Virus record (IMG/VR): IMGVR_UViG_3300030095_006531
Span: 1-64,000 of that record
Length of the DNA: 64,000 bases
Reading direction: 5' to 3' (one strand)
Source of the DNA: a virus
Taxonomy: Duplodnaviria > Caudoviricetes
The first letter of the stretch is position 1, and each line of letters begins with the position of its first letter. Shown here piece after piece: positions 1-64,000 of this stretch. The translations under genes and the position numbers were made by a program. Under the pieces are notes generated by a model. It had not been told where the DNA came from. It was given only the letters and a program-made list of their open reading frames with translations, and did not search any database.

Positions 1-762
1 ACCATCACAGGTTTCAGCTTCAGGGTAAATTGCGTCAACACACTTTGATTCACCGCCATCACAAATAGTACGACCGTATTCACAGATGCCAACTGCTCGA
101 CCGGGACCGCATATTGTAAATCTTATATTATCTATAATACCATCACAATCATCGTCGGCTTGATTACAAGTTTCTGTTTCTGGCAAGATTTGGTTATTGC
201 ACGGGCTCCACGCACCATTTATACAAAATTGCTCACCTTTTTTGCAGGAAGTTGTCCCATCTAAGATTGCATCACTTGGTCCAGACCAACAAGTTATAGG
301 TTTAACATCGTTATCAATTTTCTCGTCACAATTATTATCTACACCATCGCAACGCTCAGGAGCACCAGGGTGAATGCGGCGGGAACGATCATTACAATCG
401 CCTTGGCAAGTAGTGTAGCCATCTCTATCAGTATCAAAGCCGTCATCAATTAGGCCATCACAATTATTATCTAAGCCATCACAGATTTCTTCAGTGGGTG
501 GCACAAACCCAACGCAAATTTCTTTACCATCAGTGTCACACTGGAATTCACCAAACTGGCATTGTCCGGTGGAATAAAGCGGGCTTTGTTTGAATTCTTC
601 GGCTGAAACGTGAACTCCACCTTGTGTAATACCACAAGGATAATTAAGACGACAATACTGCGATAATCCACCGGACTCATCACAACTCGCACACCCTTGA
701 AGTATGGTCGCAACCGCGATTGTGAAGAGTATAAACTTTCGGTGGGAAAACTTATTTCCCAT
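1..762 (-). CDS. Cys-rich lipoprotein with MopE-like putative metal-binding repeats (partial, runs off window edge)
   Basis: Manual translation from ATG at 762 is open to base 1 (254 codons): MGNKFSHRKFILFTIAVATILQGC (signal peptide plus lipobox), then EICDGLDNNCDGLID, DCNDRSRRIHPGAPERCDGVDNNCDEKID, ETCNQADDDCDGIID, ETCDG. Confidence 0.85.
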   Translation of the reverse strand, partial: MGNKFSHRKFILFTIAVATILQGCASCDESGGLSQYCRLNYPCGITQGGVHVSAEEFKQSPLYSTGQCQFGEFQCDTDGKEICVGFVPPTEEICDGLDNNCDGLIDDGFDTDRDGYTTCQGDCNDRSRRIHPGAPERCDGVDNNCDEKIDNDVKPITCWSGPSDAILDGTTSCKKGEQFCINGAWSPCNNQILPETETCNQADDDCDGIIDNIRFTICGPGRAVGICEYGRTICDGGESKCVDAIYPEAETCDG

Positions 763-807
763 ACTAATACATATTACCCTAAAAGATTAAAAGATTTAAA
801 TTTTATT

Positions 808-1404
808 TTAAAATCCCAAAGATTTCAATTCTTTAATTGCTTGTTGTGTGTTCTTGTATAGAACTGTAAGGCCACCAGCACCGTTGAACTTACTTGTGTT
901 ACTTTCAAAGTCATCTATTAGTATTCCAATTTTACCCTGATGGTTGGCGTAAGGTGCTTTATCGTACCTTATCTGCACCCGTTCTTTGTTGAGGCCAATA
1001 TTATCTTTTACCCATTTCTTCTTGCCAATAACTGCTTGAAGATCTGTTGGTTTGGATAAGATGATAGGGTTATATTTTTCAATGTAACTCCATAACTCTT
1101 TCCCTTCAGGCAACCAGTCCAGGTTCATCCAAAAACGTCGATTATCAGACAGGACTCTATATAGAAAATTCCTCGTTTCTTTAAGAAAATTGGGGTGATT
1201 TTTATCAAGATGCTCTGACGTTAATGTCTGCCCTTGTAAAGCATTTTTTGCTTTAATTTGAGCATTTTTATAGTTCTCAGAGGCTTCTGTCGGTGGTTCT
1301 GAATAAACTGCTTTATTTACACCTCCAACTAGATCGACCAAAACCCCATCTAGGTCACAAAAGATTTGATATTTGTTAGTTGATTTCATAAAATCCATCT
1401 CCAT
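808..1404 (-). CDS. HAD-family 5'(3')-deoxyribonucleotidase-like phosphatase
   Basis: CDLDGVLVD motif I, ILS motif II, K, LIDD motif IV. Confidence 0.75.
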   Translation of the reverse strand: MEMDFMKSTNKYQIFCDLDGVLVDLVGGVNKAVYSEPPTEASENYKNAQIKAKNALQGQTLTSEHLDKNHPNFLKETRNFLYRVLSDNRRFWMNLDWLPEGKELWSYIEKYNPIILSKPTDLQAVIGKKKWVKDNIGLNKERVQIRYDKAPYANHQGKIGILIDDFESNTSKFNGAGGLTVLYKNTQQAIKELKSLGF

Positions 1405-1733
1405 CGTTTACGAGTTTCCAGATAGTCTGGCTCGTCATCATGATTGTATGCTTCGAGTTCTGCTCTTATGTTATAATAGGCAAGAGCACCATCGCGATAA
1501 AATATATAATTTTTTAGATAATCATAATAATATAAAACTATGAAGCCGATAAATAGTGTTTCTAGGAATTGTTGAAAGTGAATTGTTTCGTGTCTTTTTG
1601 TTTGTTCGGACATCTCTCCCCTGGAGAAGACGATGAAACCTAGTGTAATTGCACCGATGTTGATTGGTGCAATTTTAGATAAAATAATTGGAATTTTGCT
1701 ATTTTCAATAAAAATGGGCTTCCAGTTTTTCAT
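1386..1733 (-). CDS. Hypothetical protein with HExxH motif and hydrophobic segments
   Basis: HETIH, downstream ELEAY; sigma70-like promoter immediately upstream. Confidence 0.6.
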   Translation of the reverse strand: MKNWKPIFIENSKIPIILSKIAPINIGAITLGFIVFSRGEMSEQTKRHETIHFQQFLETLFIGFIVLYYYDYLKNYIFYRDGALAYYNIRAELEAYNHDDEPDYLETRKRWRWIL

Positions 1734-1740
1734 AATTATT

Positions 1741-1769
1741 ATAATATCACAGAATTATGAGCCTGTCAA
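1741..1769 (-). promoter_or_regulatory. sigma70-like promoter, likely leaderless
   Basis: TTGACA(1769-1764)-17 nt-TATTAT(1746-1741), TGn extension, ATG 7 nt downstream. Confidence 0.7.
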
Positions 1770-2215
1770 GAAGAAAATTCATCAAATTTACCGGTTTTCC
1801 AGTCAATTTTCATTAATTTTATGTCTTTTTTGTCTTCTGGGAAGTCATCAGCATGATACTGGATGGCTTTGAACTCTTCGTCGTCGTCATCAAAGTGCAT
1901 GTCACTTTTCAAATCTCTGAGCTTGGACCACTTATCTGCTAAATCTGTAAGAAAAAGATCGTCACGTGGGACATTATGGTCATCGAGGAAATCTGTTATA
2001 AACAGTCTGTTGTCTTTTGTGTCTTTTCGACTTGTAACAACATAAACCATAGCACCTTTGGCTTTCAGTTCCTTCATTCTGGTTATTACAATTGGATTGG
2101 GACGCCCATCTTCGGTCATGCGAATCGTATCATCAAAGTCTACAGTCACAACCTCTGGTTGGGGCTCTTGAGCTTCGTTAGTAAATCTGCGCCAGGTTTC
2201 GATAAGGAGTTTCAT
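1766..2215 (-). CDS. HAD-superfamily phosphatase with MKLLIETWRRFTNE leader
   Basis: VDFDDT motif I, VTSR, K, HFDDD. Confidence 0.65.
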   Translation of the reverse strand: MKLLIETWRRFTNEAQEPQPEVVTVDFDDTIRMTEDGRPNPIVITRMKELKAKGAMVYVVTSRKDTKDNRLFITDFLDDHNVPRDDLFLTDLADKWSKLRDLKSDMHFDDDDEEFKAIQYHADDFPEDKKDIKLMKIDWKTGKFDEFSS

Positions 2216-2221
2216 ATGTTT

Positions 2222-2680
2222 TTATTTCGACCAAGAAGTTGTCTGCTGATATTTAGGGGAAATATATTTACCAGATTTTGGATCTCGTTTAAACCCCGCT
2301 TGTTTTAAGGCAGCAATTATTTTTGGATTATTTCCTCCATACTGAGTTACTCCATCAAACTTATTAACACCTTTAGCTTGGTCACGTCCTTTGCCTTTAG
2401 GGGCGGATTGAAAAGAGGTTTCGGTGCCCCCGCTGGTGACACCATGAGTTGTGCGACCTTGCACCACCTTCGTTGGGTCGTCTTGATATAATGCTTGTCG
2501 CCATTTTTTATATGCTTTTTCGTCGGCTTGGGAAGCAAAACTTTGAGCAAATGTCTCTCTTGCTCCACCTGGATATACAGTCGTGGTGCTTCGAGAAGTT
2601 GCGGGATTGTCCGACACCTCCAGCAATTTATCTACTTCTTCTTGAATGATCTGTTGTAATGTTAATTTTGTAAGTTTCAT
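2222..2680 (-). CDS. Hypothetical protein with MKLTKxxLxxIIxEE leader
   Basis: ORF track; start moved to ATG 2680 (GAGG upstream). Confidence 0.65.
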   Translation of the reverse strand: MKLTKLTLQQIIQEEVDKLLEVSDNPATSRSTTTVYPGGARETFAQSFASQADEKAYKKWRQALYQDDPTKVVQGRTTHGVTSGGTETSFQSAPKGKGRDQAKGVNKFDGVTQYGGNNPKIIAALKQAGFKRDPKSGKYISPKYQQTTSWSK

Positions 2681-2718
2681 GTTTGCGTTTAACCTCACGG
2701 GTCATTGTCGGCGAATGG

Positions 2719-3111
2719 TCAACCCTTTTTCAAGCGTTCGCCTGATTCTCCTTTTGCAATCTGAATTGCTTCTTCCATTGTAAGATCGCCATTCTTTACT
2801 TCACGAGCTAGTTCTATGAAAGGATCTTTCTCTTCAACAAACTCTTTAGGAACTTCTAGTCCTGGTCTAGTTCGCTTGTCTAGTTGTTGTAGTGCCTTTA
2901 CGTTGCCTAATTGATTTTTCTGTTTTAAAAGAAAAAGAGCCTTGACAGTATCGGCATCAACACCTTTAGGGATGACATATGTTTCGTTTGGTTTTGTGCC
3001 TTGAACAATCTTTAGAGCTTTCATAAATGCTGGTGTAAAACTTGGGAATTGTGATTGCTCTTGCAACTCTTCCTCAACCATTTCTAGCAATTTTTGTTTA
3101 TTTAGTTTCAT
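2719..3111 (-). CDS. Hypothetical protein with MKLNKQKLLEMVEEE leader
   Basis: ORF track; start moved to ATG 3111. Confidence 0.65.
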   Translation of the reverse strand: MKLNKQKLLEMVEEELQEQSQFPSFTPAFMKALKIVQGTKPNETYVIPKGVDADTVKALFLLKQKNQLGNVKALQQLDKRTRPGLEVPKEFVEEKDPFIELAREVKNGDLTMEEAIQIAKGESGERLKKG

Positions 3112-3445
3112 GTTTTCCACTTCCATTTTGAGGTAGTGACTTCTCCAAATTTAGAGAGCTTAACCTATCGTTTCTTATAATTAGTTTCCTGTCTGTATCG
3201 TAGATATAAAATACTGTTTTTGTTAAGCCATGACGAGTTATGCGAGCTTTCTTGGTCCCATTAATATAAACTATGTCATCAGCATTATAATCATTTCCTA
3301 CAAAAAACATAATCCCTTCAACAAATCTTTGAATTATATTTTTGAAAGTTAATACAGCAATGCCTGCCACAAACATCCACCCATATTGCCCCAACAGGCT
3401 CGACACAATAGCTTTTATTTCTTGTTCTGTCACGCTTAATACCAC
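3098..3445 (-). CDS. Mini MscS-like membrane protein
   Basis: Hydrophobic helix, then FFVGNDYNADDIVYING..ARITRHGLTKT..LIIRNDRL, resembling the MscS TM3/Sm-like beta domain. Confidence 0.5.
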   Translation of the reverse strand: MVLSVTEQEIKAIVSSLLGQYGWMFVAGIAVLTFKNIIQRFVEGIMFFVGNDYNADDIVYINGTKKARITRHGLTKTVFYIYDTDRKLIIRNDRLSSLNLEKSLPQNGSGKHETK

Positions 3446-4011
3446 TCTATTGGGTGAAAAAGAGGAACTTCTTTAAAGAAATCCTCAAGAATTTCCTTGT
3501 CATCCCTGGTATAAATAGCACCTGGTGCTAAGATTATCTTATCGTTTCCTGATTTACTGGGCTTTATATTGTTATATTTGATCACTCCCACAGGTATTAA
3601 TTTGGATTCAGTTGGTGATGAACTTGGAACAATAATCAAATCCCATCCCATATCGTCTGCTGGATTTATTATGTTTGGCCATTCACCATAATCAAAGGGC
3701 AGCGGGTTGTCTTTGGTTGTACCAAAGGCTTTTGCAGAACCACGAGGAACATCTATATGGATTGGCTCATTGGGATTAGCGCGTAAATACTGATGCAACT
3801 TTTCTATGCTTTTTATTTTTATCTTTTTTTGTGGCAATTGAGGTTCTGGGCGACAATAAGGAGAGCCATCGTAGTTAAACCCATTTTGCTCTTGACCTTG
3901 AGGGCATGGCTTCGATGGTTTGCCTGCGGCTACATTGACACCGAATGTGCCAAAAGCGTAAGCATTTTCTTTTATGATATACTTGTGCCACTTTTTGAGC
4001 AAGTGTTCCAC
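3436..4011 (-). CDS. Family I inorganic pyrophosphatase-like protein with leader
   Basis: PFDYGE...ADDMGWDLII...VGVIK...NDKII resembles the PPase YG/DxD/DK motifs. Confidence 0.5.
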   Translation of the reverse strand: MEHLLKKWHKYIIKENAYAFGTFGVNVAAGKPSKPCPQGQEQNGFNYDGSPYCRPEPQLPQKKIKIKSIEKLHQYLRANPNEPIHIDVPRGSAKAFGTTKDNPLPFDYGEWPNIINPADDMGWDLIIVPSSSPTESKLIPVGVIKYNNIKPSKSGNDKIILAPGAIYTRDDKEILEDFFKEVPLFHPIEWY

Positions 4012-4020
4012 AAAACCACC

Positions 4021-5187
4021 CTACTCTTCACCTTCTTGAGATTTAATGAGTTTGTCTGTTCGGTATGCAACTTTGTTCGCATCAGTCCGAGCGACTCGAC
4101 CAGCAGCCATCTGAGAGCCGATTAGGTACTTGTTGATGTTTTGAGATAAGCCATCCAGAGCATCATAGATTGCAACAATATCTGAAGACATTTTGTTGGC
4201 ATATGAGTTGGCCAACTCCGATAAGGATTCTTTAGAGCCTAAATTTAAAATAGCAGTTTCGGAGTTAAATTCGAGGGATGCTAGTTTTTGTTTTTTCTTT
4301 TTCGTACCTCTTACTCTTTTAGTAGTTCCTTTTAAAAATGATGTGGAAACAAAAAATTCAGTCCCCTTTACAAATCCCAGGTCTGGATCGTCGATGTCGA
4401 TGTATCCCGCCAATTCTGGTGTTTCGCCAAAATGTTCTGGTCCATGAATTAGATTACCCTCTTCATCTTGGGTAAAAGCAGACGAGCCGATTGTGAATTC
4501 ATAAAATCGAATTACGGGGGGGTTTGATTTTTCTAGGTCTTTTAAAGCAACCATGTAATTAATGGGCTTGCCGGTTCTGGCTATTGTTCCGATTAGGTCT
4601 TTATAAGAACCATCGATGCTGGATGCACCCTTTCGAAGAAGTTTCAAACTAAAAGGTTTGCCCAACAAATTAACATCAGCAATGTCTCCTGACGCGCCTC
4701 CGGCACGAGATTGACTTGCTGCGATTTTTTCTGAACTTCCTCCCAACAATGCGGCAAGGAAAGCCTCGAACAAAAAACCACCGGCTGAAGCGTCGAAGTC
4801 GTACACAATCGATACTAATACATCCATCGCCATTAATTTCGACAAAATCGTAGAATCAGCTTGTCGAAGGCAACCTGCCTGTTCTTTGCAGCTATTAGCA
4901 AACTCATTAAGGTTGTTTATCTTATCGACCCAGGTTGTTCCTGTTGCAACGCGACGAAGTAATTGTTCGACCTCTGCCCGGTCTTTATTACCGGGCTCGC
5001 CCCAGGCATCGCTAATTTTCGGGTAAGGAATGTTGAGCGTCTTTTTCTCTACCTTGGTTGGTTTTACCGTTGCGCCTCGACGTTTACCGTATCCTGTGTC
5101 TTTTTGCTCGGTTAGAACTTTTGGCTTGTCAGTTTCGGGAGTTTGTTCTAACCAACCCCTCCATTTTTTGTAAGAATAGTCACTCAT
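4021..5187 (-). CDS. Hypothetical protein, possible PD-(D/E)XK nuclease-fold domain
   Basis: GFLFEAFLA...IAD...FSLK spacing; leader MSDYSYKKWRGWLE. Confidence 0.5.
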   Translation of the reverse strand: MSDYSYKKWRGWLEQTPETDKPKVLTEQKDTGYGKRRGATVKPTKVEKKTLNIPYPKISDAWGEPGNKDRAEVEQLLRRVATGTTWVDKINNLNEFANSCKEQAGCLRQADSTILSKLMAMDVLVSIVYDFDASAGGFLFEAFLAALLGGSSEKIAASQSRAGGASGDIADVNLLGKPFSLKLLRKGASSIDGSYKDLIGTIARTGKPINYMVALKDLEKSNPPVIRFYEFTIGSSAFTQDEEGNLIHGPEHFGETPELAGYIDIDDPDLGFVKGTEFFVSTSFLKGTTKRVRGTKKKKQKLASLEFNSETAILNLGSKESLSELANSYANKMSSDIVAIYDALDGLSQNINKYLIGSQMAAGRVARTDANKVAYRTDKLIKSQEGEE

Positions 5188-5198
5188 AATTTATTTCC

Positions 5199-7550
5199 TT
5201 ATTTCTTTAAATATCTTCTCCAAGACTCAAACAACATTTTATCAGACTTCTTTTCTTTTTTTGATTCATTTGTCTGTTTGGTAAAAGGTTTCTCACCTCT
5301 TTCGACATCTTTTAACAAGTCATAATAAGTATAAGCAGATTGCTTATTTAATGCCATCTGATAAGAAGTCTTATTGAACTCCTCTAAAAGCCTTGTTGCC
5401 TTATACAAGTCATCATCATCAAAGTACAATAAATCAAAATCCATGATTGGAAAAATGCCATCAAGCTCTGGTGATAATCTTTGTCTTTCTGGTTTGACAA
5501 CAAAGTTCTTGATAGGAAAATCAACTCGTTTGCGAATGAAGTTTAAGTTCTCACGAAGGTCTGTCGCAAACTCTCTTGACCACAGTCTCTTTAAGAGTGT
5601 TTGGTTTTCTGCTGAAATTTCTTTGAATTCTCTGATGTCTTTTGTGATTGGAATTCTTTGCTTAAAGGTTACATTAATCTCGCGTTCATCAGCATTGATG
5701 ACGGCTCTAACCTTATCCAGATTCTTTAATACCTCTGGTATGTTTGCAATACGATCTTTGATGATGCCTTTTTCTTGCAACTCTTCCCTGATCTCATTCA
5801 TAATAACATCAAATGAATCATCTGCATCTTCAAAGTTACGCGCCCATCTTCTTAAGCTATTGAGATTGTATTGGAAGTAATTGTAGTCTGGATAAAATTC
5901 TGTACGATACATCCCATCACTTCCAATGGGGTCGCGTTTGGTAGTTACGTCATATCCCGCACCAAAATGTCTTTCCAATGCTTTGGTGGTTGCTTTTTTA
6001 ATTTCCTCATCATTAAGTGCCCAAGCACCTCTTCCCAGCGAAAATGGACTGTCAGGATCTGGGTCGGGGTATTCTCCAAACTCTTCTACCGTATCAAACG
6101 CAAACTCGGCGTGATATATGACCGGACTTTCTTCATCGTAAGCATCAATATCTGCATTAATTGTGAACCATTTCATCGAAGCGTTTGCTGGGTCTACAAT
6201 CTCTGTTACTGCTCTTTCAAAAGGATCATCAACATCTTGTTGAATGCGCTTTTCATCTTCTGGGTTTATACCGATGTCGCCAGCTTGGGCCATCATTTCA
6301 TCTTGTTCGGCGTTTGTTAAGCCCTTGAACATTGCCGCAAAGATTCCACCGTCTGATGTGTCTCTGTATGTTCCACCGTATCTTGTCCACTTCTCACCAG
6401 AAACATCGTTTGCAAGCTTGTCAATATCTCCATATGCCTTCTCTTGTGATTTAAGTGCCCAATCAACAACAGACTTTAGAAATCCTGGTGGGGCCTGTCG
6501 GTTTCCTTGCGTGTAAGTTCTAGTCTCGGGAACTGCCAACATCCTTCCATCTTCATCGTGAACAAACTTTCTTAAACGAACCCTGGAAAAGGGTGTCATA
6601 CCTGGAATATCGCGGTCAGTATCCATAAATATCTCTTCATCACCTTGATCCAAATCAACATCCTCTGGATTTGTTTCATCTAGGTTTACATCGAAGTAAT
6701 CTTCAAACTCTTTACGAGGAACCGAGTAGGCGATTGGTCCGTGCCCTCTTGACTCTGCTACTGCACACTGAAAGTATCCACCCGTTCTTGAGTGGCAAGA
6801 GCGAATGTCGTCCATATCTGACATTCTCACCACATCAACTGGGTGTCTCGAAAGGATTGTGATATATGGATCTTTCTTGTCAAATGCTGCGCCAGGATTT
6901 TCTCGATAGAATTGTGACTTTTCATTCCAAAACTTTTTAAACTTTGGGATATTTTGTTCAACTGCGTATAAGTCATCTGTGGCGGAAAACGGTAAAACAG
7001 ATGTGAGTTTTCTTTCCATCGTTTCTTTCTTTTCAATTGCCTTTTTTAATTTTACCTCTTTTGGATCGTCTGGGTCAAAGCCTGCTACATCCATTGCGGT
7101 TTCAGCAGCGTAACCACCAGCATCACTATATTCCTCTTTTGCTCTTTCATATTGTTTGATTACATTTCCGATCATGTCGAGAGCTTTACCGATACGAATC
7201 TTTTGTGTTTTTGTGACTTTTTCTCCTGCTCGTGGTCCCTTTGGGATTACTGTTGTTACATCCTTTGTGACCGTAGAGTCGTCAAAATCAATTTCGTAGC
7301 CATTGTTTTGGAATAAGCGAACGATATTTCCGACTGGACCTTCGGCTGGTGATGGAGGGGGCGTGATTGCGATACGCTTCTTGCCATTGAATAGATTGTC
7401 AAACGAGTATGCCTCTTCAGGGGCATCTCTCATCCATTTTTTAATGTATTCATAGTCGGACTCTGATATTTCATTAAGAACATTTCTTCTTAACTTCTCC
7501 AGCTCTTGCTCTTGAAGATGACCTCTCCAGTTTTCAAACAATAGTCTCAT
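5199..7550 (-). CDS. Large hypothetical protein (783 aa), putative internal head protein
   Basis: Long ORF; N-terminal MRLLFENWRGHLQE and C-terminal MLFESWRRYLKK. Confidence 0.7.
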   Translation of the reverse strand: MRLLFENWRGHLQEQELEKLRRNVLNEISESDYEYIKKWMRDAPEEAYSFDNLFNGKKRIAITPPPSPAEGPVGNIVRLFQNNGYEIDFDDSTVTKDVTTVIPKGPRAGEKVTKTQKIRIGKALDMIGNVIKQYERAKEEYSDAGGYAAETAMDVAGFDPDDPKEVKLKKAIEKKETMERKLTSVLPFSATDDLYAVEQNIPKFKKFWNEKSQFYRENPGAAFDKKDPYITILSRHPVDVVRMSDMDDIRSCHSRTGGYFQCAVAESRGHGPIAYSVPRKEFEDYFDVNLDETNPEDVDLDQGDEEIFMDTDRDIPGMTPFSRVRLRKFVHDEDGRMLAVPETRTYTQGNRQAPPGFLKSVVDWALKSQEKAYGDIDKLANDVSGEKWTRYGGTYRDTSDGGIFAAMFKGLTNAEQDEMMAQAGDIGINPEDEKRIQQDVDDPFERAVTEIVDPANASMKWFTINADIDAYDEESPVIYHAEFAFDTVEEFGEYPDPDPDSPFSLGRGAWALNDEEIKKATTKALERHFGAGYDVTTKRDPIGSDGMYRTEFYPDYNYFQYNLNSLRRWARNFEDADDSFDVIMNEIREELQEKGIIKDRIANIPEVLKNLDKVRAVINADEREINVTFKQRIPITKDIREFKEISAENQTLLKRLWSREFATDLRENLNFIRKRVDFPIKNFVVKPERQRLSPELDGIFPIMDFDLLYFDDDDLYKATRLLEEFNKTSYQMALNKQSAYTYYDLLKDVERGEKPFTKQTNESKKEKKSDKMLFESWRRYLKK

Positions 7551-7556
7551 CTCTTT

Positions 7557-7751
7557 TTACTCACCCTCTTGATTTCTTTCCGTGGCTGCTTTGGGATCTT
7601 TTCCCTCTTCAGCTTTTATACAGTTGCGATATGTTTTTCCAAACATTTCTTTCGTTTTTTGAGTTGGATGAGTTTTGTAACCTTTTTGACAACGCTCCTC
7701 AAGGACTCCCTCAATCATGTTAATTAAAATTTCTTTTGTAAGTTTCATCAA
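7557..7751 (-). CDS. Small basic two-Cys protein with MKLTK leader
   Basis: MKLTKEILINMIEGVLEE then RCQKGY...GKTYRNCIK. Confidence 0.6.
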   Translation of the reverse strand: MMKLTKEILINMIEGVLEERCQKGYKTHPTQKTKEMFGKTYRNCIKAEEGKDPKAATERNQEGE

Positions 7752-8386
7752 TCATAATCCCACTTATCTTCATTATCGCCATAACTAAATAGTTTTTCAT
7801 GACTGATTCGGTCAGGATCATCTGAATCTTTATACACCTTTAGCCAACTAGGGTCATCGAATTTTGCAGGGCAGAGGCTTGAGTCCACGAATCTCATCTT
7901 GTTGTTAGGCCCACAGCAAAGCACACCAGTTTCTTTGTCAAAGAAAAAATTCTTTGTTTTATGTTCATGCCAAACTTCGCTCTGACCATAATCATTTCCA
8001 TGGACCGGCTCTTGTGGATCACAAGTAAAAAGATAAACGCCCTTTAGCATCTTGTTCGTTCTAGAGTACATTTGAACATCTGTTATTTTCATTCCAGCAA
8101 GCTCAATGAGTTGAAAATTATTGGATAAACAATCCCACCAACCTACGTCTTCCATTCTAATTTGATCTCGTGGCGTTTCTTCTTTATTAAATATCGCACA
8201 CTGATCAACCTTGTCGTATAATGCACCCAATGATGGAAACCAAACAAGAAATAGTGGTGCGCGAGCGCGAACAAACCTTATCCCTTGAAGAACACCGAAG
8301 ATGGTTTCATCTTTTCCATAGTTGGGCTTGCCAGAGAGAAATGATTTCTTGACGTAGCACTCAATATAAGGAGTGGATACAATCAT
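7748..8386 (-). CDS. Hypothetical phage protein
   Basis: 212 aa ORF packed between neighbours; WWDC, EHK, PNN motifs. Confidence 0.65.
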   Translation of the reverse strand: MIVSTPYIECYVKKSFLSGKPNYGKDETIFGVLQGIRFVRARAPLFLVWFPSLGALYDKVDQCAIFNKEETPRDQIRMEDVGWWDCLSNNFQLIELAGMKITDVQMYSRTNKMLKGVYLFTCDPQEPVHGNDYGQSEVWHEHKTKNFFFDKETGVLCCGPNNKMRFVDSSLCPAKFDDPSWLKVYKDSDDPDRISHEKLFSYGDNEDKWDYD

Positions 8387-8390
8387 TTAA

Positions 8391-10298
8391 TCACCACTTA
8401 CGACAAGACCAATATCTAGCTTTTGTTTTTGGCCCAGGATTTTTGCAATTATGTCTGGCTCTGAAAGATTTACGACGTTTCGGGTTGGATTTTTTGATTC
8501 TCATATTGGGGTCGCCATAGTTTACTTTCTTAACGTTTCCGGTCTTAGGATCCTTAACAAAGACTTTAAATTTTTTAACATCACCGCGCATTGGTTTGTT
8601 GAGTTTAACCTTTCGACCGCGATATTCTGCCTCTTCCAAAACGTCATCCCAAAACTCCACATCCTCGGCGATAGTTCCGTCGTCATAAGTTGCATCGGTA
8701 ATGTGGTAATAAGTTTCTGTAATATTCTCCACTTCTTCCGCAATAATGTTGTTTAAAAAATCGTTTGTTAATCTCATATCAAACCCCTCACTTTTTTTAC
8801 CCCATTTTTTGCCCTTACCTCTTGTACCACAAGAAGCGGGTGTGGGGCGACACGCCGGGTATTTTGAGCGTTTTTCCCCTTTTTGTCTGCCACAGGATTT
8901 ACATTTTTTCTTACCTGTTTTCTTATCTTTACGACATGTGTTGCAATCTACCCACCCTTTGGACTTGCCTTTTCCACCTTGTCGCTGGAACCAACCATGA
9001 AGACCAGATTTTTTTTCCTTAGAGTAATCCGTTTTGGCAGCTTTCTTTTTCTCTTCAAGTTCTTGTTCAGTCTGTAGCAAGGCTTTCATTCCACGTTTAC
9101 GACTAGCAGCATTAGAATTTACAACCTCATCTCCATATGTGTCTCTCACATCATCAGTTTCTTTCACAAGTTTATCTATTTGGTCAACCTGTTTTTTGTG
9201 CAACTCTGAAGAGTCGGTTGACATTTGAGCAACTTTTGCATGTTTTTTAGCAGAAGACTTTAGTTGTGATTTGATCTTCTTGAGTGTCTCAACTTCTGAG
9301 TCTGTTAGGTCCAACCCTTCCTTGACACCTTTCCAAATTTTCCCTTGTCGGCACTTGACAACTGCACCGGAAGCATATGCTGATGGCCAAACATCGTATT
9401 TTCTTTTGGCAATACGAGTACATCTATCCCCAGCAGATTTCTTTTTCTTCTTCTTTTTCTTCTTTTTTTCATCAATCGACATCATAGCATCATACGAATC
9501 CCTTTTTAAATCAGCCAACTTAGTTAAGTAGCCCGTGTTTCTCAGTGTCTTAAAGGCCAAATTTTCTACAGAATATTCACCGTTTGTTTCAAGACCAGAC
9601 TTTCTCAGTTTTTTAAGCTTATCTCTCAAGGATATGGAGCGGTCGTAGGCGGCTTCGTATTCACCTTCTTCACTTAACTTAATGGCTTCATCAATTTGCG
9701 CCATCAATGAGTCGGCTTTTATCGCTACGCTGTCCTCATCAATATCTGATTCTGTTTTTTCCGGTTCTTTTTTCCACTGATCATTCATAACAGAATAAAC
9801 ACCACTTGATGTGTGTGGCTCCTTGTCGTCTTGAACATATACTTCAACCTCAAAACCTTTTATTTTGATGTCGTGCATAGAGTTCCACAATGATTTGACT
9901 GCGTTGAAGTATCCCCTCACCAATTCTTCATTCGAGTTTACTTCCTTAAAATCAATCAAGATGTGAAGATCAATATCGGATAAGTCTGTGTAGTTGTAAT
10001 TGGCCAAGGAGCCTGTGAATGTGATGTCTTTTATTTCGGCGTCAGATCCCAATGTGGGTTTGATAAACTTTTCAGCAATATCAATTAATCTGTCTCTTAT
10101 TTCACTTTTTAGTTTTTTGCTCTCATCCCACAGTTGTGGATTTAGCTCTTCTCTTGGCTTTAAGAGTGTGGGAATCTTTATAGCGACCTCCTCTTGTATG
10201 AGGTCGTTTAACCTAGTCATAAAAATATTTGTAGTTTTTGATCCGCCCACAACTTGCTCCAACTCTTCCTCACTCAGTTCGCCGTCTATCCTTGGCAT
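8391..10298 (-). CDS. Pol-beta-superfamily nucleotidyltransferase fused to basic Cys-rich modules
   Basis: TGSLANYNY..SDIDLH (GS..DxD) and EVYVQ; C-terminal K/R-rich modules; GGAG RBS. Confidence 0.75.
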   Translation of the reverse strand: MPRIDGELSEEELEQVVGGSKTTNIFMTRLNDLIQEEVAIKIPTLLKPREELNPQLWDESKKLKSEIRDRLIDIAEKFIKPTLGSDAEIKDITFTGSLANYNYTDLSDIDLHILIDFKEVNSNEELVRGYFNAVKSLWNSMHDIKIKGFEVEVYVQDDKEPHTSSGVYSVMNDQWKKEPEKTESDIDEDSVAIKADSLMAQIDEAIKLSEEGEYEAAYDRSISLRDKLKKLRKSGLETNGEYSVENLAFKTLRNTGYLTKLADLKRDSYDAMMSIDEKKKKKKKKKKSAGDRCTRIAKRKYDVWPSAYASGAVVKCRQGKIWKGVKEGLDLTDSEVETLKKIKSQLKSSAKKHAKVAQMSTDSSELHKKQVDQIDKLVKETDDVRDTYGDEVVNSNAASRKRGMKALLQTEQELEEKKKAAKTDYSKEKKSGLHGWFQRQGGKGKSKGWVDCNTCRKDKKTGKKKCKSCGRQKGEKRSKYPACRPTPASCGTRGKGKKWGKKSEGFDMRLTNDFLNNIIAEEVENITETYYHITDATYDDGTIAEDVEFWDDVLEEAEYRGRKVKLNKPMRGDVKKFKVFVKDPKTGNVKKVNYGDPNMRIKKSNPKRRKSFRARHNCKNPGPKTKARYWSCRKW

Positions 10299-10482
10299 AC
10301 TTGCTCCACTTATTAATTAGTTCACAAGTGTTATTAAGGTCTACACTTTTTGGCACTTCACATACAGGAAATAATCCATGTAAAATCAAGACCAGTCCTC
10401 GTATAAAAAGTTGTATACCCATTGCAGAAGCAAACTTAAGGTGGCTGAAATAAGTCTCATTATTCTCTCTCAGGTGTTTCAT
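10270..10482 (-). CDS. Small hypothetical protein
   Basis: ETYFSHLKFA...LILHGLFP; overlaps neighbours operon-style. Confidence 0.6.
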   Translation of the reverse strand: MKHLRENNETYFSHLKFASAMGIQLFIRGLVLILHGLFPVCEVPKSVDLNNTCELINKWSKYAKDRRRTE

Positions 10483-11092
10483 CTTTAACCAATTCCTTAT
10501 TAATTATTTTATAACCTTTTACCACACCAAGGTTTACATGATCAAAGTCATCAAGAATAACCATTTTTTGTGGACAATTTGTTTTTTCATTCATATAAAA
10601 GCACGAGATTTGCCCAACAACTTCTGTGAACATTGCTGGAACAGCATCTGGTGGGATCATTTTAACATGAGTATTGTATGCTTTTAACTCTCCCAGGTAA
10701 GAAAAAGGAACTTTTTTTTGAACGTGACCACCAAAGTCGTGAACAGTTCTGAATTTTGCATTCGTTTCTGCATCAAAGATTGGATGTTCCGCATCTGCTG
10801 TTGAGATTAAGAGAACACCTTCGTCTTTGACTCTCTGAATCATTTCTTTGGAAGATTTGTAAGGATGATAGTCAACAAACTCTACGTCCACCACTCCCAC
10901 AATCCTCTCAAAGAATTTATTAACCCAAGCCGCCAACGCTTCGTAACTTGCAACCGCTTCTGGTTGTTCGTCTGGTGCATCCATATAGGCTTGGCCCACA
11001 AGTTGCATGTATTTATCCCAACCATTTTCGCCTGGTTTCAAAACCAACTTCTCGTTGAGAAAATTTCTCCATTGTTCCATTAATAGTTTCAT
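10460..11092 (-). CDS. Hypothetical protein with leader, possible metal-binding HDxxxH..E
   Basis: MKLLMEQWRNFLNE start at 11092; NAKFRTVHDFGGH...GELKA. Confidence 0.65.
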   Translation of the reverse strand: MKLLMEQWRNFLNEKLVLKPGENGWDKYMQLVGQAYMDAPDEQPEAVASYEALAAWVNKFFERIVGVVDVEFVDYHPYKSSKEMIQRVKDEGVLLISTADAEHPIFDAETNAKFRTVHDFGGHVQKKVPFSYLGELKAYNTHVKMIPPDAVPAMFTEVVGQISCFYMNEKTNCPQKMVILDDFDHVNLGVVKGYKIINKELVKDETPERE

Positions 11093-11514
11093 ACTCGGTC
11101 TTCCTCTCTCCATTCAAAAATATCTTCGTCCTCATACACTGATCTTAAATAGCCGTGCCAATCTGAACTATACACTAAAGCGTCAAATGTATCGTCGCCT
11201 GACAGCCATTTTTGAAATATACGATGATTGCCGTCTTCAATGATTAATTGTTCTTTGTTAAGATCATACCAAAGAAGAGGAAGACCTTCGGTCATACTTA
11301 GTTCTCCCCTCCTAATGTCTCTCAGTATCGCATCCCCTTGAGATCTTAACATAGTGATCAAGTTCATTGGTATGTTCTTGACAAGAACGGCGTCGTCTTC
11401 ATCGTTGCCCGTCCCTTCATAGATTTCTGGCGGCATCTGAAACACCTTACCAGTGATTGGACTTTTTACACCTTCGGTCAAGAATTTTTTAAATCTCTCC
11501 ATTAAGAGTTTCAC
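11089..11514 (-). CDS. ParB/sulfiredoxin-like domain protein with leader
   Basis: PLL..IIEDGNHRI motif; GTG start MKLLMERFKKFLTE. Confidence 0.6.
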   Translation of the reverse strand: MKLLMERFKKFLTEGVKSPITGKVFQMPPEIYEGTGNDEDDAVLVKNIPMNLITMLRSQGDAILRDIRRGELSMTEGLPLLWYDLNKEQLIIEDGNHRIFQKWLSGDDTFDALVYSSDWHGYLRSVYEDEDIFEWREEDRV

Positions 11515-12020
11515 TCTTCTTCATCCTCCGATGGAACTTCAAACTTAACTACGTTTCCTACTTGCTCAACCTTCGTTCCTGGTGGCATATTCTTTTGGAG
11601 AAATTTCATATAAAGGTTGGTTCGTTTAGTGGGGAGCCACATTGCATCAACAGATCCAGATTTTGGTATGCCTTCAAATACAAATTTAAGATTGCCCTCG
11701 TGATATTCAGGGGTATTAATAAACTCTCTAATTACAGCAACAATTGTTGACATTATTTTTAAAGGTTCGTTTTCGTTCGTCATCTCTGTAGAGCCATCAT
11801 CGCCAACATCAAATACAATATTCCAAGGAAGTTTTCCTTTACCAAGGAGTTTGTCGTTGTCAAACCCAACATAATATTGTAGCCCTGAATCTGTTATGAA
11901 TTCATAAAAGTATTGATCATCGGCAGGAAATGCGTTGTGAAGCTTAAACGGATAAGGATCAATAGAAAGATCACCAATCTCTGCCAAATACTTTTTCCAT
12001 TGTTCCATTAATAGTTTCAT
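11511..12020 (-). CDS. Hypothetical protein with leader
   Basis: MKLLMEQWKKYLAE. Confidence 0.65.
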   Translation of the reverse strand: MKLLMEQWKKYLAEIGDLSIDPYPFKLHNAFPADDQYFYEFITDSGLQYYVGFDNDKLLGKGKLPWNIVFDVGDDGSTEMTNENEPLKIMSTIVAVIREFINTPEYHEGNLKFVFEGIPKSGSVDAMWLPTKRTNLYMKFLQKNMPPGTKVEQVGNVVKFEVPSEDEEE

Positions 12021-12414
12021 TTTATAAAGTTTTAATCCAAGAAGATAGTTCTTCTAATGTTCTTCTAAAGTTTCTAACCCACTCATCTTCGTCTGCTGCC
12101 ATCTCTTTACGATCTATGTATTCCATTTCAAGATCGGCATAATTGTTTTTAAAATAATCATCTGGATTGTTTAATGAGTTAAGAGTTTCTGAATCTTCTG
12201 GTTGAATTCCAATCTCCATGACATACTTCAAGTCACTTCCCTCACTTTCCAAATCATCTTCGAGCCATGACCAATCATCACCTGCTTCATCGACAATTTT
12301 ACGTGCTAAACGCGCAGCCAGATTTCCAGCCAACATATCGTCTGTATAGTCTTCACTTCTCCAGTCGCTACTTTCAGTTAAATACTTTTTCCATTGTTCC
12401 ATTAATAGTTTCAT
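11986..12414. repeat. 35-nt exact direct repeat at two gene starts (11986-12020, 12380-12414); 25-nt third copy at 11068-11092
   Basis: aaatactttttccattgttccattaatagtttcat is identical in both copies by direct comparison. Confidence 0.9.
12022..12414 (-). CDS. Acidic hypothetical protein with leader
   Basis: MKLLMEQWKKYLTE. Confidence 0.65.
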   Translation of the reverse strand: MKLLMEQWKKYLTESSDWRSEDYTDDMLAGNLAARLARKIVDEAGDDWSWLEDDLESEGSDLKYVMEIGIQPEDSETLNSLNNPDDYFKNNYADLEMEYIDRKEMAADEDEWVRNFRRTLEELSSWIKTL

Positions 12415-12737
12415 TAAAATGTCTCCTGTTCTCCATCTTCATAAGTTATAATTGTTTTGTTTGCTGGATGTGGTTGAATGTGAACCTTAATAAAATCATC
12501 CATTGAATCAAACACAGCAATACCACCGCGAGGAGGTGGATACAACCAGTGAATAACCGCTTGTCCTGTTGCTAATTTAACTCCCTCGATCACAACACCC
12601 TCGCCAGAAACACCTGTCTCATCTGTCTGCCTAAATACGGTAAATGAGCGAATTCCACGAGGTGCAAGTTTGGGTAAGGGTTGTGGCTTCAGTTCTTGTA
12701 ACTGCTCTAATTCTTTCTTTTTTGTCGGCAAAATCAA
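12414..12737 (-). CDS. Hypothetical phage protein
   Basis: FTVFRQTDETGVSGEGVVIEGV motif. Confidence 0.65.
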   Translation of the reverse strand: MILPTKKKELEQLQELKPQPLPKLAPRGIRSFTVFRQTDETGVSGEGVVIEGVKLATGQAVIHWLYPPPRGGIAVFDSMDDFIKVHIQPHPANKTIITYEDGEQETF

Positions 12738-13708
12738 CCTCCAGGAGCACCTGGTGGGGCAGAGCCGCGATAGTCAATCGGTGCCTTTTCCTTGAAAGGT
12801 CCACTATCTTGATTGCCTCCGTGCCTCAAAAGTCTTTTCATCTGCTTTATTAAGCGAGGTTTTAATTTTGTTTGGAAGTCTTCTTCGAGTGCTCCCAAAA
12901 ATGCAGACAACTTTTCACCTTCTGTTTCGATACTTGAATCCATATCATCGTCTGTTGCTATGATATGGAAAAAATTATCTCCGAATAATTCTCTATACGG
13001 CTCACGATTTTTACTAACCGCATTCCAAGATCGCTCTACTGATTTGGCATCCAGCGAGCGTCCGCCTCTTTCCAAACGATCTTGCTGGCGAGATAATGTA
13101 GTTTCAAGGGGAATATCAACAAAGATCATCCCAACATCGTACCCAAGCTCTTCCAGCTTATTCTTCTGGTTTCTAATGACCCCAAATTGACCACCAGTCC
13201 CGTCTACAATAAAGCTTTCACCAGCTTCTATTGAGGCTTGTTGTTTTTCTTTAGCGGCTTTTCGGGCTTTGTTAAACAATATAGCCATTTGGCTCATCTT
13301 GCTCCTGGTGAGTTCATAATCTTCCATTGTCTTTTCAAGATTATAGATGAAAGTTTTATCACCATTGGATTCTTGGCTGGCTGAAACATAAAGATCCTGA
13401 AGAACATCATGGCTCCAGCCATCTTCTGGCTCTTGCAATTGCAAAATTTGACTTAACAGTTCTTTTAGTTTTGTTCTGGCATTACTAAAATCATCTTTTA
13501 TTTTTGCTATGTTCTTTCCAAGACCTGACTGATCCAACATTGGTTCATAAAAATCATCGGGATTTATTATGTCCAACGTTTCCAACCCTAACCTATCAAT
13601 TACCGTAGATTTGCCTGCACCTGGTGCTCCTGCCATAAAAATAACTTTAGGTGCTACAGTCTCCTGTTCACCCAGATGCCGACGCCAGCTTTCCATTATG
13701 AGTTTCAT
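12734..13708 (-). CDS. Zeta-toxin-like P-loop kinase with leader
   Basis: FMAGAPGAGKST, INPDD, IVDGT, R..RGGR; MKLIMESWRRHLGE. Confidence 0.7.
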   Translation of the reverse strand: MKLIMESWRRHLGEQETVAPKVIFMAGAPGAGKSTVIDRLGLETLDIINPDDFYEPMLDQSGLGKNIAKIKDDFSNARTKLKELLSQILQLQEPEDGWSHDVLQDLYVSASQESNGDKTFIYNLEKTMEDYELTRSKMSQMAILFNKARKAAKEKQQASIEAGESFIVDGTGGQFGVIRNQKNKLEELGYDVGMIFVDIPLETTLSRQQDRLERGGRSLDAKSVERSWNAVSKNREPYRELFGDNFFHIIATDDDMDSSIETEGEKLSAFLGALEEDFQTKLKPRLIKQMKRLLRHGGNQDSGPFKEKAPIDYRGSAPPGAPGG

Positions 13709-13917
13709 TCGGACAGCTCCTTTATTAATTCTTTCTTTTGCTCTGAAGAGAGGTGACGATTTAAAGACTCTTTAATCACCTGAAATGATGCCTCAATGAT
13801 TTGTTTCCTGTCTATGTCACAATATGGGCAATTCACAAAAACACCTTTCCTTAGACCTTTTAAACACACGGAACAAGCTGCTCTAATGTATAGCTTAGAG
13901 TCAGATTCTTCCCCCAT
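13705..13917 (-). CDS. Small CxxC-CxxC zinc-finger protein
   Basis: CSVC...CPYC. Confidence 0.6.
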   Translation of the reverse strand: MGEESDSKLYIRAACSVCLKGLRKGVFVNCPYCDIDRKQIIEASFQVIKESLNRHLSSEQKKELIKELSE

Positions 13918-13924
13918 TATAATA

Positions 13925-13932
13925 TAAATAGT
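13925..13932 (-). promoter_or_regulatory. ACTATTTA putative late promoter
   Basis: Recurrent intergenic motif; here at the head of the leader-gene array. Confidence 0.6.
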
Positions 13933-13959
13933 TCAAAACAATAAGAGAAACAAAAGAAA

Positions 13960-13991
13960 AAAGGTGACTTGCGAATTCACAAGTCACCTTT
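13960..13991 (-). terminator. Rho-independent terminator after hsp20
   Basis: aaaggtgacttg/caagtcaccttt 12-bp stem followed by a U-run on the - strand. Confidence 0.8.
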
Positions 13992-14018
13992 AGGGGTACA
14001 ACAAAGAAAAAGAAACAA

Positions 14019-14420
14019 TTATTTAATTTGAATTGTTCTTGGTTTTGCTGAATCTGCTTTGGGCAACGTCAGAATCATTACTCCGTTTTTGTATGAAGCA
14101 CTGATTTTTTCCACATCACAATCTACTGGAACTACATAGGATTTTGAATATTTAGTTGCGTAACAATAAGTGTTTTCTTTTTCACTAACGTCGTAACTGA
14201 TTTTAATTTGATTTTGTTCTAACGTGATGTTAAAGTCTTTCTTGTCCAAACCAGGAGCAATTAAAGAGATTTCATACTTATCTTCAAGATTTTTAACAGT
14301 CGGTTTATATAAGTCTTTTGTCTCTCTCGTCCGCACCAAAGGTGGTGCGAAGTCTTCGAAACCAAAAAAGCGATCCAAAAAATCTGAATTAGTATTGTTG
14401 AAAAATGTTAATGATGACAT
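14019..14420 (-). CDS. hsp20: Small heat shock protein (Hsp20/alpha-crystallin)
   Basis: YEISLIAPGLDKKDFNI...ISASYKNGVMILTLPK; start moved to 14420 (GGAGG). Confidence 0.9.
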   Translation of the reverse strand: MSSLTFFNNTNSDFLDRFFGFEDFAPPLVRTRETKDLYKPTVKNLEDKYEISLIAPGLDKKDFNITLEQNQIKISYDVSEKENTYCYATKYSKSYVVPVDCDVEKISASYKNGVMILTLPKADSAKPRTIQIK

Positions 14421-14476
14421 ATCATTTCCTCCGTGTCTATAACTTAAGCACCATAAATTTAGCGTCAAGCCAAAAA

Positions 14477-14767
14477 TTATCCATGAAGAATATTTTTTAC
14501 TTTTTGCCCCAACATATCAGGACTACCAACCACAGTAATCTCACGCCCATTTGTTAATGATAAGCGAGAAAATTGTTGTGCCTGATGTAGACCTTCTGGT
14601 AATTTTCCATTGGCATGTAATCCGGCTACGTTTTCGTCTGGTGTCATCGAAACAATGTGGGCCGAATTTAAAACAACTTCTCTTAAATTATAGTGACCTG
14701 AAGACTCCATGACTTGAACTAATTTAATCATGTGCTTCTGTGGTGTTTTCGGAATTAACATTATCAT
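14477..14767 (-). CDS. Hypothetical protein (weak FlbD-like pattern)
   Basis: VVLNSAHIVSM..LSLTNGREITVVGS. Confidence 0.55.
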   Translation of the reverse strand: MIMLIPKTPQKHMIKLVQVMESSGHYNLREVVLNSAHIVSMTPDENVAGLHANGKLPEGLHQAQQFSRLSLTNGREITVVGSPDMLGQKVKNILHG

Positions 14768-15116
14768 CTCCCACTACACTTAATATATCTCGTGGTGCTA
14801 CTTCTTGGGTTCCTTGAGCAACTTGAGCCACTTGGTTTGCGTCGTGCCCCAAATGAATATCTGCATTTGTTTTTGTGTACCCTGCCAGAATGCTTGAACA
14901 GTCCATCAATCTTAGATCGATTTTCGCCAATTGTTGGCGCAGGGTGTCAATCGTTTTCAGTGCATCTGACACAGCGTTTGTCTTTGATAGGGTGATGGAA
15001 TCCTCTAGGGACTCTTGCACCTCCGTCAACTCTTCTGCCACATTGCTTAGAAGTTGTGATGTGTTGCGCGGGACATCTTCGAGTTCACACGCATAGCTTA
15101 CAATAACTTTAGTCAT
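14724..15116 (-). CDS. Hypothetical coiled-coil protein
   Basis: ORF track, operon packing. Confidence 0.6.
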   Translation of the reverse strand: MTKVIVSYACELEDVPRNTSQLLSNVAEELTEVQESLEDSITLSKTNAVSDALKTIDTLRQQLAKIDLRLMDCSSILAGYTKTNADIHLGHDANQVAQVAQGTQEVAPRDILSVVGDDNVNSENTTEAHD

Positions 15117-15787
15117 GAATTTTCTCCTCTTTTATTTGGTTTCATTAAGTATCTTTCTTCTATAGAAAAAGTATTTGTCTCGCCCATCGGCAAAATTTTA
15201 TATCGCTTTCCTCCAATGACTGCACTTATGATTGGTAAATTATTTTCCAAGACAAAACATACTCTGTTTTTTAAGTGTTTAATGTTGTGGTTTGTCTCAG
15301 TGTTTAAAACGCTCGCACGAACCTGAACCATAGCTCCTATTGGGAATCTGGGTATTGCATATGTTTCATCTAGAACTTTCCGAGCATATTTGTTTTTTGA
15401 CATCTTTTCGTAATCTTTTTGGTTTGGAATGTAGGTTTCTTCTAAAATGCTATTAGCTAATTTTGTAAAATATCCCACGTGCTTATAATAGGCGGCCAAG
15501 ATCTTTGCATCTTTTTGATGATTATCAAGGTATTCTTTTTTCCAAGCACCAAACTTCACCTTTTCTTGCGGAGAGAAGCGACTCTCAATTCTTTCAAGAG
15601 ATTCAACTTGCTTTTCAGAAAGACCACCTTTCTGCTCTAAAAAGTCGTATAGAGAGCTTAAAAATATCTTTGAACTCTTGGAAATATCCTCCTTTAAAAG
15701 TTTCTCTATCCTGTTTTTGAAATTGGGGCTTTCTTTTAAATAGTTGCTATAAGACTGTAGGTATTTATTTGTTTTCCAATAGCTCAT
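15113..15787 (-). CDS. Hypothetical protein
   Basis: 224 aa ORF with its own sigma70-like promoter. Confidence 0.7.
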   Translation of the reverse strand: MSYWKTNKYLQSYSNYLKESPNFKNRIEKLLKEDISKSSKIFLSSLYDFLEQKGGLSEKQVESLERIESRFSPQEKVKFGAWKKEYLDNHQKDAKILAAYYKHVGYFTKLANSILEETYIPNQKDYEKMSKNKYARKVLDETYAIPRFPIGAMVQVRASVLNTETNHNIKHLKNRVCFVLENNLPIISAVIGGKRYKILPMGETNTFSIEERYLMKPNKRGENS

Positions 15788-15793
15788 GTACTA

Positions 15794-15822
15794 ATATTAC
15801 CATAAGAAATAACAGTTGTCAA
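15794..15822 (-). promoter_or_regulatory. sigma70-like promoter, likely leaderless
   Basis: TTGACA-17-TAATAT with TGn; ATG 6 nt downstream. Confidence 0.75.
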
Positions 15823-15830
15823 GGTATAGA

Positions 15831-16112
15831 TTAGCCCATATGAGAAAGAATTGCAGTGGCAATAGCGCCGACGCCCATTGAAAGTAGAAGCCATAAAAAC
15901 TTATTCTTTTGCTTAACATCTTCTTCTAACAATCTTAATCTGGCATACAACCCATTATCTGGATTATACACAGCTTCCTTAATTTTGGAAATATCATTAG
16001 ACATTCTTTCTTGGTTTTCTTTTAAAACCATGAGAGCGTCCATTATTCGATCTTCGAGAAACTCTACACGCGCTGCTAATTGATCAACGTTTTGTTGTTC
16101 TGCTGGTGACAC
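15831..16112 (-). CDS. Coiled-coil protein with C-terminal transmembrane helix
   Basis: Heptad region, then KFLWLLLSMGVGAIATAIL. Confidence 0.6.
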   Translation of the reverse strand: MSPAEQQNVDQLAARVEFLEDRIMDALMVLKENQERMSNDISKIKEAVYNPDNGLYARLRLLEEDVKQKNKFLWLLLSMGVGAIATAILSHMG

Positions 16113-16116
16113 ACTT

Positions 16117-16124
16117 TAAATAGT
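16117..16124 (-). promoter_or_regulatory. ACTATTTA putative late promoter
   Basis: Motif just upstream of GTG 16112. Confidence 0.55.
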
Positions 16125-16134
16125 TTTATGAGTC

Positions 16135-17706
16135 TTATTCTTTCTCAACAATCGCATGATCAGTCAATAAAAGTGTTGAGGCGGCAGATGCGGCATTTTG
16201 CAAAGCACATCGAACCACCTTGAATGGGTCAATAATACCATATGTATACATGTTCACAATATCCCCAGAAGCGAGATCAAGTCCAGCATCTGGATTGGTG
16301 TGATTTTCGATTTTTTCTACATAAATATCCGGTGACAACCCAGCATTTGAAACCATCTTTTTGAAGGGCTCTCGGATTGCTTGTTTCACGATTTCTACTC
16401 CCAATTCTTGTTCTTTGTTTTCTGCTTCCACTGATAATGTTTTTGCGATACGCAACAAGCAAGAGGAGCCACCAGGAATAATCCCCTCTTTCTGAGCGGA
16501 ACTGACGGCTTCGAGTGCGTCTTCGACTCGATGCTTCTTTTCAATCATCTCCACTTCCGTCAACCCACCAACTTTAATAACCGCAATGGCTGATGCCAAA
16601 CGTGAAATGCGCTCTTGAATGCTATTGCACTTATCCAAATCCTCTTCGTTGATTAATTGCTGATTCAGGGCTTCTATTCTTTCCTCCACCCTCTCATCAT
16701 CCTGTTTTCCTCCAACAATAGTTGTAAATGTTTTATAGGATTCAACAGTTTGAGCGGAGCCGAAGTGTTCCAACCGGACTTTATTCAGGGGAGTGCCGCT
16801 TTCTCTGGAAATAAAAGTAGCACCAACCGACATGCTCAAGTCTGAAAGAATATTTCGGCGTTCTTCGCCGTAACGTGGAGCTTTAATGGCGGCAACTTTC
16901 ATAGTCCCTTTCATTGAATTCATGATCATTGCAGCCAGGGCTTGACCTGAAATATCTTCTGCTACAATTATAAATGCTCTACCATCACGGGCTGCAATTT
17001 CTAGTGCCGGAAGAATCTCATCAATTGTTGAAATGCTTCGATCTGTCACCAAAATCATACAGTCTTCATGGCGCATTGAGCCTCGGCGTTCGTCCGTAAC
17101 AAAAGCGTTTGCAAGAAGACCTGAATCAAATCGAAAACCCTCAGATAGTTCCAAAGAAGTTTCATTCGATTTTGCTTCTTGTATCGTAATTGCACCATCC
17201 TTGCCCACTTGATCAACCGCTGTCGCAATTAATTTTCCAATACCTTTGTCTCCATTGGCAGAGATAGTAGCGATTTGTTCAATCTCCTCCTTCGTAGAAA
17301 TAGGTTGAGATTTTTTAGCCAAGTTCATCACGATTTCTGAAATTGCCAAATCAATACCTCTTTTCAGTTCGACTGGACTTGCATTCGTGGCCAAATGTGT
17401 CTGGGATTTTTCCAAAATTGCTCTTGCCAAAACAGTAGAAGTTGTTGTGCCGTCACCAGCAGAAGAGTTGGTTGCTTCGCTTGCCTGCTTAATTACCTGA
17501 ACTCCTAAGTTTTCATATGGATCATCAAGTTCAAAGAACTTCGCCACAGTCACACCATCTTTAGTGATGACAGGTTTTGTGTTTGTTCCTTTAAGAATAA
17601 CATTTCTACCTCTTGGTCCTAAAGTTGCACCGACGGCATCAGCCAACTTATTGACTCCTAACATAATTTTTTCGTTTAGAGGTTTCCCAGATTGTATATG
17701 TTTCAT
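16135..17706 (-). CDS. groEL: Chaperonin GroEL
   Basis: TLGPRGRNV, ITKDGVTVA, AGDGTTT, GFRFDSG, APRYGE, VGG.TEVEM.EKK.R.EDA; no GGM tail. Confidence 0.97.
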   Translation of the reverse strand: MKHIQSGKPLNEKIMLGVNKLADAVGATLGPRGRNVILKGTNTKPVITKDGVTVAKFFELDDPYENLGVQVIKQASEATNSSAGDGTTTSTVLARAILEKSQTHLATNASPVELKRGIDLAISEIVMNLAKKSQPISTKEEIEQIATISANGDKGIGKLIATAVDQVGKDGAITIQEAKSNETSLELSEGFRFDSGLLANAFVTDERRGSMRHEDCMILVTDRSISTIDEILPALEIAARDGRAFIIVAEDISGQALAAMIMNSMKGTMKVAAIKAPRYGEERRNILSDLSMSVGATFISRESGTPLNKVRLEHFGSAQTVESYKTFTTIVGGKQDDERVEERIEALNQQLINEEDLDKCNSIQERISRLASAIAVIKVGGLTEVEMIEKKHRVEDALEAVSSAQKEGIIPGGSSCLLRIAKTLSVEAENKEQELGVEIVKQAIREPFKKMVSNAGLSPDIYVEKIENHTNPDAGLDLASGDIVNMYTYGIIDPFKVVRCALQNAASAASTLLLTDHAIVEKE

Positions 17707-17742
17707 ATGTTTTTAAATCCTATCACACTTTGATAATACTTT

Positions 17743-18306
17743 TTAGTAAATCGAAGCAGTTTTAATGTTCTCAACCAATTCAATTGTTTGAACTGCTTTA
17801 TTGTGGAACTTTTTTTGTAGTTTTTTACTGACGCTTCTTCGGATGAAGCCAGGGTTTCTTGGGTCTTTTAACGCTTGTGTGGGTATGATTAAAACTTCCC
17901 ACTTAGAAGTGTCGTGCCAATCGTTTGGTTCGTTCTCAGACCAACTTCCAGGCCGAACAAAAACTGCAACATCAAATTCATTATCTGAGTATGCAACATG
18001 ACCCGACTTTGAGGCTGCACCGTGATTCTTTTCGGAGTTTCGGCGAGTGTTTTCCATATGTATTGTTCGAGATCTTAATTTTACTTGCACCCTTTTCCCG
18101 TTTTTAGTTACGAGATCATATCCTCCTTGGTTGTTTTCTTTACCTCGATTTGGTCGCAGCTCACACTGAACTGAGGTGTTTTCATTGATCCAATCTCTTG
18201 CAAACAATTCAGCCGCAGGAGCGAACAATTTACCCAATTCATTTGGCTTGCACGTAACCAACATAGAGTTTAAGGTTTCATTGATGTATTGATGTGATGA
18301 CTTCAA
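17743..18306 (-). CDS. Putative PD-(D/E)XK restriction-like endonuclease
   Basis: AELF..GYDL..RVQVK; TTG start at 18306 behind AGGAG. Confidence 0.5.
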   Translation of the reverse strand: MKSSHQYINETLNSMLVTCKPNELGKLFAPAAELFARDWINENTSVQCELRPNRGKENNQGGYDLVTKNGKRVQVKLRSRTIHMENTRRNSEKNHGAASKSGHVAYSDNEFDVAVFVRPGSWSENEPNDWHDTSKWEVLIIPTQALKDPRNPGFIRRSVSKKLQKKFHNKAVQTIELVENIKTASIY

Positions 18307-18335
18307 ATGTTTTCTCCTATCACTTAAGATACTGA

Positions 18336-18364
18336 ATAGTAACAAAAAGGGTATGAGATGTCAA
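18336..18364 (-). promoter_or_regulatory. sigma70-like promoter
   Basis: TTGACA-17-TACTAT. Confidence 0.7.
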
Positions 18365-19143
18365 GAGATTTCTTCTAAAATTTTATCAATATCGAAGCCA
18401 GCGCAATCAATTTTTCTGGTGGTGATATGATAATGATTAACAACACCCTTATAAGTGCCAAGAGCTACAGATGGAACTTTGGTTTTGATAATTTTTTCAT
18501 TGCGAGTTGGAGTTTCTAAGGGAATACCATACGCTTGATTAAGGGTTTTCACCAATGCTTTAAAGGCTGAACGCTGTGCATCATAAAAACCTAAAAATGG
18601 TTCTAGAGTGTTTCCGTGTACTTTCACATCTTTCCAAGTCGGTCGTGGTCCAAAGCCGCGAGAACGATAAATGTCTTGATACTTGGGGTAATAAGCGTTT
18701 GATATTTCAACACCAACACTGGTATTATTAACCTTGCGATTACCTGCATGAAAGCCGATGTGGTTACAATCCATCAGTTGATATATTGTTCCATCATTGT
18801 CAATCAAAAAATGAACCGATAGTTTGCGTTTTTTTAACACATTATAGCAACTTTTTGACGACAAACATACATCCCAATGGGCAACGAACATCGTTGGAGT
18901 ACGTTCATTTTTTACAGTTTTATAGCAATTTTTAGGCAACGAAAGTCCTTCAGTATTTTCGTGAGTAACAACTTTGTCCCAATCAATTGAAACCTTGTTG
19001 CCACCGCATATAATATATTTCGTCGGCTCTTGCGATTCTTTCAAGATTTTGCTGGCTTCTTGTTCGGTTTCGTATCTTCTTATATCAGCGGGTTCAAGCT
19101 TTGCTGAGATCAAAAAATCTACTGCTTTGTTAAACCACTTCAT
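18361..19143 (-). CDS. N-acetylmuramoyl-L-alanine amidase (Amidase_2, probable endolysin)
   Basis: VAHWD, SVHFLIDNDGTIYQ, FHAG, N..SVGVEI, NHYH...KIDC. Confidence 0.88.
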   Translation of the reverse strand: MKWFNKAVDFLISAKLEPADIRRYETEQEASKILKESQEPTKYIICGGNKVSIDWDKVVTHENTEGLSLPKNCYKTVKNERTPTMFVAHWDVCLSSKSCYNVLKKRKLSVHFLIDNDGTIYQLMDCNHIGFHAGNRKVNNTSVGVEISNAYYPKYQDIYRSRGFGPRPTWKDVKVHGNTLEPFLGFYDAQRSAFKALVKTLNQAYGIPLETPTRNEKIIKTKVPSVALGTYKGVVNHYHITTRKIDCAGFDIDKILEEIS

Positions 19144-19786
19144 CTGCTATTCCCCATTTAACCGCAGTTTCAGCATCAAAATAGGTGTCTGTTTTTCTTC
19201 TAAAAATATTTTTTATTTGGCGCTCGGACAATGAAGTTTCAGCAGCAAGAGCTTTCGCATATTGATTTTGAAACCAGCGAACCTCTTTTATATCAACCTC
19301 CAACTCTTTTAAAGAGCCGAAGTAGCCACCAGATATGGAGTGCAACATTAGGCGGCAGTTTTTCCCCACCCTTCTTTTACCTTTTGTACCACCAGCCAAG
19401 AGCAAAACACCAGCGGACATGATTTTACCAATACCAAGACAGTTAATTTCTGCTTCTTTTCTAATATCCCTCATACAATCATAAAGAGCAAACATATCAG
19501 AAACAGAACCTCCCTCTGTTGAGATGATAAATTCTATGGGAAGGTGGCTGGTTTTAACCACTGCCTCCTCTTCCTCTTCACATTCCACAATTTCTTCGAC
19601 TGCACCGGAATCGTGTAAGGAGTATAGCCCAGCAATTGCATTTTTGCAACTTAGCTCACTTACTTCCCCGTATAGACTAACTATGCGTGGGATATAATCT
19701 GAACCAAACAATGAGGGCAACAGTAAAAGTTCACTTGTCTTTTCTTCTGTCTCTTCGTTTTGATCCAGGTGTTTCTTTTTCTTCAT
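19130..19786 (-). CDS. clpP: ClpP-like protease subunit
   Basis: ISTEGGSV, MSAG (Ser), LMLH (His), DTYF (Asp), AVKWGIADEV. Confidence 0.88.
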   Translation of the reverse strand: MKKKKHLDQNEETEEKTSELLLLPSLFGSDYIPRIVSLYGEVSELSCKNAIAGLYSLHDSGAVEEIVECEEEEEAVVKTSHLPIEFIISTEGGSVSDMFALYDCMRDIRKEAEINCLGIGKIMSAGVLLLAGGTKGKRRVGKNCRLMLHSISGGYFGSLKELEVDIKEVRWFQNQYAKALAAETSLSERQIKNIFRRKTDTYFDAETAVKWGIADEVV

Positions 19787-20078
19787 TTATAACCTCGATT
19801 ACTTCAAAATTATTTTCTGTCCATTTTATCTCAACAACCCCTGCAATATATTGGGCCAAGATATTTCTATATTTTCCCCATAATTGTGGCGTTAATTTTT
19901 TTTCCTTAGCGCGTTCATAGCACCACCTTAAGACAGCATTTATCTTGAATGCTTTTTCTACAATGATAAGATTACTTTCTGTTCTTATCACATCTTTTTG
20001 ACGGATAAAGTCCAAAACAAATTCTCGACGCTTATCTTCAGACGATGCATTTATTTCGGAACTCGTACCCATATTCAT
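19731..20078 (-). CDS. Hypothetical protein
   Basis: ORF track. Confidence 0.55.
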   Translation of the reverse strand: MNMGTSSEINASSEDKRREFVLDFIRQKDVIRTESNLIIVEKAFKINAVLRWCYERAKEKKLTPQLWGKYRNILAQYIAGVVEIKWTENNFEVIEVINEEKETPGSKRRDRRKDK

Positions 20079-20464
20079 ACCTTCTTCTCTTTATAAATAT
20101 GCGTCAGCTCCTCCATCATCCCTTTCCAATCATCAAATTCGACATGCCACTGGTATTCGAGTGGATAATTTTCAATATAATCATTTAATAATTCGTCTTT
20201 CCAATCTTCGAATTGGTGTTGAAAATCTATTCTAATTTTTTTTGCTTCTTCGGTTTCACCGACATCTTCAACCCTTTTAATGCACATTTGTTCAATATAT
20301 GAAACCTTATATACTATGGTTCCAATCAATGCTAAAATTTTATAAGATATTTTTTGAACAAATAAAGAGCCAGACCTGAATGCGGTCCAACTATAAAGAA
20401 TGGTCTTAAAGATGTATCCGGCGATAAAACCACAAACTGCAACAAGTAATAATTCTTGATTCAT
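20075..20464 (-). CDS. Hypothetical membrane-anchored protein
   Basis: N-terminal hydrophobic helix; start moved to ATG 20464 from promoter position. Confidence 0.6.
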   Translation of the reverse strand: MNQELLLVAVCGFIAGYIFKTILYSWTAFRSGSLFVQKISYKILALIGTIVYKVSYIEQMCIKRVEDVGETEEAKKIRIDFQHQFEDWKDELLNDYIENYPLEYQWHVEFDDWKGMMEELTHIYKEKKV

Positions 20465-20471
20465 GTGATAC

Positions 20472-20500
20472 AGTATACACCATACCAAGACACAAATCAA
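20472..20500 (-). promoter_or_regulatory. sigma70-like promoter, likely leaderless
   Basis: TTGATT-17-TATACT, ATG 7 nt downstream. Confidence 0.6.
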
Positions 20501-20603
20501 GAACAATTTTGTAGAGAAATAAGAAATATTAGTGCCGTAACAAAGACACCTAATTGAAAACCAAATGAAAAATATACAAATTTTTCATTTATCATAATGA
20601 GGG

Positions 20604-21434
20604 TTACTTAGTTTTTTTACTTTCGGAAATTAGTCGTTTTACCACTCGTTCGTAAACACGACGTTTGATTTCTTCGATGACTTCGGGAGTAATTGTAGGT
20701 TTGCTTTCAACAATCTCCAAATCTAGTCCTTTAAGGGCGGCTTCGTAAAGTTCAGCACTAACTTCTTCATCAAGATCTACGTCCATATCTACTTCCATCT
20801 CGTCATCGACAACCAAAGCATCATCAGAATCTCCAACTGCTCCACGAAGTTTGTCGGCCAACGCGATTATATCTTGTGCTTCATCGTCAGTAATAGTAAC
20901 TTCGCCATCACTCATCGCGTCTGCGGCATCTAATTCGTCAGCTTCTTCGTCAGCTTCTTTATCTTCTGCGCCAAGCTCATCTTCGGTTGCATCCAATTCC
21001 GATTCCAACTCTTTCTTGTCATCATCATGGGCTTCTTCTTCCATATAATCGCGGTGACTGCGAGATTCATCACCCTTATTTCCGCCATATTCTTCGTCAA
21101 GGTCTTCTTCTTCCTTCATATAATCACGATGACTGCGAGATTCGTCGCCTTTGTTGCCACCATATGGCTGCTCTTCTTTCATGTAGTCACGGTGACTGCG
21201 AGATTCATCACCCTTGTTTCCACCATAAGTTTCATCAAGCTCCTCTTCCTCTTGCATATAATCACGACGGCTTCGGGATTCATCTCCCTTATTTCCACCA
21301 TATGGATGACGTTTTTCGTCCAATGAGGTATATTTGTCACTAATGAAACCATCACCTAGTGCATCCATGTTTGCTAATTTCATCATGCGACGGACGGTTC
21401 CTTCATTTAATAGGGGCTTGTTTTTTTTTGCCAT
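20604..21434 (-). CDS. Acidic putative internal head/core protein with four peptide repeats
   Basis: LLNEGTVRRMMKLA N-terminus, D/E-rich body, ACTATTTA motif and AGGAG upstream. Confidence 0.75.
   Translation of the reverse strand: MAKKNKPLLNEGTVRRMMKLANMDALGDGFISDKYTSLDEKRHPYGGNKGDESRSRRDYMQEEEELDETYGGNKGDESRSHRDYMKEEQPYGGNKGDESRSHRDYMKEEEDLDEEYGGNKGDESRSHRDYMEEEAHDDDKKELESELDATEDELGAEDKEADEEADELDAADAMSDGEVTITDDEAQDIIALADKLRGAVGDSDDALVVDDEMEVDMDVDLDEEVSAELYEAALKGLDLEIVESKPTITPEVIEEIKRRVYERVVKRLISESKKTK
21042..21302 (-). repeat. Four copies of a 48-nt unit encoding YGGNKGDESRS(H/R)RDYM
   Basis: Copies at 21042, 21117, 21180, 21255; differences mostly synonymous. Confidence 0.92.
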
Positions 21435-21474
21435 TTTGCGGGTTCTCCTTAACTTTTTAAAAGTCTTACTGCTA

Positions 21475-21482
21475 TAAATAGT
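21475..21482 (-). promoter_or_regulatory. ACTATTTA putative late promoter
   Basis: Intergenic motif about 40 nt upstream of ATG 21434. Confidence 0.6.
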
Positions 21483-21504
21483 AGGTAAAATAGTAAAAAG
21501 CAGC

Positions 21505-21747
21505 TTATAAAATGTTGAAAATTGAGGTTAATCGGTTATTTAGTTTTTTTAGTGCTGCACTTTCAATTTGTTTAACCCTGGATGGGGTCAGATTGAGTCT
21601 TTCACCTATCTCTCTAAACACCAGTTTATCGTGTTTTTGTACCGAAATTTCACTACAATTAAAATCTTCTGGGTAATCTATCCATAGCCTGCAATCCTTT
21701 GCTTTACAGCTTTCTTTTTTCTTTTTACACTCGTTATAACATGTCAT
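21505..21747 (-). CDS. Small Cys-cluster plus sigma70 region 4-like HTH protein
   Basis: C..C....C...C...C, then FREIGERLNLTPSRVKQIESAALKKL. Confidence 0.7.
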   Translation of the reverse strand: MTCYNECKKKKESCKAKDCRLWIDYPEDFNCSEISVQKHDKLVFREIGERLNLTPSRVKQIESAALKKLNNRLTSIFNIL

Positions 21748-22064
21748 AGATCTGGGTGCTCCTTTTCTAAAATATCAAATATGTTTTCCACTTCCTCGTC
21801 TCCTAGGGCAAATTTATTTTTTGTTTCTTCAGCTTTTTTAATATTCGTCATCACTTTTTTTCTTTGAACATTATTTTGGATCGAATTGTCTTTTTTAAAT
21901 TTATTAAGAAATAGTGCCAATTCGGGATCTCTATTGATATATCCATCCATAATTGCTCGGAAAAATTTTGCCTGAGTTAGGCTGTCATACTGTAGCTGAA
22001 TTTTAAACTTGGCTTTAATGTTTTCATCTACAGTAAAAATAATTTTAACTTTTTTATCACTCAT
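21744..22064 (-). CDS. Hypothetical protein, possible DNA-binding
   Basis: Start moved to ATG 22064 (GAGGTG). Confidence 0.6.
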   Translation of the reverse strand: MSDKKVKIIFTVDENIKAKFKIQLQYDSLTQAKFFRAIMDGYINRDPELALFLNKFKKDNSIQNNVQRKKVMTNIKKAEETKNKFALGDEEVENIFDILEKEHPDL

Positions 22065-22555
22065 CACCTCTCCATTGTAAGTATTTTTGGGGTTGGCGAC
22101 CATTGAAAACCTCCAAACTCAACCACTACAGAAGGGAAGGGTGCTGAATGGCTTGGCGCATCTGAATTAAGATTCTTAAACTTTAATCGACCCTTAATAA
22201 AATGAATCGCACTTGCATACTTCATAATGTACTCATGCCAGTATTTTGTGTCGGTTCGTGCCGGAATCAACAGAACAACTAAAGCTCCATTATTTGCTGA
22301 TTCTTCAGCCGCTTTTTTGACCCAAGCACCTATATTTCCATATGGTGGATTGACAAATACAACCTCGTCGGTCCAGGCTTTGGACAACCCATCATCCATA
22401 AGGGTATAATACTTGGAGCACTTATGATTGTTAGTAGTGGCACAAGGATCGAGAGTGAATTTATACTTTCTATTCAATTTATTATAAATGCTGTCTGGGG
22501 TTCCCCACTCATCACTTTTAGAACTAAATATCACCTTTTGACTTCGTGTATCCAT
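22064..22555 (-). CDS. Phage-type DNA N6-adenine methyltransferase
   Basis: DEWGTP, LDPCA, DDGL..W, FVNPPYG, LLIPARTDT, FIKGRLKF, APF. Confidence 0.9.
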   Translation of the reverse strand: MDTRSQKVIFSSKSDEWGTPDSIYNKLNRKYKFTLDPCATTNNHKCSKYYTLMDDGLSKAWTDEVVFVNPPYGNIGAWVKKAAEESANNGALVVLLIPARTDTKYWHEYIMKYASAIHFIKGRLKFKNLNSDAPSHSAPFPSVVVEFGGFQWSPTPKILTMER

Positions 22556-22796
22556 CTTTCATCTCCTCCACTAATTTTTTCGCTGCCCCCCAACATTCAG
22601 GGCAATAAAGACGTACCTTCTCTTCTTTGACGACCACACTCCAAGACATTACCATATCTTTATTTTTTTTATCAAATGCTTTTTGACACACCAAGCACTG
22701 ATCTCCGAGTTTGTTAAAAAGGCCCACTTTTTTTTGCAGCTCTTTCTTGGCTTCTTTTTCTTTGTTTCGTTTGAGCTTTTTCTTTAAACTATTCAT
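22524..22796 (-). CDS. Small Zn-ribbon protein
   Basis: CLVC...CPEC. Confidence 0.6.
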   Translation of the reverse strand: MNSLKKKLKRNKEKEAKKELQKKVGLFNKLGDQCLVCQKAFDKKNKDMVMSWSVVVKEEKVRLYCPECWGAAKKLVEEMKDGYTKSKGDI

Positions 22797-23289
22797 TTTT
22801 TTGTTTTTTTGCGTCGGTTGAACCTAATGCTCCGTCACCTCGTTCAGACATGGTAATGGGCCACCAATCATACAGGTTTCCATTGCCTGTTTCCAATGCC
22901 CTAAAGTGAACTACAGGGATCATAACGGCTTGAGCGATTTTATCTCCCGGCTCTACTACCTGCTGATCATTGCCAACATTATGTAGGTTGATAAAAACTT
23001 CTCCATCGTATCCACTATCAACAACACAAGCTCCCACAATCAAGGAACGCTTTGATGCAACTCCCGAACGGTTTTTTATCTCCAGCATGTAACCGTGAGG
23101 AACGCCGAAGCGCAACCCTGTTGGAAGTAATTTGCTTTCGCCGGGTTTAACAATAATTGCATCCACGGTCGGGCTTGGCAAAAAACCTTGAGGCTCTGGG
23201 TTAAAAAATAAATCCAACCCTGCATCGCTTGGGTTGGCTCGCTCGGGGGGTCGAGCAGTTGTTCTAACACGTGCATATTCTATAATCAT
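22789..23289 (-). CDS. dut: dUTPase (trimeric)
   Basis: AGLDL, RSGVA, VDSGYDGE, GDKIAQAV, RGDGALGST. Confidence 0.95.
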   Translation of the reverse strand: MIIEYARVRTTARPPERANPSDAGLDLFFNPEPQGFLPSPTVDAIIVKPGESKLLPTGLRFGVPHGYMLEIKNRSGVASKRSLIVGACVVDSGYDGEVFINLHNVGNDQQVVEPGDKIAQAVMIPVVHFRALETGNGNLYDWWPITMSERGDGALGSTDAKKQKNE

Positions 23290-23604
23290 TTATCTCTCCT
23301 TAACATTTGGGTTTCTAAAACTAACCCATGACCGGAGCAGCTTGCCCCGACCAGGACCTTCAGAGTGTTTGTTATACCACATCACCTTCCAGCCCATTTT
23401 TTTGTATTCATCTAAAATGGAATATTCATTCAGCAAGAAATCTTGCCATTCTGATGGAATATCCACTTCAATACCTTTTAAAGTATCTCTTTCTGAGCGT
23501 CTTGCCTTTATTTCTGCATTGAAAAGCTTAATAATATCATTCCTAGTTACTGGTTTGTTAATCACTTCCTCAAAGTCACTAATATTAATGTCGTAATCAT
23601 CCAT
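23290..23604 (-). CDS. Hypothetical protein
   Basis: ORF track. Confidence 0.55.
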   Translation of the reverse strand: MDDYDINISDFEEVINKPVTRNDIIKLFNAEIKARRSERDTLKGIEVDIPSEWQDFLLNEYSILDEYKKMGWKVMWYNKHSEGPGRGKLLRSWVSFRNPNVKER

Positions 23605-23823
23605 TTAAAAATACCTCTCACAGTAGTAAAAAAGTATCCAATCCCCTGACTGGGGATCTTCAACCACTTCAAATTGTTTTACTTTCTTTTTTTCCATCCC
23701 GAGTTTGTTTCCATGCCGTGCGGCTCTTTCCATCAAATACTCTGAGATTCTTCCGGTTGCTTCATATTCCGCCTCATCTCTACCAACTATAAGTCGGTAG
23801 ACCTCTAAAGTTTCTTCTTCCAT
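23605..23823 (-). CDS. Hypothetical protein
   Basis: ORF track. Confidence 0.5.
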   Translation of the reverse strand: MEEETLEVYRLIVGRDEAEYEATGRISEYLMERAARHGNKLGMEKKKVKQFEVVEDPQSGDWILFYYCERYF

Positions 23824-23832
23824 AATAATAAT

Positions 23833-26800
23833 TTATCCTATTAGTTTAAAATTAGCCTTAATTGATCTGGTAGAGAAACCCCATTGTGGATCATATTGCA
23901 ATTTAGAAACATATGGGCGGTTTATGTGTACCAATTCATTGGGCCTTACATTCCAACACTTAATGTTTGTTATTTGACAAGTGTCATCAATGGCATTGAT
24001 TATCCAAAAGGTTTTTCCGTTTCTTGTTTTTTTGGGAATCACTTCTCGTGGGACGAACCAACACACCTGTAGATCCTTATCGTATTCGGCGATGGGAGGA
24101 ACCTTGAGGTAGTTTAACCTTTCCTTAACCTTTTTATCAACAACAAGCTCAAATGGAAAAATACCAGTCAAACTTACAACATTTTCAATCTTTTCTTCCT
24201 CTGAAAAGTCATGTTCTGTTGCAAACTTTTTAATATTTTCGTCCAATTTCTTTTTGGTCTTTGGTCGATTATCGATAATAGACAACCACAGATGTCTACA
24301 ATGTTTAAATCGGCTGTCAACAATGGTGTCACAAGCGCCAGATCGTACCAAGACATCTAAAGATTTCTTGTTTAACTTTGAATAACTTATTTCTGGGTTG
24401 AAAAGTAACTCTTCCACTGTTTTGAAGGGTCTGTGTTCGAGAATTTGGTCCATGGCCTTATCGCCCAAGCCCTTGATGGAGGTTAGTGGTTGAACCAACT
24501 TATTGCCATTAGAGACATCCCAGTTTCTTCCTGATAGATTAATATTTACTTCCTGGATTTCATAGCCCAAATTCTTAACAATGTTGATTGCCTTTTCTTT
24601 ACGACTTTCTGGTTCCTTATTTAGGAACGCTGCGACCCATTCTAGTGGATGGTTGTCTAGTAACCATGCACATTGAAAGGATAATATACTATAACCCAGA
24701 GCATGAGACTTGTTAAAGCCATAACCACTGAAATACTCAAAAGTCTTCCAAAGAGCTTCCGCCTGCTTCTCTGCAATTCCCTTTTCTGCACATCCGTCCA
24801 CAAACTTTTTATGTATTTTAAGCTTTTCCGTTGCACCCTTTCCTGTTCCTTTCTTAGTTAATAATTTACGTAAAAGATTTCCCTCATCCAATGAGATATT
24901 TTTACCTAGTCGGTGAGCCAAGAGAGCAATTTGTTCTTGAAAAATCAAAAAGCCATATGTCTCTTCTGTCACTTCTTGTACAATGGGGTGAATATACTTC
25001 ACATAGTTGGGATTCTCTTTTGCCTCGACATAGCTCTTGTCCACCTTTGCACTTAATGGTCCCGGTCGAAAAATAGAGGTAATAGCTGCAATATCTACCA
25101 GTGAGGTGGGTTTAGCTTGTTTGCAAAAACTTTGCGCCCCAGATTCAGTAAACTGAAAAATGCCCGCCCACTTACCCCTGTGGAAAATGTTTTGATAAAT
25201 CTTTTGGTCGTCAAAGTCCATAGTATCTGGGTGTAGATTTTCTTCGTAAAACTTTTTAACCTGAGTAAATGCTGGTGTCTGGCCTGTTTTCTTTTCGATA
25301 ATGCGAGAAATTGCATCCTCGATCATCCTAAGTGTACTGAGTCCCAAAATGTCAAACTTGATAAAGCCCATTGGCTCCAGGTGTCTTACGTTTTGCCCTT
25401 CTGTCCATGGAGTCTGTCGTACACCACCAGAATAAATTAGTGGCATATATTTATTCAAGTCTTCACCCACAACCAACCCACCAGCATGGCGAGAACAGGA
25501 GCGCACTTGTCCCTTCAGCGTTTTAACATGTGGTTCGACCTGCGGATATTTCTTCAAAAATTCCTGTAAACTCTTGCTATACTTCATCAGTTCGTCAAAC
25601 GTCGGATCATACACCCCTGCTTTAATCCCATGATCACGTTTGGCTGGGCCTGTTGCTTCAAACACCATCTTCTTGGTTACGAGATTAACTTCTTGATATG
25701 GAATATCGTAAAACTTAGAAATATCTTTAACCAAAGAACGTAACTGTAGTGTGTTCCAGTTTGAAATCGGAACCACATTGTCTTCGCCCCACTCCTCAAT
25801 CAGTGCTTCTTTTAAAGACATTGGATCAGAAACATCATAGTCAATATCAGGATAGTCTTTTGCATCCGACCTTAAAAAGCGTGAAAAAAGAAGTCCATAC
25901 TTGATTGGATCAACTTGGGTTATTCCAAGGACATATGCAACAAGTGAGCCACCAGCGGAACCTCGTGATGGTCCTGTGATTTGCATCGAAGAAGCCTTGT
26001 CTGAAATTGCTTTCATTGTTAGAAAATACCTGCTGAATCCTCTGTCCTTAATGACTTGAAGTTCATGCTGTAATCGCTCTATGTACTTGGGCTCATTAAG
26101 GCTTTTTGATTGCATACTGTTGGTTGATAGAACTGAAAGGGCTTCATCCTCAGACATCCCTTCGGGAATAACAAACGAGGGCAAGCGTACTTTGTTGTCG
26201 GGATAAAACTTTTCGATTCTATTGTGGGCAATGTGATGAGTTCGAGAGATGGAATCCTTAATCAATTCATCATCAAACTTAAAACCCAATTCCGATGAAT
26301 ATTTTTTGTAGGATGCAAACATTTGATCACCATTCTTGGGGTAAAGTTCCATACCATACTCCTCCAGATCATCAGCCATTTCACCAAAGAAAGCTGTTGC
26401 GCCTGGTCTGAATCGCTTGTAAAGCTCCCTTGACTTCCAGACATCTGGATTAAAATAATGACTATCAGCAGTTGAAATCAGTTTGACATCATACTCTTTT
26501 GCAACTTGAATAATTAAACTATTTAGCTTCATTTGTGTTGGATGCTTGAACCATTGCAACTCTGCATACCAGCGATCACCCAAAATACGTTGCATATTTT
26601 CAGTAGTTTTACGCATTGCATTTAGGATGGCCTCATCCCCATTGTCCATGTTTTCCCACAAATCCCCGGCATAAACTCCACCCAAACAAGCAGAGGAAGC
26701 GATGATGCCTTCGTTGTGTTGTTGAAGTAGGTTATAGTCAATTCGCGGAAAGCGATAAAAATTACCTGGCTTATATGATTGAGAAATTAGCTGAAATATA

Positions 26801-27225
26801 TTATTCAGCCCTGTTTGGTTTTGTGCCAGAAGCACCAAATGTCTTCTACGATTAAGAATGTCTTTTACTGCTTTTGTTTCAGCCTCGTCTTCTACAGTAA
26901 AACCTCCGCTTGTATCAGCTTTTTTAGAGCCCTTTTCATTCTTACTTTGTTCATACACTCTTGACCACTCGTCCAAAGATGGTATAAAATATGCTTCACA
27001 CCCATAAATTGGCTTGAAGTTTTTGCCCGCTTTATCCATTGACTTTGCGTGTAAGACCTGATATGCTAGGCCATTACAGTTGCCATGATCTGTTAGAGCG
27101 AGAGCGTCACACCCATTTTGATAGGCAAAGTCCATGTGTTGTTGGGGAAACCCTATAGCATCAAAGGGAGAGCCCGCAGTTGAGTGAGCATGTAATCCAA
27201 CGAAGGGTATAGAAGACTTAATCAT
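23833..27225 (-). CDS. dnaE: DNA polymerase III alpha subunit (family C)
   Basis: PHP domain (LHAH, LTDHG, GCEAY, DSHY), SRGSAGGS, PDIDYD, HAGG, KFDILGL, GIFQF, RPGP, YGFNKSH. Confidence 0.97.
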   Translation of the reverse strand: MIKSSIPFVGLHAHSTAGSPFDAIGFPQQHMDFAYQNGCDALALTDHGNCNGLAYQVLHAKSMDKAGKNFKPIYGCEAYFIPSLDEWSRVYEQSKNEKGSKKADTSGGFTVEDEAETKAVKDILNRRRHLVLLAQNQTGLNNIFQLISQSYKPGNFYRFPRIDYNLLQQHNEGIIASSACLGGVYAGDLWENMDNGDEAILNAMRKTTENMQRILGDRWYAELQWFKHPTQMKLNSLIIQVAKEYDVKLISTADSHYFNPDVWKSRELYKRFRPGATAFFGEMADDLEEYGMELYPKNGDQMFASYKKYSSELGFKFDDELIKDSISRTHHIAHNRIEKFYPDNKVRLPSFVIPEGMSEDEALSVLSTNSMQSKSLNEPKYIERLQHELQVIKDRGFSRYFLTMKAISDKASSMQITGPSRGSAGGSLVAYVLGITQVDPIKYGLLFSRFLRSDAKDYPDIDYDVSDPMSLKEALIEEWGEDNVVPISNWNTLQLRSLVKDISKFYDIPYQEVNLVTKKMVFEATGPAKRDHGIKAGVYDPTFDELMKYSKSLQEFLKKYPQVEPHVKTLKGQVRSCSRHAGGLVVGEDLNKYMPLIYSGGVRQTPWTEGQNVRHLEPMGFIKFDILGLSTLRMIEDAISRIIEKKTGQTPAFTQVKKFYEENLHPDTMDFDDQKIYQNIFHRGKWAGIFQFTESGAQSFCKQAKPTSLVDIAAITSIFRPGPLSAKVDKSYVEAKENPNYVKYIHPIVQEVTEETYGFLIFQEQIALLAHRLGKNISLDEGNLLRKLLTKKGTGKGATEKLKIHKKFVDGCAEKGIAEKQAEALWKTFEYFSGYGFNKSHALGYSILSFQCAWLLDNHPLEWVAAFLNKEPESRKEKAINIVKNLGYEIQEVNINLSGRNWDVSNGNKLVQPLTSIKGLGDKAMDQILEHRPFKTVEELLFNPEISYSKLNKKSLDVLVRSGACDTIVDSRFKHCRHLWLSIIDNRPKTKKKLDENIKKFATEHDFSEEEKIENVVSLTGIFPFELVVDKKVKERLNYLKVPPIAEYDKDLQVCWFVPREVIPKKTRNGKTFWIINAIDDTCQITNIKCWNVRPNELVHINRPYVSKLQYDPQWGFSTRSIKANFKLIG

Positions 27226-27231
27226 GTTCGT

Positions 27232-27260
27232 ATATTACACGATTAAAGAGAAGATGTCAA
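27232..27260 (-). promoter_or_regulatory. sigma70-like promoter of dnaE, likely leaderless
   Basis: TTGACA-17-TAATAT, ATG 6 nt downstream, no SD. Confidence 0.75.
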
Positions 27261-27265
27261 GAACT

Positions 27266-27508
27266 TTATTTGATATTTTGTTTTATTATTAGCAAAATAT
27301 CACGACATTCTTTTGCCAAATCATCGCGGCGAGACTCAAAATAAAGATTCATGCGTTGTTGTAAAAAATTTGCCATGATTTTGTATATCTCTTGTTGCCC
27401 AACTAAAACGCCTTTTTCATAATTTTGCTTTATCAGTTTGTCCGCAAACTCCTTATCATAGGTTGATTTATTATTTGATTTTGCGGGGGTTTTTTTTGCT
27501 GCTGCCAT
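27266..27508 (-). CDS. Hypothetical protein
   Basis: AGGAG RBS. Confidence 0.6.
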   Translation of the reverse strand: MAAAKKTPAKSNNKSTYDKEFADKLIKQNYEKGVLVGQQEIYKIMANFLQQRMNLYFESRRDDLAKECRDILLIIKQNIK

Positions 27509-27576
27509 TACAATCTCCTTTATATAAATACACTCTAGTGCTGTCTTTTGTATTTAAAAAACTAATTATATGTGCA

Positions 27577-27999
27577 ATGGGATTTGGTGGCGGATTTTCT
27601 TCTTCAGCTTCAAGAGGTGGGCTTACAGTTGTAAGCGGCTCACACGGACAAGTATTAAGGTTTCACGAAGGTAAAGGTGCTGTCATCGGAAGTAATGATT
27701 TTACATTCGATCATGATACAAAAGCTGTGGGCTTGACAGGTTCGATGAGTTTAAAAGGTAATTTGTCCCACTCTGGCAGCATTACTCCCGAGTCTGGTGA
27801 TCCTTTGGGGAATTCAAACAATAAGTATTCCGAAGTTCACACTAACAACTTTCATGCGGCAAATGTTTACACAGGCGATCTTCACATGAAAAACGAACGC
27901 GGTGACTGGACTGTTGTGGAAGAGAAGGATGCTTTAGTTGTTCGAAATAACTTAACGGGCGAGCGTTTTAAGTTGATGATGGAAAAAATTAACGATTAA
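27577..27999 (+). CDS. Short fibre-associated protein sharing the C-terminal domain of the long fibre
   Basis: NVYTGDLHMKNERGDWTVVEE; start moved to ATG 27577 after ACTAATTA. Confidence 0.7.
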   Translation: MGFGGGFSSSASRGGLTVVSGSHGQVLRFHEGKGAVIGSNDFTFDHDTKAVGLTGSMSLKGNLSHSGSITPESGDPLGNSNNKYSEVHTNNFHAANVYTGDLHMKNERGDWTVVEEKDALVVRNNLTGERFKLMMEKIND

Positions 28000-28090
28000 A
28001 GTCGTTTTCTCTAAAACCCCTTAAAACACCCTCTAACTAACTTTATAATGGCTTTTAAGTTTTTTCTCATTATAATAAAAAAACATATAT

Positions 28091-28228
28091 TTTTTTTCTT
28101 AAGCACTATTGATAGGTTAAGAAAAAAACACAGATTTGTTTCTCGATTGCGCCTCGAAAGGTTGCTGGCAACACTACTTAGGGACTGAACGCAATGACTT
28201 TCAATCGGGGAACTTTCGGGAACGTTCA
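28091..28228 (+). other. Structured 5' leader region upstream of fibre gene
   Basis: 12-bp IR 28091-28102/28117-28128; 12-bp stem 28138-28149/28202-28213 with internal hairpins. Confidence 0.45.
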
Positions 28229-28261
28229 AATTTAAACACATATTTTAGGAGGAAAAAAAAT

Positions 28262-30409
28262 ATGAGTACATTTAGTTATGGTATTCTGTCTGGTGGGACC
28301 GGCTCGTTCGGAAACATGCAGTACACAGACAATAGCTCAGGCACAGCAAGAGAATTTCTGGTGTCTGGTTCTAAGGGTCCGACCCTTAAAAATCTTACCG
28401 ACGTAACAATTCAAGGAAACTTGACTGTTCAAGGTACAACAACAACAGTTGATTCCACACAAGTTACAATCGGGGATCGTATTCTACAATTGAATACGTC
28501 TGATGGTGCTGGTGATGGTGGTATTTACGTTAATGACGCAGGTACAAATCAAACTGGTTCATTTTTGTGGGACTCTGACACAGATCGTTGGATGGGTGGT
28601 CTAAAAAATGCAGAGGTTATTCTTGTAGATAGAACTTCCACTGACACAATGACCAATAAAACTCTAACAAGCCCAGTCATCAACACTGGTGATATTAACA
28701 ACCCGGATATTGATGGTGGTAATATTGATGGAACAGCCATCGGTGCTTCAACACAATCATCCGTTAAAGCGACTACGCTTTCTGGTTCAAGCACATTGGA
28801 TGTTGATGGTAATGCACAATTTAATGGTTCTGTAACTGTTAAGAATGGCCAAACATTCACCTCAAACACTGTTGATATTAACGGTGGTGCAATTGATGGT
28901 GCAAACATTGGTGCTGCTTCACGCGGTACTGCTGCTTTTACAACCCTTGATGCAAATGGCGACATCACACTTGGTAGTGATTTTAACGACACAATTACCT
29001 TCAATGGTTATGCAACAACTTTTAGACCTTCAGATACTTCTCAAGATCTTGGTGCGGACGCAAGCAAATGGCGTAAACTTTATGTCACTGACATTGAAGG
29101 GTCGGCTTCGTCTGATTATGTAGGGTTCGGTTCAAGAGTTGGTTTTGAACAGCAAGTGTTTATGTCTGGTAGTGTTGTTCTTGGTGATGCAACATCTGAT
29201 ACAATCACAGCAACTGCTCGTTTTAATACAGATCTTGTTCCAAGCACTGACTCGGCTCGCGATCTTGGTACTTCTGCTCTTCAATGGGCTCAATTGCACG
29301 TAGATGCTGGTTATATTGATCAGTTGGGTGCGGCGCTTGATGCAAACAGTCAAAACATTACTAACGCTGGCAACATTTATGGTTCCGCAGTTTCAGGTAG
29401 TGTGTCTGTTCAAGGTGGTGCTGGTACATTTGCAAGTGCGGCGGTTGCTGGTGCTTTAACAGTAGATGGCAATGTTGATCTTGGTAATGCAACCTCAGAT
29501 ACAATCACAGCGACTGGTCGTTTTGATTCTGATCTTGTTCCAAGCACTGACTCTGCACGAGATCTTGGTACTTCTGCTTTGCAATGGAAGGATCTTCACT
29601 TGGACAAAGGTTACATTGACCAACTTGGTTCTGCTCTTGATGCAAACAGCCAAAACATTACTGGTGCAGGAAACCTTTATGGTTCTGCTGTTTCTGGTTC
29701 TGTTTCTGTTCAAGGTGGAGCAGCTTCATTTGTGAGCGCAGCAATTGCTGGTGGCCTAACAGTAAATGGAAACGTTGATCTTGGCGATGAGTCAAGTGAC
29801 ACAATTACGGCTAATGGTCGTTTTGATTCCGATCTTCTTCCAAGCACTGACTCTGCTCGTGACCTAGGTTCATCTGCTCTTCAATGGGCTCAGTTGCATG
29901 TTGATCAAGGTAATATTGACCAACTTGGTTCTGCTCTTGATGCAAACAGTCAAAACATTACTGGTGCTGGAAACCTTTATGGTTCCGCAGTTTCTGGTAG
30001 TGTCTCTGTTCAAGGTGGTGCTGGTACATTTGCAAGCGCAACTATCTCCGGTCTTTTTGAGGCGAATGGAAATGTTGATCTTGGTAATGCAACATCCGAC
30101 ACAATCACAGCGACTGGTCGTTTTGATTCGGATCTTGTACCTTCAAGTGATGACGCACGTGACCTTGGTACTTCTACTCTTCAATGGAAAGACCTTTATG
30201 TTGACGGTATTGCTTATATCGATCAACTCGGTACTGATGGCGATAAAATCGCCGCTGTTTACGCGACCAACGTGTACACAGGCGATTTCCATATGAAGAA
30301 TGAGCGTGGCGATTGGACACTATTCGAGGAAGCAGATCACTTGCGGATCCGAAACAACCAAACTGGTCAAGAATTTAAAATGGATATGACTCCAATTTCT
30401 GAAGAATAA
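28262..30409 (+). CDS. Tail fibre/spike-like beta-rich repeat protein
   Basis: AGGAGG RBS before ATG 28262; G/S/T/D-rich; 100-aa repeats; C-terminal VYTGDFHMKNERGDWT domain. Confidence 0.8.
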   Translation: MSTFSYGILSGGTGSFGNMQYTDNSSGTAREFLVSGSKGPTLKNLTDVTIQGNLTVQGTTTTVDSTQVTIGDRILQLNTSDGAGDGGIYVNDAGTNQTGSFLWDSDTDRWMGGLKNAEVILVDRTSTDTMTNKTLTSPVINTGDINNPDIDGGNIDGTAIGASTQSSVKATTLSGSSTLDVDGNAQFNGSVTVKNGQTFTSNTVDINGGAIDGANIGAASRGTAAFTTLDANGDITLGSDFNDTITFNGYATTFRPSDTSQDLGADASKWRKLYVTDIEGSASSDYVGFGSRVGFEQQVFMSGSVVLGDATSDTITATARFNTDLVPSTDSARDLGTSALQWAQLHVDAGYIDQLGAALDANSQNITNAGNIYGSAVSGSVSVQGGAGTFASAAVAGALTVDGNVDLGNATSDTITATGRFDSDLVPSTDSARDLGTSALQWKDLHLDKGYIDQLGSALDANSQNITGAGNLYGSAVSGSVSVQGGAASFVSAAIAGGLTVNGNVDLGDESSDTITANGRFDSDLLPSTDSARDLGSSALQWAQLHVDQGNIDQLGSALDANSQNITGAGNLYGSAVSGSVSVQGGAGTFASATISGLFEANGNVDLGNATSDTITATGRFDSDLVPSSDDARDLGTSTLQWKDLYVDGIAYIDQLGTDGDKIAAVYATNVYTGDFHMKNERGDWTLFEEADHLRIRNNQTGQEFKMDMTPISEE
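29171..30240 (+). repeat. About 3.5 tandem 300-nt (100 aa) coding repeats
   Basis: cttgg(t/c) LGxATSDTITA anchor at 29180, 29480, 29780, 30080. Confidence 0.92.
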
Positions 30410-30444
30410 AATATTATTCTTTAGTTCTTGAACTAAAATAAAGT

Positions 30445-30483
30445 CCCTCGTCCGGCTAGTAGTTGGGCGAGGGCATTTTTTTT
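30445..30483 (+). terminator. Terminator between convergent genes
   Basis: ccctcgtccggct/agttgggcgaggg stem plus T-run. Confidence 0.75.
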
Positions 30484-30745
30484 ACTTATCTTTTACTTGG
30501 ATGGGGATCAGTACAACACTACAGGTTTCTTCTTCGCATTGTATGTTTTCAAATGTATAGGGGCCAGCATGAAAAAAAGCAGGCGTGTTTTCAATCTTAT
30601 AATATGTACCCCTATCTCCGTTAATAATAATAAAAACCTCTTCATCAGGGCGTTCATTTTTAAGACGCCTTATTACTTCACTTACTTTCATACAAAATAA
30701 CCCAATGTAAATGAAAGGCTTAAAAGTGTTAATACATTTGTCCAA
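30482..30745 (-). CDS. Hypothetical protein (true start probably downstream at MKVSE)
   Basis: ORF track. Confidence 0.5.
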   Translation of the reverse strand: MDKCINTFKPFIYIGLFCMKVSEVIRRLKNERPDEEVFIIINGDRGTYYKIENTPAFFHAGPYTFENIQCEEETCSVVLIPIQVKDK

Positions 30746-30999
30746 AGAAGAAACTTAAGTAATTTGTTTCTTTGCCTCATCATGTCAATAAATTCAGCTA
30801 TTGTTTCGTCTTGTTTCAAAATTAAATTACTCTCCACCTCATCCATCCTTATTTCAATATCTTTTAACAACTCTGGGTTTATTCTCGAATAAACCTCATC
30901 GCCAATCTTTTGTCGCTCTTGGGCATCTTTTCGCTTTTGAGCTTCTGTTTTCAAAAGGGCTGCTCTTTGAAAGTCCCTGCTAAATCCACCTTGCGGCAT
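30688..30999 (-). CDS. Hypothetical protein with C-terminal TM helix
   Basis: FLLWTNVLTLLSLSFTLGYFV. Confidence 0.55.
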   Translation of the reverse strand: MPQGGFSRDFQRAALLKTEAQKRKDAQERQKIGDEVYSRINPELLKDIEIRMDEVESNLILKQDETIAEFIDMMRQRNKLLKFLLWTNVLTLLSLSFTLGYFV

Positions 31000-31000
31000 T

Positions 31001-31423
31001 TTATCCTACTCCTTGAGAGCCAGTCCAGTTATGGTGTAGCTCTACCTGATCAATCGTGGTCAAGCCTGCTATAACAGAGGCGGTTGCGTTAAGTGCTCCG
31101 CCTGTTGGGTCGATTCGCATATAGACGGCTTGAACTCTCCAGTCTGCTGAATATGACTCTTGATTGTTTAAAATCAACCAATTGTTGTTGCCCGAGTCGT
31201 TTACTCCGTTTTCGGAAAAACCAATTCTTACGTCCACTTCGTTGGAACCATCGGGACCAGTGTTTTTAATCGTTACAAATCTGGTCACATTTGGAAATTC
31301 TATTTTTATTATACTATTGTTGCTGGGAATTTCAATCGAAGCAGATAGGAACGGCTTTGCACTTGATTGATACGAACCAACATTACCCAAGCCTGCACGA
31401 TAGTCAAAGTAGTTAGTTGCCAA
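31001..31423 (-). CDS. Putative virion protein, GLGxVGSYQ family paralog
   Basis: GLGNVGSYQSSAKPF...IAGLT...NWTGSQGVG, matching 63380-63787. Confidence 0.7.
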   Translation of the reverse strand: MATNYFDYRAGLGNVGSYQSSAKPFLSASIEIPSNNSIIKIEFPNVTRFVTIKNTGPDGSNEVDVRIGFSENGVNDSGNNNWLILNNQESYSADWRVQAVYMRIDPTGGALNATASVIAGLTTIDQVELHHNWTGSQGVG

Positions 31424-31425
31424 TT

Positions 31426-32388
31426 TTAATTTTCCTCTTTATCATAAGTAGTTAGAGTCTCATCTTCCCCAATCTTATTCCACTTTTTATCACTAAAAAA
31501 TTTTAATTTTGGCTTCAACATCCTTTTTCTCTCTTCAGAAGACAGGTAAATGCACAAGTTGTCCCAAGAACTAATATCATAATACCATTCCATCTCCAGT
31601 TTCATTGTGGGTTTTGATAAATCTATTTTAGCAAAGATTTCTTCTATTTTAAAATATCTTCCTGAATATCTTTCTTCTGCTGGTAAGAGCTTCGTATAGT
31701 ATTTTTCTTCCCTCAAGCTTTCTTTGGGCTGGGATGTGTCATATTTTCCAGTTTGTTGATCCCAAAAATACTTTATTAATTTTCCTAGCTCACTTTCTTC
31801 AAACGCAAAGCCCACATATTTTCCATCCAATACAGACTCCCCTTTATCTGTGAGAACAAAAAAGTTTCCTTTACTCGATATGTCTTTACGATATTTGCGT
31901 AAATACTGTGATGGGTAAACAGAGTTTGGAAATGCAACATAGTATTTGTTTGGAGCGACCCACTTGCTTAACCCTAAACACACTTTTTTGGCCACTTTTG
32001 CCCCATAAAGAATACTCCACGGCAAAGAATCCCTCTTGTCTTCATCGCGAGGATGTATGCCAACATAATAAATGGGGATTTCTTTCCTATAGTTTGAGGG
32101 GTATGGGCTAAATTTTCTACTGATCCAGACTGGATCTTGTATCATTTCCCCCACACGGTGCTTTAATAGGGGTTGAATATTTGAATGACATATCACCCAA
32201 ATTGTTTCACATCCCACGGTGGCACACTCTAAGACTGCTCTTTCGATTGCTAGAAAATCTGAAGATATTGGAACCATAGAATCTGGCCAAGGGAAATTAA
32301 AATCCATTTGTGGGCCAGCGACGGGAACTATTCCAGCTAAGTGATAAGATTTTGTACTAGGTAATTCTTCGGGCGAGGTTTGCGGCAT
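31426..32388 (-). CDS. Divergent sugar-phosphate nucleotidyltransferase-like protein
   Basis: LAGIVPVAG..P..MVPI..AIERAVLECATVGCETIWVI; W.DISSW near the C-terminus. Confidence 0.55.
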   Translation of the reverse strand: MPQTSPEELPSTKSYHLAGIVPVAGPQMDFNFPWPDSMVPISSDFLAIERAVLECATVGCETIWVICHSNIQPLLKHRVGEMIQDPVWISRKFSPYPSNYRKEIPIYYVGIHPRDEDKRDSLPWSILYGAKVAKKVCLGLSKWVAPNKYYVAFPNSVYPSQYLRKYRKDISSKGNFFVLTDKGESVLDGKYVGFAFEESELGKLIKYFWDQQTGKYDTSQPKESLREEKYYTKLLPAEERYSGRYFKIEEIFAKIDLSKPTMKLEMEWYYDISSWDNLCIYLSSEERKRMLKPKLKFFSDKKWNKIGEDETLTTYDKEEN

Positions 32389-33286
32389 AACATTTTTTTG
32401 CAGTGTTTTGTTTTATTATATCACGAAGTGAAGAATAAATGAAGACCATATCATCACTTGAGTCATATAAATTTTGCGAAAACTTAACAGCGCGGGAAAC
32501 AGTTTCTAATTTAACAGAATAATATTTATACTTTGTTTTATCATTTACATCTCTCCCGTTTCTGGCACCCCTAATTCCAACCTCTTTCATCATATAAAGT
32601 GTTTTAAACCTGGCATTTATGTCTGAATATTCAAAATCTTCTAGTTGTTTCTTATTCAAATACGAAACTCCAACTGCATCTTTAAGATTGTGCTTGCCGT
32701 CGATTCGTTGGGATGGGTAAAAAATTATTTCACGCACGAAATCGTTTTCACTATAAACTAAATCGTAATCATGTTTCATACCGCTCTTAACATCAAACCA
32801 GTCATACACAGCACACCTACTATCACTTAGTGTGGGTGGAGGTAAACCATGTAAGTTATAGTCATCAAAAATAATTAATTTGTTATAAGATGCCTTAATC
32901 AGTCGAGCATTGGATGTGGATATTTTTAAAATACCATCCTGTATCCTTAGAGATGACACGTTGTTCGACTTAATACACAGGCCAGATAAATTTAAATAAA
33001 AATATAACTTTTCCCACAAAGGCAATTTTAGTGAACCCACTTCTAAGGGGGATTTATTTGTTTTTAGATTTTTTATTTCGTTTTTAAAATTAAAAACTGT
33101 TAAATCCAAATCGGGGTCAAATCTTTCAAAAAAATAAGGAGCAATAGTTCTGGTAGAAACAAAGGGAGTATTGGTTAAATATGAATAAGCAAGTGCTTCG
33201 AGGGATGAACCGATAATAATTTTATCGTGATTGACCTCGATATTTCGTATCCTCGAATGCAAATCACTCTTTGGTAAAAAACTCAC
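32357..33286 (-). CDS. Hypothetical protein, possible degenerate Rossmann fold
   Basis: KIIIGSSLEAL. Confidence 0.55.
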   Translation of the reverse strand: MSFLPKSDLHSRIRNIEVNHDKIIIGSSLEALAYSYLTNTPFVSTRTIAPYFFERFDPDLDLTVFNFKNEIKNLKTNKSPLEVGSLKLPLWEKLYFYLNLSGLCIKSNNVSSLRIQDGILKISTSNARLIKASYNKLIIFDDYNLHGLPPPTLSDSRCAVYDWFDVKSGMKHDYDLVYSENDFVREIIFYPSQRIDGKHNLKDAVGVSYLNKKQLEDFEYSDINARFKTLYMMKEVGIRGARNGRDVNDKTKYKYYSVKLETVSRAVKFSQNLYDSSDDMVFIYSSLRDIIKQNTAKKCYAANLARRIT

Positions 33287-33334
33287 AGAAAATAACCCAA
33301 AACAACAAGAAAATAATAACCCTATCTACTCTCT

Positions 33335-33646
33335 CTAGTTCAAGCATTGGAGTTTGTTTTTAATTTTTGTCGCCATGTCAAAGTTTTGTTTTGTAATTTG
33401 TTCCATCTCTTGTAAAACAAACTCTCTGTTTTGGCCAAAATCCTCCGAATATAATAGCAGTGATATTCCTTCGCTTTTAGCCCTCATTTTCTCAAAATCA
33501 GGAATAATAAAAGAAATCATTTCCTGCTTAACAGGATCACCATCACACAACATTGCTGCGTTCAATAATTCTTTGCTGGATGTTACAAAGTCGTTACATA
33601 TCCTTGCAAAATTTTCAACATCATTTTCTTCCATAATCATCATCAT
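33335..33646 (-). CDS. Hypothetical protein
   Basis: GAGG RBS. Confidence 0.55.
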   Translation of the reverse strand: MMMIMEENDVENFARICNDFVTSSKELLNAAMLCDGDPVKQEMISFIIPDFEKMRAKSEGISLLLYSEDFGQNREFVLQEMEQITKQNFDMATKIKNKLQCLN

Positions 33647-33980
33647 ACCTCACTATATCATCTTCTCCAAAATAGTCTCCAACTTGCACCTCAACAAACA
33701 CCAAAGGCTTTTTTCCATTACACTCCATCCGATGTTTTGATTCACGTGGGATAAAAAAGCACCGGCCAGGAAATGCGTCAAGTTCTTGTCCTTCCAGATT
33801 TACAATACCAGAACCTGCCACAACTGTCCAAACCTCAGTTCTTTTATGATGAGATTGATAGGACAATCTTTGGCCAGGATTAACAACAATTTCTTTTAAT
33901 TTATAATATTTTCTGTCCTCTAGAACCTCATAGGTTCCCCATGGTCGGACTTCAACGCCTTTTCGCTTTCTCATATGCAC
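33621..33980 (-). CDS. Mannose-6-phosphate isomerase type II cupin domain (stand-alone)
   Basis: RPWG.YEVL, VNPGQRLSYQSHHKRTEVW, HRM, EVQVGDYFGEDDIVRYDDDYGR. Confidence 0.88.
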   Translation of the reverse strand: MHMRKRKGVEVRPWGTYEVLEDRKYYKLKEIVVNPGQRLSYQSHHKRTEVWTVVAGSGIVNLEGQELDAFPGRCFFIPRESKHRMECNGKKPLVFVEVQVGDYFGEDDIVRYDDDYGRK

Positions 33981-34650
33981 CCACTGTTATTGGATATAAC
34001 TGTTTTACCACTTCTAACACAGCTTTGGCAACTTTTTGAATTTCGCCTTGTGCGCCTTCATGACTTCGTAAATCCACAAATTTTAAAATGTTATTAAGAT
34101 TTGCTGTGCCGTAATACTCTGTATACATATTTTGCGGCAACAATCCTCTAGCTTGCTCTCGGCAAACTCCAGATTCCAGCAAGTTTTCATAATATTTTCT
34201 TACCAAATTGAGGTGTCGCCTTACTGATTCATGGACTTGACAACCTAATATGGGTTGACACATCGGCCCTGTGACAAACTCGTCCTCATGACTGGCTTGT
34301 CTATTAGACTTATGTTGTGTTCTGTATAAATCTGGATTATAAAACTCTATATTATATTCTGTATATCTTCTGGAGATTTCATTATAACTCCATGTTCTAT
34401 GTCTGTGGTGTTGTGAGCGAACATATAAAGGGACTTTAAACCTGAACGTCACAACACAATGTTCTAGTGTAGAAGTGTGACGATGCTTGATCAAGTAATT
34501 AATCAATTTTTCGTCCTTCTCATCTAATAATTGTTTATGCTTCCCAAAAGATACACGAGCAGAATTAACGACAGATAAATCGCAACCCATGTGCTCGACA
34601 TATTCTACTTTTCCTATATTATCATCATAAAGATAAATTGGCTCAATCAT
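33952..34650 (-). CDS. thyX: Flavin-dependent thymidylate synthase
   Basis: VVNSARVS, HRHTSTLEH, QHHRHRTWSYNEISRRY, REQARGLLP, LRSHEGAQ.EI. Confidence 0.95.
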   Translation of the reverse strand: MIEPIYLYDDNIGKVEYVEHMGCDLSVVNSARVSFGKHKQLLDEKDEKLINYLIKHRHTSTLEHCVVTFRFKVPLYVRSQHHRHRTWSYNEISRRYTEYNIEFYNPDLYRTQHKSNRQASHEDEFVTGPMCQPILGCQVHESVRRHLNLVRKYYENLLESGVCREQARGLLPQNMYTEYYGTANLNNILKFVDLRSHEGAQGEIQKVAKAVLEVVKQLYPITVGAYEKAKRR

Positions 34651-35335
34651 TTTTAATCTTAGCCTCAATTAAATTAAGGTAATATTGTTTTTTCATTGCA
34701 TCTAATCGAGATTTTGATTTAAAATTTTTCCATTTATCGTATATTTCTTTGAACTGAGTTTTCTTGCCAGCTATTTTTGACCAATATTCGGCAGCGTCAT
34801 CCACGATGAAAAGTTCGTCATACCCTTCTTCACCTCCAGCCCACACTTCATCAATGATGGTTCCATCATTCGTATACAAATGTATTGCATAAGGATTATC
34901 TGGCTCATTGTTTCTTGGGCCACCGAAAATAAATGAATCTTGTTCAAATTCTTTTGCTAGTTCTTGAGCAGCGTCAAATAGAGATGTTGAGGTTCTGAAT
35001 TTATCACCCCTTGGCTCTTCCCAGACCAAGATAGAGTCTTCAACAACCACATCACCCTCTGGTCCGCCTTCTTTATATCCACTTCCAGGCATACCCACAT
35101 AAGAAAAGCCTGCCTCATCAAGAGATAATTTTAATTCTTTATTTCTTTCGATGTTCTCTTCCTTATTGTAGTCGCCTCGAAAGGCGGTCAACATGGCAAA
35201 AGGAATTTTTTCACCTTCTATTCTTCTCTTGATTCTTCCATAGTTTGCTTCATTCAAGATTTGTGGTTTGGCTAATAAAATTGTTTTTGGATTTAACGCT
35301 TCCACAATTAACTTTTTTAAGTCTTTTATATTCAT
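34643..35335 (-). CDS. Hypothetical T4-like phage protein
   Basis: MLTAFRG..ENIERNKEL..G.YKE..F.QDS; MNIKDLKKLIVEA leader. Confidence 0.65.
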   Translation of the reverse strand: MNIKDLKKLIVEALNPKTILLAKPQILNEANYGRIKRRIEGEKIPFAMLTAFRGDYNKEENIERNKELKLSLDEAGFSYVGMPGSGYKEGGPEGDVVVEDSILVWEEPRGDKFRTSTSLFDAAQELAKEFEQDSFIFGGPRNNEPDNPYAIHLYTNDGTIIDEVWAGGEEGYDELFIVDDAAEYWSKIAGKKTQFKEIYDKWKNFKSKSRLDAMKKQYYLNLIEAKIKND

Positions 35336-35347
35336 ATCTATATTCCT

Positions 35348-35707
35348 TTATTCGTCAACAACCCCTACAATGTAGTTTTGATGGATGATGTTAAAGTTTT
35401 TTCCCATCACTTTAACGTCCTCAATCATCGAATTGTCTACAACCAAAGTAACCTGTCCATTATTCTTTGCTGAACTCACGAACATATCGTCCATAGTACC
35501 AGTGGAGGTGGTCCAACTTGGTTGATTTGGGTTTAGATTTTTTAAAAATTGCTCACAATCAGAAGCAGCACATAAAAATTCTACCAAACCATATCTTTCA
35601 GTATTACTAAGTTTTGCCTCTTCCGGGATAAGGACTGGGCTCGTCTCTTTGACCTCCTCCACTTTCTTCACTAGAACATGTTTGTTGAATGGTTTAAATT
35701 TACACAT
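35348..35707 (-). CDS. groES: Co-chaperonin GroES-like (extended)
   Basis: FKPFNKHVLVKKVEE, mobile loop, IIHQNYIVGVV; 119 aa. Confidence 0.75.
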   Translation of the reverse strand: MCKFKPFNKHVLVKKVEEVKETSPVLIPEEAKLSNTERYGLVEFLCAASDCEQFLKNLNPNQPSWTTSTGTMDDMFVSSAKNNGQVTLVVDNSMIEDVKVMGKNFNIIHQNYIVGVVDE

Positions 35708-37562
35708 ATTTTACCTCGCAAGCTCCTCCAGCGCAGGCAATTTCTCCGCTGAGGTTTGTATTGTCATCATACTCTGTAATCTTAGTTAAATCAACATCTT
35801 TTAGAGAGTCCATCATTCTTTTGTATGTCAACTCATCGCAATCTTCAAATGGAGCTTGCTTGTATGAGCCGCCATTATAAGGTAAAACAGATAGTCCATT
35901 ATAATGATTTCTGTTTTCCCACATCCAATTACTGATAGTGTCCCACTCGTCCTCTTTTACCGAAATGGTTGCAGAGATGTTATGAGTATTATTTCCTCTT
36001 TTGTGGCCATTCTTGATCCAATTTTTAGAAAACCATTTTACCCTATCCAAAAGGCTTAAGGCGGATTCGTGGCGCAAGATTGCATTTTCTGGAGATTTTT
36101 GGGGTACAGAAATAACAGCCGTATCATGGGGTCTGAAGAATTCATCTTCTACTAATTCTGGATGATTGATTGAAAGATAATGATATATATCCTCGTTCTT
36201 TCCCACTCGAATCCTACGAATATAATACTCGTTATGCCAAGCATGAATTCCACTTGAACAACCCAGAACAAGCGAGGATGTACCACTTGGTTTGATTGTG
36301 GTTACACGATTTGCAGGTCGAATACCTAACCGAGCGGCCACACGAACATTTTCGTCTTTTGCAACTTTAGCAGCAGCTTTCATATCCATCTCTTGTGCAA
36401 GGCCAGAAGCAATTCCTGTCAATCCTATACCCAATAAGGCTTCTTTTTCGGTGGTACGTTGCCAAATAGGGCGCAAATAATGAAAATCAGTATAAGAGGC
36501 TTGAAGTGTGCCGACTAAAGCAGCAGCTTTTACCCTTTCATTTAAATCCTCTTGAGACTCAATATTGGAAACATTTACTTCACAAAGATTACAAAATTGA
36601 AATGGGCGCAAACCAATCTCACAGCACGGATTTGTTCCCCAATCTTTATCGTGTGTAAAATATATTCCCGGTTCTCCAGAGTTTGAATGTTGGATGCGAT
36701 CCCAAACTTCGTCAAAAAATTCCTTCTCTACGCGATGTCTTACCAACACAGCACTATTATTTGCTCTAGCTCGTTGTGGGTTTTTTTCCCACCAGTTTCC
36801 TGATTTGCAAGCAATCATTTCTTTGTCATCGGCGGAAAATAGAGAGATTAGAGCAGCGCGTCGGATTCCACCAGCAAGGACAGCATCAGCAATATGACAC
36901 ACAATATCGTGAACTTCAATTGGCTCAAGCTGAGATCCTTCTTCCTTTTCGTTCAAGATAGATTTAAGTTGTCGAATGCATGTTTTAAGCGGTTCTGGTC
37001 CTGGAGCTTTACCGCCTGAAGTAATTAATTTTGCTCCCTTGGGGCGAATATCAGAAAAGTCAAAATCAATTGTAGAGGTTCCCTCAAAATAGGATCTCAT
37101 CAATACTTTAACTGCATCAGCCCAACCCTCAATAGAGTCACCCACCAAGAAGCGTCGTTTTCGATCTGCACGAGGGTGGCGGATTTCCGGCAACTTTTCA
37201 ACATGATGTCTTTGAACTGAAAAGCCGATGCCTGTGCCACCTAACAATAAAAATAAGATTTCATTAAAAGCTCGGTAGTCATCAACAGGCAAGAAACCGC
37301 AATTATAAACACGGTTTGGACTGATTTCGATTGGCTTACCTCCGAACTGTAGTGAGCGCATTGATGGTAAAATCTTTTTATCATAGACTAATTCATATGC
37401 ATTTTCGATTTCCTCTTTCATCTCAGGAAACTTCTTTATGTGCATCTCCTTGTTTCGTGTAACTAATTCTTCCCATGTCTCTCTACGACCTAAATCCTTT
37501 CTATATTTTGCGTACTTCATAAACACTGTAATATCTGACAGTATTTTGCTTGCTAGTTCCAT
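35700..37562 (-). CDS. nrdJ: Class II (B12-dependent) ribonucleotide reductase
   Basis: NCGF, GTGIGF, RRAALI, TNPCCEI, CNLCE, TIKPSGT, C-terminal CAGGAC; no beta subunit nearby. Confidence 0.9.
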   Translation of the reverse strand: MELASKILSDITVFMKYAKYRKDLGRRETWEELVTRNKEMHIKKFPEMKEEIENAYELVYDKKILPSMRSLQFGGKPIEISPNRVYNCGFLPVDDYRAFNEILFLLLGGTGIGFSVQRHHVEKLPEIRHPRADRKRRFLVGDSIEGWADAVKVLMRSYFEGTSTIDFDFSDIRPKGAKLITSGGKAPGPEPLKTCIRQLKSILNEKEEGSQLEPIEVHDIVCHIADAVLAGGIRRAALISLFSADDKEMIACKSGNWWEKNPQRARANNSAVLVRHRVEKEFFDEVWDRIQHSNSGEPGIYFTHDKDWGTNPCCEIGLRPFQFCNLCEVNVSNIESQEDLNERVKAAALVGTLQASYTDFHYLRPIWQRTTEKEALLGIGLTGIASGLAQEMDMKAAAKVAKDENVRVAARLGIRPANRVTTIKPSGTSSLVLGCSSGIHAWHNEYYIRRIRVGKNEDIYHYLSINHPELVEDEFFRPHDTAVISVPQKSPENAILRHESALSLLDRVKWFSKNWIKNGHKRGNNTHNISATISVKEDEWDTISNWMWENRNHYNGLSVLPYNGGSYKQAPFEDCDELTYKRMMDSLKDVDLTKITEYDDNTNLSGEIACAGGACEVKYV

Positions 37563-38938
37563 TAAATAACTGCTCCTTTCATTAATTTTTTGTATTTATC
37601 TAACATAAATTTTTGTTGCTCTTCTTGTGACAGGGCTGGGCCTGTCATTTCTTGCGGTTCATATCTGTCCAGCACCTTAATATCAATATTGGCCGTATCC
37701 ATGAAAATATTATGAACTAGACCGTCTGGCCCATTGCGATTTTTAGCTATATAAATTCTGCCACCGTTGTTCTGCTTATCCTCTGCCGTCCTTGATACAG
37801 AAAAAATAAGATCTGCAACAAAGCACTTATTAAATGCTTCCGAGATTGATTGCATTGTGATGATTTCTGCCTGCAACCCTGTTCTGTTTGTTTGAGATGC
37901 CGTCCAACCAACAACATTATTTTCCATCATTATTGCTCGCAAATCTTCGTAGATTGATTCCAGTTCTTCACGCTTTTCCCTTCTCATGGAAATAGTTTTG
38001 AGTAGATCGGCATAGTCCACAATGATCATGTCAGGAATAATACCTTGTTGTTTTAATTTTTCTAAATGAGCGCGAATTGTGTTTGTGTTTGCCGTTTTTG
38101 TTGGATACTCTTTAACAATCAATTTACCATCAAAACCCTTAAGCTCTTCTCTGATCTCTTGTTTCCTATCTAATAGTTCATCCAGAGGGATTCCCGTGAT
38201 GCATGAATCGTACCTATTTGCGATTACCGTATCTTTTAATTCAAAAGTGTAGTGTACAACTGTCATCCCTGCCTTGAAAGCAGTAGCGCCCAAATGAACA
38301 AGAACCATAGACTTACCCACTCCTGTTGGAGCTACAACCACACCTAATTCACCCCGACCGCCGCCACCTCCAGTGATTTTATCTAAATTTTCCCACCCTG
38401 TTGTGATTGCTTCTCGACCAGAGAACATAAATCTTTCTTCAAAATCTTTGATATAATCGTAACCGAAATCGGCGTCGGCACCTGCCTTCAACGCATCATT
38501 GATGAGTACAGAAATTTCATCAAATGAGCATTTTTTGAGCAATGAAGTTGATTGTAGCATCGCTTCTCGTAGTTTCTGTTTCCTACAAAAATCAATAGCA
38601 GTATCTTTCACATATTGAGACGACTCCAGGATATTGACATTGGCCAAAGTCCTTGCATAGTAATCACGAATTTGCTTTTGAAGAGCTTCATTCAAATCTT
38701 CTAGTTGCGACTTTATAACCGTCTTCATAGTTTCGTGAGATGGCTGTTCTTTATACTTATTTTTGTGATGAAAGATTTTTTCAACAAAAACCTGAAGGTA
38801 TTTAAACTCCAAAAACTCGACATTTAATACTTCAAGCATTCGATCTGCAAAGACTCGGTCATCTAGAATTAAAAATGTTAGTTTTTCTTGAAATGTTTTT
38901 CCATATTTTGAAAAAGAAATCTGCTCATTATCGGACAT
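37562..38938 (-). CDS. DnaB/gp41-like replicative helicase
   Basis: APTGVGKS, YTFE, IIVDYAD, TASQTNR, KNRNG; start moved to 38938 (GAGG). Confidence 0.92.
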   Translation of the reverse strand: MSDNEQISFSKYGKTFQEKLTFLILDDRVFADRMLEVLNVEFLEFKYLQVFVEKIFHHKNKYKEQPSHETMKTVIKSQLEDLNEALQKQIRDYYARTLANVNILESSQYVKDTAIDFCRKQKLREAMLQSTSLLKKCSFDEISVLINDALKAGADADFGYDYIKDFEERFMFSGREAITTGWENLDKITGGGGGRGELGVVVAPTGVGKSMVLVHLGATAFKAGMTVVHYTFELKDTVIANRYDSCITGIPLDELLDRKQEIREELKGFDGKLIVKEYPTKTANTNTIRAHLEKLKQQGIIPDMIIVDYADLLKTISMRREKREELESIYEDLRAIMMENNVVGWTASQTNRTGLQAEIITMQSISEAFNKCFVADLIFSVSRTAEDKQNNGGRIYIAKNRNGPDGLVHNIFMDTANIDIKVLDRYEPQEMTGPALSQEEQQKFMLDKYKKLMKGAVI

Positions 38939-38967
38939 TATTACCTCGTAAATTTGATTCAATATAG

Positions 38968-38996
38968 ATCATACATCATCCAATCAACACTGTCAA
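38968..38996 (-). promoter_or_regulatory. sigma70-like promoter
   Basis: TTGACA-17-TATGAT. Confidence 0.72.
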
Positions 38997-39023
38997 CACT
39001 TTTGTTCAGAATGAACAATGTAA

Positions 39024-39989
39024 CTAGTGCTTATTCGTGTCAATCAACGATCTAAATTTCTGAAAAAGAGAATTCCAATTGAACTCGTGTATCCCATCAA
39101 GTGACATCATTTTCAAGACTTCAGTTCTATTGAAAGATGGTTTAAAATTTGTAACAGTATTATTAATATGTTGTGAACTTTTCACAGAAATGTGTGGAGA
39201 ATAAAGCTGCATTAATTTGTAGTTCAACTCAACTTTATTTTTTTCTGATATTATATTTTTAAATATTTTGTGACCAGAATCAGATTTGCGACAAAAAGAA
39301 AAAAGATCGTCCAAAGTGCAAGATTTTTCTTCTGAAAGAAATGAGAAATTTTTTGCAATGGTTTTTAAGCCAGCACCTCTTACGCCGTCGAGATTATCTG
39401 ACTTATCTCCATCTATTGCTCTAGCGATGGCAAAATTGTTTGGATGGATAGAAAACTGATCCAAGATCCTTTTCTTGTTCAAAAACTCATTCTTAACTGG
39501 ACTATAGATCATTGTCTTATCGTCACATAGTTGATAAAAATCCTTATCCATGGAGACGATTATTTTAACATTCTCTCTTAAAGAGGGCATCCGACAAACA
39601 TATGCAATCACATCATCAGCTTCAATGTCTTCAATCATTAGTTGTATGATTGGCATCACATTGAGATATTCAATAGTTTTTTTCATCTGGTCGTATCTAT
39701 TTTGTGACTCCTCAATCGAGGACATTCCATCGTAGGCTCTGTTTAGTTTCAGAGGTTTGCGGCCTTCTTTATATTGATTTGCCAAGGCTTGGCGTTTTTT
39801 GCTTCCGCCGCCACCGTCCCATACGACCACTATTTTATCAGGTTGAATATCTCTTGTCATTTTTTGCAATGACATTAAAAATCCTTTCGTCCCCCCAATA
39901 GGAGAGCCGTCTGCCGCTAAAGACGGGTTCATAACATAATTTCTTATGAACAGGTTCATTGCATCAATTATTAAAATCTTTTCAGACAT
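39024..39989 (-). CDS. 5'-3' exonuclease / RNase H (FEN1/T4 rnh-like)
   Basis: IIDAMNLFIR, VVWDG, YKEGR, EADDVIA, SMDKDFYQL, GDKSDNLDGVRGAG.KT. Confidence 0.92.
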   Translation of the reverse strand: MSEKILIIDAMNLFIRNYVMNPSLAADGSPIGGTKGFLMSLQKMTRDIQPDKIVVVWDGGGGSKKRQALANQYKEGRKPLKLNRAYDGMSSIEESQNRYDQMKKTIEYLNVMPIIQLMIEDIEADDVIAYVCRMPSLRENVKIIVSMDKDFYQLCDDKTMIYSPVKNEFLNKKRILDQFSIHPNNFAIARAIDGDKSDNLDGVRGAGLKTIAKNFSFLSEEKSCTLDDLFSFCRKSDSGHKIFKNIISEKNKVELNYKLMQLYSPHISVKSSQHINNTVTNFKPSFNRTEVLKMMSLDGIHEFNWNSLFQKFRSLIDTNKH

Positions 39990-39990
39990 T

Positions 39991-40806
39991 TTATCCCTCA
40001 CTTATAAAGCTGTTAATCAAATTTTCAACGATATTATGCGTTTCTTCTACATTTTTAACCTCATATGCACGTTCTGGGTGTGTCTTTTTTATTTTATCAT
40101 ACAGAGGTTTATCATTACCTTCAGGGATTTTGCACCTATCTCCAATAAACCAAACATCATGGTCTTTAAAATGATTTAAAGCCTGAGTCTTATCCCAGCC
40201 ACAGGGGTAAATATCAATAGAGGTACTGCCACCCAAAGAAAAGCACAGTTTTTTTGCCAACCATGTACGATTAAATTTTTCTATATATTTCTTTCTCGCG
40301 CCTTCTTCCTTATCCAAGTCCATAAACTCCATTCGATCCCGAAGGTTGGCCGATCTACCAACCGGACACCAATTTATTAGAGATTCTCGGTAAGATATAA
40401 AATGACCACTCATTGGAATTTTTTTAGGATGAGTCATATGAAAAATATACATTTGTTCCAGCAGTGCAAAAGATAATTTGCGATAATATTCTTCTCCCAA
40501 ATGTTCACGCATATTCAGGCCAAAAACTTTTTTCCAACTTCCCGTTTCCCATTCTTTATAGTCCCAAATGTATTTTTGTGTGCCATTGCAAGGTAAAATA
40601 AAAAAGTTGGAATAATTTTCGTTCTTGTTAAACAGGGATTTGCACTGTTGCATTACATAATTGAAATCACTTCCAGTAACAATTCCAACTTTTGCGACCT
40701 TAGAGAGGGAAAGAAGGGCTTCTTCCATCTTTTTTTCAATTAATTGGCGTGGTGGGGTGATTGTTCCATCCATATCTAACAATACAACTTTATTGCTCAT
40801 CATCAA
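39991..40806 (-). CDS. Phosphomannomutase, HAD (eukaryotic-type PMM) family
   Basis: DMDGTITPPR, VTGSD, R..LIN.CPVGR, GGSTSIDIYP.GWDK, FIGD, GND. Confidence 0.85.
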   Translation of the reverse strand: MMMSNKVVLLDMDGTITPPRQLIEKKMEEALLSLSKVAKVGIVTGSDFNYVMQQCKSLFNKNENYSNFFILPCNGTQKYIWDYKEWETGSWKKVFGLNMREHLGEEYYRKLSFALLEQMYIFHMTHPKKIPMSGHFISYRESLINWCPVGRSANLRDRMEFMDLDKEEGARKKYIEKFNRTWLAKKLCFSLGGSTSIDIYPCGWDKTQALNHFKDHDVWFIGDRCKIPEGNDKPLYDKIKKTHPERAYEVKNVEETHNIVENLINSFISEG

Positions 40807-40817
40807 CTAATCCCTAC

Positions 40818-41954
40818 TTATTTTGCATTAACTTTCGCTTCTTTAACCGACTCTTCTTCTAGGTCATAAAAGTCTTCTGCTTTACCGCTTTTATTTTCAA
40901 ACTTTTGAATAACTTCCTCGTCTATTATCTGATGTACAATTTTGGAGAATTTTGGATCTGTTTTCATAAGTTTTGGAAATGTTGCTGCTTGAAACTTCTT
41001 TTCGTAACCCTCCAGAGTAAACCATGCTCCACTGTTTTTAAGTTTGTCAGATGGTTTAATTGCTGTCAAAAGGGATTCGTCATTTAAAATTCCAACCTGC
41101 TCTCCACCCCACAAGATTTTAAAATTACAAATTCGACCTTGAGTACCGAATTTAGATTTCTCTAGTTTGGCTTTTACTTCCGACCCTATTCTATATCCAT
41201 TATCATCTTCAATAAAAGTCTTTTTACCTTTTAGGCCGGTGAGCCAAACTCTTAATGAGTAAGCATAAATAATCGCTTTGCCGCCAGGTGTAAACCAAGG
41301 TTGCGACAACATCATCATAGGGTTGGACGTGTTAATGTTTGTCTTGAGTTGGTTAAGAACTAGCAATGTTGACTGAGATTTGTTAAGTGCAACTGTCAGT
41401 TTCTGCATCCCCAGCGAAAGGACTCTTGGTTTTTGAGCCATTGATGCTTGTGGGTTAAAATCTTTTTCTAGATCTGCACGGCATGGGGTCATTGCTAAAG
41501 AATCCACAACGAACAAGTATCGATTGTCGGGATCGTTTGACATGCACAGCTCGGCGGTTTCAAGAACCATTTCGATGTCGTCGGGCTGAATGATAAGGAT
41601 TTGATTATCACCTTCCATATCACAACCAAGTTTTTCAAGAAATTCACTTGTCATTGTTTGTTCGGAGTCAAAGTAAAGAACCTTGATGCCTTTCTTTTGA
41701 GCTTCTCGGGCAACCTGACCAGCCATATAAGATTTTCCAGAACTTTCAAGACCCGCTATTTCGGTTACGCGACCAACAGGAATGCCTGCTAGTTGGCCTC
41801 GGCAGATGATAGAGTCTAGCCAGCGCGAGCCCGTGGAAATCCAGTCTTTAATATCGGCAGGGCTTTCTTGATCTCCTGAAAAGGCAACAGTTCGGCCTGC
41901 TTTCTTGTTGATCATTTTTAAAATATCTTTTGATGAGAGTTTTCCGTCACCCAT
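40818..41954 (-). CDS. recA: RecA/UvsX recombinase
   Basis: GRVTEIAGLESSGKS, YFDSE, VVDSLA, LNQLK, TPGGKA; start moved to 41954 (AGGAG). Confidence 0.93.
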   Translation of the reverse strand: MGDGKLSSKDILKMINKKAGRTVAFSGDQESPADIKDWISTGSRWLDSIICRGQLAGIPVGRVTEIAGLESSGKSYMAGQVAREAQKKGIKVLYFDSEQTMTSEFLEKLGCDMEGDNQILIIQPDDIEMVLETAELCMSNDPDNRYLFVVDSLAMTPCRADLEKDFNPQASMAQKPRVLSLGMQKLTVALNKSQSTLLVLNQLKTNINTSNPMMMLSQPWFTPGGKAIIYAYSLRVWLTGLKGKKTFIEDDNGYRIGSEVKAKLEKSKFGTQGRICNFKILWGGEQVGILNDESLLTAIKPSDKLKNSGAWFTLEGYEKKFQAATFPKLMKTDPKFSKIVHQIIDEEVIQKFENKSGKAEDFYDLEEESVKEAKVNAK

Positions 41955-41973
41955 ATATTCTCCTATAAAAAAA

Positions 41974-42014
41974 GAAAGCACTGCGACATTAGATTTTAAC
42001 ATCGCAGTGCTTTC
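41974..42014 (-). terminator. Terminator/attenuator between ssb and recA
   Basis: Perfect 13-bp stem gaaagcactgcga/tcgcagtgctttc plus U-run. Confidence 0.8.
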
Positions 42015-42033
42015 AAAAACTAAATGTTTTTAT

Positions 42034-42765
42034 TTACGCAGACAATTCGCGAATTGCTTCGTCTACACTACTGATTCCAACATCATCGACACTTGGACCA
42101 TCAATCGGGTTTAGGAATGCTTCCAAAATGTTTTTAACATCTGTTGTTGATTTACGCTGAAATAGAGAATCAATTTCTGGAACCTGTTCCAGTATTTCTT
42201 TGATTCCCGCTTTTGAACTTGCCAAAGCTGAGGATTTTCTCTTGGGTACGAGATTTGTTTGAGGAAACGCACCTTTTGTCTTTGGAAGAGTATAATTTAA
42301 GGTAAAGTCCACACCAGAATCAGTGTCAGTAATATCACCATAATCAGGATTTAAAACAAGACCCAAAAGGGTTTCATAAATGGTTTTACCATAGCCCCAG
42401 ATTTTCACACCTTGTTCTTCCTCACCACGCACAATTACAGGGGAGAAAAACCGTTGGCGAACAAAAAGAGACTTAGCCATCTTCTTGCTTTCTTCAGTAC
42501 CCTCTTGCCACAGTTTTGATGCGAAATCACAAACTGGACAATTATCCCCAAATTGTCGTTTAGGGCAAAGAATCCCGCCACGAGCGCCTTCACCTAGATT
42601 ATAGTGAAAGTGATATACTTTGAACGGATCCCCATCTTCGGTGGGAACAAGACGGATGTCTTGATCACCCTCTTGAGGTCGCCACCAAACATTGTCTGAT
42701 TTAGATTTACCACCTGATTCAAGTTCCTGAAGTTTGGCCTTCATTTTAGCCATGTCTAATGCCAT
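42034..42765 (-). CDS. gp32-like single-stranded DNA-binding protein
   Basis: WWRP..G...IRLVP, CPK...CPVC, WGYGK, DPxYGDITD..G.D, acidic tail. Confidence 0.85.
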   Translation of the reverse strand: MALDMAKMKAKLQELESGGKSKSDNVWWRPQEGDQDIRLVPTEDGDPFKVYHFHYNLGEGARGGILCPKRQFGDNCPVCDFASKLWQEGTEESKKMAKSLFVRQRFFSPVIVRGEEEQGVKIWGYGKTIYETLLGLVLNPDYGDITDTDSGVDFTLNYTLPKTKGAFPQTNLVPKRKSSALASSKAGIKEILEQVPEIDSLFQRKSTTDVKNILEAFLNPIDGPSVDDVGISSVDEAIRELSA

Positions 42766-42816
42766 ATTTATTTTCTCCTTAAGGTAAGATCAGCAAATAT
42801 CCCAATCTTCCAGTTT

Positions 42817-43647
42817 TTATTTTTGTATCACCGATGAGTGATTTAAACAATAAATGTAATCTTGTTCATAATCAGTCTCGAAGATCCCATAAGTAACTCT
42901 AACACCATCTTCTTTCTTCAAAGAAACAGCATTTTTTATTTTACTCATGAGCGCGAAATCTGATTCAAGCTTTTCTTTATTGTGAGTGTAATAGTACACT
43001 ATATCTGTCACGTTGTCAAGCGAAAAAAACATTCGTTCTTCATTTTTTTCTAAATTTGACATACCAACTGTTGTTAGTCTTGCTCCGGTTGGTAGATTAC
43101 AGTAAGTATCTGTAATTGCTTGATTATTTTTATAAACATTAATCATGTGAATTGTTGAAACAATCATTTCATTAATCTTTTCATGATAATTTTTAACTGA
43201 AATATCACCAATAATATCGGCTATTTCTTCATTAGAAACAATGTACATTCTCTCGAAAACGCCAGACCTAGTATACTCTTGAAGTACGTTATACACTAAT
43301 CGCTCTAGCTTAACTTGATCTTCGTTTAATAGTGACATCTCTGGTTTAATATATAAAATATTTATTGAGCACTTCTTTAGGTTTTCTAGAATTGATAGAG
43401 TTGCGGAACTTACTTTTCCTGAGCCTGCTAAAACAAAAAGAACATCACCCTTTACCCCCTTAAAGAATGACCTCATTGAGGGTATTTTTTCTTCATAATC
43501 TTCTAACTTTTGATGCTCTTTTATGGGGTAAGTATGTTTGGTCTTCTTCAGACCAACATCAATTTTATATGTCAAATATTGAGGAAATTGAGCAAACTTG
43601 TCGGCGATATTACAACCGGCTTTGCCCAGGCCAATAACTGCATCCAT
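42817..43647 (-). CDS. Divergent tubulin/FtsZ-family (PhuZ/TubZ-like) protein
   Basis: VIGLGKAGCNIA (T1 loop), ID, AGSGKVSS at the T4-loop position, IKP, IVSN. Confidence 0.7.
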   Translation of the reverse strand: MDAVIGLGKAGCNIADKFAQFPQYLTYKIDVGLKKTKHTYPIKEHQKLEDYEEKIPSMRSFFKGVKGDVLFVLAGSGKVSSATLSILENLKKCSINILYIKPEMSLLNEDQVKLERLVYNVLQEYTRSGVFERMYIVSNEEIADIIGDISVKNYHEKINEMIVSTIHMINVYKNNQAITDTYCNLPTGARLTTVGMSNLEKNEERMFFSLDNVTDIVYYYTHNKEKLESDFALMSKIKNAVSLKKEDGVRVTYGIFETDYEQDYIYCLNHSSVIQK

Positions 43648-43955
43648 TATTCTGATACTTCCCGAAGAACATATTTTTTCTGAAATGCTCCACGTTTTAA
43701 GTTCTTTTTAATTCTTGCCCCCAACAAATCCCACTTGTTCGTTTCAGCGATTGTGACAACTACTTCATGGAGATCCGCCAATTCTTCAACACAAGGGTTT
43801 TCTTCAAACTCTTGGAGTTCTTCTTTTAATTTATAAATTAATCTATTTTGATATTCATTATCGTCGGCAACATAATAAGAACATTGCTTTCCCTGCTCTT
43901 TTATAATTGATGGAATTCTGTCTCTTACTAGTTTGTCATACTTTTTAATTGTCAT
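43647..43955 (-). CDS. MazG-like all-alpha nucleoside triphosphate pyrophosphohydrolase
   Basis: YDKLVRDRIP, KLKEELQEF, EELADL.EV. Confidence 0.82.
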   Translation of the reverse strand: MTIKKYDKLVRDRIPSIIKEQGKQCSYYVADDNEYQNRLIYKLKEELQEFEENPCVEELADLHEVVVTIAETNKWDLLGARIKKNLKRGAFQKKYVLREVSE

Positions 43956-45154
43956 TTGAACCTCTTCATATTTCCAAAATCTGTTCCAAGACTTGCATTT
44001 ACTTTAAATTTTCCCATATCAGTATCGCTGAAAACATCCATCAGTTCTTGGATAATTTCTTTATCATCACGGGAAAAATCAATCACCATACTATCATGAA
44101 TCAGCGCCATTGTAAAGGATTTTCTGTTTCTTAATATTTTATTTACTGCGATTGCTCTTCTCAAAAACACATCAGATGTTGTGCTCTGGATGATCGCATT
44201 CAGTGCGTGAAACTCGTCAGCCTGAACAGTTCTTCCAAACGGATTTTTAATTTGAGTCCCGTCCCAATATTTATTTAATGCTTTCTTTTTGTCGTAATAT
44301 TTTTCAATCTGAGGGATTCCCAACGATACATTTGGTGGTCCATAAAGCCAGCCAAAAATCTTTCTTTTAATCTCATCACGATCAAACACATGATCCGATA
44401 ATTTATTAAGAATTTGACCATGCCATTCGTGTATATCGTTATTTGGTTGCTCCTCTTCATTCAAAGCAAGCAAACATCTTAGCTCTGCCGCATTGAAATC
44501 CAATTCAATAAACCAATCATTTTTGGGTTTAACAATTTTTCGATAATTCTTATCCATCGTAAGGATCGGAAAAGAGTCACGTTTTGTGGTGAGACGCCCA
44601 GTGATAGTGCCAAATATATTATATTCAATGAATGGTCTGAGACATTTAACCTTGGCCTTAAACCTTCTAGTTTTGTATTGGTGTAGCTGATCGCTTAACT
44701 GACTCAAGTCAATACGCAATTTGTTACTCTCTATATCTGATATTAACTTGGACAATTCCAGTAAAAACTCATAATTATCTGGTTTTTCGTAATTGCTTAG
44801 AACATGTTCTGTTATTTGTGTCCTGAGATCAAAATATTTCATTGAAAAACTTTCAGGCACCAAGTCATAAAAGCAATAATCATAATGTTTTACTTTCGCC
44901 TCTCTAAATGAGTTGTAAAAAGCATGATGCTTTTTCTTGACTTGTTCCCACTCTTCTTTTATACTGTCAGGACAACACTGATCTATATTATTATTTTTAA
45001 TATATAAGGATGCATATTCAATATCATAATCTTTTAAGACAGGACTATATGACCATGTTTTTGAATATTTATTATATTCAGGGTGTTTTATAATCGCTTT
45101 GTCTGCATAAACACTTGGACATTCCTGTTTTTTATCAATTATGTGAAATAACAT
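43952..45154 (-). CDS. Minimal family A DNA polymerase domain
   Basis: TITGRL, motif A DFNAAELR, motif B R...K...F..LYG, N.IIQST, motif C HDS; start moved to 45154. Confidence 0.82.
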   Translation of the reverse strand: MLFHIIDKKQECPSVYADKAIIKHPEYNKYSKTWSYSPVLKDYDIEYASLYIKNNNIDQCCPDSIKEEWEQVKKKHHAFYNSFREAKVKHYDYCFYDLVPESFSMKYFDLRTQITEHVLSNYEKPDNYEFLLELSKLISDIESNKLRIDLSQLSDQLHQYKTRRFKAKVKCLRPFIEYNIFGTITGRLTTKRDSFPILTMDKNYRKIVKPKNDWFIELDFNAAELRCLLALNEEEQPNNDIHEWHGQILNKLSDHVFDRDEIKRKIFGWLYGPPNVSLGIPQIEKYYDKKKALNKYWDGTQIKNPFGRTVQADEFHALNAIIQSTTSDVFLRRAIAVNKILRNRKSFTMALIHDSMVIDFSRDDKEIIQELMDVFSDTDMGKFKVNASLGTDFGNMKRFK

Positions 45155-45161
45155 ATTTGAG

Positions 45162-45190
45162 ATCGTAGCATATTTTTGAAAGGCTGTCAA
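45162..45190 (-). promoter_or_regulatory. sigma70-like promoter, likely leaderless
   Basis: TTGACA-17-TACGAT, ATG 7 nt downstream. Confidence 0.72.
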
Positions 45191-46317
45191 CCAGGATTAT
45201 TAAATTTTTCAAAAATAATTTTATAGGCTGTTTCGCTTTCGTTTTTTCTTACTAAAGTTTGTGCTGTCGAGGTCAGATTTAAAATATCGGAATTATTAAG
45301 GATATTGGGCGACTCATTGTGTAATAATTGTATATAATATCCAACCCAAAAAGGATCGGGAAATTGTTCATTCATTTGAGCTTCAGTTATTAGTTCGCGT
45401 TCAATCATTTTTCTTAATGTTTTTTTGCACTTTCCATAATATTGATACATTTGGATATAAGGACTATCGGTGATAAAATTTAGATAAGATGAAAGTAAAA
45501 GATCTTTTATTAACTGTATTTCTGCGCTGTATGTCTTTATGTAATAATTTTGAAACACACTTTCAAAAGACTGGCTGTATTTTTGTAGGTATGGTTTCAT
45601 AAAAGGCGACTTAAGATCCGCAACCAAGCGCCAAGGAGCATTTTTATCTATTTTAAATCCATATTTTTGGGCTGCTTCAGTATAGCAAGTAAAGCATTCA
45701 TTTTTCATATAAAATAAAGACTTAACAGTATCATTACCATGATCTGCATTTGCCAGCTCAATCATAATCCCTGAAGATAAAGGAGATATTTCGCTTGTTA
45801 ATAGATAATTTGTTAATGTTAGTGGCATTTTGTGAGCAAAATTTCTCATGAACATTTCAAATTCCATTATGTAATCTTTAAACGTTACAATCTTTTCATC
45901 TCGTTTTTCAAGAGACAACCACTCTTCAATAAAGGCATTTATTATTTTGGCTGAATATGACTCCCATTTTAGCAGCGGATTATCATAACCTTTTCTCGCC
46001 AGTAATTCTTCAAATATACTACCTTCTGGATTTAACTTTTGTGTTAATATGTAATCCTGTCGCATATCTTCAAATGCGTCTGCAACAAAATCGAGAACAA
46101 ATAAGTTTTCACCTTCTTCAGAAGCCTCTATTCTTTTCATGACCGATGCTATTGGGTAGATTGTGGATCCATCCGGTGCAATTTTTCCATATAGTTTTTT
46201 TTCACTCCATAAATCAATAGGATTAATCTCAAAATTATAACCATTAGCTTGGTATAATGCTCTTTGATTAAACATGTTTTTAGCTCTTAAGCCATTTTTC
46301 CCATTGTAAGTTGGCAT
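45187..46317 (-). CDS. Hypothetical protein, probably baseplate-associated
   Basis: Position at the end of the tail operon. Confidence 0.6.
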   Translation of the reverse strand: MPTYNGKNGLRAKNMFNQRALYQANGYNFEINPIDLWSEKKLYGKIAPDGSTIYPIASVMKRIEASEEGENLFVLDFVADAFEDMRQDYILTQKLNPEGSIFEELLARKGYDNPLLKWESYSAKIINAFIEEWLSLEKRDEKIVTFKDYIMEFEMFMRNFAHKMPLTLTNYLLTSEISPLSSGIMIELANADHGNDTVKSLFYMKNECFTCYTEAAQKYGFKIDKNAPWRLVADLKSPFMKPYLQKYSQSFESVFQNYYIKTYSAEIQLIKDLLLSSYLNFITDSPYIQMYQYYGKCKKTLRKMIERELITEAQMNEQFPDPFWVGYYIQLLHNESPNILNNSDILNLTSTAQTLVRKNESETAYKIIFEKFNNPG

Positions 46318-48872
46318 TATTTACTGCTTATGTCCTTTTTCATATTATTTTGTGATGGTTTTTGGTTCCCTAATTTTGGTTTGATAGAACCTATTTGAGC
46401 ACTGTCTGGCTTTCCATAGACTGTTGTTGTATATCCTTGTCTCGTTACTGTATTAGTTGTTCTTGTCACTAGATAATAACCTGCTAATCCTATATATGAG
46501 GCCCATTCATATGCCGGAACTTCCCCTTTTAGTGATTTAGGTAAATTGCTTGGAACACCAAGCGAGCGAGGCTCTAAATATATATAATTGCCGTTTTGTA
46601 TAATGGGGTTTCCAAACATCTCAACATTACAATCGTACATTTGTGCCACGACCAAACTGTTTCCTGAACCGTCTGCGTGTCTAACTATATTTTCAGCCAC
46701 GAAAGATTGTGGTGTTTTGATCCTATTTAGTGTGATTTTTTTAACCAAACCAGAACTTCCACCTATTGTAAGTGTTGAAATGCTATTTTTTTCATTATAA
46801 AGACGTTTGGCGGATAGATCTCCTTTTTTAACTTTTAAGAAGTCAGGAGAAGAGACATTACCTTGGAGAACCATATATTCCTTAACATCGTTGCCCCTAT
46901 TTTCTTTAACAGATTCCCATCTTGCCTCCGCTATTTCTTCCAGAGTGATCCTTTTGTTTGTCCCTTTTTTCCATATTTCGTCTAAAGGATCGCCGTTAGG
47001 AATGTTAAATCTGTATATTGATGCACGACCTCTTTCCCCATCAAGTTTTCCACCGAATAAACACCCACTCATAGCTCTTGATACTAAATCACCACAAACA
47101 TCTCGAAGAAGTTGGGGTAAAGGATATGAGTCTTTTTGGGCTGCCCAAACATTTTCATTCCAAAAATTTTGAAATGTATTGAAAGAAATAGGTATATCAG
47201 CTAAACAAATACTATCAACTAAAGTTTCTTTTTCTTTGCCGCCAATTACTTGAATTGCCGAAATAGGGTTTTTAATTCTTGTAGTGCCCACAATTACCCT
47301 TATTTGATCCCACATCTTTTTTTCTAGATCATTTGCTTTATTGCCTGATTTATTAAGATTACAGTCGCTTTTGATTTCTGGTCTTTCGTGAATAATGGCA
47401 CAAGCCGCTTGAATCAGATCTCCTAAGAAAAAAAAGTTTAAACGATGTGGTGTATCTTTTTTTTTCTTGTTGTTTGAATATTTTTTACCCCAGTTTGCCT
47501 GGAAGTCTTTTCTTTCCTTTTCTCCCTGTAAGTTCGTTTTTTTCACTAGTGCAATAGCGTCTGAAACATACTGATCGGTTGTGGAGATTTCGGGAAGTTC
47601 GAGAGCATCATTTATTGTATCATACACCCTTTTAACTTTTTTGTTTTTTTCGTCCTGCTTTTGTTTGAGTTGAGCAGTGGTTATGGCTTTTTTGCCCTTA
47701 CCTTGTTCTATCTCTTTCGCGAATGTTTCTTTTAAATCTCCGTAAGCGTTGACAACATCTGCTGTGAGATCAATATAAAACAATCTGCCTCCAAGTTCAT
47801 CTCTGCTCCCCTTAAAGGTAAGAATATAATTTAACAATTGAGAGTATGCATCTTGTTCGGATACAGAATTTAAACCGTATAACCTTTGCTTCAAGCCATT
47901 TAAGGTGTTTTTATCCACTTCTTTATCTCGATCAGATATTAATTCTTCACCTTGTTGCTTCTTTTTAACGTCTTGTATTTGTCGGTTTATTCTAGATTTT
48001 TCGTTTTTAACAATTTGATCCTCCAGTGTAGTAGGGGATGTCAAAAACAAATCATATTCAACACTAGTTGGTGCTCTAAAATCCATGTTCCCTGTAAAAG
48101 TAGCTGCAAACTTAACTGAGCCGTCTTCAGCGAAATCCATCTCGTGCTTGTATACGTTCAATAAAAGAGTTTGTTTTAACGAGTTTACAAGATTTATCTG
48201 TTGTTGGGTAAAAATACTGTTTTGAGGATCGTCAGGGACTGAATACCCCACAACAACTTTAATTGGCCATGCAATGTTGGCGTCTTGAACATTTTGTTGT
48301 TGTTGGGACACATACTGATCTTTTGCTTGTTGGGCATGAATTAAATTAAAGAAACCATATTCAACTCCCTCTACAGTTCCTCTTTTCATGAAAAGCCCTT
48401 CGAGGCTTTGAAACCGCATCTTTAAACTACCTTCAAAGGAGCCAAAATTATCATTTTTGTTTTGATCAACCCATTGGATACTCTCAAAAGTAACATCAGT
48501 TCCGCGACCAGAAAAGCTCTTTGTAATAGATTCCAAAGATTGAACATCATTCAAGGGAAGTTGAGCATAAATTGGACCTTGATCGGTTCGTATGGTGACA
48601 TATATTTTTATTTGAGGAACTAGCAGTGATAATTGAGCTGTTGTGAAACTGTTAAACTCTAATTCTTGTGAATAGGGTGTACTAATTAATCGATTAACTT
48701 CGGCACCAGGTTCTCCGCTTAATTGTATAAAGTTCGGATAGTTTACTGGCACCATTATAGGTTCATCGGGCTTGCGATCAGCATTATATACCGTGTTTTG
48801 AAAAATATGAATAAAATCCATCAAAAATGCTTGGTCTGAAAATTCATAACCTTTGGTATTTTTGGTTCCCAT
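46317..48872 (-). CDS. Putative baseplate hub / gp27-like protein
   Basis: Follows LysM gene; C-terminal C.VEMFGNP....G.YIYL..G.Y.V pattern typical of hub proteins. Confidence 0.6.
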   Translation of the reverse strand: MGTKNTKGYEFSDQAFLMDFIHIFQNTVYNADRKPDEPIMVPVNYPNFIQLSGEPGAEVNRLISTPYSQELEFNSFTTAQLSLLVPQIKIYVTIRTDQGPIYAQLPLNDVQSLESITKSFSGRGTDVTFESIQWVDQNKNDNFGSFEGSLKMRFQSLEGLFMKRGTVEGVEYGFFNLIHAQQAKDQYVSQQQQNVQDANIAWPIKVVVGYSVPDDPQNSIFTQQQINLVNSLKQTLLLNVYKHEMDFAEDGSVKFAATFTGNMDFRAPTSVEYDLFLTSPTTLEDQIVKNEKSRINRQIQDVKKKQQGEELISDRDKEVDKNTLNGLKQRLYGLNSVSEQDAYSQLLNYILTFKGSRDELGGRLFYIDLTADVVNAYGDLKETFAKEIEQGKGKKAITTAQLKQKQDEKNKKVKRVYDTINDALELPEISTTDQYVSDAIALVKKTNLQGEKERKDFQANWGKKYSNNKKKKDTPHRLNFFFLGDLIQAACAIIHERPEIKSDCNLNKSGNKANDLEKKMWDQIRVIVGTTRIKNPISAIQVIGGKEKETLVDSICLADIPISFNTFQNFWNENVWAAQKDSYPLPQLLRDVCGDLVSRAMSGCLFGGKLDGERGRASIYRFNIPNGDPLDEIWKKGTNKRITLEEIAEARWESVKENRGNDVKEYMVLQGNVSSPDFLKVKKGDLSAKRLYNEKNSISTLTIGGSSGLVKKITLNRIKTPQSFVAENIVRHADGSGNSLVVAQMYDCNVEMFGNPIIQNGNYIYLEPRSLGVPSNLPKSLKGEVPAYEWASYIGLAGYYLVTRTTNTVTRQGYTTTVYGKPDSAQIGSIKPKLGNQKPSQNNMKKDISSK

Positions 48873-48873
48873 T

Positions 48874-49212
48874 TTACACCTCTGTTTGATCTAGCCATTC
48901 ATCAAGTGGAGTAGGTATGACAATTGTGTCTCCTATTTTAAGATGAGCTTCAGTTGGCGCACGATTAAACCATGCAATTACCCACCATAAACTAGAGTCA
49001 TTATAATATTGTTGAGCCAATTTATAGTAGCGATCTCCAACCTTCCACAAGTGAGAGATGCCGTTAATGTTTTTCATTTCTTTAGCGTCCAAATGTTTTA
49101 GTTTTGGGGTGAAATATTGACGAATAAATTTAACATCTCTTTCTTTAAAAAGATTATCATACTGGGTTGATGAATTTGTTCCTATCTCGGTTTTAGAATA
49201 TCTTGATGTCAT
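48874..49212 (-). CDS. LysM/tail X-like baseplate protein
   Basis: VGDRYYKLAQQYYNDSSLWWVIA.FN..LKIGDTIVIP. Confidence 0.85.
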   Translation of the reverse strand: MTSRYSKTEIGTNSSTQYDNLFKERDVKFIRQYFTPKLKHLDAKEMKNINGISHLWKVGDRYYKLAQQYYNDSSLWWVIAWFNRAPTEAHLKIGDTIVIPTPLDEWLDQTEV

Positions 49213-50000
49213 TCGTTCTCTCCCGTTATTTTGTTTTTGTCTTTCTGATCAAGAGATGGGTTTGGTTTGTTATTTTCTGCTATGAGTGTTGGGGTTGGAC
49301 TTCCTGCGATAAGCTGTCCATAGGGAAAATTTGGTGCTTGTGGTGAATGATAATTCAATGAACCTTTTTGGAGTTTAATTTCACTGAATTTCCAACCCAA
49401 TTTGTGTTGATGAATGATTGTCAAGTTCGTAGTGATTGTACAAACTTTTGGGTAAAGAACATTTTTGTTTTTTCCATTTTTTTCACGCGCTGTAAAAACA
49501 CCTGGCTCTAATGTTGGTTGATATGCAAAACCTTGGCAAGCACATACAAGCCCCATTCCATTTTCAGAATCTTGTGCCCAATTCATAAATTTGACTTTAA
49601 GTAAAGGAGCTGCTTTAATTGTTTGTGGACCGGAATCTCCCTCGAATGTAGGATACAGCATCTGAGCCAATGTTGAAATTCTAGATAAATTTTGTTTTGC
49701 TTCCGTTAAATCACCAGCTACAACATCAAAGCCCAAAGTCATTGTCCTTTTTGTAGATTCAAACTGCATAACATCATCCATTCGTCCATAACCAGAGTGA
49801 GCATTCCACCTAGAGCTGTATTGGTCCTGGAAATTCTTTAAAAAGGCTTTAAATGTGACGCGAGTTCCAGTTGGAACATGTTCAAATGTAATAACCTGCC
49901 CGAGGCCGCGAGCCAACGCCTCGGTTTGGTCAACATAGCTTCCTTGAATGTTCCTGAAAAAATCAGCTAGTGCTCCTGGTCCTCTATCATTATCAGCCAT
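49209..50000 (-). CDS. Tail tube initiator / baseplate protein (gp48/54-like)
   Basis: FKAFL..FQDQY...W..GRMD..R...LGFDV..APL; synteny after TMP. Confidence 0.65.
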   Translation of the reverse strand: MADNDRGPGALADFFRNIQGSYVDQTEALARGLGQVITFEHVPTGTRVTFKAFLKNFQDQYSSRWNAHSGYGRMDDVMQFESTKRTMTLGFDVVAGDLTEAKQNLSRISTLAQMLYPTFEGDSGPQTIKAAPLLKVKFMNWAQDSENGMGLVCACQGFAYQPTLEPGVFTAREKNGKNKNVLYPKVCTITTNLTIIHQHKLGWKFSEIKLQKGSLNYHSPQAPNFPYGQLIAGSPTPTLIAENNKPNPSLDQKDKNKITGENE

Positions 50001-50050
50001 TATTCTTGTCCTCTCTTAGTATATATGAGGAAAACAAAAAATACGTTTTA

Positions 50051-52453
50051 TTATCCTGAAACGTCATAATTGTTGCCAAACAACACTCTCCCTACTTTTT
50101 CACCATCTAGATAAATGTTGCCCTTATCATTGTTCGAGCCAGGATTCATACCGTTATTGTTCATCAGTGAAGCTGCCATTACAAAGGCATTTCCTGATGG
50201 TGCATAAATAAGACCTTCGTCTTGTCGAAATCTTGTGGGGGTCATTGATTGTACATTTCCACCAGAGTGTCTGTTTTCTCTAATTGCATCCAAGATGTCA
50301 GACTTGCTTGTAAGATCGCCTACACCCATAGCACTCAAAGCTTGACCAACCGCAGTCATTTGAAGGTCGTTCGAACTTCTTCCCGCTTTTAATTCTGAAA
50401 TAAAATCATTTACTGCCTGTAACCCACCAAGTTTCGCGTTATTCGCTGCAAGCTGTCCAGCAAATTCTTGGTCGAAAGCTTTGATGCCTGCGAATTCCAG
50501 TGCCTCATCAGGGATAAAACGCCCGAGGCCACCTGCCGCGCTATTTCTTTCTGTATTTATAAATTCCCCTAAAATACCACCATATCTATCTGATAATTTG
50601 ACTTCAAAGGATGTCAAAACAGAATCGATAATACCATCAACCTCTTTCTTTATAGCCTCTCCAATCGCGCCAAAAAGAGATTTTGATTCTCCACCTTCTT
50701 TGTTATATTTTTCAAAGAAATTACCAACACTCGTCAATCCTTCTTTAATTTTTCCAATAAAATTTGTCCAAGTATTGAGTAATCCATCAGTAACAGCTTT
50801 TGAGTTGTTGAGTGGACTGTTGGTTCCACTAAAAAGATTTCTTATGGCAGTATACAGTTCTTTAACGGGTTTAATCCAATCCTTTAGTGGACCTTCTTTT
50901 GAGTATTTATCCAAAAAACCGGTAATACTTTTGTCCAACTTAATAAACTGATTTGCCAGTGAATTTACAAGGCCGGGAACACCTGTGTTTTCGTCCCAAT
51001 TAGTTAGAAGCCATGTAGTCACTGCAACTAAGCCAGTTGCAGGTGACGTGAATAATTCTAAAAGAGGCATCATTGCCTTCTTTAACCCACTAACTGCAAA
51101 TGATGTGGCAGTCATTTTAAGGGCAAATATTCCAAAACTTTTAATCTGGTCTTTTAGTTCAGGGCTAAAACCTTTGTACAGGTTTGTGACACTTTCAATA
51201 CCAGACGCAAATGATGACAGGACTGTAGTAATGGCTTTACCGCCTGATCCAGACATCATAAAACTAGCAAATTCTTGCATTATTGGAAGAAACTTGCTTC
51301 CGATTATCCTACTTGCGCTCTCAAAAAATGCTTGGAATCTTTCTGCAATTGTGACACCTTTTTCGATGGCTTTGTTTAAGTTTATCTGTGCGCGTTGTTG
51401 CGGACTCATCTTTTCCACTACTCTATCTATAGCTGATTGGTTTGCTCCTAATTCTCGATACATTTCTGCCATGTCTTTAAAACCAAACGCTCTCATCAAA
51501 TCTTTTTGACGGAATCTGCTGAATTGGTCAATGGATTTTCCACTAAGCCTAATAGAGTCTCTTAACAAATCTATTCTTTCGGCCTCATCAGCTTTCAACA
51601 TTTTAATGCTGTTAAGATAAGGGCCACCCAATAACATGTTCAATTTACCAACTTTTTCTGCACCTGATTCAAACTCATCAAAGTCTTCGGTAATAGCTAC
51701 AAGACGACTCATTTCAGTTCCTGTTGCCTTAGATTGAGCTGCCAATTTCAAAAAAATATTTTCTGCTCCCTTTCCATATCTGATAAGATTCGGCATTACC
51801 GAATTATAGTCCGCAATCATACGTTTTGGTGCAATCCCGGCAGAAAGAGCAGCTTTAGTGATTCTGTCTTGAGTCTTAATCATGTCTGTTTGGCTCATAT
51901 TTAGGGCTTTGCCCAATAATTGAAATTGTTTTGCAGTATCTCCACTACTTATTCCAAGTTTTTCCATTTGAAGTGCTTGTCTGGCAAGTGTTTTTTGCAC
52001 TTTTGGCCCCAACAAAGAAAAATCACTAAAACCTTCGTTCAACTCGATAAAAGAACTTTTAACCTCGTCGGTGTTGACACCAAGCCCCACTAAAGCACCT
52101 TGAAGACTAAGCACACTAGAGGCGTATTGATCTGATTGTCCGGTTGCTCTTTGTAATTCTGCCCTTACACTATCAATTTGACCTGCTGCGTCAGAAAATG
52201 ACTTAAACCAACCTCCACCACTTCCCATGACACCTGCCAAACTTTGGGCATTCTTGTCAAAGGTGTCAAAGCTTTTTGTAACTGTATCAACAGCTCTTTT
52301 GAGGTTGTCTATAACGTTTGTAAGACCTTCAATACCAGCAGTTGTGGATGCGACTGCGGCTCCGGTGCCAGGTGCAATTTGCCCTGCTGCTGCTCCGGCA
52401 AGCGCAGCTCGACCAGCAGCGCCGAGTAGTCCTGGGTTTATTGGGTCAGCCAT
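50051..52453 (-). CDS. Tape measure protein
   Basis: 800 aa helical A/G/L-rich ORF after the tail chaperones. Confidence 0.82.
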   Translation of the reverse strand: MADPINPGLLGAAGRAALAGAAAGQIAPGTGAAVASTTAGIEGLTNVIDNLKRAVDTVTKSFDTFDKNAQSLAGVMGSGGGWFKSFSDAAGQIDSVRAELQRATGQSDQYASSVLSLQGALVGLGVNTDEVKSSFIELNEGFSDFSLLGPKVQKTLARQALQMEKLGISSGDTAKQFQLLGKALNMSQTDMIKTQDRITKAALSAGIAPKRMIADYNSVMPNLIRYGKGAENIFLKLAAQSKATGTEMSRLVAITEDFDEFESGAEKVGKLNMLLGGPYLNSIKMLKADEAERIDLLRDSIRLSGKSIDQFSRFRQKDLMRAFGFKDMAEMYRELGANQSAIDRVVEKMSPQQRAQINLNKAIEKGVTIAERFQAFFESASRIIGSKFLPIMQEFASFMMSGSGGKAITTVLSSFASGIESVTNLYKGFSPELKDQIKSFGIFALKMTATSFAVSGLKKAMMPLLELFTSPATGLVAVTTWLLTNWDENTGVPGLVNSLANQFIKLDKSITGFLDKYSKEGPLKDWIKPVKELYTAIRNLFSGTNSPLNNSKAVTDGLLNTWTNFIGKIKEGLTSVGNFFEKYNKEGGESKSLFGAIGEAIKKEVDGIIDSVLTSFEVKLSDRYGGILGEFINTERNSAAGGLGRFIPDEALEFAGIKAFDQEFAGQLAANNAKLGGLQAVNDFISELKAGRSSNDLQMTAVGQALSAMGVGDLTSKSDILDAIRENRHSGGNVQSMTPTRFRQDEGLIYAPSGNAFVMAASLMNNNGMNPGSNNDKGNIYLDGEKVGRVLFGNNYDVSG

Positions 52454-52461
52454 CTAGTATA

Positions 52462-52731
52462 TTACCTCAGAGGCCAATCGATTTTCATTGTTTGTTCAAA
52501 CTTATCGACTTGTCGTTCCAAAGATGATCTTTCTTTTTCTGTTCTTGGATGCTCTGAACCATACTGTTGGAATGCTTCTAAGTATCTTTTTTCTTGCACC
52601 AACGTCCTCGTCAAAAGGTCTAACTGTTCTTGTGTTCCTTTAATTGACACAGGAGCAACATCTGCACCCATCATCGCTTTTAAGATATTTTTAATGTTTT
52701 CAGAAAAATTAATTACCTGTTCATCTTTCAT
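52462..52731 (-). CDS. Hypothetical protein
   Basis: Start moved to ATG 52731 (GAGG); the longer ORF-track start overlaps the promoter motif. Confidence 0.6.
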   Translation of the reverse strand: MKDEQVINFSENIKNILKAMMGADVAPVSIKGTQEQLDLLTRTLVQEKRYLEAFQQYGSEHPRTEKERSSLERQVDKFEQTMKIDWPLR

Positions 52732-52749
52732 GATGTAAACCTCACAAGA

Positions 52750-52757
52750 TAAATAGT
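52750..52757 (-). promoter_or_regulatory. ACTATTTA putative late promoter
   Basis: Intergenic motif. Confidence 0.6.
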
Positions 52758-52774
52758 TCATTCAAAAAATAAAA

Positions 52775-52793
52775 AACCTCCACAAGGGAGGTT
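52775..52793 (-). terminator. Rho-independent terminator
   Basis: aacctcc/ggaggtt stem plus U-run. Confidence 0.7.
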
Positions 52794-52801
52794 CTAAAGT
52801 A

Positions 52802-53018
52802 TTAACGACCTCTCACATTTCCTCTTTGAGAGGCTTGAGAGGCTTTTTCCATTTGTTCTTGTTCTCGCTTGAATTCTTTGCCGATTCTTTCTACCCACCA
52901 CTCTCTTAATTTAATGGGTAAACTATAGGCTTCGGCGAAACTCCAACCACCATAGTGTTTTAAATAGAATAAATGTTCATACACATATTCTATATACTTA
53001 TCACTTAGGCCAAAAAAA
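52802..53018 (-). CDS. Tail assembly chaperone frameshift extension (GT-like)
   Basis: Frame open from the T7 tract: FGLSDKYIEYVYEHLFYLKHYGGW... Confidence 0.7.
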
Positions 53019-53831
53019 GTTGGTTGAGAACGGGATGTTTACGTCATTTTCAGCGCCACAATTTTGACACTCAAACTCGCAACTCATGTCTACGTCTGGA
53101 CGGGCGCGATCATATTCTTTACGAAGATGACTGGCGTCCATTGCAGGCATTACATCAACAAATTCCTCAACCTTACTCCTTTCTGTTACTCCATTCAAAG
53201 ATACAATAATCATTTTATATTGATCTGTCATAGTTGTGTCTGTTAGATTCATTTTATTTCTTTTTTCTGCTCTGCGGAGCAGCTCGGCTTCATCTTTTCC
53301 GGTTAATAGGCAACATTCTGCTACAACACCTGTTTTAGGCAGTGTAATGTAAAATGTTCCGTGTTCAGAGAACTCAATGTCTTCTGGTGTTTCTTTTGTT
53401 TGTAGAGCGGAAAGATCATACGATTGCTCGCTCTTGTGACCGCACTCCTCACATATAACATGTGCGTCATAGTTTTCACCAAAACCACTGATTCGGGCGG
53501 CAACGACTAGAGCGTTTTTGTCGCCTGTAAAAATCTCGTTTGCTTTAATGTTTTTATCAACAACAAGACTTTCTATCATCCTGTCAATTGCAATTCCCTT
53601 TTTTAAAAGTGATTTTGATGTTAAAATATCTGTTTCTTTTGCGCTCATATAGCGCATCTCTACTTGTTCCACATTATGTAGTGGATGGTCTGGGGGATAG
53701 AATTTTCCTTTTGTTGGAATTGGTACAAATTCTGTTGGTATTACAAAGTTAAGTAATGAATTTGTACTTTCAGAAGACGATGATTCATCTTCTTTACGAA
53801 CCCCCAAACGAGATTCATTGTTTCGTGGCAT
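53001..53831 (-). CDS. Tail assembly chaperone / gp26-like baseplate hub protein
   Basis: VPIPTKGKFY, EMRYMSAKETDIL, two CxxC pairs, ends NFFWPK. Confidence 0.78.
   Translation of the reverse strand: MPRNNESRLGVRKEDESSSSESTNSLLNFVIPTEFVPIPTKGKFYPPDHPLHNVEQVEMRYMSAKETDILTSKSLLKKGIAIDRMIESLVVDKNIKANEIFTGDKNALVVAARISGFGENYDAHVICEECGHKSEQSYDLSALQTKETPEDIEFSEHGTFYITLPKTGVVAECCLLTGKDEAELLRRAEKRNKMNLTDTTMTDQYKMIIVSLNGVTERSKVEEFVDVMPAMDASHLRKEYDRARPDVDMSCEFECQNCGAENDVNIPFSTNFFWPK
53012..53018 (-). other. Programmed ribosomal frameshift site (U7; +1 or -2)
   Basis: AAC TTT TTT TGG links to the downstream ORF frame. Confidence 0.7.
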
Positions 53832-53859
53832 ATATACCTCTTGTAGTTCCTTTTATTTA

Positions 53860-54396
53860 TTAACCGCTGAAGCCAGTAGGGTAGTTTCGAGGAGGATTAA
53901 CCGTGGTCAAACCTGCATTATCGTAGCTCAGTGAAATTTCAACATTTAGAATATCTTCACTGTCATACGACAACTGCCCGAAATCGGCAGACTCAATCCA
54001 AGCATTTTTTAATCGCCAAGACTCTATCACATCACCCTCTGCGTTAATAGTTTGTATCTGTACTGATTGTAACGCATTTACGGCTGATTTTTTAGAAATT
54101 GTTTGAAATGAATTTACTGCTGGCAAATTATACCCTGATGCGTCCAAAAGAGCCATCAGTTTGGCTGAACCGTTGTCTTCATCTCCAACCGTATCAACAA
54201 TCGTGAAGTTAATTGGGTTCCAAGTTGTTCTTCCTGGGTAGTAAAAAGTGTGATTAAGATACTGGTGTTGCGATTTACCAATCGTGAAAGATGGTTTTTT
54301 TACACTCTTAATAATATATTGCGGAAAGCCTGGAATGCTTAAGATAAACCTATAACCGCGTTTAGGTTCTACGTCTGTTGTTTGCCAAAATGCCAT
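53860..54396 (-). CDS. Tail tube protein (gp19-like)
   Basis: EPKRGYRF, KKPSFT, YYPGR..WNPI.FT, W.LKNAW, FG.LSY, LSYD. Confidence 0.88.
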   Translation of the reverse strand: MAFWQTTDVEPKRGYRFILSIPGFPQYIIKSVKKPSFTIGKSQHQYLNHTFYYPGRTTWNPINFTIVDTVGDEDNGSAKLMALLDASGYNLPAVNSFQTISKKSAVNALQSVQIQTINAEGDVIESWRLKNAWIESADFGQLSYDSEDILNVEISLSYDNAGLTTVNPPRNYPTGFSG

Positions 54397-54413
54397 TTGT
54401 TATTCTCCTTTTG

Positions 54414-54421
54414 TAAATAGT
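54414..54421 (-). promoter_or_regulatory. ACTATTTA putative late promoter
   Basis: Between sheath and tube genes. Confidence 0.6.
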
Positions 54422-54434
54422 GCCCTTTTTTATT

Positions 54435-57416
54435 TTAGTCTTCAAAAGCAGCACCGCTATTGGTAATTACAAAGTCGATTGCAATAAACTCAATTGAACG
54501 AGCTGGTTTCAAATAAATTTTGGCGTACATAATGTTTCGGTCTACCAAATCTGGTGTTGTGGTTGTTTTGTCCAACAATACCTTAAAGTCGGTCAACCCT
54601 AATTTAATCTTCACATTGTCCAAAAATGGAACAACTTGTGCTGTGAAGCGATCCCATGTTGCTTGAACATTTTGTTCAAACAGTAATGTCGCTGCCATCC
54701 GTGAAATTTCTTTCTTGACATAAATCATCAACCGTCGAACATTTACTCTATCCAAGGCAGATGGTGTTTTTTGTAGTGTTTTTTGTCCGAACATTACGAT
54801 TCCTTCTGCTGGAAATGAAGCGATTGGGTTGATGTTTGCGTCATAAAGTTGATCCCTATCTTTAGAGGTCAATCTTTGGCGTACTCCAATCACTGGAAGT
54901 CCTGCTGCACCGTTGGTCAAACCTCCACGCTTAAAGCCTGCTGGAGCAAACCACAATTCTTCGTTTGCTTGAGCACTTGAGTAGGTGCCGACTGCCGCAA
55001 TTGATGGTGGACCCCAAAAATCCAGTCCGTTGTTTTCATCAACATATTGCAGCCATGGGTAATAAGTTACACCATAACTATTGTTAATAACTCGGTCGTT
55101 CAATGTACTAACAGCGGTTGAAACATTGCCTCGAACATTTGTATTTGAGTCACTTGCATAATATGCTGAACGGTCTGCGCGAGGAGTGTAGTTTCCTTCG
55201 ATGTCAATCACGCCCAAAGCATCTCCCCTATCCTCACAAAGATTAATAATCTTATCAGTCAAGGTACTTTCAGTTAGTCCAGGCATTGTCATCATGTTAT
55301 ATTCAACAACTTCAGGGTCAGCGCATGAATCAACTGCCATCTTAACAGAATTGTAAGCATAGCTTGTAAATTCATTGGCACTATTCCCCAGAGTATTGTT
55401 GTTAAACGGATTCAACTCTTTAATGTTAATGCCGTTGAATCCACCAAACATTGGAGCTGTAAATTTATCGAAATCTGCGTCTAAAATTGCCTTGTATGTT
55501 GGGGCAGAGCCTGTAGCTGTAATCGAGAAGCCAGCTCGTCTTGAACCGGACAAGTAAAATGCTTGCGTAGTAGAAAATGTTGTTGTTCCATCAACAATTG
55601 AACTTGCTGCGGAAGCTGAGTACCTTGTTACATTATCAAGTGTAAATACATACTCATACTCTGTTGGTCCGTTGGTTGAGGTTCCATCTGGGGTTGTGTT
55701 TCCTGGGTCTGTCGCCCTAAGAACATCTGGTAAGCCCCTTACTACGTCAACATAGGAATTCTCGAACCGGTTTGAACTACCAGAACGGCTTGTATCTACT
55801 CCAAAGTACGCATCAGTAGGGCTGGATAGGTTGCCGATTTCCGAACTTCTACGTAAATGTGTTTTTGGATAAAAGAATGTGCCCCTAAATTGGTCGCCTG
55901 CAAATGACATAATACCAGTTGAATAAGCACCTTTTCCACCCACTGACAATACGGCATTGGAAGTATAGGAAGTTGTTGCACCAGAATTGTCCTCTCTGAG
56001 GGTGAGAACTTGGGTTGCAGTCGAACCGGTGACTGCAAATCCACGCAGACGAACTGGGCCATAGTACCCGAATGGAAGAAGTTCAGGATCGGTTGCTCCA
56101 GCGCGGACATCCGAATGTACATCAACATACACATACTTGGATTTGTTTGGATAATCTCCATAATCCCTATAACTTCTATCGGTGTCACTCCATTCTGCAT
56201 AGGAATCGCCGATTTTCCGAGCAATATAATCTTCAGAAGAAGGATTAAGATTGCAATTCGTAAAACTCTCTAAAACTACAGGATCTGCATCACTATCAGT
56301 TGCGGAACGAACTTCGACGGTAAATGTTCCATATGGTTGAAACTCGTTTGGTGCAGCAGTAATGTCTCGAATTGAAACTTTGATATTTTGTTGGTTCCAA
56401 TCACCACCTTCAAGACTTCTAAATCTAAACAACTTTTTAATGTTGTCATTTTTAGGATAAAAACTTGAATAGCTATTTAAGTCTTGCGAGATAATCCACC
56501 CTGTGGATCCTTTGATCAGGTTTGAGCGGTTATGATTTGTGTCAGTGTTAGAATTCGCCAACGGAACCATAACACCTACAACATTTCCGTTTGCACCTGT
56601 ATTTGTTACATACTCATCAATTTCTCTATCATAAGTTTCGCCAAGCACATAGGTTCTTCGGTTGGTAGAAGCATATTGTCTCTCACCCGCAGACCCTAAA
56701 AGTGTTGGGTTGGTGTTAAACACTTTACGAATGTATTTTTTAGAGTTTTCATCAAAATTGAAAGTAATGGTTTCTGAAACGTTCATTGCTGAACCGCTTT
56801 TAACAAGAGCTACAAATTCTTTGTTAGTTCCAGCACTTGTAATCAGTGCATTTGAAGAGCCAGTGGTGACAGTGCCACCCAGTATAGTTCCCGACAAATC
56901 AACACGACCCTCGGAGCAATAAAAAATTGCAGCCAAAGTTCCGGTTTGTGGTGCGACGTTATAGTTTGTACTTGAGGAGTTGATTAAGAAAAGACCCATC
57001 GCGCCGCCGCTTGTTCCCGGAGCGGAAGTTGAATAGGAAGAGCCGATTTCCCAACCTGCTCTACCAGCAGCAGTCCTGTCAGTATTTTCACGACCTAAAA
57101 GGCGAACAAAAGTAACAGCACTGTTGTTTCTGAGCCAAGCTTGTGCAGCGTAAGCTCCATAAGTCGGTGTCAACCCAAAATTACCCTCTCTCCAGATGTC
57201 TCCGCCTTTGTTTCCTGCTTGAGGCATTCCAAAGATTTCTACAAACTCTGAAAATGAATTTACTTTTGTGGGTCGCAATGCTGGTCCTTGCACTGCCGTT
57301 CCGATAATTACTGGACCTATCTCTTCTGGTTCACGAGGTAATTGAGAATTGTCGATTTCTGCAATTTGAATCCCAGGTGAAATAAATCTAAATTTGCTGA
57401 CGCCGGTTTTTGCCAT
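54435..57416 (-). CDS. Tail sheath protein (gp18-like)
   Basis: FISPGIQIAEID N-terminus; YYPW, WFAPAG..RG, NINPI, GQKTLQ, SALDRVNVRRL, FEQN. Confidence 0.95.
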   Translation of the reverse strand: MAKTGVSKFRFISPGIQIAEIDNSQLPREPEEIGPVIIGTAVQGPALRPTKVNSFSEFVEIFGMPQAGNKGGDIWREGNFGLTPTYGAYAAQAWLRNNSAVTFVRLLGRENTDRTAAGRAGWEIGSSYSTSAPGTSGGAMGLFLINSSSTNYNVAPQTGTLAAIFYCSEGRVDLSGTILGGTVTTGSSNALITSAGTNKEFVALVKSGSAMNVSETITFNFDENSKKYIRKVFNTNPTLLGSAGERQYASTNRRTYVLGETYDREIDEYVTNTGANGNVVGVMVPLANSNTDTNHNRSNLIKGSTGWIISQDLNSYSSFYPKNDNIKKLFRFRSLEGGDWNQQNIKVSIRDITAAPNEFQPYGTFTVEVRSATDSDADPVVLESFTNCNLNPSSEDYIARKIGDSYAEWSDTDRSYRDYGDYPNKSKYVYVDVHSDVRAGATDPELLPFGYYGPVRLRGFAVTGSTATQVLTLREDNSGATTSYTSNAVLSVGGKGAYSTGIMSFAGDQFRGTFFYPKTHLRRSSEIGNLSSPTDAYFGVDTSRSGSSNRFENSYVDVVRGLPDVLRATDPGNTTPDGTSTNGPTEYEYVFTLDNVTRYSASAASSIVDGTTTFSTTQAFYLSGSRRAGFSITATGSAPTYKAILDADFDKFTAPMFGGFNGINIKELNPFNNNTLGNSANEFTSYAYNSVKMAVDSCADPEVVEYNMMTMPGLTESTLTDKIINLCEDRGDALGVIDIEGNYTPRADRSAYYASDSNTNVRGNVSTAVSTLNDRVINNSYGVTYYPWLQYVDENNGLDFWGPPSIAAVGTYSSAQANEELWFAPAGFKRGGLTNGAAGLPVIGVRQRLTSKDRDQLYDANINPIASFPAEGIVMFGQKTLQKTPSALDRVNVRRLMIYVKKEISRMAATLLFEQNVQATWDRFTAQVVPFLDNVKIKLGLTDFKVLLDKTTTTPDLVDRNIMYAKIYLKPARSIEFIAIDFVITNSGAAFED

Positions 57417-57462
57417 TGATGTGTATCTCCTTATTTAGTATTACAATACTTAAATTCTTTAA

Positions 57463-57470
57463 TAAATAGT
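57463..57470 (-). promoter_or_regulatory. ACTATTTA putative late promoter
   Basis: Upstream of sheath gene. Confidence 0.6.
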
Positions 57471-57501
57471 ATCTTATCCGAGCAAAAGACAAATGGAAAC
57501 A

Positions 57502-58398
57502 CTATGAGCGGTATTTTCCATTTTTCCAATCTGGTATGTCACCAAATATCACTCTTTCCCTAGGAATGCGGACTTGGACTGCATTTTCTCTTATCACTAT
57601 ATTTGGCTGTTCTTGGTTTTTATCTGCCCCAACCAAATAACCTAAAACGTTTACATTTATTTCTGTCTCATAAATCCTTAGCTCTGAGCCCATTTCGGCA
57701 ACATTGTTTTTTGTTGCAAAATCTTGCTGCATAAAAGCCTCATATTGATGGTCGTCGCGACTAACTATGATTCTAGAGTTGATCCCACCTGTATTCACTA
57801 CAAAAGGTTGTACTATTTCGTTCATTTGTTGTTGATATTCAGTTCTTACGCTGATGGTGTAAGATACGTCAACATATACAGGCATCGGAATTGTAATTGT
57901 TTCATATACAATTTTGGGGTTTTTGTTTTTTTTATTTGGAAAATTAATTTGCTGTCCACCGAATTCACCAGCATTTCCAGCAATCCCAGATTTTTTTCGA
58001 TAAGTGTCTGCATTTAAAAAGTTGGCTGATTTATTTTGTTGGACTTGACGAGCAATTGTAATTGAGCCTCCTTTTTTATCTGGAACCGGAAACACGTTGC
58101 CATAAAAATTTCCTTTTTTGTTTGGATTTTTTTCAAATTTGTTTCTTCGTATAGCGATAATAGGAAATATGAGAGTCCCTTCAGAATCTCTTAAATTTTT
58201 ATGATTTTTGATCTGTGAAGAGCGTTCTCCCGACACCCATACGCATGGAACTTTTTTAAAGCCTTTGTTGGTCGTGCAGAAAACATCCATCTGTTGTTGG
58301 ATCCAATCATACATGGCATAATCAATCGTTTCTAATGTAGATGGTTTAAAAGGTAAGATTTGCTTGATGGTTCCGCTAATGTTGGTTCTATCTTTCAT
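57502..58398 (-). CDS. Tail completion / terminator protein (gp15-like)
   Basis: IFPIIAIRR, PVYVDVSYTI...QQQMNEIVQ; synteny. Confidence 0.7.
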   Translation of the reverse strand: MKDRTNISGTIKQILPFKPSTLETIDYAMYDWIQQQMDVFCTTNKGFKKVPCVWVSGERSSQIKNHKNLRDSEGTLIFPIIAIRRNKFEKNPNKKGNFYGNVFPVPDKKGGSITIARQVQQNKSANFLNADTYRKKSGIAGNAGEFGGQQINFPNKKNKNPKIVYETITIPMPVYVDVSYTISVRTEYQQQMNEIVQPFVVNTGGINSRIIVSRDDHQYEAFMQQDFATKNNVAEMGSELRIYETEINVNVLGYLVGADKNQEQPNIVIRENAVQVRIPRERVIFGDIPDWKNGKYRS

Positions 58399-58400
58399 TT

Positions 58401-58892
58401 CTATCTCCCATCAAACAAGCCTTGACGAGATTTTTTACACTTGGCTGAAATCTCTAACATGTAATCTTTATTACCAAACAAGCGTTTTGGTTCTGTCAAA
58501 GTAACTATCTCATAATAAGATTCGCCATAAAGAATAAAATCACCCTCTCTTACGTACAAATCTTGATCTTCAGTTAATCGGCGCTTGTGAAAATGGCACG
58601 TGACCATGTAATCTCTATCTACACCATATTGGGTAGTATTAGATTCGTTCCCTTCCCAATCGATAAGAACATAAACCCTTATAGGTGCTAAAAAGTTTTT
58701 CTCTATTGCTTCTTCGTATAAAGGGTGAAAGTTGGTGTGGGTCTGGCTTATTGGATAATATAAGACAGTCTGACCGATTACTCGCTCCATCAATTCATCA
58801 TTGACTTGTTTGACCAAATCTCTTTCTTTTTTGTTAAAAAAAAGAGGAGGTGGAGGACTGTCGGGTCTGTTCCATTTATTATCATCTGCCAC
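58401..58892 (-). CDS. Neck / head closure protein (gp14-like)
   Basis: IGQTVLYY, LYEEA, REGDFI..G...YEI. Confidence 0.78.
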   Translation of the reverse strand: MADDNKWNRPDSPPPPLFFNKKERDLVKQVNDELMERVIGQTVLYYPISQTHTNFHPLYEEAIEKNFLAPIRVYVLIDWEGNESNTTQYGVDRDYMVTCHFHKRRLTEDQDLYVREGDFILYGESYYEIVTLTEPKRLFGNKDYMLEISAKCKKSRQGLFDGR

Positions 58893-58897
58893 TTGAT

Positions 58898-60208
58898 TTA
58901 CCCTCTATAGACCCCTAAAGGAATTTGTACTTGAATTCGACTAGAGTCTTCGGACATTTTAGCATCTTTCTCCATAACTGCCGCATATGTTAATTCATCT
59001 AATAACGCTTTTAATTCTTCTTTTAAGCTATTCTGCTCTTCTTTGGCCTGAGAGCCCAACTCAGATGCATTTAGTGTGACCGAATCGCCAGGAATTGGAA
59101 CTGTGGCAAACTTACCGCGCACTTGTGCAAGCATTTCTTTAGAAATTGCTAAAGCGTATTTCCTAATCCATTGCTTACCCATGCTATTGATGTTGTCGTA
59201 TGGGATGTTGGCGAATGGTATGGTGTTATAATTGTTGACCCCATCGGCACCGTCTTTTCTTGTGTCGTCTTGAACCCAAGAATCAGTATGAACACTAAAT
59301 TCGAACCACACTTTTCGTGGTGAGCCTGTACCAGGTTCGGTGGGTGGTGGATAAAGTCGAATCTTGTTGTCTCTTATTTCATAAGAATAGTGTGAAGCGC
59401 GGGTGTAAAGGCTGGTTTCAAAAGCCATTGCTTGTAATTTATTTTGCCAAGCCGGAACGACCTCAAATGTGGATTCATCCGAATATTGACCATATGTGTT
59501 TAAATTGCCTACAACATTTAATCCGCCGTAGTACCCATAAAATCTCCACATCACACCAGGCGACCGATAATACACTCTTCTAATGTCGATTCTTTTATTA
59601 TTAATACTACCCGTAAAAGCTATATCATCTGTGGCTGATGAAGATACGGACAAGTCTTGAACAATCTTTTGTAGATCATATTCTTGTTGGTTGTTTTGCA
59701 CATCGATAGAGGCTGAGTAGATCGTTACATCAGGTCCAATGGCTGCACCGGCTGCGAGTCCCCTACTAACTCTTTTGCCATATTCAAAAGTAAATTTTGG
59801 GTATTTAAGGGATGCATGGGTTCCTCCCAAACTAGAAGAAAGTGAGCCGGATTGTATCTTCCCTTCATGATCGAATGTTCCGGTTGCATTTCCCAAGAAA
59901 TCGGACAAAACATTTTTGGCCTGATGATTGTTGACAATATAAGAATATTCTAGGGTGGCCAACTCATAAGATGTATAAACATTGTCCTCAGTCAACTCGA
60001 TGTCTAAAACATCGCCACCAAGCATCTTATAAGTTAAAGAAACCTGCGCGACGGCACCAGAAATCCATTCAGTAGATTTCATTGTACCATCAAGATAAAC
60101 ACCATACGGCACACTTGTTGATATTACCTTGTCATAGGAACCGGTTGATTTTAGTACATATGGACTGGTTTTTTGGACTGGTGATAGTTTAGGTGGTGCT
60201 GTAGCCAT
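58898..60208 (-). CDS. Neck / head-tail adaptor protein (gp13-like)
   Basis: LGGDVLDIELT, WIRKYALA..KEMLA.VRGKF..VPIPG..VTLNA. Confidence 0.82.
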   Translation of the reverse strand: MATAPPKLSPVQKTSPYVLKSTGSYDKVISTSVPYGVYLDGTMKSTEWISGAVAQVSLTYKMLGGDVLDIELTEDNVYTSYELATLEYSYIVNNHQAKNVLSDFLGNATGTFDHEGKIQSGSLSSSLGGTHASLKYPKFTFEYGKRVSRGLAAGAAIGPDVTIYSASIDVQNNQQEYDLQKIVQDLSVSSSATDDIAFTGSINNKRIDIRRVYYRSPGVMWRFYGYYGGLNVVGNLNTYGQYSDESTFEVVPAWQNKLQAMAFETSLYTRASHYSYEIRDNKIRLYPPPTEPGTGSPRKVWFEFSVHTDSWVQDDTRKDGADGVNNYNTIPFANIPYDNINSMGKQWIRKYALAISKEMLAQVRGKFATVPIPGDSVTLNASELGSQAKEEQNSLKEELKALLDELTYAAVMEKDAKMSEDSSRIQVQIPLGVYRG

Positions 60209-60225
60209 TTTTTTCTCCTCCTAGT

Positions 60226-60233
60226 TAAATAGT
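60226..60233 (-). promoter_or_regulatory. ACTATTTA putative late promoter
   Basis: Upstream of neck gene. Confidence 0.6.
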
Positions 60234-60255
60234 TGAAAAAGGCTGAAACGAAAAA

Positions 60256-60292
60256 GAAAACCCTGCCTCTCACGAAGAAAGACAGGGTTTTC
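60256..60292 (-). terminator. Terminator after major capsid gene
   Basis: gaaaaccctg/cagggttttc stem plus U-run. Confidence 0.8.
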
Positions 60293-60317
60293 AATGATTA
60301 TAAAGACATCTAATAAA

Positions 60318-62066
60318 TTAGAGTAAGTCTTCTACGATTACGAGTCCGTACATATCTGGACGCACCATCTTCTTACCGTAACGGGTCATGACACCCTTAC
60401 GTGGTACGAAGTCTTCTGGTCCAAAAATGGTTGGAGTAACTTGTAATGGCACATAAGGTGCATATACGTAGCCACTTTCTAGGAAGCTATTGCCCTTACG
60501 ACCTACAAGTAGAACATTTCGTGGGAAATATGGATCAACATAGATGTCCCATTTCTTGCTCACTTGGCCAACCTTAACTGCACCGGCAGTTCCACGATTC
60601 TCATCGGCTGTTGTGTCAGCACGGAAACCACTAGTAAACTCAAGAACGTTTGCAACTTCTGGGCTAGTAACGATAAAGTTCGCCCCGCCGCGAAGTGTCT
60701 TTCTGTGAATTTGTGCAGAAACATCATTGACTGTCTCAAGAAGTGTCTCGTACCATTCAGAAACAGTACCTGTGAAATCCGGATACAATGTTTCGTTGGT
60801 AGATGAACCGCCTGGGGCAGCTGCTGTTCCGCTACGCGCTACAAACTTACCTGGTTTACGTGACCAGAAGAAAGTTCCTGCTTGTGCGCCAATAATCAAA
60901 TCTTCAAGAATTTCTTGATCGATTTCAAGTGCAATTGTTTCAGAAAGAATACCAGTCAACTCAACTTCAGCATCCAAGTTGTGGTATGCATTGATGTCTT
61001 GTTGCAGTTCTGGTGTCCATTTGGCCTTTAACTTCTTGGTTACAGCGGTGATTGATACACTGTCAACCTTGATGTCAATTTCTGGAATTTGGTTTGTATT
61101 TTCAAGTGCCCAGTCGGTTCGACCAACAATAGCACCTTTTGCAACACCAGAGGTGGTGAATGCATCTACAATTGAACCAGTTGCAATATCAACCAGAGGT
61201 ACAGAAGCGGTAATGTCACTATTTTTATTAGCAGCACCAGTCCACTCAAAGACAAAAAGAAGCTCAGTGCCGTCACGACCTCCACCAACAAAAGAGCCAC
61301 TGCTAAGTTGCGTTAGGCGTCGAACTTGTCGAATGTTAGTAAGACTACCAACAGAAGCATCATTTACTTCAACCGTGATTAAATCATCAAAATTGAGTGT
61401 TTTTTGAGCTGTTTCAAAGCTGGATCTAGCAATTGAGCCAATGCCGACAACACTACCTGAAAGATCAGGGTCATAACGAGTGATCGCATTAGCGTTTGCG
61501 GGAGTTAGGCTTGACCACGAGGCTGCATCTGTTGCAGACGCTGTACCCCAACCCAATAGTGTGGTTGTCAAAGATGCAAATGAAGCAGTTGGACTAGAAT
61601 AGCCATTATTAAGAGCGTAAAAGCTCTTCTCTGCATTAGCACCAGTTAGATCAACACCACCAGTGATTTGATTACCAACTGCACCACCGCCATAGACGGA
61701 ATTGCCTTTAGTATACTGCGCCTTGGTGTCTCCATAGGTAAAGTCTAGGAAGAAAATAAGGCCAGATGGCAAGCTCATTGGTTGAACTGACACTAGCTCA
61801 TTTGCGATTAGTCCACCAAATACTCGACGGACAATTGGAAATGCAACCGCAGCGAAGCCTTCAACATCACTACCTTGCATTGTAGATGCTTCACGAAGAA
61901 GCTCTTTTGCTTGGTTTTCAAGAAGTGCAGCCATACTATTACGACCGTGATCACTCTCTAAACCTTCTAGAAGACCAGTTTTTTCCCATTTGTTGAGAAC
62001 AGCTTGACCTTCTTTTTGGACATTGCGACTAACAATACCCTCAGTAAGTTTTTCGATAATACTCAT
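60318..62066 (-). CDS. Major capsid protein (T4 gp23-like)
   Basis: KWEKTGLL, VQPMSLPSGLIF, KKLKAKWTPEL.QD, EID.EI, YAPYVPL, PRKGVMTRY. Confidence 0.95.
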   Translation of the reverse strand: MSIIEKLTEGIVSRNVQKEGQAVLNKWEKTGLLEGLESDHGRNSMAALLENQAKELLREASTMQGSDVEGFAAVAFPIVRRVFGGLIANELVSVQPMSLPSGLIFFLDFTYGDTKAQYTKGNSVYGGGAVGNQITGGVDLTGANAEKSFYALNNGYSSPTASFASLTTTLLGWGTASATDAASWSSLTPANANAITRYDPDLSGSVVGIGSIARSSFETAQKTLNFDDLITVEVNDASVGSLTNIRQVRRLTQLSSGSFVGGGRDGTELLFVFEWTGAANKNSDITASVPLVDIATGSIVDAFTTSGVAKGAIVGRTDWALENTNQIPEIDIKVDSVSITAVTKKLKAKWTPELQQDINAYHNLDAEVELTGILSETIALEIDQEILEDLIIGAQAGTFFWSRKPGKFVARSGTAAAPGGSSTNETLYPDFTGTVSEWYETLLETVNDVSAQIHRKTLRGGANFIVTSPEVANVLEFTSGFRADTTADENRGTAGAVKVGQVSKKWDIYVDPYFPRNVLLVGRKGNSFLESGYVYAPYVPLQVTPTIFGPEDFVPRKGVMTRYGKKMVRPDMYGLVIVEDLL

Positions 62067-62089
62067 TGTATTAATTCTCCTTAAATAAT

Positions 62090-63304
62090 TTAAATAATTC
62101 CTGCAAGCCTCTTCATTCGCTCTGCGGCGGAATCCGAAGATTGCGTTTTTTCTTTGTTTGATTTCAAAACAAGCCTGTTATTTTTACTTATAGCTTCTCT
62201 TAGATTCTTCGGAGTGTTTTGATTACTCGAAGGTAAAGATTCCTGTAAGGTTTCATAAATAACCTTGGCTTCTTCAGTTGAATTCGCGTTTGAAACCGCT
62301 TCGACAAGATTTTCTTTTTGTCGCTCATTCAAGGAGTTGGATTCCAGTATTCGATTCTTGTATACCAATTTGGCATTTGTTGTGTTAAGTTCAGTTAGTT
62401 TTTCACTAACTTGACGGGCAATACTCTTAAGTTCGTTGTGCTCACCTTCAAGCCTATTCTTATCAGACTTGAGAGAATTTACTTGCTCTTCTAATTTTGC
62501 GATTTTTTTAACAGCTTCTTCAAAGGCTGCGTTTTCTTCTTCGTTCTCGGTTGATTCATCTGCTGCTGCTGCAACATCGACTGCATAAATTTGTTGAGCT
62601 TTGGTTGGATGAGTAGTTCCCAAATCTCCACGAGGCACATTTTCTAAATCAACTTTTAACATTTCTGCAATTGCATCTTTAAGAGATTCTTCATCAAGCT
62701 CAATCTCTTCTTCTAGTTCTTCTTCTAACTCTTCTTCCTCAAAAACTCCACGACCTTTCAAGATGTCGGCTTGTGTAACTTTACCATCTCCTGTTAGGTC
62801 TGGGAACTTTTTACCTTCAGCAAAAGCATCTACTAGGGCGTCTTCCACCTCTTCTTCTTTAACGTCTTCGGCGTCCGTATCATCTTCCATCTCTTCATTT
62901 AGGAGATTTTCAAGATCAGAGGTGTTTGCTTCAAACATAACTTCATCTTCTTCATCTTCTACATCAGAAGCAGCTTTCATAAGAGCATCCAAGTCTAGTT
63001 CAACGACTTCCTTGTCTTCAGGACAAGGACAAGCATCTTGACCATCTAGAGCTTTCATGGGGATTTGATCTGTAAATTCATCAGGTTCGGGTGCTGCTGG
63101 ATCTATCATGCTTGCGCCTTCAAAATCTTTTTCAGCTTCTAGACCCATTAGATCCTCTTCTTCAGTTTGCTCTAGCAATGTGTCAACCGCTTCTTTAATT
63201 TCGCCTGCATATTTTTCAAGAACTTCCTGTTCCGCGTTCTTAATTGCAGCTTCTTTAAGTGCTTGGGCATCTATAACTGCTTGTTCTAACATTGATGATG
63301 ACAT
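62090..63304 (-). CDS. Prohead core scaffolding protein (gp22-like)
   Basis: Acidic and coiled-coil; NAKLVY.N, ends ERMKRLAGII; directly upstream of MCP. Confidence 0.85.
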   Translation of the reverse strand: MSSSMLEQAVIDAQALKEAAIKNAEQEVLEKYAGEIKEAVDTLLEQTEEEDLMGLEAEKDFEGASMIDPAAPEPDEFTDQIPMKALDGQDACPCPEDKEVVELDLDALMKAASDVEDEEDEVMFEANTSDLENLLNEEMEDDTDAEDVKEEEVEDALVDAFAEGKKFPDLTGDGKVTQADILKGRGVFEEEELEEELEEEIELDEESLKDAIAEMLKVDLENVPRGDLGTTHPTKAQQIYAVDVAAAADESTENEEENAAFEEAVKKIAKLEEQVNSLKSDKNRLEGEHNELKSIARQVSEKLTELNTTNAKLVYKNRILESNSLNERQKENLVEAVSNANSTEEAKVIYETLQESLPSSNQNTPKNLREAISKNNRLVLKSNKEKTQSSDSAAERMKRLAGII

Positions 63305-63336
63305 TCAAATCTCCTAATAGTAATAATTGTCTCAAA

Positions 63337-63344
63337 TAAATAGT
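63337..63344 (-). promoter_or_regulatory. ACTATTTA putative late promoter
   Basis: Upstream of scaffold gene. Confidence 0.6.
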
Positions 63345-63379
63345 GTGTAAAATTGTTAAAATACTAAAATTGTAGTATA

Positions 63380-63787
63380 TTAGCCAACTCCTGCTGATCC
63401 AGACCAGTTGTTTTGTATGGATCCTGTTGGTATGTTTGTTAGACCGGCAACAAGATCAAATGCTGAATCTGATGAAATTATTCTTTTGTAGTAGAGTTTG
63501 GTGACTTTTACATGAAGAGTGATTGAGTTTGTATCATTTTCTACATTTGCAGATAATAAATCAAAATAATTATTTGTATCCATTCCATTTTCTGAAAAAG
63601 ATATTCTTGGGCCATCAGCAGCAAGGAGTGTTTCAATGTTTCTTATGTGAATCCAATTTGTTATTGTTGGGAATTCTATAACTTGTATTGCTGCCTTAGC
63701 GATAAGACTACGAAAATATGGTTTACTTGAAACTTGATACGATCCAACATGTCCTAAGCCGGGTTGACTCAAAGTATAAACGCTCAC
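63380..63787 (-). CDS. Putative virion protein, GLGxVGSYQ family
   Basis: GLGHVGSYQVSSKPY...VAGLT...NWSGSAGVG. Confidence 0.7.
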   Translation of the reverse strand: MSVYTLSQPGLGHVGSYQVSSKPYFRSLIAKAAIQVIEFPTITNWIHIRNIETLLAADGPRISFSENGMDTNNYFDLLSANVENDTNSITLHVKVTKLYYKRIISSDSAFDLVAGLTNIPTGSIQNNWSGSAGVG

Positions 63788-63999
63788 TATCCTATCCCCG
63801 CAGACCCAGACCAGTTGTCTCTAATTGATTCGGTAGGTACACCAGTTAATCCCGCAATTACGTCTACTTTATCCGAAGAACCCGTTAAGTAAATTTTAGT
63901 CATTTTTAATTCCATTCGTGGCGTTGTTGCGTTTCGTCTTGCTCCACTTCCGTTATAGTCATCAGAGACTCTAAAGTATTCTCCTGTTATGAAACCATT
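63787..63999 (-). CDS. Third paralog of the same family (partial, C-terminus only)
   Basis: Manual translation: ...MELKMTKIYL...VIAGLTGVPTESIRDNWSGSAGIG*. Confidence 0.75.
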   Translation of the reverse strand, partial: NGFITGEYFRVSDDYNGSGARRNATTPRMELKMTKIYLTGSSDKVDVIAGLTGVPTESIRDNWSGSAGIG

Positions 64000-64000
64000 A

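Follow-up and report, generated by a model that had tools for sequence, protein, structure and literature searches.

Two short N-terminal leaders, carried by otherwise unrelated genes in an array at positions 1766-13708 of an uncultured, distant marine T4-like phage, probably act as tags that send a hypervariable set of host-takeover enzymes to the prohead core and have them processed there, in the manner of the capsid targeting sequence (CTS) of phage T4. The window analysed here is a stretch of 64,000 nucleotides from a 76-kb genome fragment (G000). The analogy is partly supported; it fits all the indirect tests run.

We posit that both leaders are the counterpart of the CTS in this phage lineage. 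Each leader, as a short N-terminal helix, would let the new protein bind the scaffold core while the prohead assembles, and a gp21-type prohead protease would then remove it after a Glu, leaving a mature cargo that may stay in the head and enter the host along with the DNA. Class A comprises 14 residues (MKL[LI][MF]E.W[RK].[FY]L.E) with two candidate L-x-E sites, at E6 and E14, its first half apparently copying the protease's own self-cleaved N-terminus, whilst class B comprises about 22 (MK[IL]TK..L..[IL][IV].EE..[VL][LM].E), mostly on small proteins whose genes lie within or next to the head module. Free exchange takes place behind the tags, and therefore payloads differ between related phages.

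Two leader classes in an array of unrelated genes

The array genes to which the analysis refers are as follows; bit scores are those of the leader HMMs.
12734..13708, minus strand: class A leader MKLIMESWRRHLGE (13667-13708) on a 324-aa zeta-toxin-like/AAA_33 P-loop kinase (35.0 bits; Pfam Zeta_toxin 1.4e-12, AAA_33 1.6e-8); ATGA overlap with the upstream gene
12022..12414, minus strand: class A leader MKLLMEQWKKYLTE on an acidic 130-aa protein (33.8 bits); no Pfam or PHROG match
11511..12020, minus strand: class A leader MKLLMEQWKKYLAE on a 169-aa protein (31.8 bits); no Pfam or PHROG match
11089..11514, minus strand: class A variant MKLLMERFKKFLTE, with a GTG start and an eighth residue F in place of W (16.3 bits); the protein, of 141 aa, contains a DGNHR motif; GTGA overlap; no family match
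10460..11092, minus strand: class A leader MKLLMEQWRNFLNE on a 210-aa phrog_3170 protein, function not known (27.6 bits; phrog_3170 3.7e-20); ATGA overlap
8391..10298, minus strand: 635-aa multi-module ORF (phrog_36119 9e-49, aa 45-274; phrog_7595 1.3e-12, aa 555-635)
7557..7748, minus strand: weak class B leader MKLTKEILINMIEGVLEE on a 63-aa Cys-motif protein (10.2 bits); ACTATTTA 34 nt upstream
5199..7550, minus strand: class A leader MRLLFENWRGHLQE on a 783-aa protein (19.3 bits); no Pfam, PHROG, PDB or Atlas assignment
4021..5187, minus strand: degenerate half-leader MSDYSYKKWRGWLEQ on a 388-aa protein of a widespread viral family (-0.1 bits; Atlas feature score 0.96 to viral hypothetical clusters)
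3436..4011, minus strand: degenerate half-leader MEHLLKKWHKYIIKE on a 191-aa protein (-0.5 bits); no family or PDB match
2719..3111, minus strand: class B leader MKLNKQKLLEMVEEELQE on a 130-aa protein (16.1 bits); no family found
2222..2680, minus strand: class B leader MKLTKLTLQQIIQEEVDKLLE on a 152-aa protein (32.4 bits); no family found
1766..2215, minus strand: class A leader MKLLIETWRRFTNE on a 149-aa HAD-type phosphatase-like protein with a DFDDT motif (17.5 bits; phrog_1238/415/8630 1.8e-9 to 7e-5; weak Pfam 5-nucleotidase)

Leader profile HMMs were trained solely on IMG/VR sequences, with those of the window left out. Seven class A N-termini, at minus-strand ORF starts 2215, 7550, 11092, 11514, 12020, 12414 and 13708, scored 16-35 bits (runner-up 3.9 bits), and seven class B N-termini scored 10-34 bits (runner-up 5.6 bits). 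Three class B leaders lie inside the array, at minus-strand ORF starts 2680, 3111 and 7748, whilst five further class B genes lie outside the window (G000 66210, 72154, 75114, 75613 and 76056), where they adjoin head genes, namely those for the protease, terminase and portal. The gene at 66210, missed by a simple gene caller, was found as the eighth of its class by a six-frame scan (29 bits; E-values there down to 1e-8). At least 15 genes are therefore leader-tagged in the 76 kb of G000, and a strict leader regex run over all six frames of the 64 kb matched solely at ORF starts. The ten class A and class B starts given in a preliminary description of this DNA are thus real. That description had also admitted 4011 and 5187 as looser class A members; both score about 0 bits and match the motif in its latter half alone (W-[RH]-x-[WY]-[LI]), and the score at 4011 means that it is not a full leader. 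Five array genes have no leader. Start/stop overlaps typical of translational coupling occur at 13708 and 11092 (ATGA), 11514 (GTGA) and 12414 (TAATG).

Leader copies were also found away from gene starts. The 783-aa ORF, whose protein has a distant homologue in the related genome G005 (1e-22), carries an additional class A copy, MLFESWRRYLKK, at its C-terminus directly before the stop (5202-5237; 13.4 bits). Two class-B-like cores are internal to the 635-aa ORF, which runs from a double-glycine-type N-terminus through the core at 10220, a nucleotidyltransferase module, a Lys/Cys-rich middle and the core at 8777 to a C-terminal module; contig L014 has a homologous layout, again with an internal core. 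Such a double-glycine-type start is what one might expect if the leaders were recognised by a RiPP-like or radical-SAM modifying enzyme, yet Radical_SAM is present in just one of four complete leader-bearing genomes and in none of the G000 fragment, whereas an S77 protease occurs in every complete leader-bearing genome tested, and the cargos, far from being short peptides, are folded enzymes with lengths of 60-900 aa. We find this explanation barely credible.

No similarity at E<0.01 was found among 17 cargo regions, and the cargos are, as first claimed, mutually unrelated. Their proposed nature as a nucleotide-processing payload stands in part: the zeta-like kinase is confirmed by its Pfam match, the HAD phosphatase is backed by its DFDDT motif and PHROG matches, and the nucleotidyltransferase module can be added. 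The PPase-like and nuclease-like assignments found no backing in Pfam, PHROG or PDB searches, a weak restriction-endonuclease-like fold lead for 4021..5187 aside (TM 0.35-0.49 to a SmaI-like cluster in the Atlas), and the ParB-like label had the DGNHR motif as its sole basis. An AF2 model of the 11089..11514 protein was unusable (pLDDT 48). RNA-library contigs cover 10460..11092.

Regulatory signals of the array

Three candidate signals flank the array.
13960..13991, minus strand: intrinsic-terminator-like hairpin with a 14-bp stem and T-run, ending the Hsp20 unit upstream of the array
13925..13932, minus strand: promoter-like motif ACTATTTA at the array head, 8 nt ahead of the first array gene (start 13917), with sense-strand bias
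1741..1769, minus strand: sigma-70-like promoter match, TTGACA-17-TATTAT with TG, the region's best (11/12 consensus matches; consensus match only)

A second copy of ACTATTTA lies at 7786-7793. The motif occurs 16 times in sense and twice in antisense orientation in G000 (28:2 in G005), and in both genomes it also precedes sheath, tube, scaffold-like and other structural genes, which, together with the terminator-like hairpin that bounds the array, speaks for the CTS-like reading. The sigma-70-like match lies at the lower end of the array, ahead of the leaderless genes 1386-1733 and 808-1404.

Leaders are portable between cargos and restricted to viral contigs

Contigs of uncultured viruses commonly carry both leaders, whereas real cellular genomes and the five cultured relatives examined carry neither. 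The class A pattern was found in at least 119 viral contigs; its two occurrences among 185,579 prokaryote genomes are both on phage-like MAG contigs, leaving none in a real cellular genome. Clustering of 167 class A proteins gave 108 unrelated cargo clusters. Six cargo families are found behind either leader class, and a possible homologue of the 63-aa Cys-motif protein in contig L258 bears a class A leader (BLASTP E=0.004). The cargo census includes kinases, phosphatases, SAM lyase, NUDIX hydrolases and GNAT acetyltransferases. Kinases, SAM lyase, NUDIX and GNAT proteins would be equally expected of ordinary early genes. Whilst the core genes of G000 and G005 share 61-66% identity, their leader cargo is almost wholly unshared, and a nucleotidase is tagged in G005 and untagged in G000.

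This extreme cargo turnover would also fit conserved 5' ends that serve chiefly as recombination homology, allowing cassettes to be exchanged when phages co-infect a cell (a proposal made for the ip loci of T-even phages), with a functionless peptide. Three adjacent leaders have 27-36 identical nt, synonymous positions included (the first 36 nt are identical between the 12414 and 12020 genes), and the C-terminal copy in the 783-aa ORF resembles a stranded leader. Most leaders, however, differ at synonymous sites whilst retaining the peptide, and upstream DNA is not common to them. Furthermore, M1, K2, L3, E6 and W8 of class A are invariant across 108 unrelated families, which argues for selection on the peptide. 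Recombination homology as the chief role of the leaders therefore seems very improbable to us; it would in any case complement the CTS-like reading and does not exclude it.

Leader endings match the specificity of a gp21-type protease

In T4, gp21 cuts after Glu in L/I-X-E, and an N-terminal CTS of 10-20 residues brings unrelated proteins into the core (PMC9026906, PMC5694885, PMC3012670). A search that fixed residues 1-10 alone gave 170 unique class A leaders, of which 136 (80%) carried [LIVM]12-x-E14, with conservation collapsing past E14; the exceptions mostly have a one-residue insertion, and the leader at 2215 ends in TNE, not [LIV]-x-E. With residues 16 onward of class B left unconstrained, 115 of 221 proteins have the Glu of the next [LIVM]-x-E at residue 21/22, and 163 of 221 have it no later than residue 26, as compared to 41 of 221 for shuffles. 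The motif [LIV]-x-E carries little information.

G000 encodes a protease of the gp21 family (Peptidase_S77, 1e-32) together with a T4-type sheath, tube and capsid protein.
60318..62066, minus strand: T4 gp23-type major capsid protein (tblastn to T4-superfamily capsid proteins; alignment)

The predicted capsid maturation site in G000 and G005, ELLRE/A (the slash marks the cut), aligns with T4 gp23 FLTE65/A, and prohead protease specificity thus looks conserved with T4 as judged from the alignment. Peptidase_S77 is present in all nine complete genomes with leaders that were tested and in 16 of 20 contigs with class B, some of just 39-56 kb, an association confounded by lineage because all T4-like phages have the protease; it could reflect no more than a limitation of the tags to a single T4-like lineage. 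The gene immediately upstream of the protease bears a class B leader in G000 and a class A leader in G005. All 21 aligned proteases, that of G000 and 20 from other leader-bearing genomes, begin M-x(0-3)-K-x(0-1)-[LV][LI]-x-E-[FY], e.g. MKLLREYF, with the Glu invariant. This start and the LLRE of the capsid site resemble the class A start MKLLMENW, an LL.E.aromatic likeness to the protease that was spotted post hoc. Among T4 N-termini, the loose core L[LI].E.[WFY] occurs in gp21, Alt and the Alt duplicate only. The leader HMMs gave no score to the N-termini of T4 CTS, gp21 and gp68 or to that of the G000 protease, and homology between the leaders and T4 CTS, gp21 or the phage's own protease is therefore unsupported.

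The cleavage-motif endings and the capsid site would be expected equally of propeptides that regulate enzymes, keeping them inactive or unstable until clipped or marking them for late destruction, without stable packaging or delivery; class A also mimics the N-terminal protease segment that, in T4, blocks the active site (PMC9958956). As the T4 protease is active only within the completed prohead (PMC9958956), a substrate must be inside to be cut, and hypervariable, non-essential cargo suits a delivered payload better than a regulatory circuit. We judge a purely regulatory role improbable.

Rather unlikely, in our view, is that the leaders dock another shared partner or place unrelated to the capsid, such as a phage chaperonin, host machine, membrane or oligomerising helix, [LIV]-x-E being incidental to a Leu/Glu-rich amphipathic helix. 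The phage's GroEL and Hsp20 genes adjoin the array, the cargo types are typical of early host-takeover enzymes, and an AF2 model predicts the leader as a helix. Nevertheless, [LIV]-x-E marks the exact end of the conserved block in both leader classes, which are independent, class B genes sit within the head module and are protease-linked even on 39-56 kb fragments, and the leader resembles both the protease's self-cleaved N-terminus and the capsid maturation site. In addition, the leaders are charged and lack the hydrophobic core of a signal peptide or membrane anchor, and their amphipathic moment is not significantly greater than that of shuffles. Taken together, these results are most consistent with prohead targeting and processing.

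Comparison with known systems

Like the T4 CTS of IPI, IPII, IPIII and Alt, which gp21 removes, the leaders are N-terminal tags of roughly 10-20 residues on unrelated, dispensable proteins, end in L/I-x-E and occur with a gp21-family protease in the genome; like T4 internal proteins, their cargo is hypervariable between related phages. In the T4 CTS, residues 4 and 7 (Tyr, Phe) act in targeting and 8 and 10 (Ile, Glu) in processing (PMC9026906). Their class A counterparts may be the hydrophobic residue 4, invariant Trp8, Leu12 and Glu14, and M1, K2 and E6 are identical between MKTYQEFIAE and MKLLMENW, although leaders and T4 CTS have no significant sequence match. Function has been established experimentally for the T4 CTS, whilst the leaders are known from sequence. 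Unlike T4, with four tagged genes in its whole genome, this phage has at least 15 in 76 kb, two interchangeable leader classes (14 and about 22 residues) and many recognisable enzymes among its cargo.

The nine N-terminal residues of T4 gp21 (MNEPQLLIE/TW) sit in the active site and are self-cleaved (PMC9958956), and CTS-like core targeting by this propeptide, a role itself unproven, was a speculation in PMC9026906. 'LIE-9' and class A MKLL-x-E-x-W share an L-L-x-E-x-aromatic pattern, and the leader-bearing phages' own proteases start comparably with MKLLREYF or MSKVLLREYY, their Glu invariant; the resemblance is a pattern of 6-8 residues, undetected by the leader HMM and noticed post hoc.

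In phiKZ-like giant phages, many head-internal proteins are processed after Glu, and their propeptides were proposed as prohead-targeting (PMC5694885). Those of the inner-body and ejection proteins (phiKZ, 201phi2-1, SPN3US) are cut by gp21 homologues at S/A-x-E, a different P3 preference, and are mostly >100 residues with no short shared tag, whereas the tags here are short, nearly invariant and portable. Phage P1 pre-loads its Dar antirestriction proteins in the head and injects them with the DNA, and these counter-defence proteins carried in the capsid resemble the payload proposed here. Dar incorporation is hierarchical and protein-dependent, and is not known to use a short shared cleavable leader.

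Since a conserved CTS on hypervariable internal proteins is already established for T-even phages, putting the array forward as a candidate for an undescribed system, as was done initially, was too strong; what is new here are the leader families, their scale and their enzyme cargo.

A distant marine member of the T4 superfamily

The record is 76,456 bp long, with the window as its first 64 kb and a CheckV completeness of 42%, and nearly all genes in the window lie on the minus strand. The window encodes a T4 gp23-type major capsid protein (60318-62066), whose nearest cultured counterparts are those of Microcystis phage Mel-JY01 (36% identity), Flavobacterium 'immuto' phages and Rhodothermus phage RM378, along with tail sheath and tail tube proteins; a T4 gp21-type prohead protease (Peptidase_S77, 1e-32) is encoded just past the window end, at 65265-65870 of the whole record (hereafter G000), the S77 match itself covering 65340-65798. 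Taken together, the capsid protein, sheath, tube and S77 protease identify the phage as a distant marine member of the T4 superfamily. A related genome, G005, is complete at 203 kb and has a core syntenic with G000 (portal 66%, terminase 61% and protease 64% identity). DNA of the leader-bearing gene array described below recurs near-identically in marine and seawater metagenomes of several 2013-2025 studies, while among cultured phages neither megablast of 20 kb of the window nor tblastn of a 783-aa protein from the array gave a match.

Within the head gene module, just past the window, lies a bS21 homologue (G000 64697-64840, minus strand; Pfam Ribosomal_S21, 7.5e-10, above cut-off), and in Mel-JY01 an annotated RpsU occupies the equivalent position. 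Four paralogous proteins of 135-140 aa (window 63380-63787 and 31001-31423; G000 63787-64209 and 64209-64622), three of them encoded in tandem between a scaffold-like gene (62090-63304) and the protease, share the N-terminal motif G-L-G-x-V-G-[SA]-Y-Q-[VS]-S-[GSA]-K-P-[FY]; a homologue is found in G005 (125755-126186), and a PHROG search of one paralogue returned no match. At the opposite end, truncated by the window edge, is a gene for a Cys-rich predicted lipoprotein with MopE-type putative metal-binding repeats (1-762, minus strand; Pfam Cu-binding_MopE, 5.5e-18).

Two leader peptides head otherwise unrelated proteins

The preliminary description had proposed that at least 12 otherwise unrelated genes of an array at 1766-13708 begin with one of two leaders, class A and class B. 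As refined here, class A has 14 residues (MKL[LI][MF]E.W[RK].[FY]L.E) and class B about 22 (MK[IL]TK..L..[IL][IV].EE..[VL][LM].E), and the array is on the minus strand. All leader starts listed there are true ORF starts, several overlapping the upstream stop (ATGA, GTGA, TAATG) in a manner that fits translational coupling. To avoid circularity, profile HMMs for both classes were built from IMG/VR contigs only and then run on this genome. Seven N-termini matched class A at 16-35 bits, the next best N-terminus scoring 3.9 bits, and seven matched class B at 10-34 bits, followed by one at 5.6 bits; a six-frame scan (E-values down to 1e-8) revealed an eighth class B gene at G000 66210 (29 bits), which was missing from our crude gene calls. 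Profile-supported leaders thus number 10 in the interval and 15 in the record. For two members described as looser, at 4011 and 5187, a full leader is not supported: only the W-[RH]-x-[WY]-[LI] half is kept. Comparable half-leaders occur in G005, and the W-R-x-F-L-x-E half of class A may work alone.

The array therefore stands as described, but the tag system is larger, with five further class B genes beyond the window (G000 66210, 72154, 75114, 75613 and 76056, beside protease, terminase and portal genes) and additional leader copies within a 783-aa and a 635-aa ORF. The tagged proteins are indeed otherwise unrelated, as no mutual similarity was detected among 17 cargo regions, that is, the protein parts after the leader. 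Synonymous codons differ between leaders and the upstream sequence is not conserved, so it is the leader peptide that selection maintains; such synonymous variation speaks against the leaders being purely a recombination module. Three adjacent leaders have 27-36 identical bases in common, a sign of recent exchange, and recombination at leaders probably drives cargo turnover.

Signal sequences of other kinds fit poorly. A Sec, Tat or lipoprotein signal peptide, or a membrane anchor, would also stand at the N-terminus, but both leaders are charged (class A at E6, K/R9-10 and E14; class B at K5, K9, K13, E14 and E15) and lack a hydrophobic stretch; the amphipathic moment of the consensus leaders was not significantly above that of shuffles. 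Neither do they fit a recognition tag for RiPP or radical-SAM chemistry, given that a Radical_SAM enzyme is encoded in only one of four complete leader genomes and nowhere in this record.

Cargo is diverse, rapidly replaced and found behind either tag

Stripped of their leaders, 167 class A proteins fell into 108 clusters, with 84 singletons. A Pfam census of one representative per cluster identified Zeta_toxin/AAA kinases, NUDIX proteins, protein kinases, GNAT acetyltransferases, Peptidase_M23 and SAM lyase, as well as RNase_T, a tRNA-ligase-type phosphodiesterase, nucleotidyltransferase and EF-hands, with no Pfam family for about 90% of clusters. PDB sequence searches with four cargo proteins gave nothing below E=0.3, the AF2 model of a 141-aa 'ParB-like' cargo had a pLDDT of 48, and ESM Atlas searches with the 783-aa protein and a 388-aa protein returned only unnamed viral clusters and weak restriction-endonuclease-fold leads.

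Despite the kept leader, almost no tagged cargo is common to G000 and G005, and the deoxyribonucleotidase homologue has a class A tag in G005 but none in G000 (808-1404). Six cargo families were found behind either tag, which points to the two tags being functionally interchangeable; in one such pair of contigs (L070 with class A, L160 with class B) the proteins are 37% identical over 160 residues (1e-20), homology beginning directly after the leader. The slot directly upstream of the protease, where G000 has a class B gene and G005 one of class A, was also considered as a leader swap and rejected, as the cargos are not homologous. Two G005 genes bear partial class A motifs: one next to the protease (123980-125050), with ..RVATWRTFLNEG.. 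about 16 residues in, and a nucleotidyltransferase homologue (189895-190866), with MSFDKWREFLAE at its start.

Leaders are confined largely to phage DNA and accompany the prohead protease

Searches of IMG/VR with degenerate DNA patterns recovered class A in at least 119 stretches, at ORF starts in all matches listed, and class B in at least 120, where the matches listed often form tandem arrays of small ORFs and often share contigs with class A. Across prokaryotes (one genome per species, 185,579 species) the class A pattern had two matches, both of which look like binned phage DNA: an Opitutia MAG contig, probably of phage origin because it holds two leaders of each class within 8 kb, and a 3.4-kb Undinarchaeota MAG contig with one class A leader. 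Neither pattern was present in five cultured relatives (HTVC008M, Melnitz, immuto, S-RIM2 and Mel-JY01). Full-text literature searches for the leader strings yielded no paper, and those for tags like the T4 capsid targeting sequence (CTS) in metagenomic T4-like phages yielded only work on T4 and giant phages.

Peptidase_S77 was present in all nine complete (≥90%) leader-bearing genomes tested, six of six in one set and three of three in another, and in 16 of 20 class B contigs. The latter include fragments of 39-56 kb, so class B genes lie physically close to the protease.

Leader ends match the cleavage motif of gp21-type proteases

T4 gp21 cuts after Glu in L/I-X-E, and in the 10-residue CTS of IPIII, positions 4 and 7 are important to targeting, and positions 8 and 10 to processing (PMC9026906). 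Because our first class A pattern had imposed L12 and E14, we rescanned with residues 1-10 only fixed; with the end thus unconstrained, 136 of 170 unique class A leaders (80%) have [LIVM]12-x-E14. Most exceptions carry a one-residue insertion (YILKE, YLLTE), conservation drops off straight after E14, and the window member at 2215 ends in TNE, unlike L/I-x-E. For class B, searched with residue 16 onward unconstrained, the Glu of the next [LIVM]-x-E is residue 21 or 22 in 115 of 221 proteins, and falls at or before residue 26 in 163 of 221 versus 41 of 221 in shuffles. In an alignment of capsid proteins, the T4 maturation site FLTE65|A lies opposite ELLRE|A in G000, ELLRE|N in G005, IVSE|A in immuto and LISE|A in Mel-JY01, and gp21-type cleavage specificity therefore appears conserved in the clade. 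An uncalibrated complex prediction that paired residues 27-201 of the G000 protease with the N-terminal 40 residues of one class A protein scored 0.00, which speaks neither for nor against binding.

These observations are consistent with leaders that are removed by the protease during head assembly. The leaders may alternatively serve as tags for some other partner, or in protease-dependent regulation without packaging.

Class A leaders resemble the N-terminus of the protease itself

T4 gp21 begins MNEPQLLIE|TW, and its first nine residues occupy the active site of the pre-active enzyme before self-cleavage (PMC9958956); it has been speculated that this propeptide targets gp21 to the core as a CTS would (PMC9026906). 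The leader at 2215 begins MKLLIETW. We aligned the protease of this genome with 20 from other leader-bearing genomes, and all 21 start M-x(0-3)-K-x(0-1)-[LV][LI]-x-E-[FY] (for example MKLLREYFELC), the Glu being invariant. The loose core L[LI].E.[WFY], a pattern chosen after the gp21 sequence was seen, occurs at nine places in G000: in the seven class A leaders, at the start of the protease and at one internal site. The only T4 proteins that have it among their first few residues are gp21, Alt and the annotated Alt N-terminal duplicate. The class A HMM scored neither on T4 N-termini nor on the protease of this phage, and a six-frame search of T4 with both leader HMMs stayed at noise level; homology to the T4 CTS, gp21 or gp68 is therefore not established. 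The likeness of class A leaders to protease N-termini is thus best described as a resemblance, short of demonstrated homology.

Leader copies within and at the ends of larger ORFs

Two ORFs of the array carry additional copies:

8391-10298, minus strand: 635-aa ORF, starting with a double-glycine-type peptide, ELSEEELEQVVGG
5202-5237, minus strand: second class A leader copy, C-terminal in the 783-aa class A protein, MLFESWRRYLKK, followed by the stop

After its initial peptide, the 635-aa ORF continues with a nucleotidyltransferase module, then a part rich in Lys and Cys that includes 11 Lys in a row, and finally a C-terminal module; class-B-like cores precede the modules (MTRLNDLIQEEV at 10220 and MRLTNDFLNNIIAEEVE at 8777). 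In another contig (L014), a homologous Cys-rich part is likewise followed by an internal core, and the ORF could be a polyprotein cut at internal tags. At about 8598, within the C-terminal module, DNA contigs from two different studies (X9 and X4) diverge into the same foreign sequence, a shared strain-variant junction. The C-terminal class A copy of the 783-aa ORF lies 11 nt before the next gene, at whose own start there is a half-leader (MSDYSYKKWRGWLEQ); the copy has the look of a scar left by cassette exchange or gene fusion.

Context of array expression

The array genes are tightly packed and overlapping, and two elements lie at the array head:

13991-13960, minus strand: strong terminator-like hairpin after the Hsp20 gene
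13925-13932, minus strand: ACTATTTA, between the hairpin and the first array gene (start 13917)

Genes for Hsp20 (14019-14468, minus strand, 9e-17) and full-length GroEL (16135-17706, minus strand, phrog_5725, 3.7e-137) are situated immediately upstream of the array. ACTATTTA recurs at 7786-7793 and at 14 other sense-strand sites in G000, with sense versus antisense counts of 16:2 in G000 and 28:2 in G005. In both genomes it lies 4-60 nt upstream of structural genes (sheath, tube, scaffold-like and others); it also precedes some tagged genes and is absent from the replication module. We regard it as a candidate late-type promoter element of the lineage, differing from TATAAATA of T4. Sigma-70-like promoters in the array numbered 52 against 39.7 +/- 7 expected, an uninformative excess overall, the best site of the region being at the array's lower end, ahead of two untagged genes. 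This context fits late co-expression of tagged and structural genes, the role of the motif being inferred.

Coverage by RNA contigs from two metatranscriptome libraries, both made from a single marine sample, is limited to 9535-11337 and 11992-12181 and reaches ~20x; DNA sequenced from that sample covers the full 20 kb at 2-5x. The higher depth in the RNA libraries suggests that these parts of the array are transcribed in situ, whatever the timing.

A proposed prohead-addressing system and its relation to known phages

We think it rather probable that the leaders are CTS-like tags for head loading and protease processing, a mechanism that the sequence evidence motivates well. A fuller scheme is tentative, and on balance we doubt that it holds in its entirety. 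Under it, proteins of an abundant marine 'far-T4' lineage would be sent to the prohead by tags copied from the N-termini of core components: class A would be the protease's self-cleaved docking propeptide in portable form, and class B would reproduce the N-terminus of a small core protein. Cargo loaded by the two interchangeable tags would comprise well over a hundred unrelated effector families, probably thousands, including kinases, SAM lyase, NUDIX hydrolases and acetyltransferases as well as multi-module polyproteins that are cleaved at internal copies of the tags. The host would receive this cargo ready-made, as an immediate arsenal for counter-defence and takeover.

Should cargo loading by the tags be borne out, a sequence of 14 residues could be used to look for effectors that virions deliver in uncultured marine phages. 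This would bring to light a large and rapidly evolving collection of proteins that are candidates for counter-defence and host takeover, lend comparative weight to the unproven idea that the gp21 N-terminal propeptide is a capsid-targeting signal, and supply new portable tags for packaging foreign proteins into phage heads. T4, with its three internal proteins, would then be a modest instance of a far larger strategy.

Homologues of the zeta-like kinase of the array are encoded by Methylophilales phage Melnitz (L122, 5950-6618) and Pelagibacter phage HTVC008M (L121, 5953-6615), both lacking the class A tag. That of Melnitz begins MKTFAELQE, which ends in L-x-E and resembles the T4 CTS MKTYQEFIAE, so these pelagiphage-type myoviruses may use a T4-like tag.

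The principle of a conserved, cleavable CTS on diverse, dispensable, injected internal proteins, with counter-defence as a possible role, is already established for T-even phages (PMC3012670, PMC9026906). To the T4 CTS our leaders bear a positional likeness only (M1, K2, hydrophobic 4, E6, aromatic 7/8); their sequences differ, they form two classes and they have no significant match to it. What sets the present system apart is the tags themselves, the count of genes that carry them (at least 15 in 76 kb, compared with four in T4), a cargo that is broader and enzymatic, the resemblance of one tag to the propeptide of the protease, and polyprotein-like ORFs with internal tag copies.

What the first reader, a model, noticed from the sequence alone, without database searches (positions are those of the whole stretch)
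10242..10298. Double-glycine (bacteriocin/RiPP-type) leader fused to a phage nucleotidyltransferase
Seen: MPRIDGELSEEELEQVVGG behind a GGAG RBS, in frame with the NTase. Known: ELSxEELxxVxGG is the leader cleaved and exported by C39-peptidase ABC transporters (class II bacteriocins, Nif11/NHLP RiPPs). No such transporter is in this window. Inference: either hijacking or decoying of a host peptide exporter/RiPP machinery, or in-frame fusion of a former small peptide gene (alternative start MTRL at 10220).
Basis: partly seen in the sequence, partly recalled or inferred. Interest (0 to 1): 0.7.

Follow-up and report, generated by a model that had tools for sequence, protein, structure and literature searches.

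The report
Bacteriocin-type Gly-Gly leader on phage proteins
A group of uncultured marine T4-like phages keeps, once per genome, a short "cut after Gly-Gly and export" tag of the kind bacteria put on bacteriocins, and attaches it to interchangeable phage enzymes that otherwise look destined for the phage head; this has not been described before and its purpose is unknown.

Summary
ORF 8391-10298 (minus strand, 635 aa) starts with a 19-residue segment, behind a GGAG with a 5-nt spacer. That segment matches the double-glycine leader consensus and passes NCBIfam TIGR01847 (16.2 bits, cut-off 15.7).

It is translated and under selection:
- Thirty-four homologue clusters, down to about 51% identity, keep it.
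- L-12, L-7, V-4, G-2 and G-1 are invariant despite near-saturated synonymous change (pS 0.63, pN 0.16).
- Several homologues have no Met between GG and the enzyme domain, so the start at 10220 cannot serve them.

New findings:
- The leader is a portable module, found once per phage record.
- Its usual slot is just after a DUF6356 gene, and it always sits directly upstream of a capsid-targeting-like segment.
- The cargo behind it varies: nucleotidyltransferase, zeta-like kinase, basic Cys-rich modules, others, or only a short unconstrained tail.

No C39 peptidase was found in the three phage records searched. The records do encode a T4 gp21-type prohead protease.

My best reading (about 0.45) is that a host C39 peptidase/ABC exporter binds the leader and probably cuts it. 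Whether the phage thereby uses, decoys or blocks the exporter is untested.

Earlier scan notes report other Gly-Gly leaders or tags in phages on other DNA, but not this arrangement.

The parts
10304..10307 (-). GGAG Shine-Dalgarno-like motif, 5-nt spacer before the ATG at 10298
   Evidence: Relatives have GGAG, GGAA or weaker at the same place.
10242..10298 (-). Double-glycine-type leader, residues 1-19. L8, L13, V16, G18 and G19 correspond to positions -12, -7, -4, -2 and -1.
   Evidence: These residues are invariant in 27 aligned homologues and encoded by 3-5 different codons each. TIGR01847 scores 16.2 bits (cut-off 15.7).
10188..10241 (-). Segment after the GG, residues 20-37 (S-K-T-T-N-I-F-M-T-R-L-N-D-L-I-Q-E-E). 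It is a degenerate counterpart of the capsid-targeting-like motif S-K-D-M-K-x-L-F-E-N-W-R-x-x-x-K-E of relatives. It contains the alternative start M27 at 10218-10220 and ends in I-Q-E-E.
   Evidence: E36 invariant. Neighbouring genes start with M-K-L-L-M-E-Q-W-K-K-Y-L-x-E.
9468..10166 (-). Pol-beta-type nucleotidyltransferase domain plus helical domain, about residues 45-277
   Evidence: Pfam MTPAP-like_central 18.3 bits and NTP_transf_2 17.1 bits, both below cut-off; homologues in many phages; the confident part of the model gives weak fold matches to LinB, CD-NTases and ANT enzymes.
8391..9467 (-). C-terminal Lys-run and basic Cys-rich modules with an internal leader-like segment, plus the stop codon. 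This part is a variable cargo tail.
   Evidence: In L120 these modules follow the leader directly, without the NTase domain.
10270..10482 (-). DUF6356 small hydrophobic-segment protein gene (70 aa). Its last 29 nt overlap the start of the leader.
   Evidence: PF19883, E 3e-10. The same overlap occurs in L083, L086, L100, L120 and L123.

Best explanation
Shown: the first 19 residues are a genuine, translated double-glycine-type leader under selection. A clade of marine 'far-T4' phages carries it once per record, usually in one slot of a gene array whose products begin with a capsid-targeting-like peptide. These phages have a gp23-type capsid protein, a gp21-type prohead protease and a bS21 gene. 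The leader sits directly upstream of such a targeting-like segment. The cargo behind it is interchangeable: NTase here, elsewhere a zeta-like kinase, basic Cys-rich modules or other proteins, and in some phages only a short unconstrained tail.

Inferred: the residues held invariant (-12, -7, -4, -2, -1) are, from established knowledge, those read by C39 peptidase domains of peptidase-containing ABC transporters. No such peptidase was found in the phage DNA searched. The leader is therefore most likely bound, and probably cut after G19, by a host C39 domain during infection.

Also inferred: the cargo is large, variable and dispensable. The point is therefore more likely to engage the host machine than to secrete the NTase. 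Engagement could mean processing that exposes the targeting-like N-terminus, or occupying or blocking the exporter. If the protein also enters proheads, the phage protease would remove leader and targeting segment together after E36/E37.
For: Translation and selection:
- 34 of the top 35 homologue clusters keep the leader.
- L8, L13, V16, G18 and G19 are invariant in 27 sequences.
- These residues are encoded by 3-5 different codons each; pS is 0.63 and pN 0.16.
- P0005, P0006, P0015, P0016 and P0018 have no Met between GG and the domain.

Likeness to real leaders:
- TIGR01847 scores above its cut-off for the window, and every weak NCBIfam hit is a GG-leader family.
- The phage-only profile finds bona fide multi-leader precursors.

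Portability and independence from cargo:
- P0122 (kinase), P0148 (basic modules), P0146, P0127 and P0128 carry the same leader plus S-K-D plus targeting-like segment.
- The leader stays intact in P0035 and in the window's own subclade, where the targeting-like part is degenerate.
- Stand-alone leader ORFs have tails that differ by a frameshift while the leader is intact.

One copy per record: a leader HMM over 2.58 million six-frame residues finds one copy per phage record and nothing else above -1.5 bits.

No phage C39.

A plausible host has the machine:
- The capsid protein is nearest to Flavobacterium, Rhodothermus and Microcystis phages.
- The bS21 gene lies between the capsid and protease genes, as in phages predicted to infect Bacteroidetes (PMC9723584).
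- Peptidase_C39 is present above its cut-off in 53 of 151 genomes of the phylum of a Saprospirales MAG, mostly in frames of about 730 aa.
Against: - No host is known, so no cognate peptidase or exporter has been identified.
- Position -15, hydrophobic in many long leaders, is D, E or G here.
- Relatives score below the TIGR01847 cut-off, at 11.9-13.5 bits.
- Native leader peptides next to C39 transporters in 20 sampled genomes of that phylum score 8 bits or less with the phage-leader HMM. The phage leader is therefore not a close copy of those substrates.
- Only about a third of the sampled genomes have a C39 domain.
- The cargo (450-635 aa, probably folded) is far larger than usual substrates.
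- The records searched for a phage C39 are 42%, 71% and 100% complete. The complete one is a relative that carries only a start-less leader relic, so a phage-encoded peptidase in the missing part is not excluded.
- Earlier scan notes (unchecked) report Gly-Gly-ended tags on virion proteins of other phages. Those would point to a phage-internal system.
Confidence: 0.45

Rival explanations
1. Phage-internal tag. The acidic helix plus Gly-Gly hinge acts inside phage assembly, with no C39 peptidase involved. It could mask or time the neighbouring capsid-targeting-like helix, or dock one protein at a special site in the prohead. The gp21-type protease then removes it together with the targeting segment.
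For: - The leader always lies directly upstream of a targeting-like segment, inside an array of such genes.
- A gp21-type protease is encoded at G000:65340-65798.
- The capsid protein has an L-R-E site where T4 gp23 is cut.
- No C39 peptidase was found in the phage.
- The leader is acidic and the targeting-like segment basic, so a helical hairpin is conceivable.
- Unchecked scan notes describe Gly-Gly-ended tags on cargo proteins of other phages.
Against: - There is only one copy per record, which is not what a general packaging tag would show.
- The leader is fully conserved where the targeting-like part is degenerate or truncated (window, P0003-P0005, P0035), and in stand-alone ORFs that lack it.
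- The conserved positions, including S/T at -11 and acidic residues at -8/-9, match bacteriocin-type leaders in detail. They are not merely amphipathic.
- The structure model gives the first 44 residues pLDDT below 50 and no docking.
Confidence: 0.3
2. True secretion. The leader sends the NTase polyprotein, or the small basic Cys-rich peptides released from it, out of the infected cell through a host peptidase-containing ABC transporter.
For: - The sequence matches an export leader.
- The tails contain basic Cys-rich modules that resemble small secreted peptides in composition.
- In P0148 these modules follow the leader without the NTase.
Against: - Cargoes such as an NTase and a P-loop kinase need cytoplasmic nucleotides and have no evident role outside the cell.
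- The cargo is interchangeable and can be a meaningless tail.
- The conserved targeting-like segment and the protease point to the capsid, not the medium.
- A size of 450-635 aa is far above usual substrates (general knowledge).
Confidence: 0.1
3. No function. Translation really starts downstream (M27 at 10220), and the Gly-Gly segment is a chance match or a decaying relic of a captured peptide gene.
For: - Homology of the NTase to distant phages begins near residue 24.
- The 10298 start lies 29 nt inside the DUF6356 gene.
- A start-less relic of a leader exists in a related complete genome.
Against: - Conservation with pN/pS about 0.26 and invariant key residues.
- Homologues without any internal Met.
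- The leader is intact where DUF6356 is absent (L084, L121).
- The chance expectation is 0.04 per record.
Confidence: 0.03

Closest known systems
Double-glycine leaders of class II bacteriocins, microcins (ColV), peptide pheromones (ComC) and Nif11/NHLP-type RiPP precursors. These are cut by C39 peptidase domains of peptidase-containing ABC transporters (NCBIfam TIGR01847).
   Same: - N-terminal position and a length of 19 residues.
- The consensus L-S/T-x-x-E-L-x-x-V-x-G-G, with invariant -12, -7, -4, -2 and -1.
- A small residue (S or A) after the cut site.
- The HMM score is above its cut-off for the window.
- The leader is portable across unrelated cargoes, as in Nif11/NHLP families.
   Different: - It is encoded by a phage.
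- It is attached to large enzymes (291-635 aa), not to peptides.
- A capsid-targeting-like segment follows it.
- No transporter, peptidase, immunity or modification gene lies nearby.
- There is one copy per genome.
- There is no hydrophobic residue at -15.
- Cleavage has not been shown.
Bacteriophage T4 internal proteins (IPI, IPII, IPIII, Alt), which carry an N-terminal capsid targeting sequence removed by the gp21 prohead protease
   Same: - An array of unrelated, fast-swapping genes shares a short N-terminal peptide ending in (L/I)-x-E.
- The same record encodes a gp21-family protease (Peptidase_S77) and a gp23-type capsid protein.
- The post-GG segment of relatives fits the array's motif.
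   Different: - In T4 the targeting sequence is the extreme N-terminus. Here about 22 extra residues precede it.
- In the window's own protein the targeting-like segment is degenerate.
- Packaging and cleavage are inferred, not shown.
Phage NTase family without the leader (for example homologues in Synechococcus, Maribacter, Pelagibacter and Lak phages)
   Same: The same NTase plus helical domain at 34-56% identity over residues about 45-277.
   Different: Many of these proteins begin directly with M-K-x-I-F-E-N-W-R or an equivalent peptide. None has a Gly-Gly segment.

Membership tests
Double-glycine (bacteriocin-type) leader, TIGR01847 | Family HMM score at or above the curated cut-off | tested here: met
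   the window scores 16.2 bits against a cut-off of 15.7, with residues 7-19 aligned to profile positions 3-15 of 15. Five relatives score 11.9-13.5 bits or are not listed, all below the cut-off. The criterion is therefore met for the window only.
Double-glycine (bacteriocin-type) leader, TIGR01847 | N-terminal segment of 15-30 residues ending in Gly-Gly, with hydrophobic residues at -4, -7 and -12 | tested here: met
   L8, L13, V16, G18 and G19 are invariant in 27 homologues.
Double-glycine (bacteriocin-type) leader, TIGR01847 | Hydrophobic residue at -15 (typical of ComC-type and longer leaders; absent from short leaders such as ColV, from general knowledge) | tested here: not met
   position -15 is D, E or G in all homologues.
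Double-glycine (bacteriocin-type) leader, TIGR01847 | Cognate C39 peptidase / ABC transporter encoded nearby | tested here: not met
   no PF03412 or PF13529 match in G000 (42% complete), G001 (71%) or G002 (100%). A host-encoded partner could not be examined because the host is unknown.
Double-glycine (bacteriocin-type) leader, TIGR01847 | Cleavage after Gly-Gly, with or without export | not testable with these tools
   This needs biochemistry or proteomics. The complex predictor was closed.
T4-type capsid-targeted internal proteins | Short N-terminal peptide shared with unrelated neighbouring genes and ending in (L/I)-x-E | tested here: inconclusive
   relatives have S-K-D-M-K-x-L-F-E-N-W-R-x-x-x-K-E after the GG. 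The window's own segment (N-I-F-M-T-R-L-N-D-L-I-Q-E-E) is degenerate, and it is not at the N-terminus.
T4-type capsid-targeted internal proteins | gp21-family prohead protease and gp23-type capsid in the same genome | tested here: met
   Peptidase_S77 at 108.7 bits, G000:65340-65798. Gp23 at E 3.6e-73, window 60318-62066.
T4-type capsid-targeted internal proteins | Presence in virions and removal of the targeting peptide | not testable with these tools
   The phage is uncultured and no proteome is available.
Pol-beta superfamily nucleotidyltransferase | G-S ... D-x-D catalytic motif and NTase fold | tested here: inconclusive
   The motif G-S-L-A-N-Y-N-Y...S-D-I-D-L-H is invariant. Pfam hits are below cut-off: 18.3 vs 27 bits and 17.1 vs 21 bits. 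Fold matches to LinB, CdnE and ANT(6) are weak, with E about 0.014.

The most novel reading that the evidence does not exclude
The leader itself is the active part. In this reading the phage uses a counterfeit export signal, fused to bulky or arbitrary cargo, to occupy or jam the host's peptidase-containing ABC exporter during infection, for example to silence export of bacteriocins, signals or defence peptides. Alternatively, the peptide between the Gly-Gly cut and the prohead-protease cut is released as a phage-made signal. Either would be a new class of phage-host interaction built on RiPP/bacteriocin leader mimicry.
Probability: 0.2. Interest if true: 0.85.

Novelty: new variant of a known kind. 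Interest (0 to 1): 0.62.

Why it matters
Double-glycine leaders are known as address labels on small bacterial peptides. In these phages one is conserved and single-copy, sits on interchangeable large phage enzymes, and stands next to a capsid-targeting-like peptide, with no transporter of the phage's own.

If a host C39 domain reads it, this would be the first case of a phage exploiting or sabotaging the bacteriocin/RiPP export machinery. It would also connect two fields, phage internal proteins and peptide export. If a host C39 domain does not read it, the case shows a striking convergence that would caution genome miners who call RiPP precursors from leader motifs.

Both outcomes can be tested with a simple cleavage assay. 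Three literature searches for phage-encoded double-glycine leaders or phage links to peptidase-containing ABC transporters found no description of such a thing.

Tried and rejected
- Phage-encoded C39: no match to PF03412 or PF13529 in G000, G001 or G002. PF03412 also had no match in G003 and G004.
- Candidate phage partner by gene presence or absence (genes shared by G000 and G001, absent from leaderless G002). G002 is too diverged; dozens of unknowns appeared and no peptidase.
- Conserved upstream word GAACTAATTA as a repeated promoter: not enriched in the window, 12 matches against 7.7 expected.
- Host from genome bins: NTase homologues turned up only in WOR-3, Saprospirales, Cellvibrionaceae and an unnamed MAG, which is not informative. 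P0035 lies in a Flavobacteriales MAG, which is weak evidence.
- Do native leaders next to C39 transporters in 20 genomes of the Saprospirales MAG's phylum resemble the phage leader? They share the general pattern only and score 8 bits or less with the phage-leader HMM, so this is not decisive.
- Short-protein search with residues 1-40: only two fragments of the same gene.
- PDB sequence search with the family profile: no meaningful match.
- DUF6356 as an obligatory partner: rejected. It is absent upstream in L084/L085 and L121/L122, and it occurs without any leader in G002.
- Structure model: the first 44 residues have low confidence, so nothing can be read from it about the leader.

Full report
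**1. The observation**

On the minus strand, ORF 8391-10298 (635 aa) begins M-P-R-I-D-G-E-L-S-E-E-E-L-E-Q-V-V-G-G at 10298-10242. GGAG lies at 10304-10307, five bases upstream of the ATG. Counted back from the Gly-Gly, L8, S9, E12, L13, V16, G18 and G19 fall at -12, -11, -8, -7, -4, -2 and -1. That is the full L-S-x-x-E-L-x-x-V-x-G-G consensus.

The strict pattern occurs once in the six-frame translation of the whole 76,456-base virus record, against 0.04 expected from shuffles. The first 60 residues hit nine NCBIfam models. All nine are bacteriocin or RiPP leader families, and each alignment ends at or within a few residues of the GG. TIGR01847 scores 16.2 bits against a cut-off of 15.7.

The start lies 29 nt inside the upstream gene, a 70-aa DUF6356 protein.

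**2. The leader is translated and under selection**

Of the 35 best homologue clusters, 34 keep the segment, down to about 51% identity. The exception is P0031, a different N-terminal fusion.

In an alignment of 27 sequences, L8, L13, V16, G18 and G19 are invariant, and M1, E7, E11 and E14 nearly so. In nine loci with DNA available, these invariant residues are written with 3-5 different codons each. Over the 15 leader codons pS is 0.63 and pN is 0.16.

P0005, P0006, P0015, P0016 and P0018 have no Met between the GG and the enzyme domain, so the downstream start proposed as the refuting case cannot serve them.

The leader is also intact where DUF6356 is absent upstream (L084/L085 and L121/L122). 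Dual coding therefore does not explain the conservation, and only codons 1-9 lie in the overlap in any case.

**3. What lies behind the leader**

In most relatives the GG is followed at once by S-K-D-M-K-x-L-F-E-N-W-R-x-x-x-K-E. This is the peptide with which many neighbouring genes of the window begin (M-K-L-L-M-E-Q-W-K-K-Y-L-x-E and the like). More distant NTase homologues also start directly with it (P0039, P0048, P0054).

Several facts fit a T4-style capsid-targeting sequence removed after (L/I)-x-E:
- The record encodes a gp23-type major capsid protein.
- It encodes a gp21-family prohead protease at G000:65340-65798.
- The capsid protein has an L-R-E-A site where T4 gp23 is cut.

That reading is another first-stage note (e1-5893448). 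It remains an inference.

In the window's own protein and its nearest relatives the segment is degenerate (N-I-F-M-T-R-L-N-D-L-I-Q-E-E), while the leader is untouched.

**4. The leader is a portable, single-copy module**

A profile of 42 N-terminal residues from seven phage loci was run against 1.84 billion representative proteins. It returned the same leader plus S-K-D plus targeting-like N-terminus on other cargoes:
- a zeta/AAA_33-type kinase (P0122);
- the basic Cys-rich modules without the NTase (P0148);
- a 232-aa unknown protein (P0146);
- two proteins with a shared C-terminal motif, one apparently membrane-spanning (P0127, P0128);
- a small protein (P0150).

P0027 and P0033 carry the leader, a first targeting-like segment, a 100-aa insert, a second targeting-like segment and then the NTase.

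Gene contexts place most of these in one syntenic slot: after the Acb5-family gene and usually after DUF6356, with the same 29-32-nt overlap. This slot lies within the GroEL ... HSP20 ... kinase ... 782-aa-protein neighbourhood.

A 15-residue leader HMM was searched over 2.58 million six-frame residues, covering three whole records and about 90 loci. It finds exactly one leader per phage record and nothing else above -1.5 bits.

**5. Stand-alone forms**

Two clusters, P0144 (47 aa, on five contigs) and P0149 (38 aa, locus L123), are short ORFs in the same slot after DUF6356. Each has an intact leader and a short tail, and the next gene starts afresh with its own M-K...Y-I-F-E-N-F-R-K-N-L-K-E. 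The two tails are related by a frameshift, because frame +1 of L123 reads P0144's tail. The tail is therefore unconstrained while the leader is kept. This suggests, from only two cases, that the leader matters on its own.

The complete but more distant genome G002 has an NTase without the leader. It holds one significant leader-like relic (G-Q-L-T-E-E-Q-L-E-H-V-V-G-G-S; 22.4 bits, E 3e-4) with no start codon, directly after a tRNA-Ile gene.

**6. What could read the leader**

No Peptidase_C39 or C39_2 domain was found in G000 (42% complete), G001 (71%) or G002 (100%); both positive-control searches worked. A phage peptidase in unsampled DNA cannot be excluded.

The host is unknown, but several clues point to Bacteroidota:
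- The capsid protein is closest to Flavobacterium phage immuto (45%), Rhodothermus phage RM378 (42%) and Microcystis phage Mel-JY01 (36% over 98% of the length).
- The bS21 gene lies between the capsid and protease genes. This matches the bS21 phages that Chen et al. predict to infect Bacteroidetes (PMC9723584).
- One homologue sits in a Flavobacteriales MAG.

In a sample of 151 genomes from the phylum of a Saprospirales MAG, 53 carry a C39 domain above its cut-off, mostly in transporter-sized frames of about 730 aa. Native leaders next to 20 such transporters share the general pattern but score 8 bits or less with the phage-leader HMM. The phage leader is thus not a copy of those particular substrates.

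**7. Mechanism**

Shown:
- The leader-type sequence is genuine and conserved.
- It is portable across cargoes and occurs once per record.
- It always lies next to a targeting-like segment.
- The records searched lack a phage C39 domain and encode a gp21-type protease.

Inferred:
- The invariant positions are those that C39 peptidase domains read in ComC-, ColV- and LahT-type substrates (established knowledge, not tested here). The most economical reading is that a host C39 domain binds the leader and probably cuts after G19.
- The cargo is large, varied and even dispensable. I therefore favour engagement of the host machine over secretion of the NTase. Engagement could mean processing that frees the targeting-like N-terminus, or occupation of the exporter.

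I put 0.45 on host-C39 recognition, 0.30 on a purely phage-internal assembly or masking role, 0.10 on true secretion, and 0.03 on no function. The remainder is unassigned.

The main arguments against the phage-internal rival are the single copy per record and the conservation of the leader where the targeting-like part has decayed or is missing.

**8. Comparison and novelty**

The segment meets the sequence criteria of a double-glycine leader; the family HMM cut-off is met for the window only. It fails two contextual criteria, a nearby transporter and a hydrophobic residue at -15. Cleavage could not be tested. It therefore works like such a leader on paper, but membership in the functional sense is open.

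Three literature searches for phage-encoded double-glycine leaders or phage links to peptidase-containing ABC transporters found no description of a double-glycine leader on phage proteins. Earlier scan notes mention a phage-borne Gly-Gly-leader peptide and Gly-Gly-ended tags on virion proteins of other phages on other DNA. These notes are unchecked and the motifs differ.

I rate this a new variant of a known kind, with interest 0.62.

Noticed in passing
L076:16671-16760 (= G002, a complete 193,778-b related phage): A start-less leader-like relic (G-Q-L-T-E-E-Q-L-E-H-V-V-G-G-S, followed by 18 more codons) lies directly after a tRNA-Ile gene. It overlaps the ribosome-binding site of the next gene. 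It scores 22.4 bits (E 3e-4) with the phage-leader HMM. This genome's NTase has no leader.
   Followed up: partly
L123:621-737, and protein P0144 (five contigs, no DNA held): Stand-alone 38- and 47-aa ORFs have an intact Gly-Gly leader and tails that differ by a frameshift. They sit in the same slot after DUF6356, and the next gene restarts with its own targeting-like peptide.
   Followed up: partly
Proteins P0027 and P0033: NTase homologues with the leader, a first targeting-like segment, a roughly 100-aa inserted module, a second targeting-like segment and then the NTase. This layout looks like a polyprotein.
   Followed up: no
window 10299-10335; L084:9966-10000: About 35 nt upstream of the leader start (…C-G-A-A-C-T-A-A-T-T-A-A-T-A-A-G-T-G-G-A…) are conserved even in L084, where the DUF6356 gene that normally contains them has been deleted. 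This may be an expression signal. The core word is not enriched elsewhere in the window.
   Followed up: partly
window 10270-10482; L103:1474-1680: In leader-bearing phages DUF6356 matches only positions 5-44 of the 64-position Pfam model and has its own conserved C-terminal tail (…C-E-L-I-N-K-W…). In the leaderless G002 it matches positions 4-60. The family also rings in Caulobacter vibrioides.
   Followed up: partly
window 12414-12737 (minus): This is the syntenic counterpart of genes that carry a precomputed Pfam Acb5 (PF26761) hit in relatives. It lies just downstream of the zeta/AAA_33-like kinase (12734-13708). The Pfam copy used here gave no hit. A relative (L082) also has a 2H-SAK gene in the array.
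   Followed up: partly
G000:64697-64840 and 65340-65798 (same record, beyond the window's end): A bS21 ribosomal protein gene lies between the capsid/scaffold genes and a gp21-type prohead protease. This arrangement has been described for bS21 phages predicted to infect Bacteroidetes.
   Followed up: partly
window 16135-19786 (minus): A ClpP-family protease (19130-19786; Pfam E 6e-28) is present. By synteny with relatives, an Amidase_2 gene and a Cpn60/GroEL gene sit next to it. This gives the phage a second protease besides the prohead protease.
   Followed up: no
Protein P0131 (cyanobacterial MAG; 481 aa); also P0135 and P0139-P0143: The phage-leader profile recovered bacterial precursors with up to seven tandem leader-plus-core repeats (…I-E-L-S-E-E-D-L-E-A-I-V-G-G…C-x-x-x-x-C-G-x-N-H-N-E-T…). 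These appear to be multi-core RiPP-like proteins.
   Followed up: no
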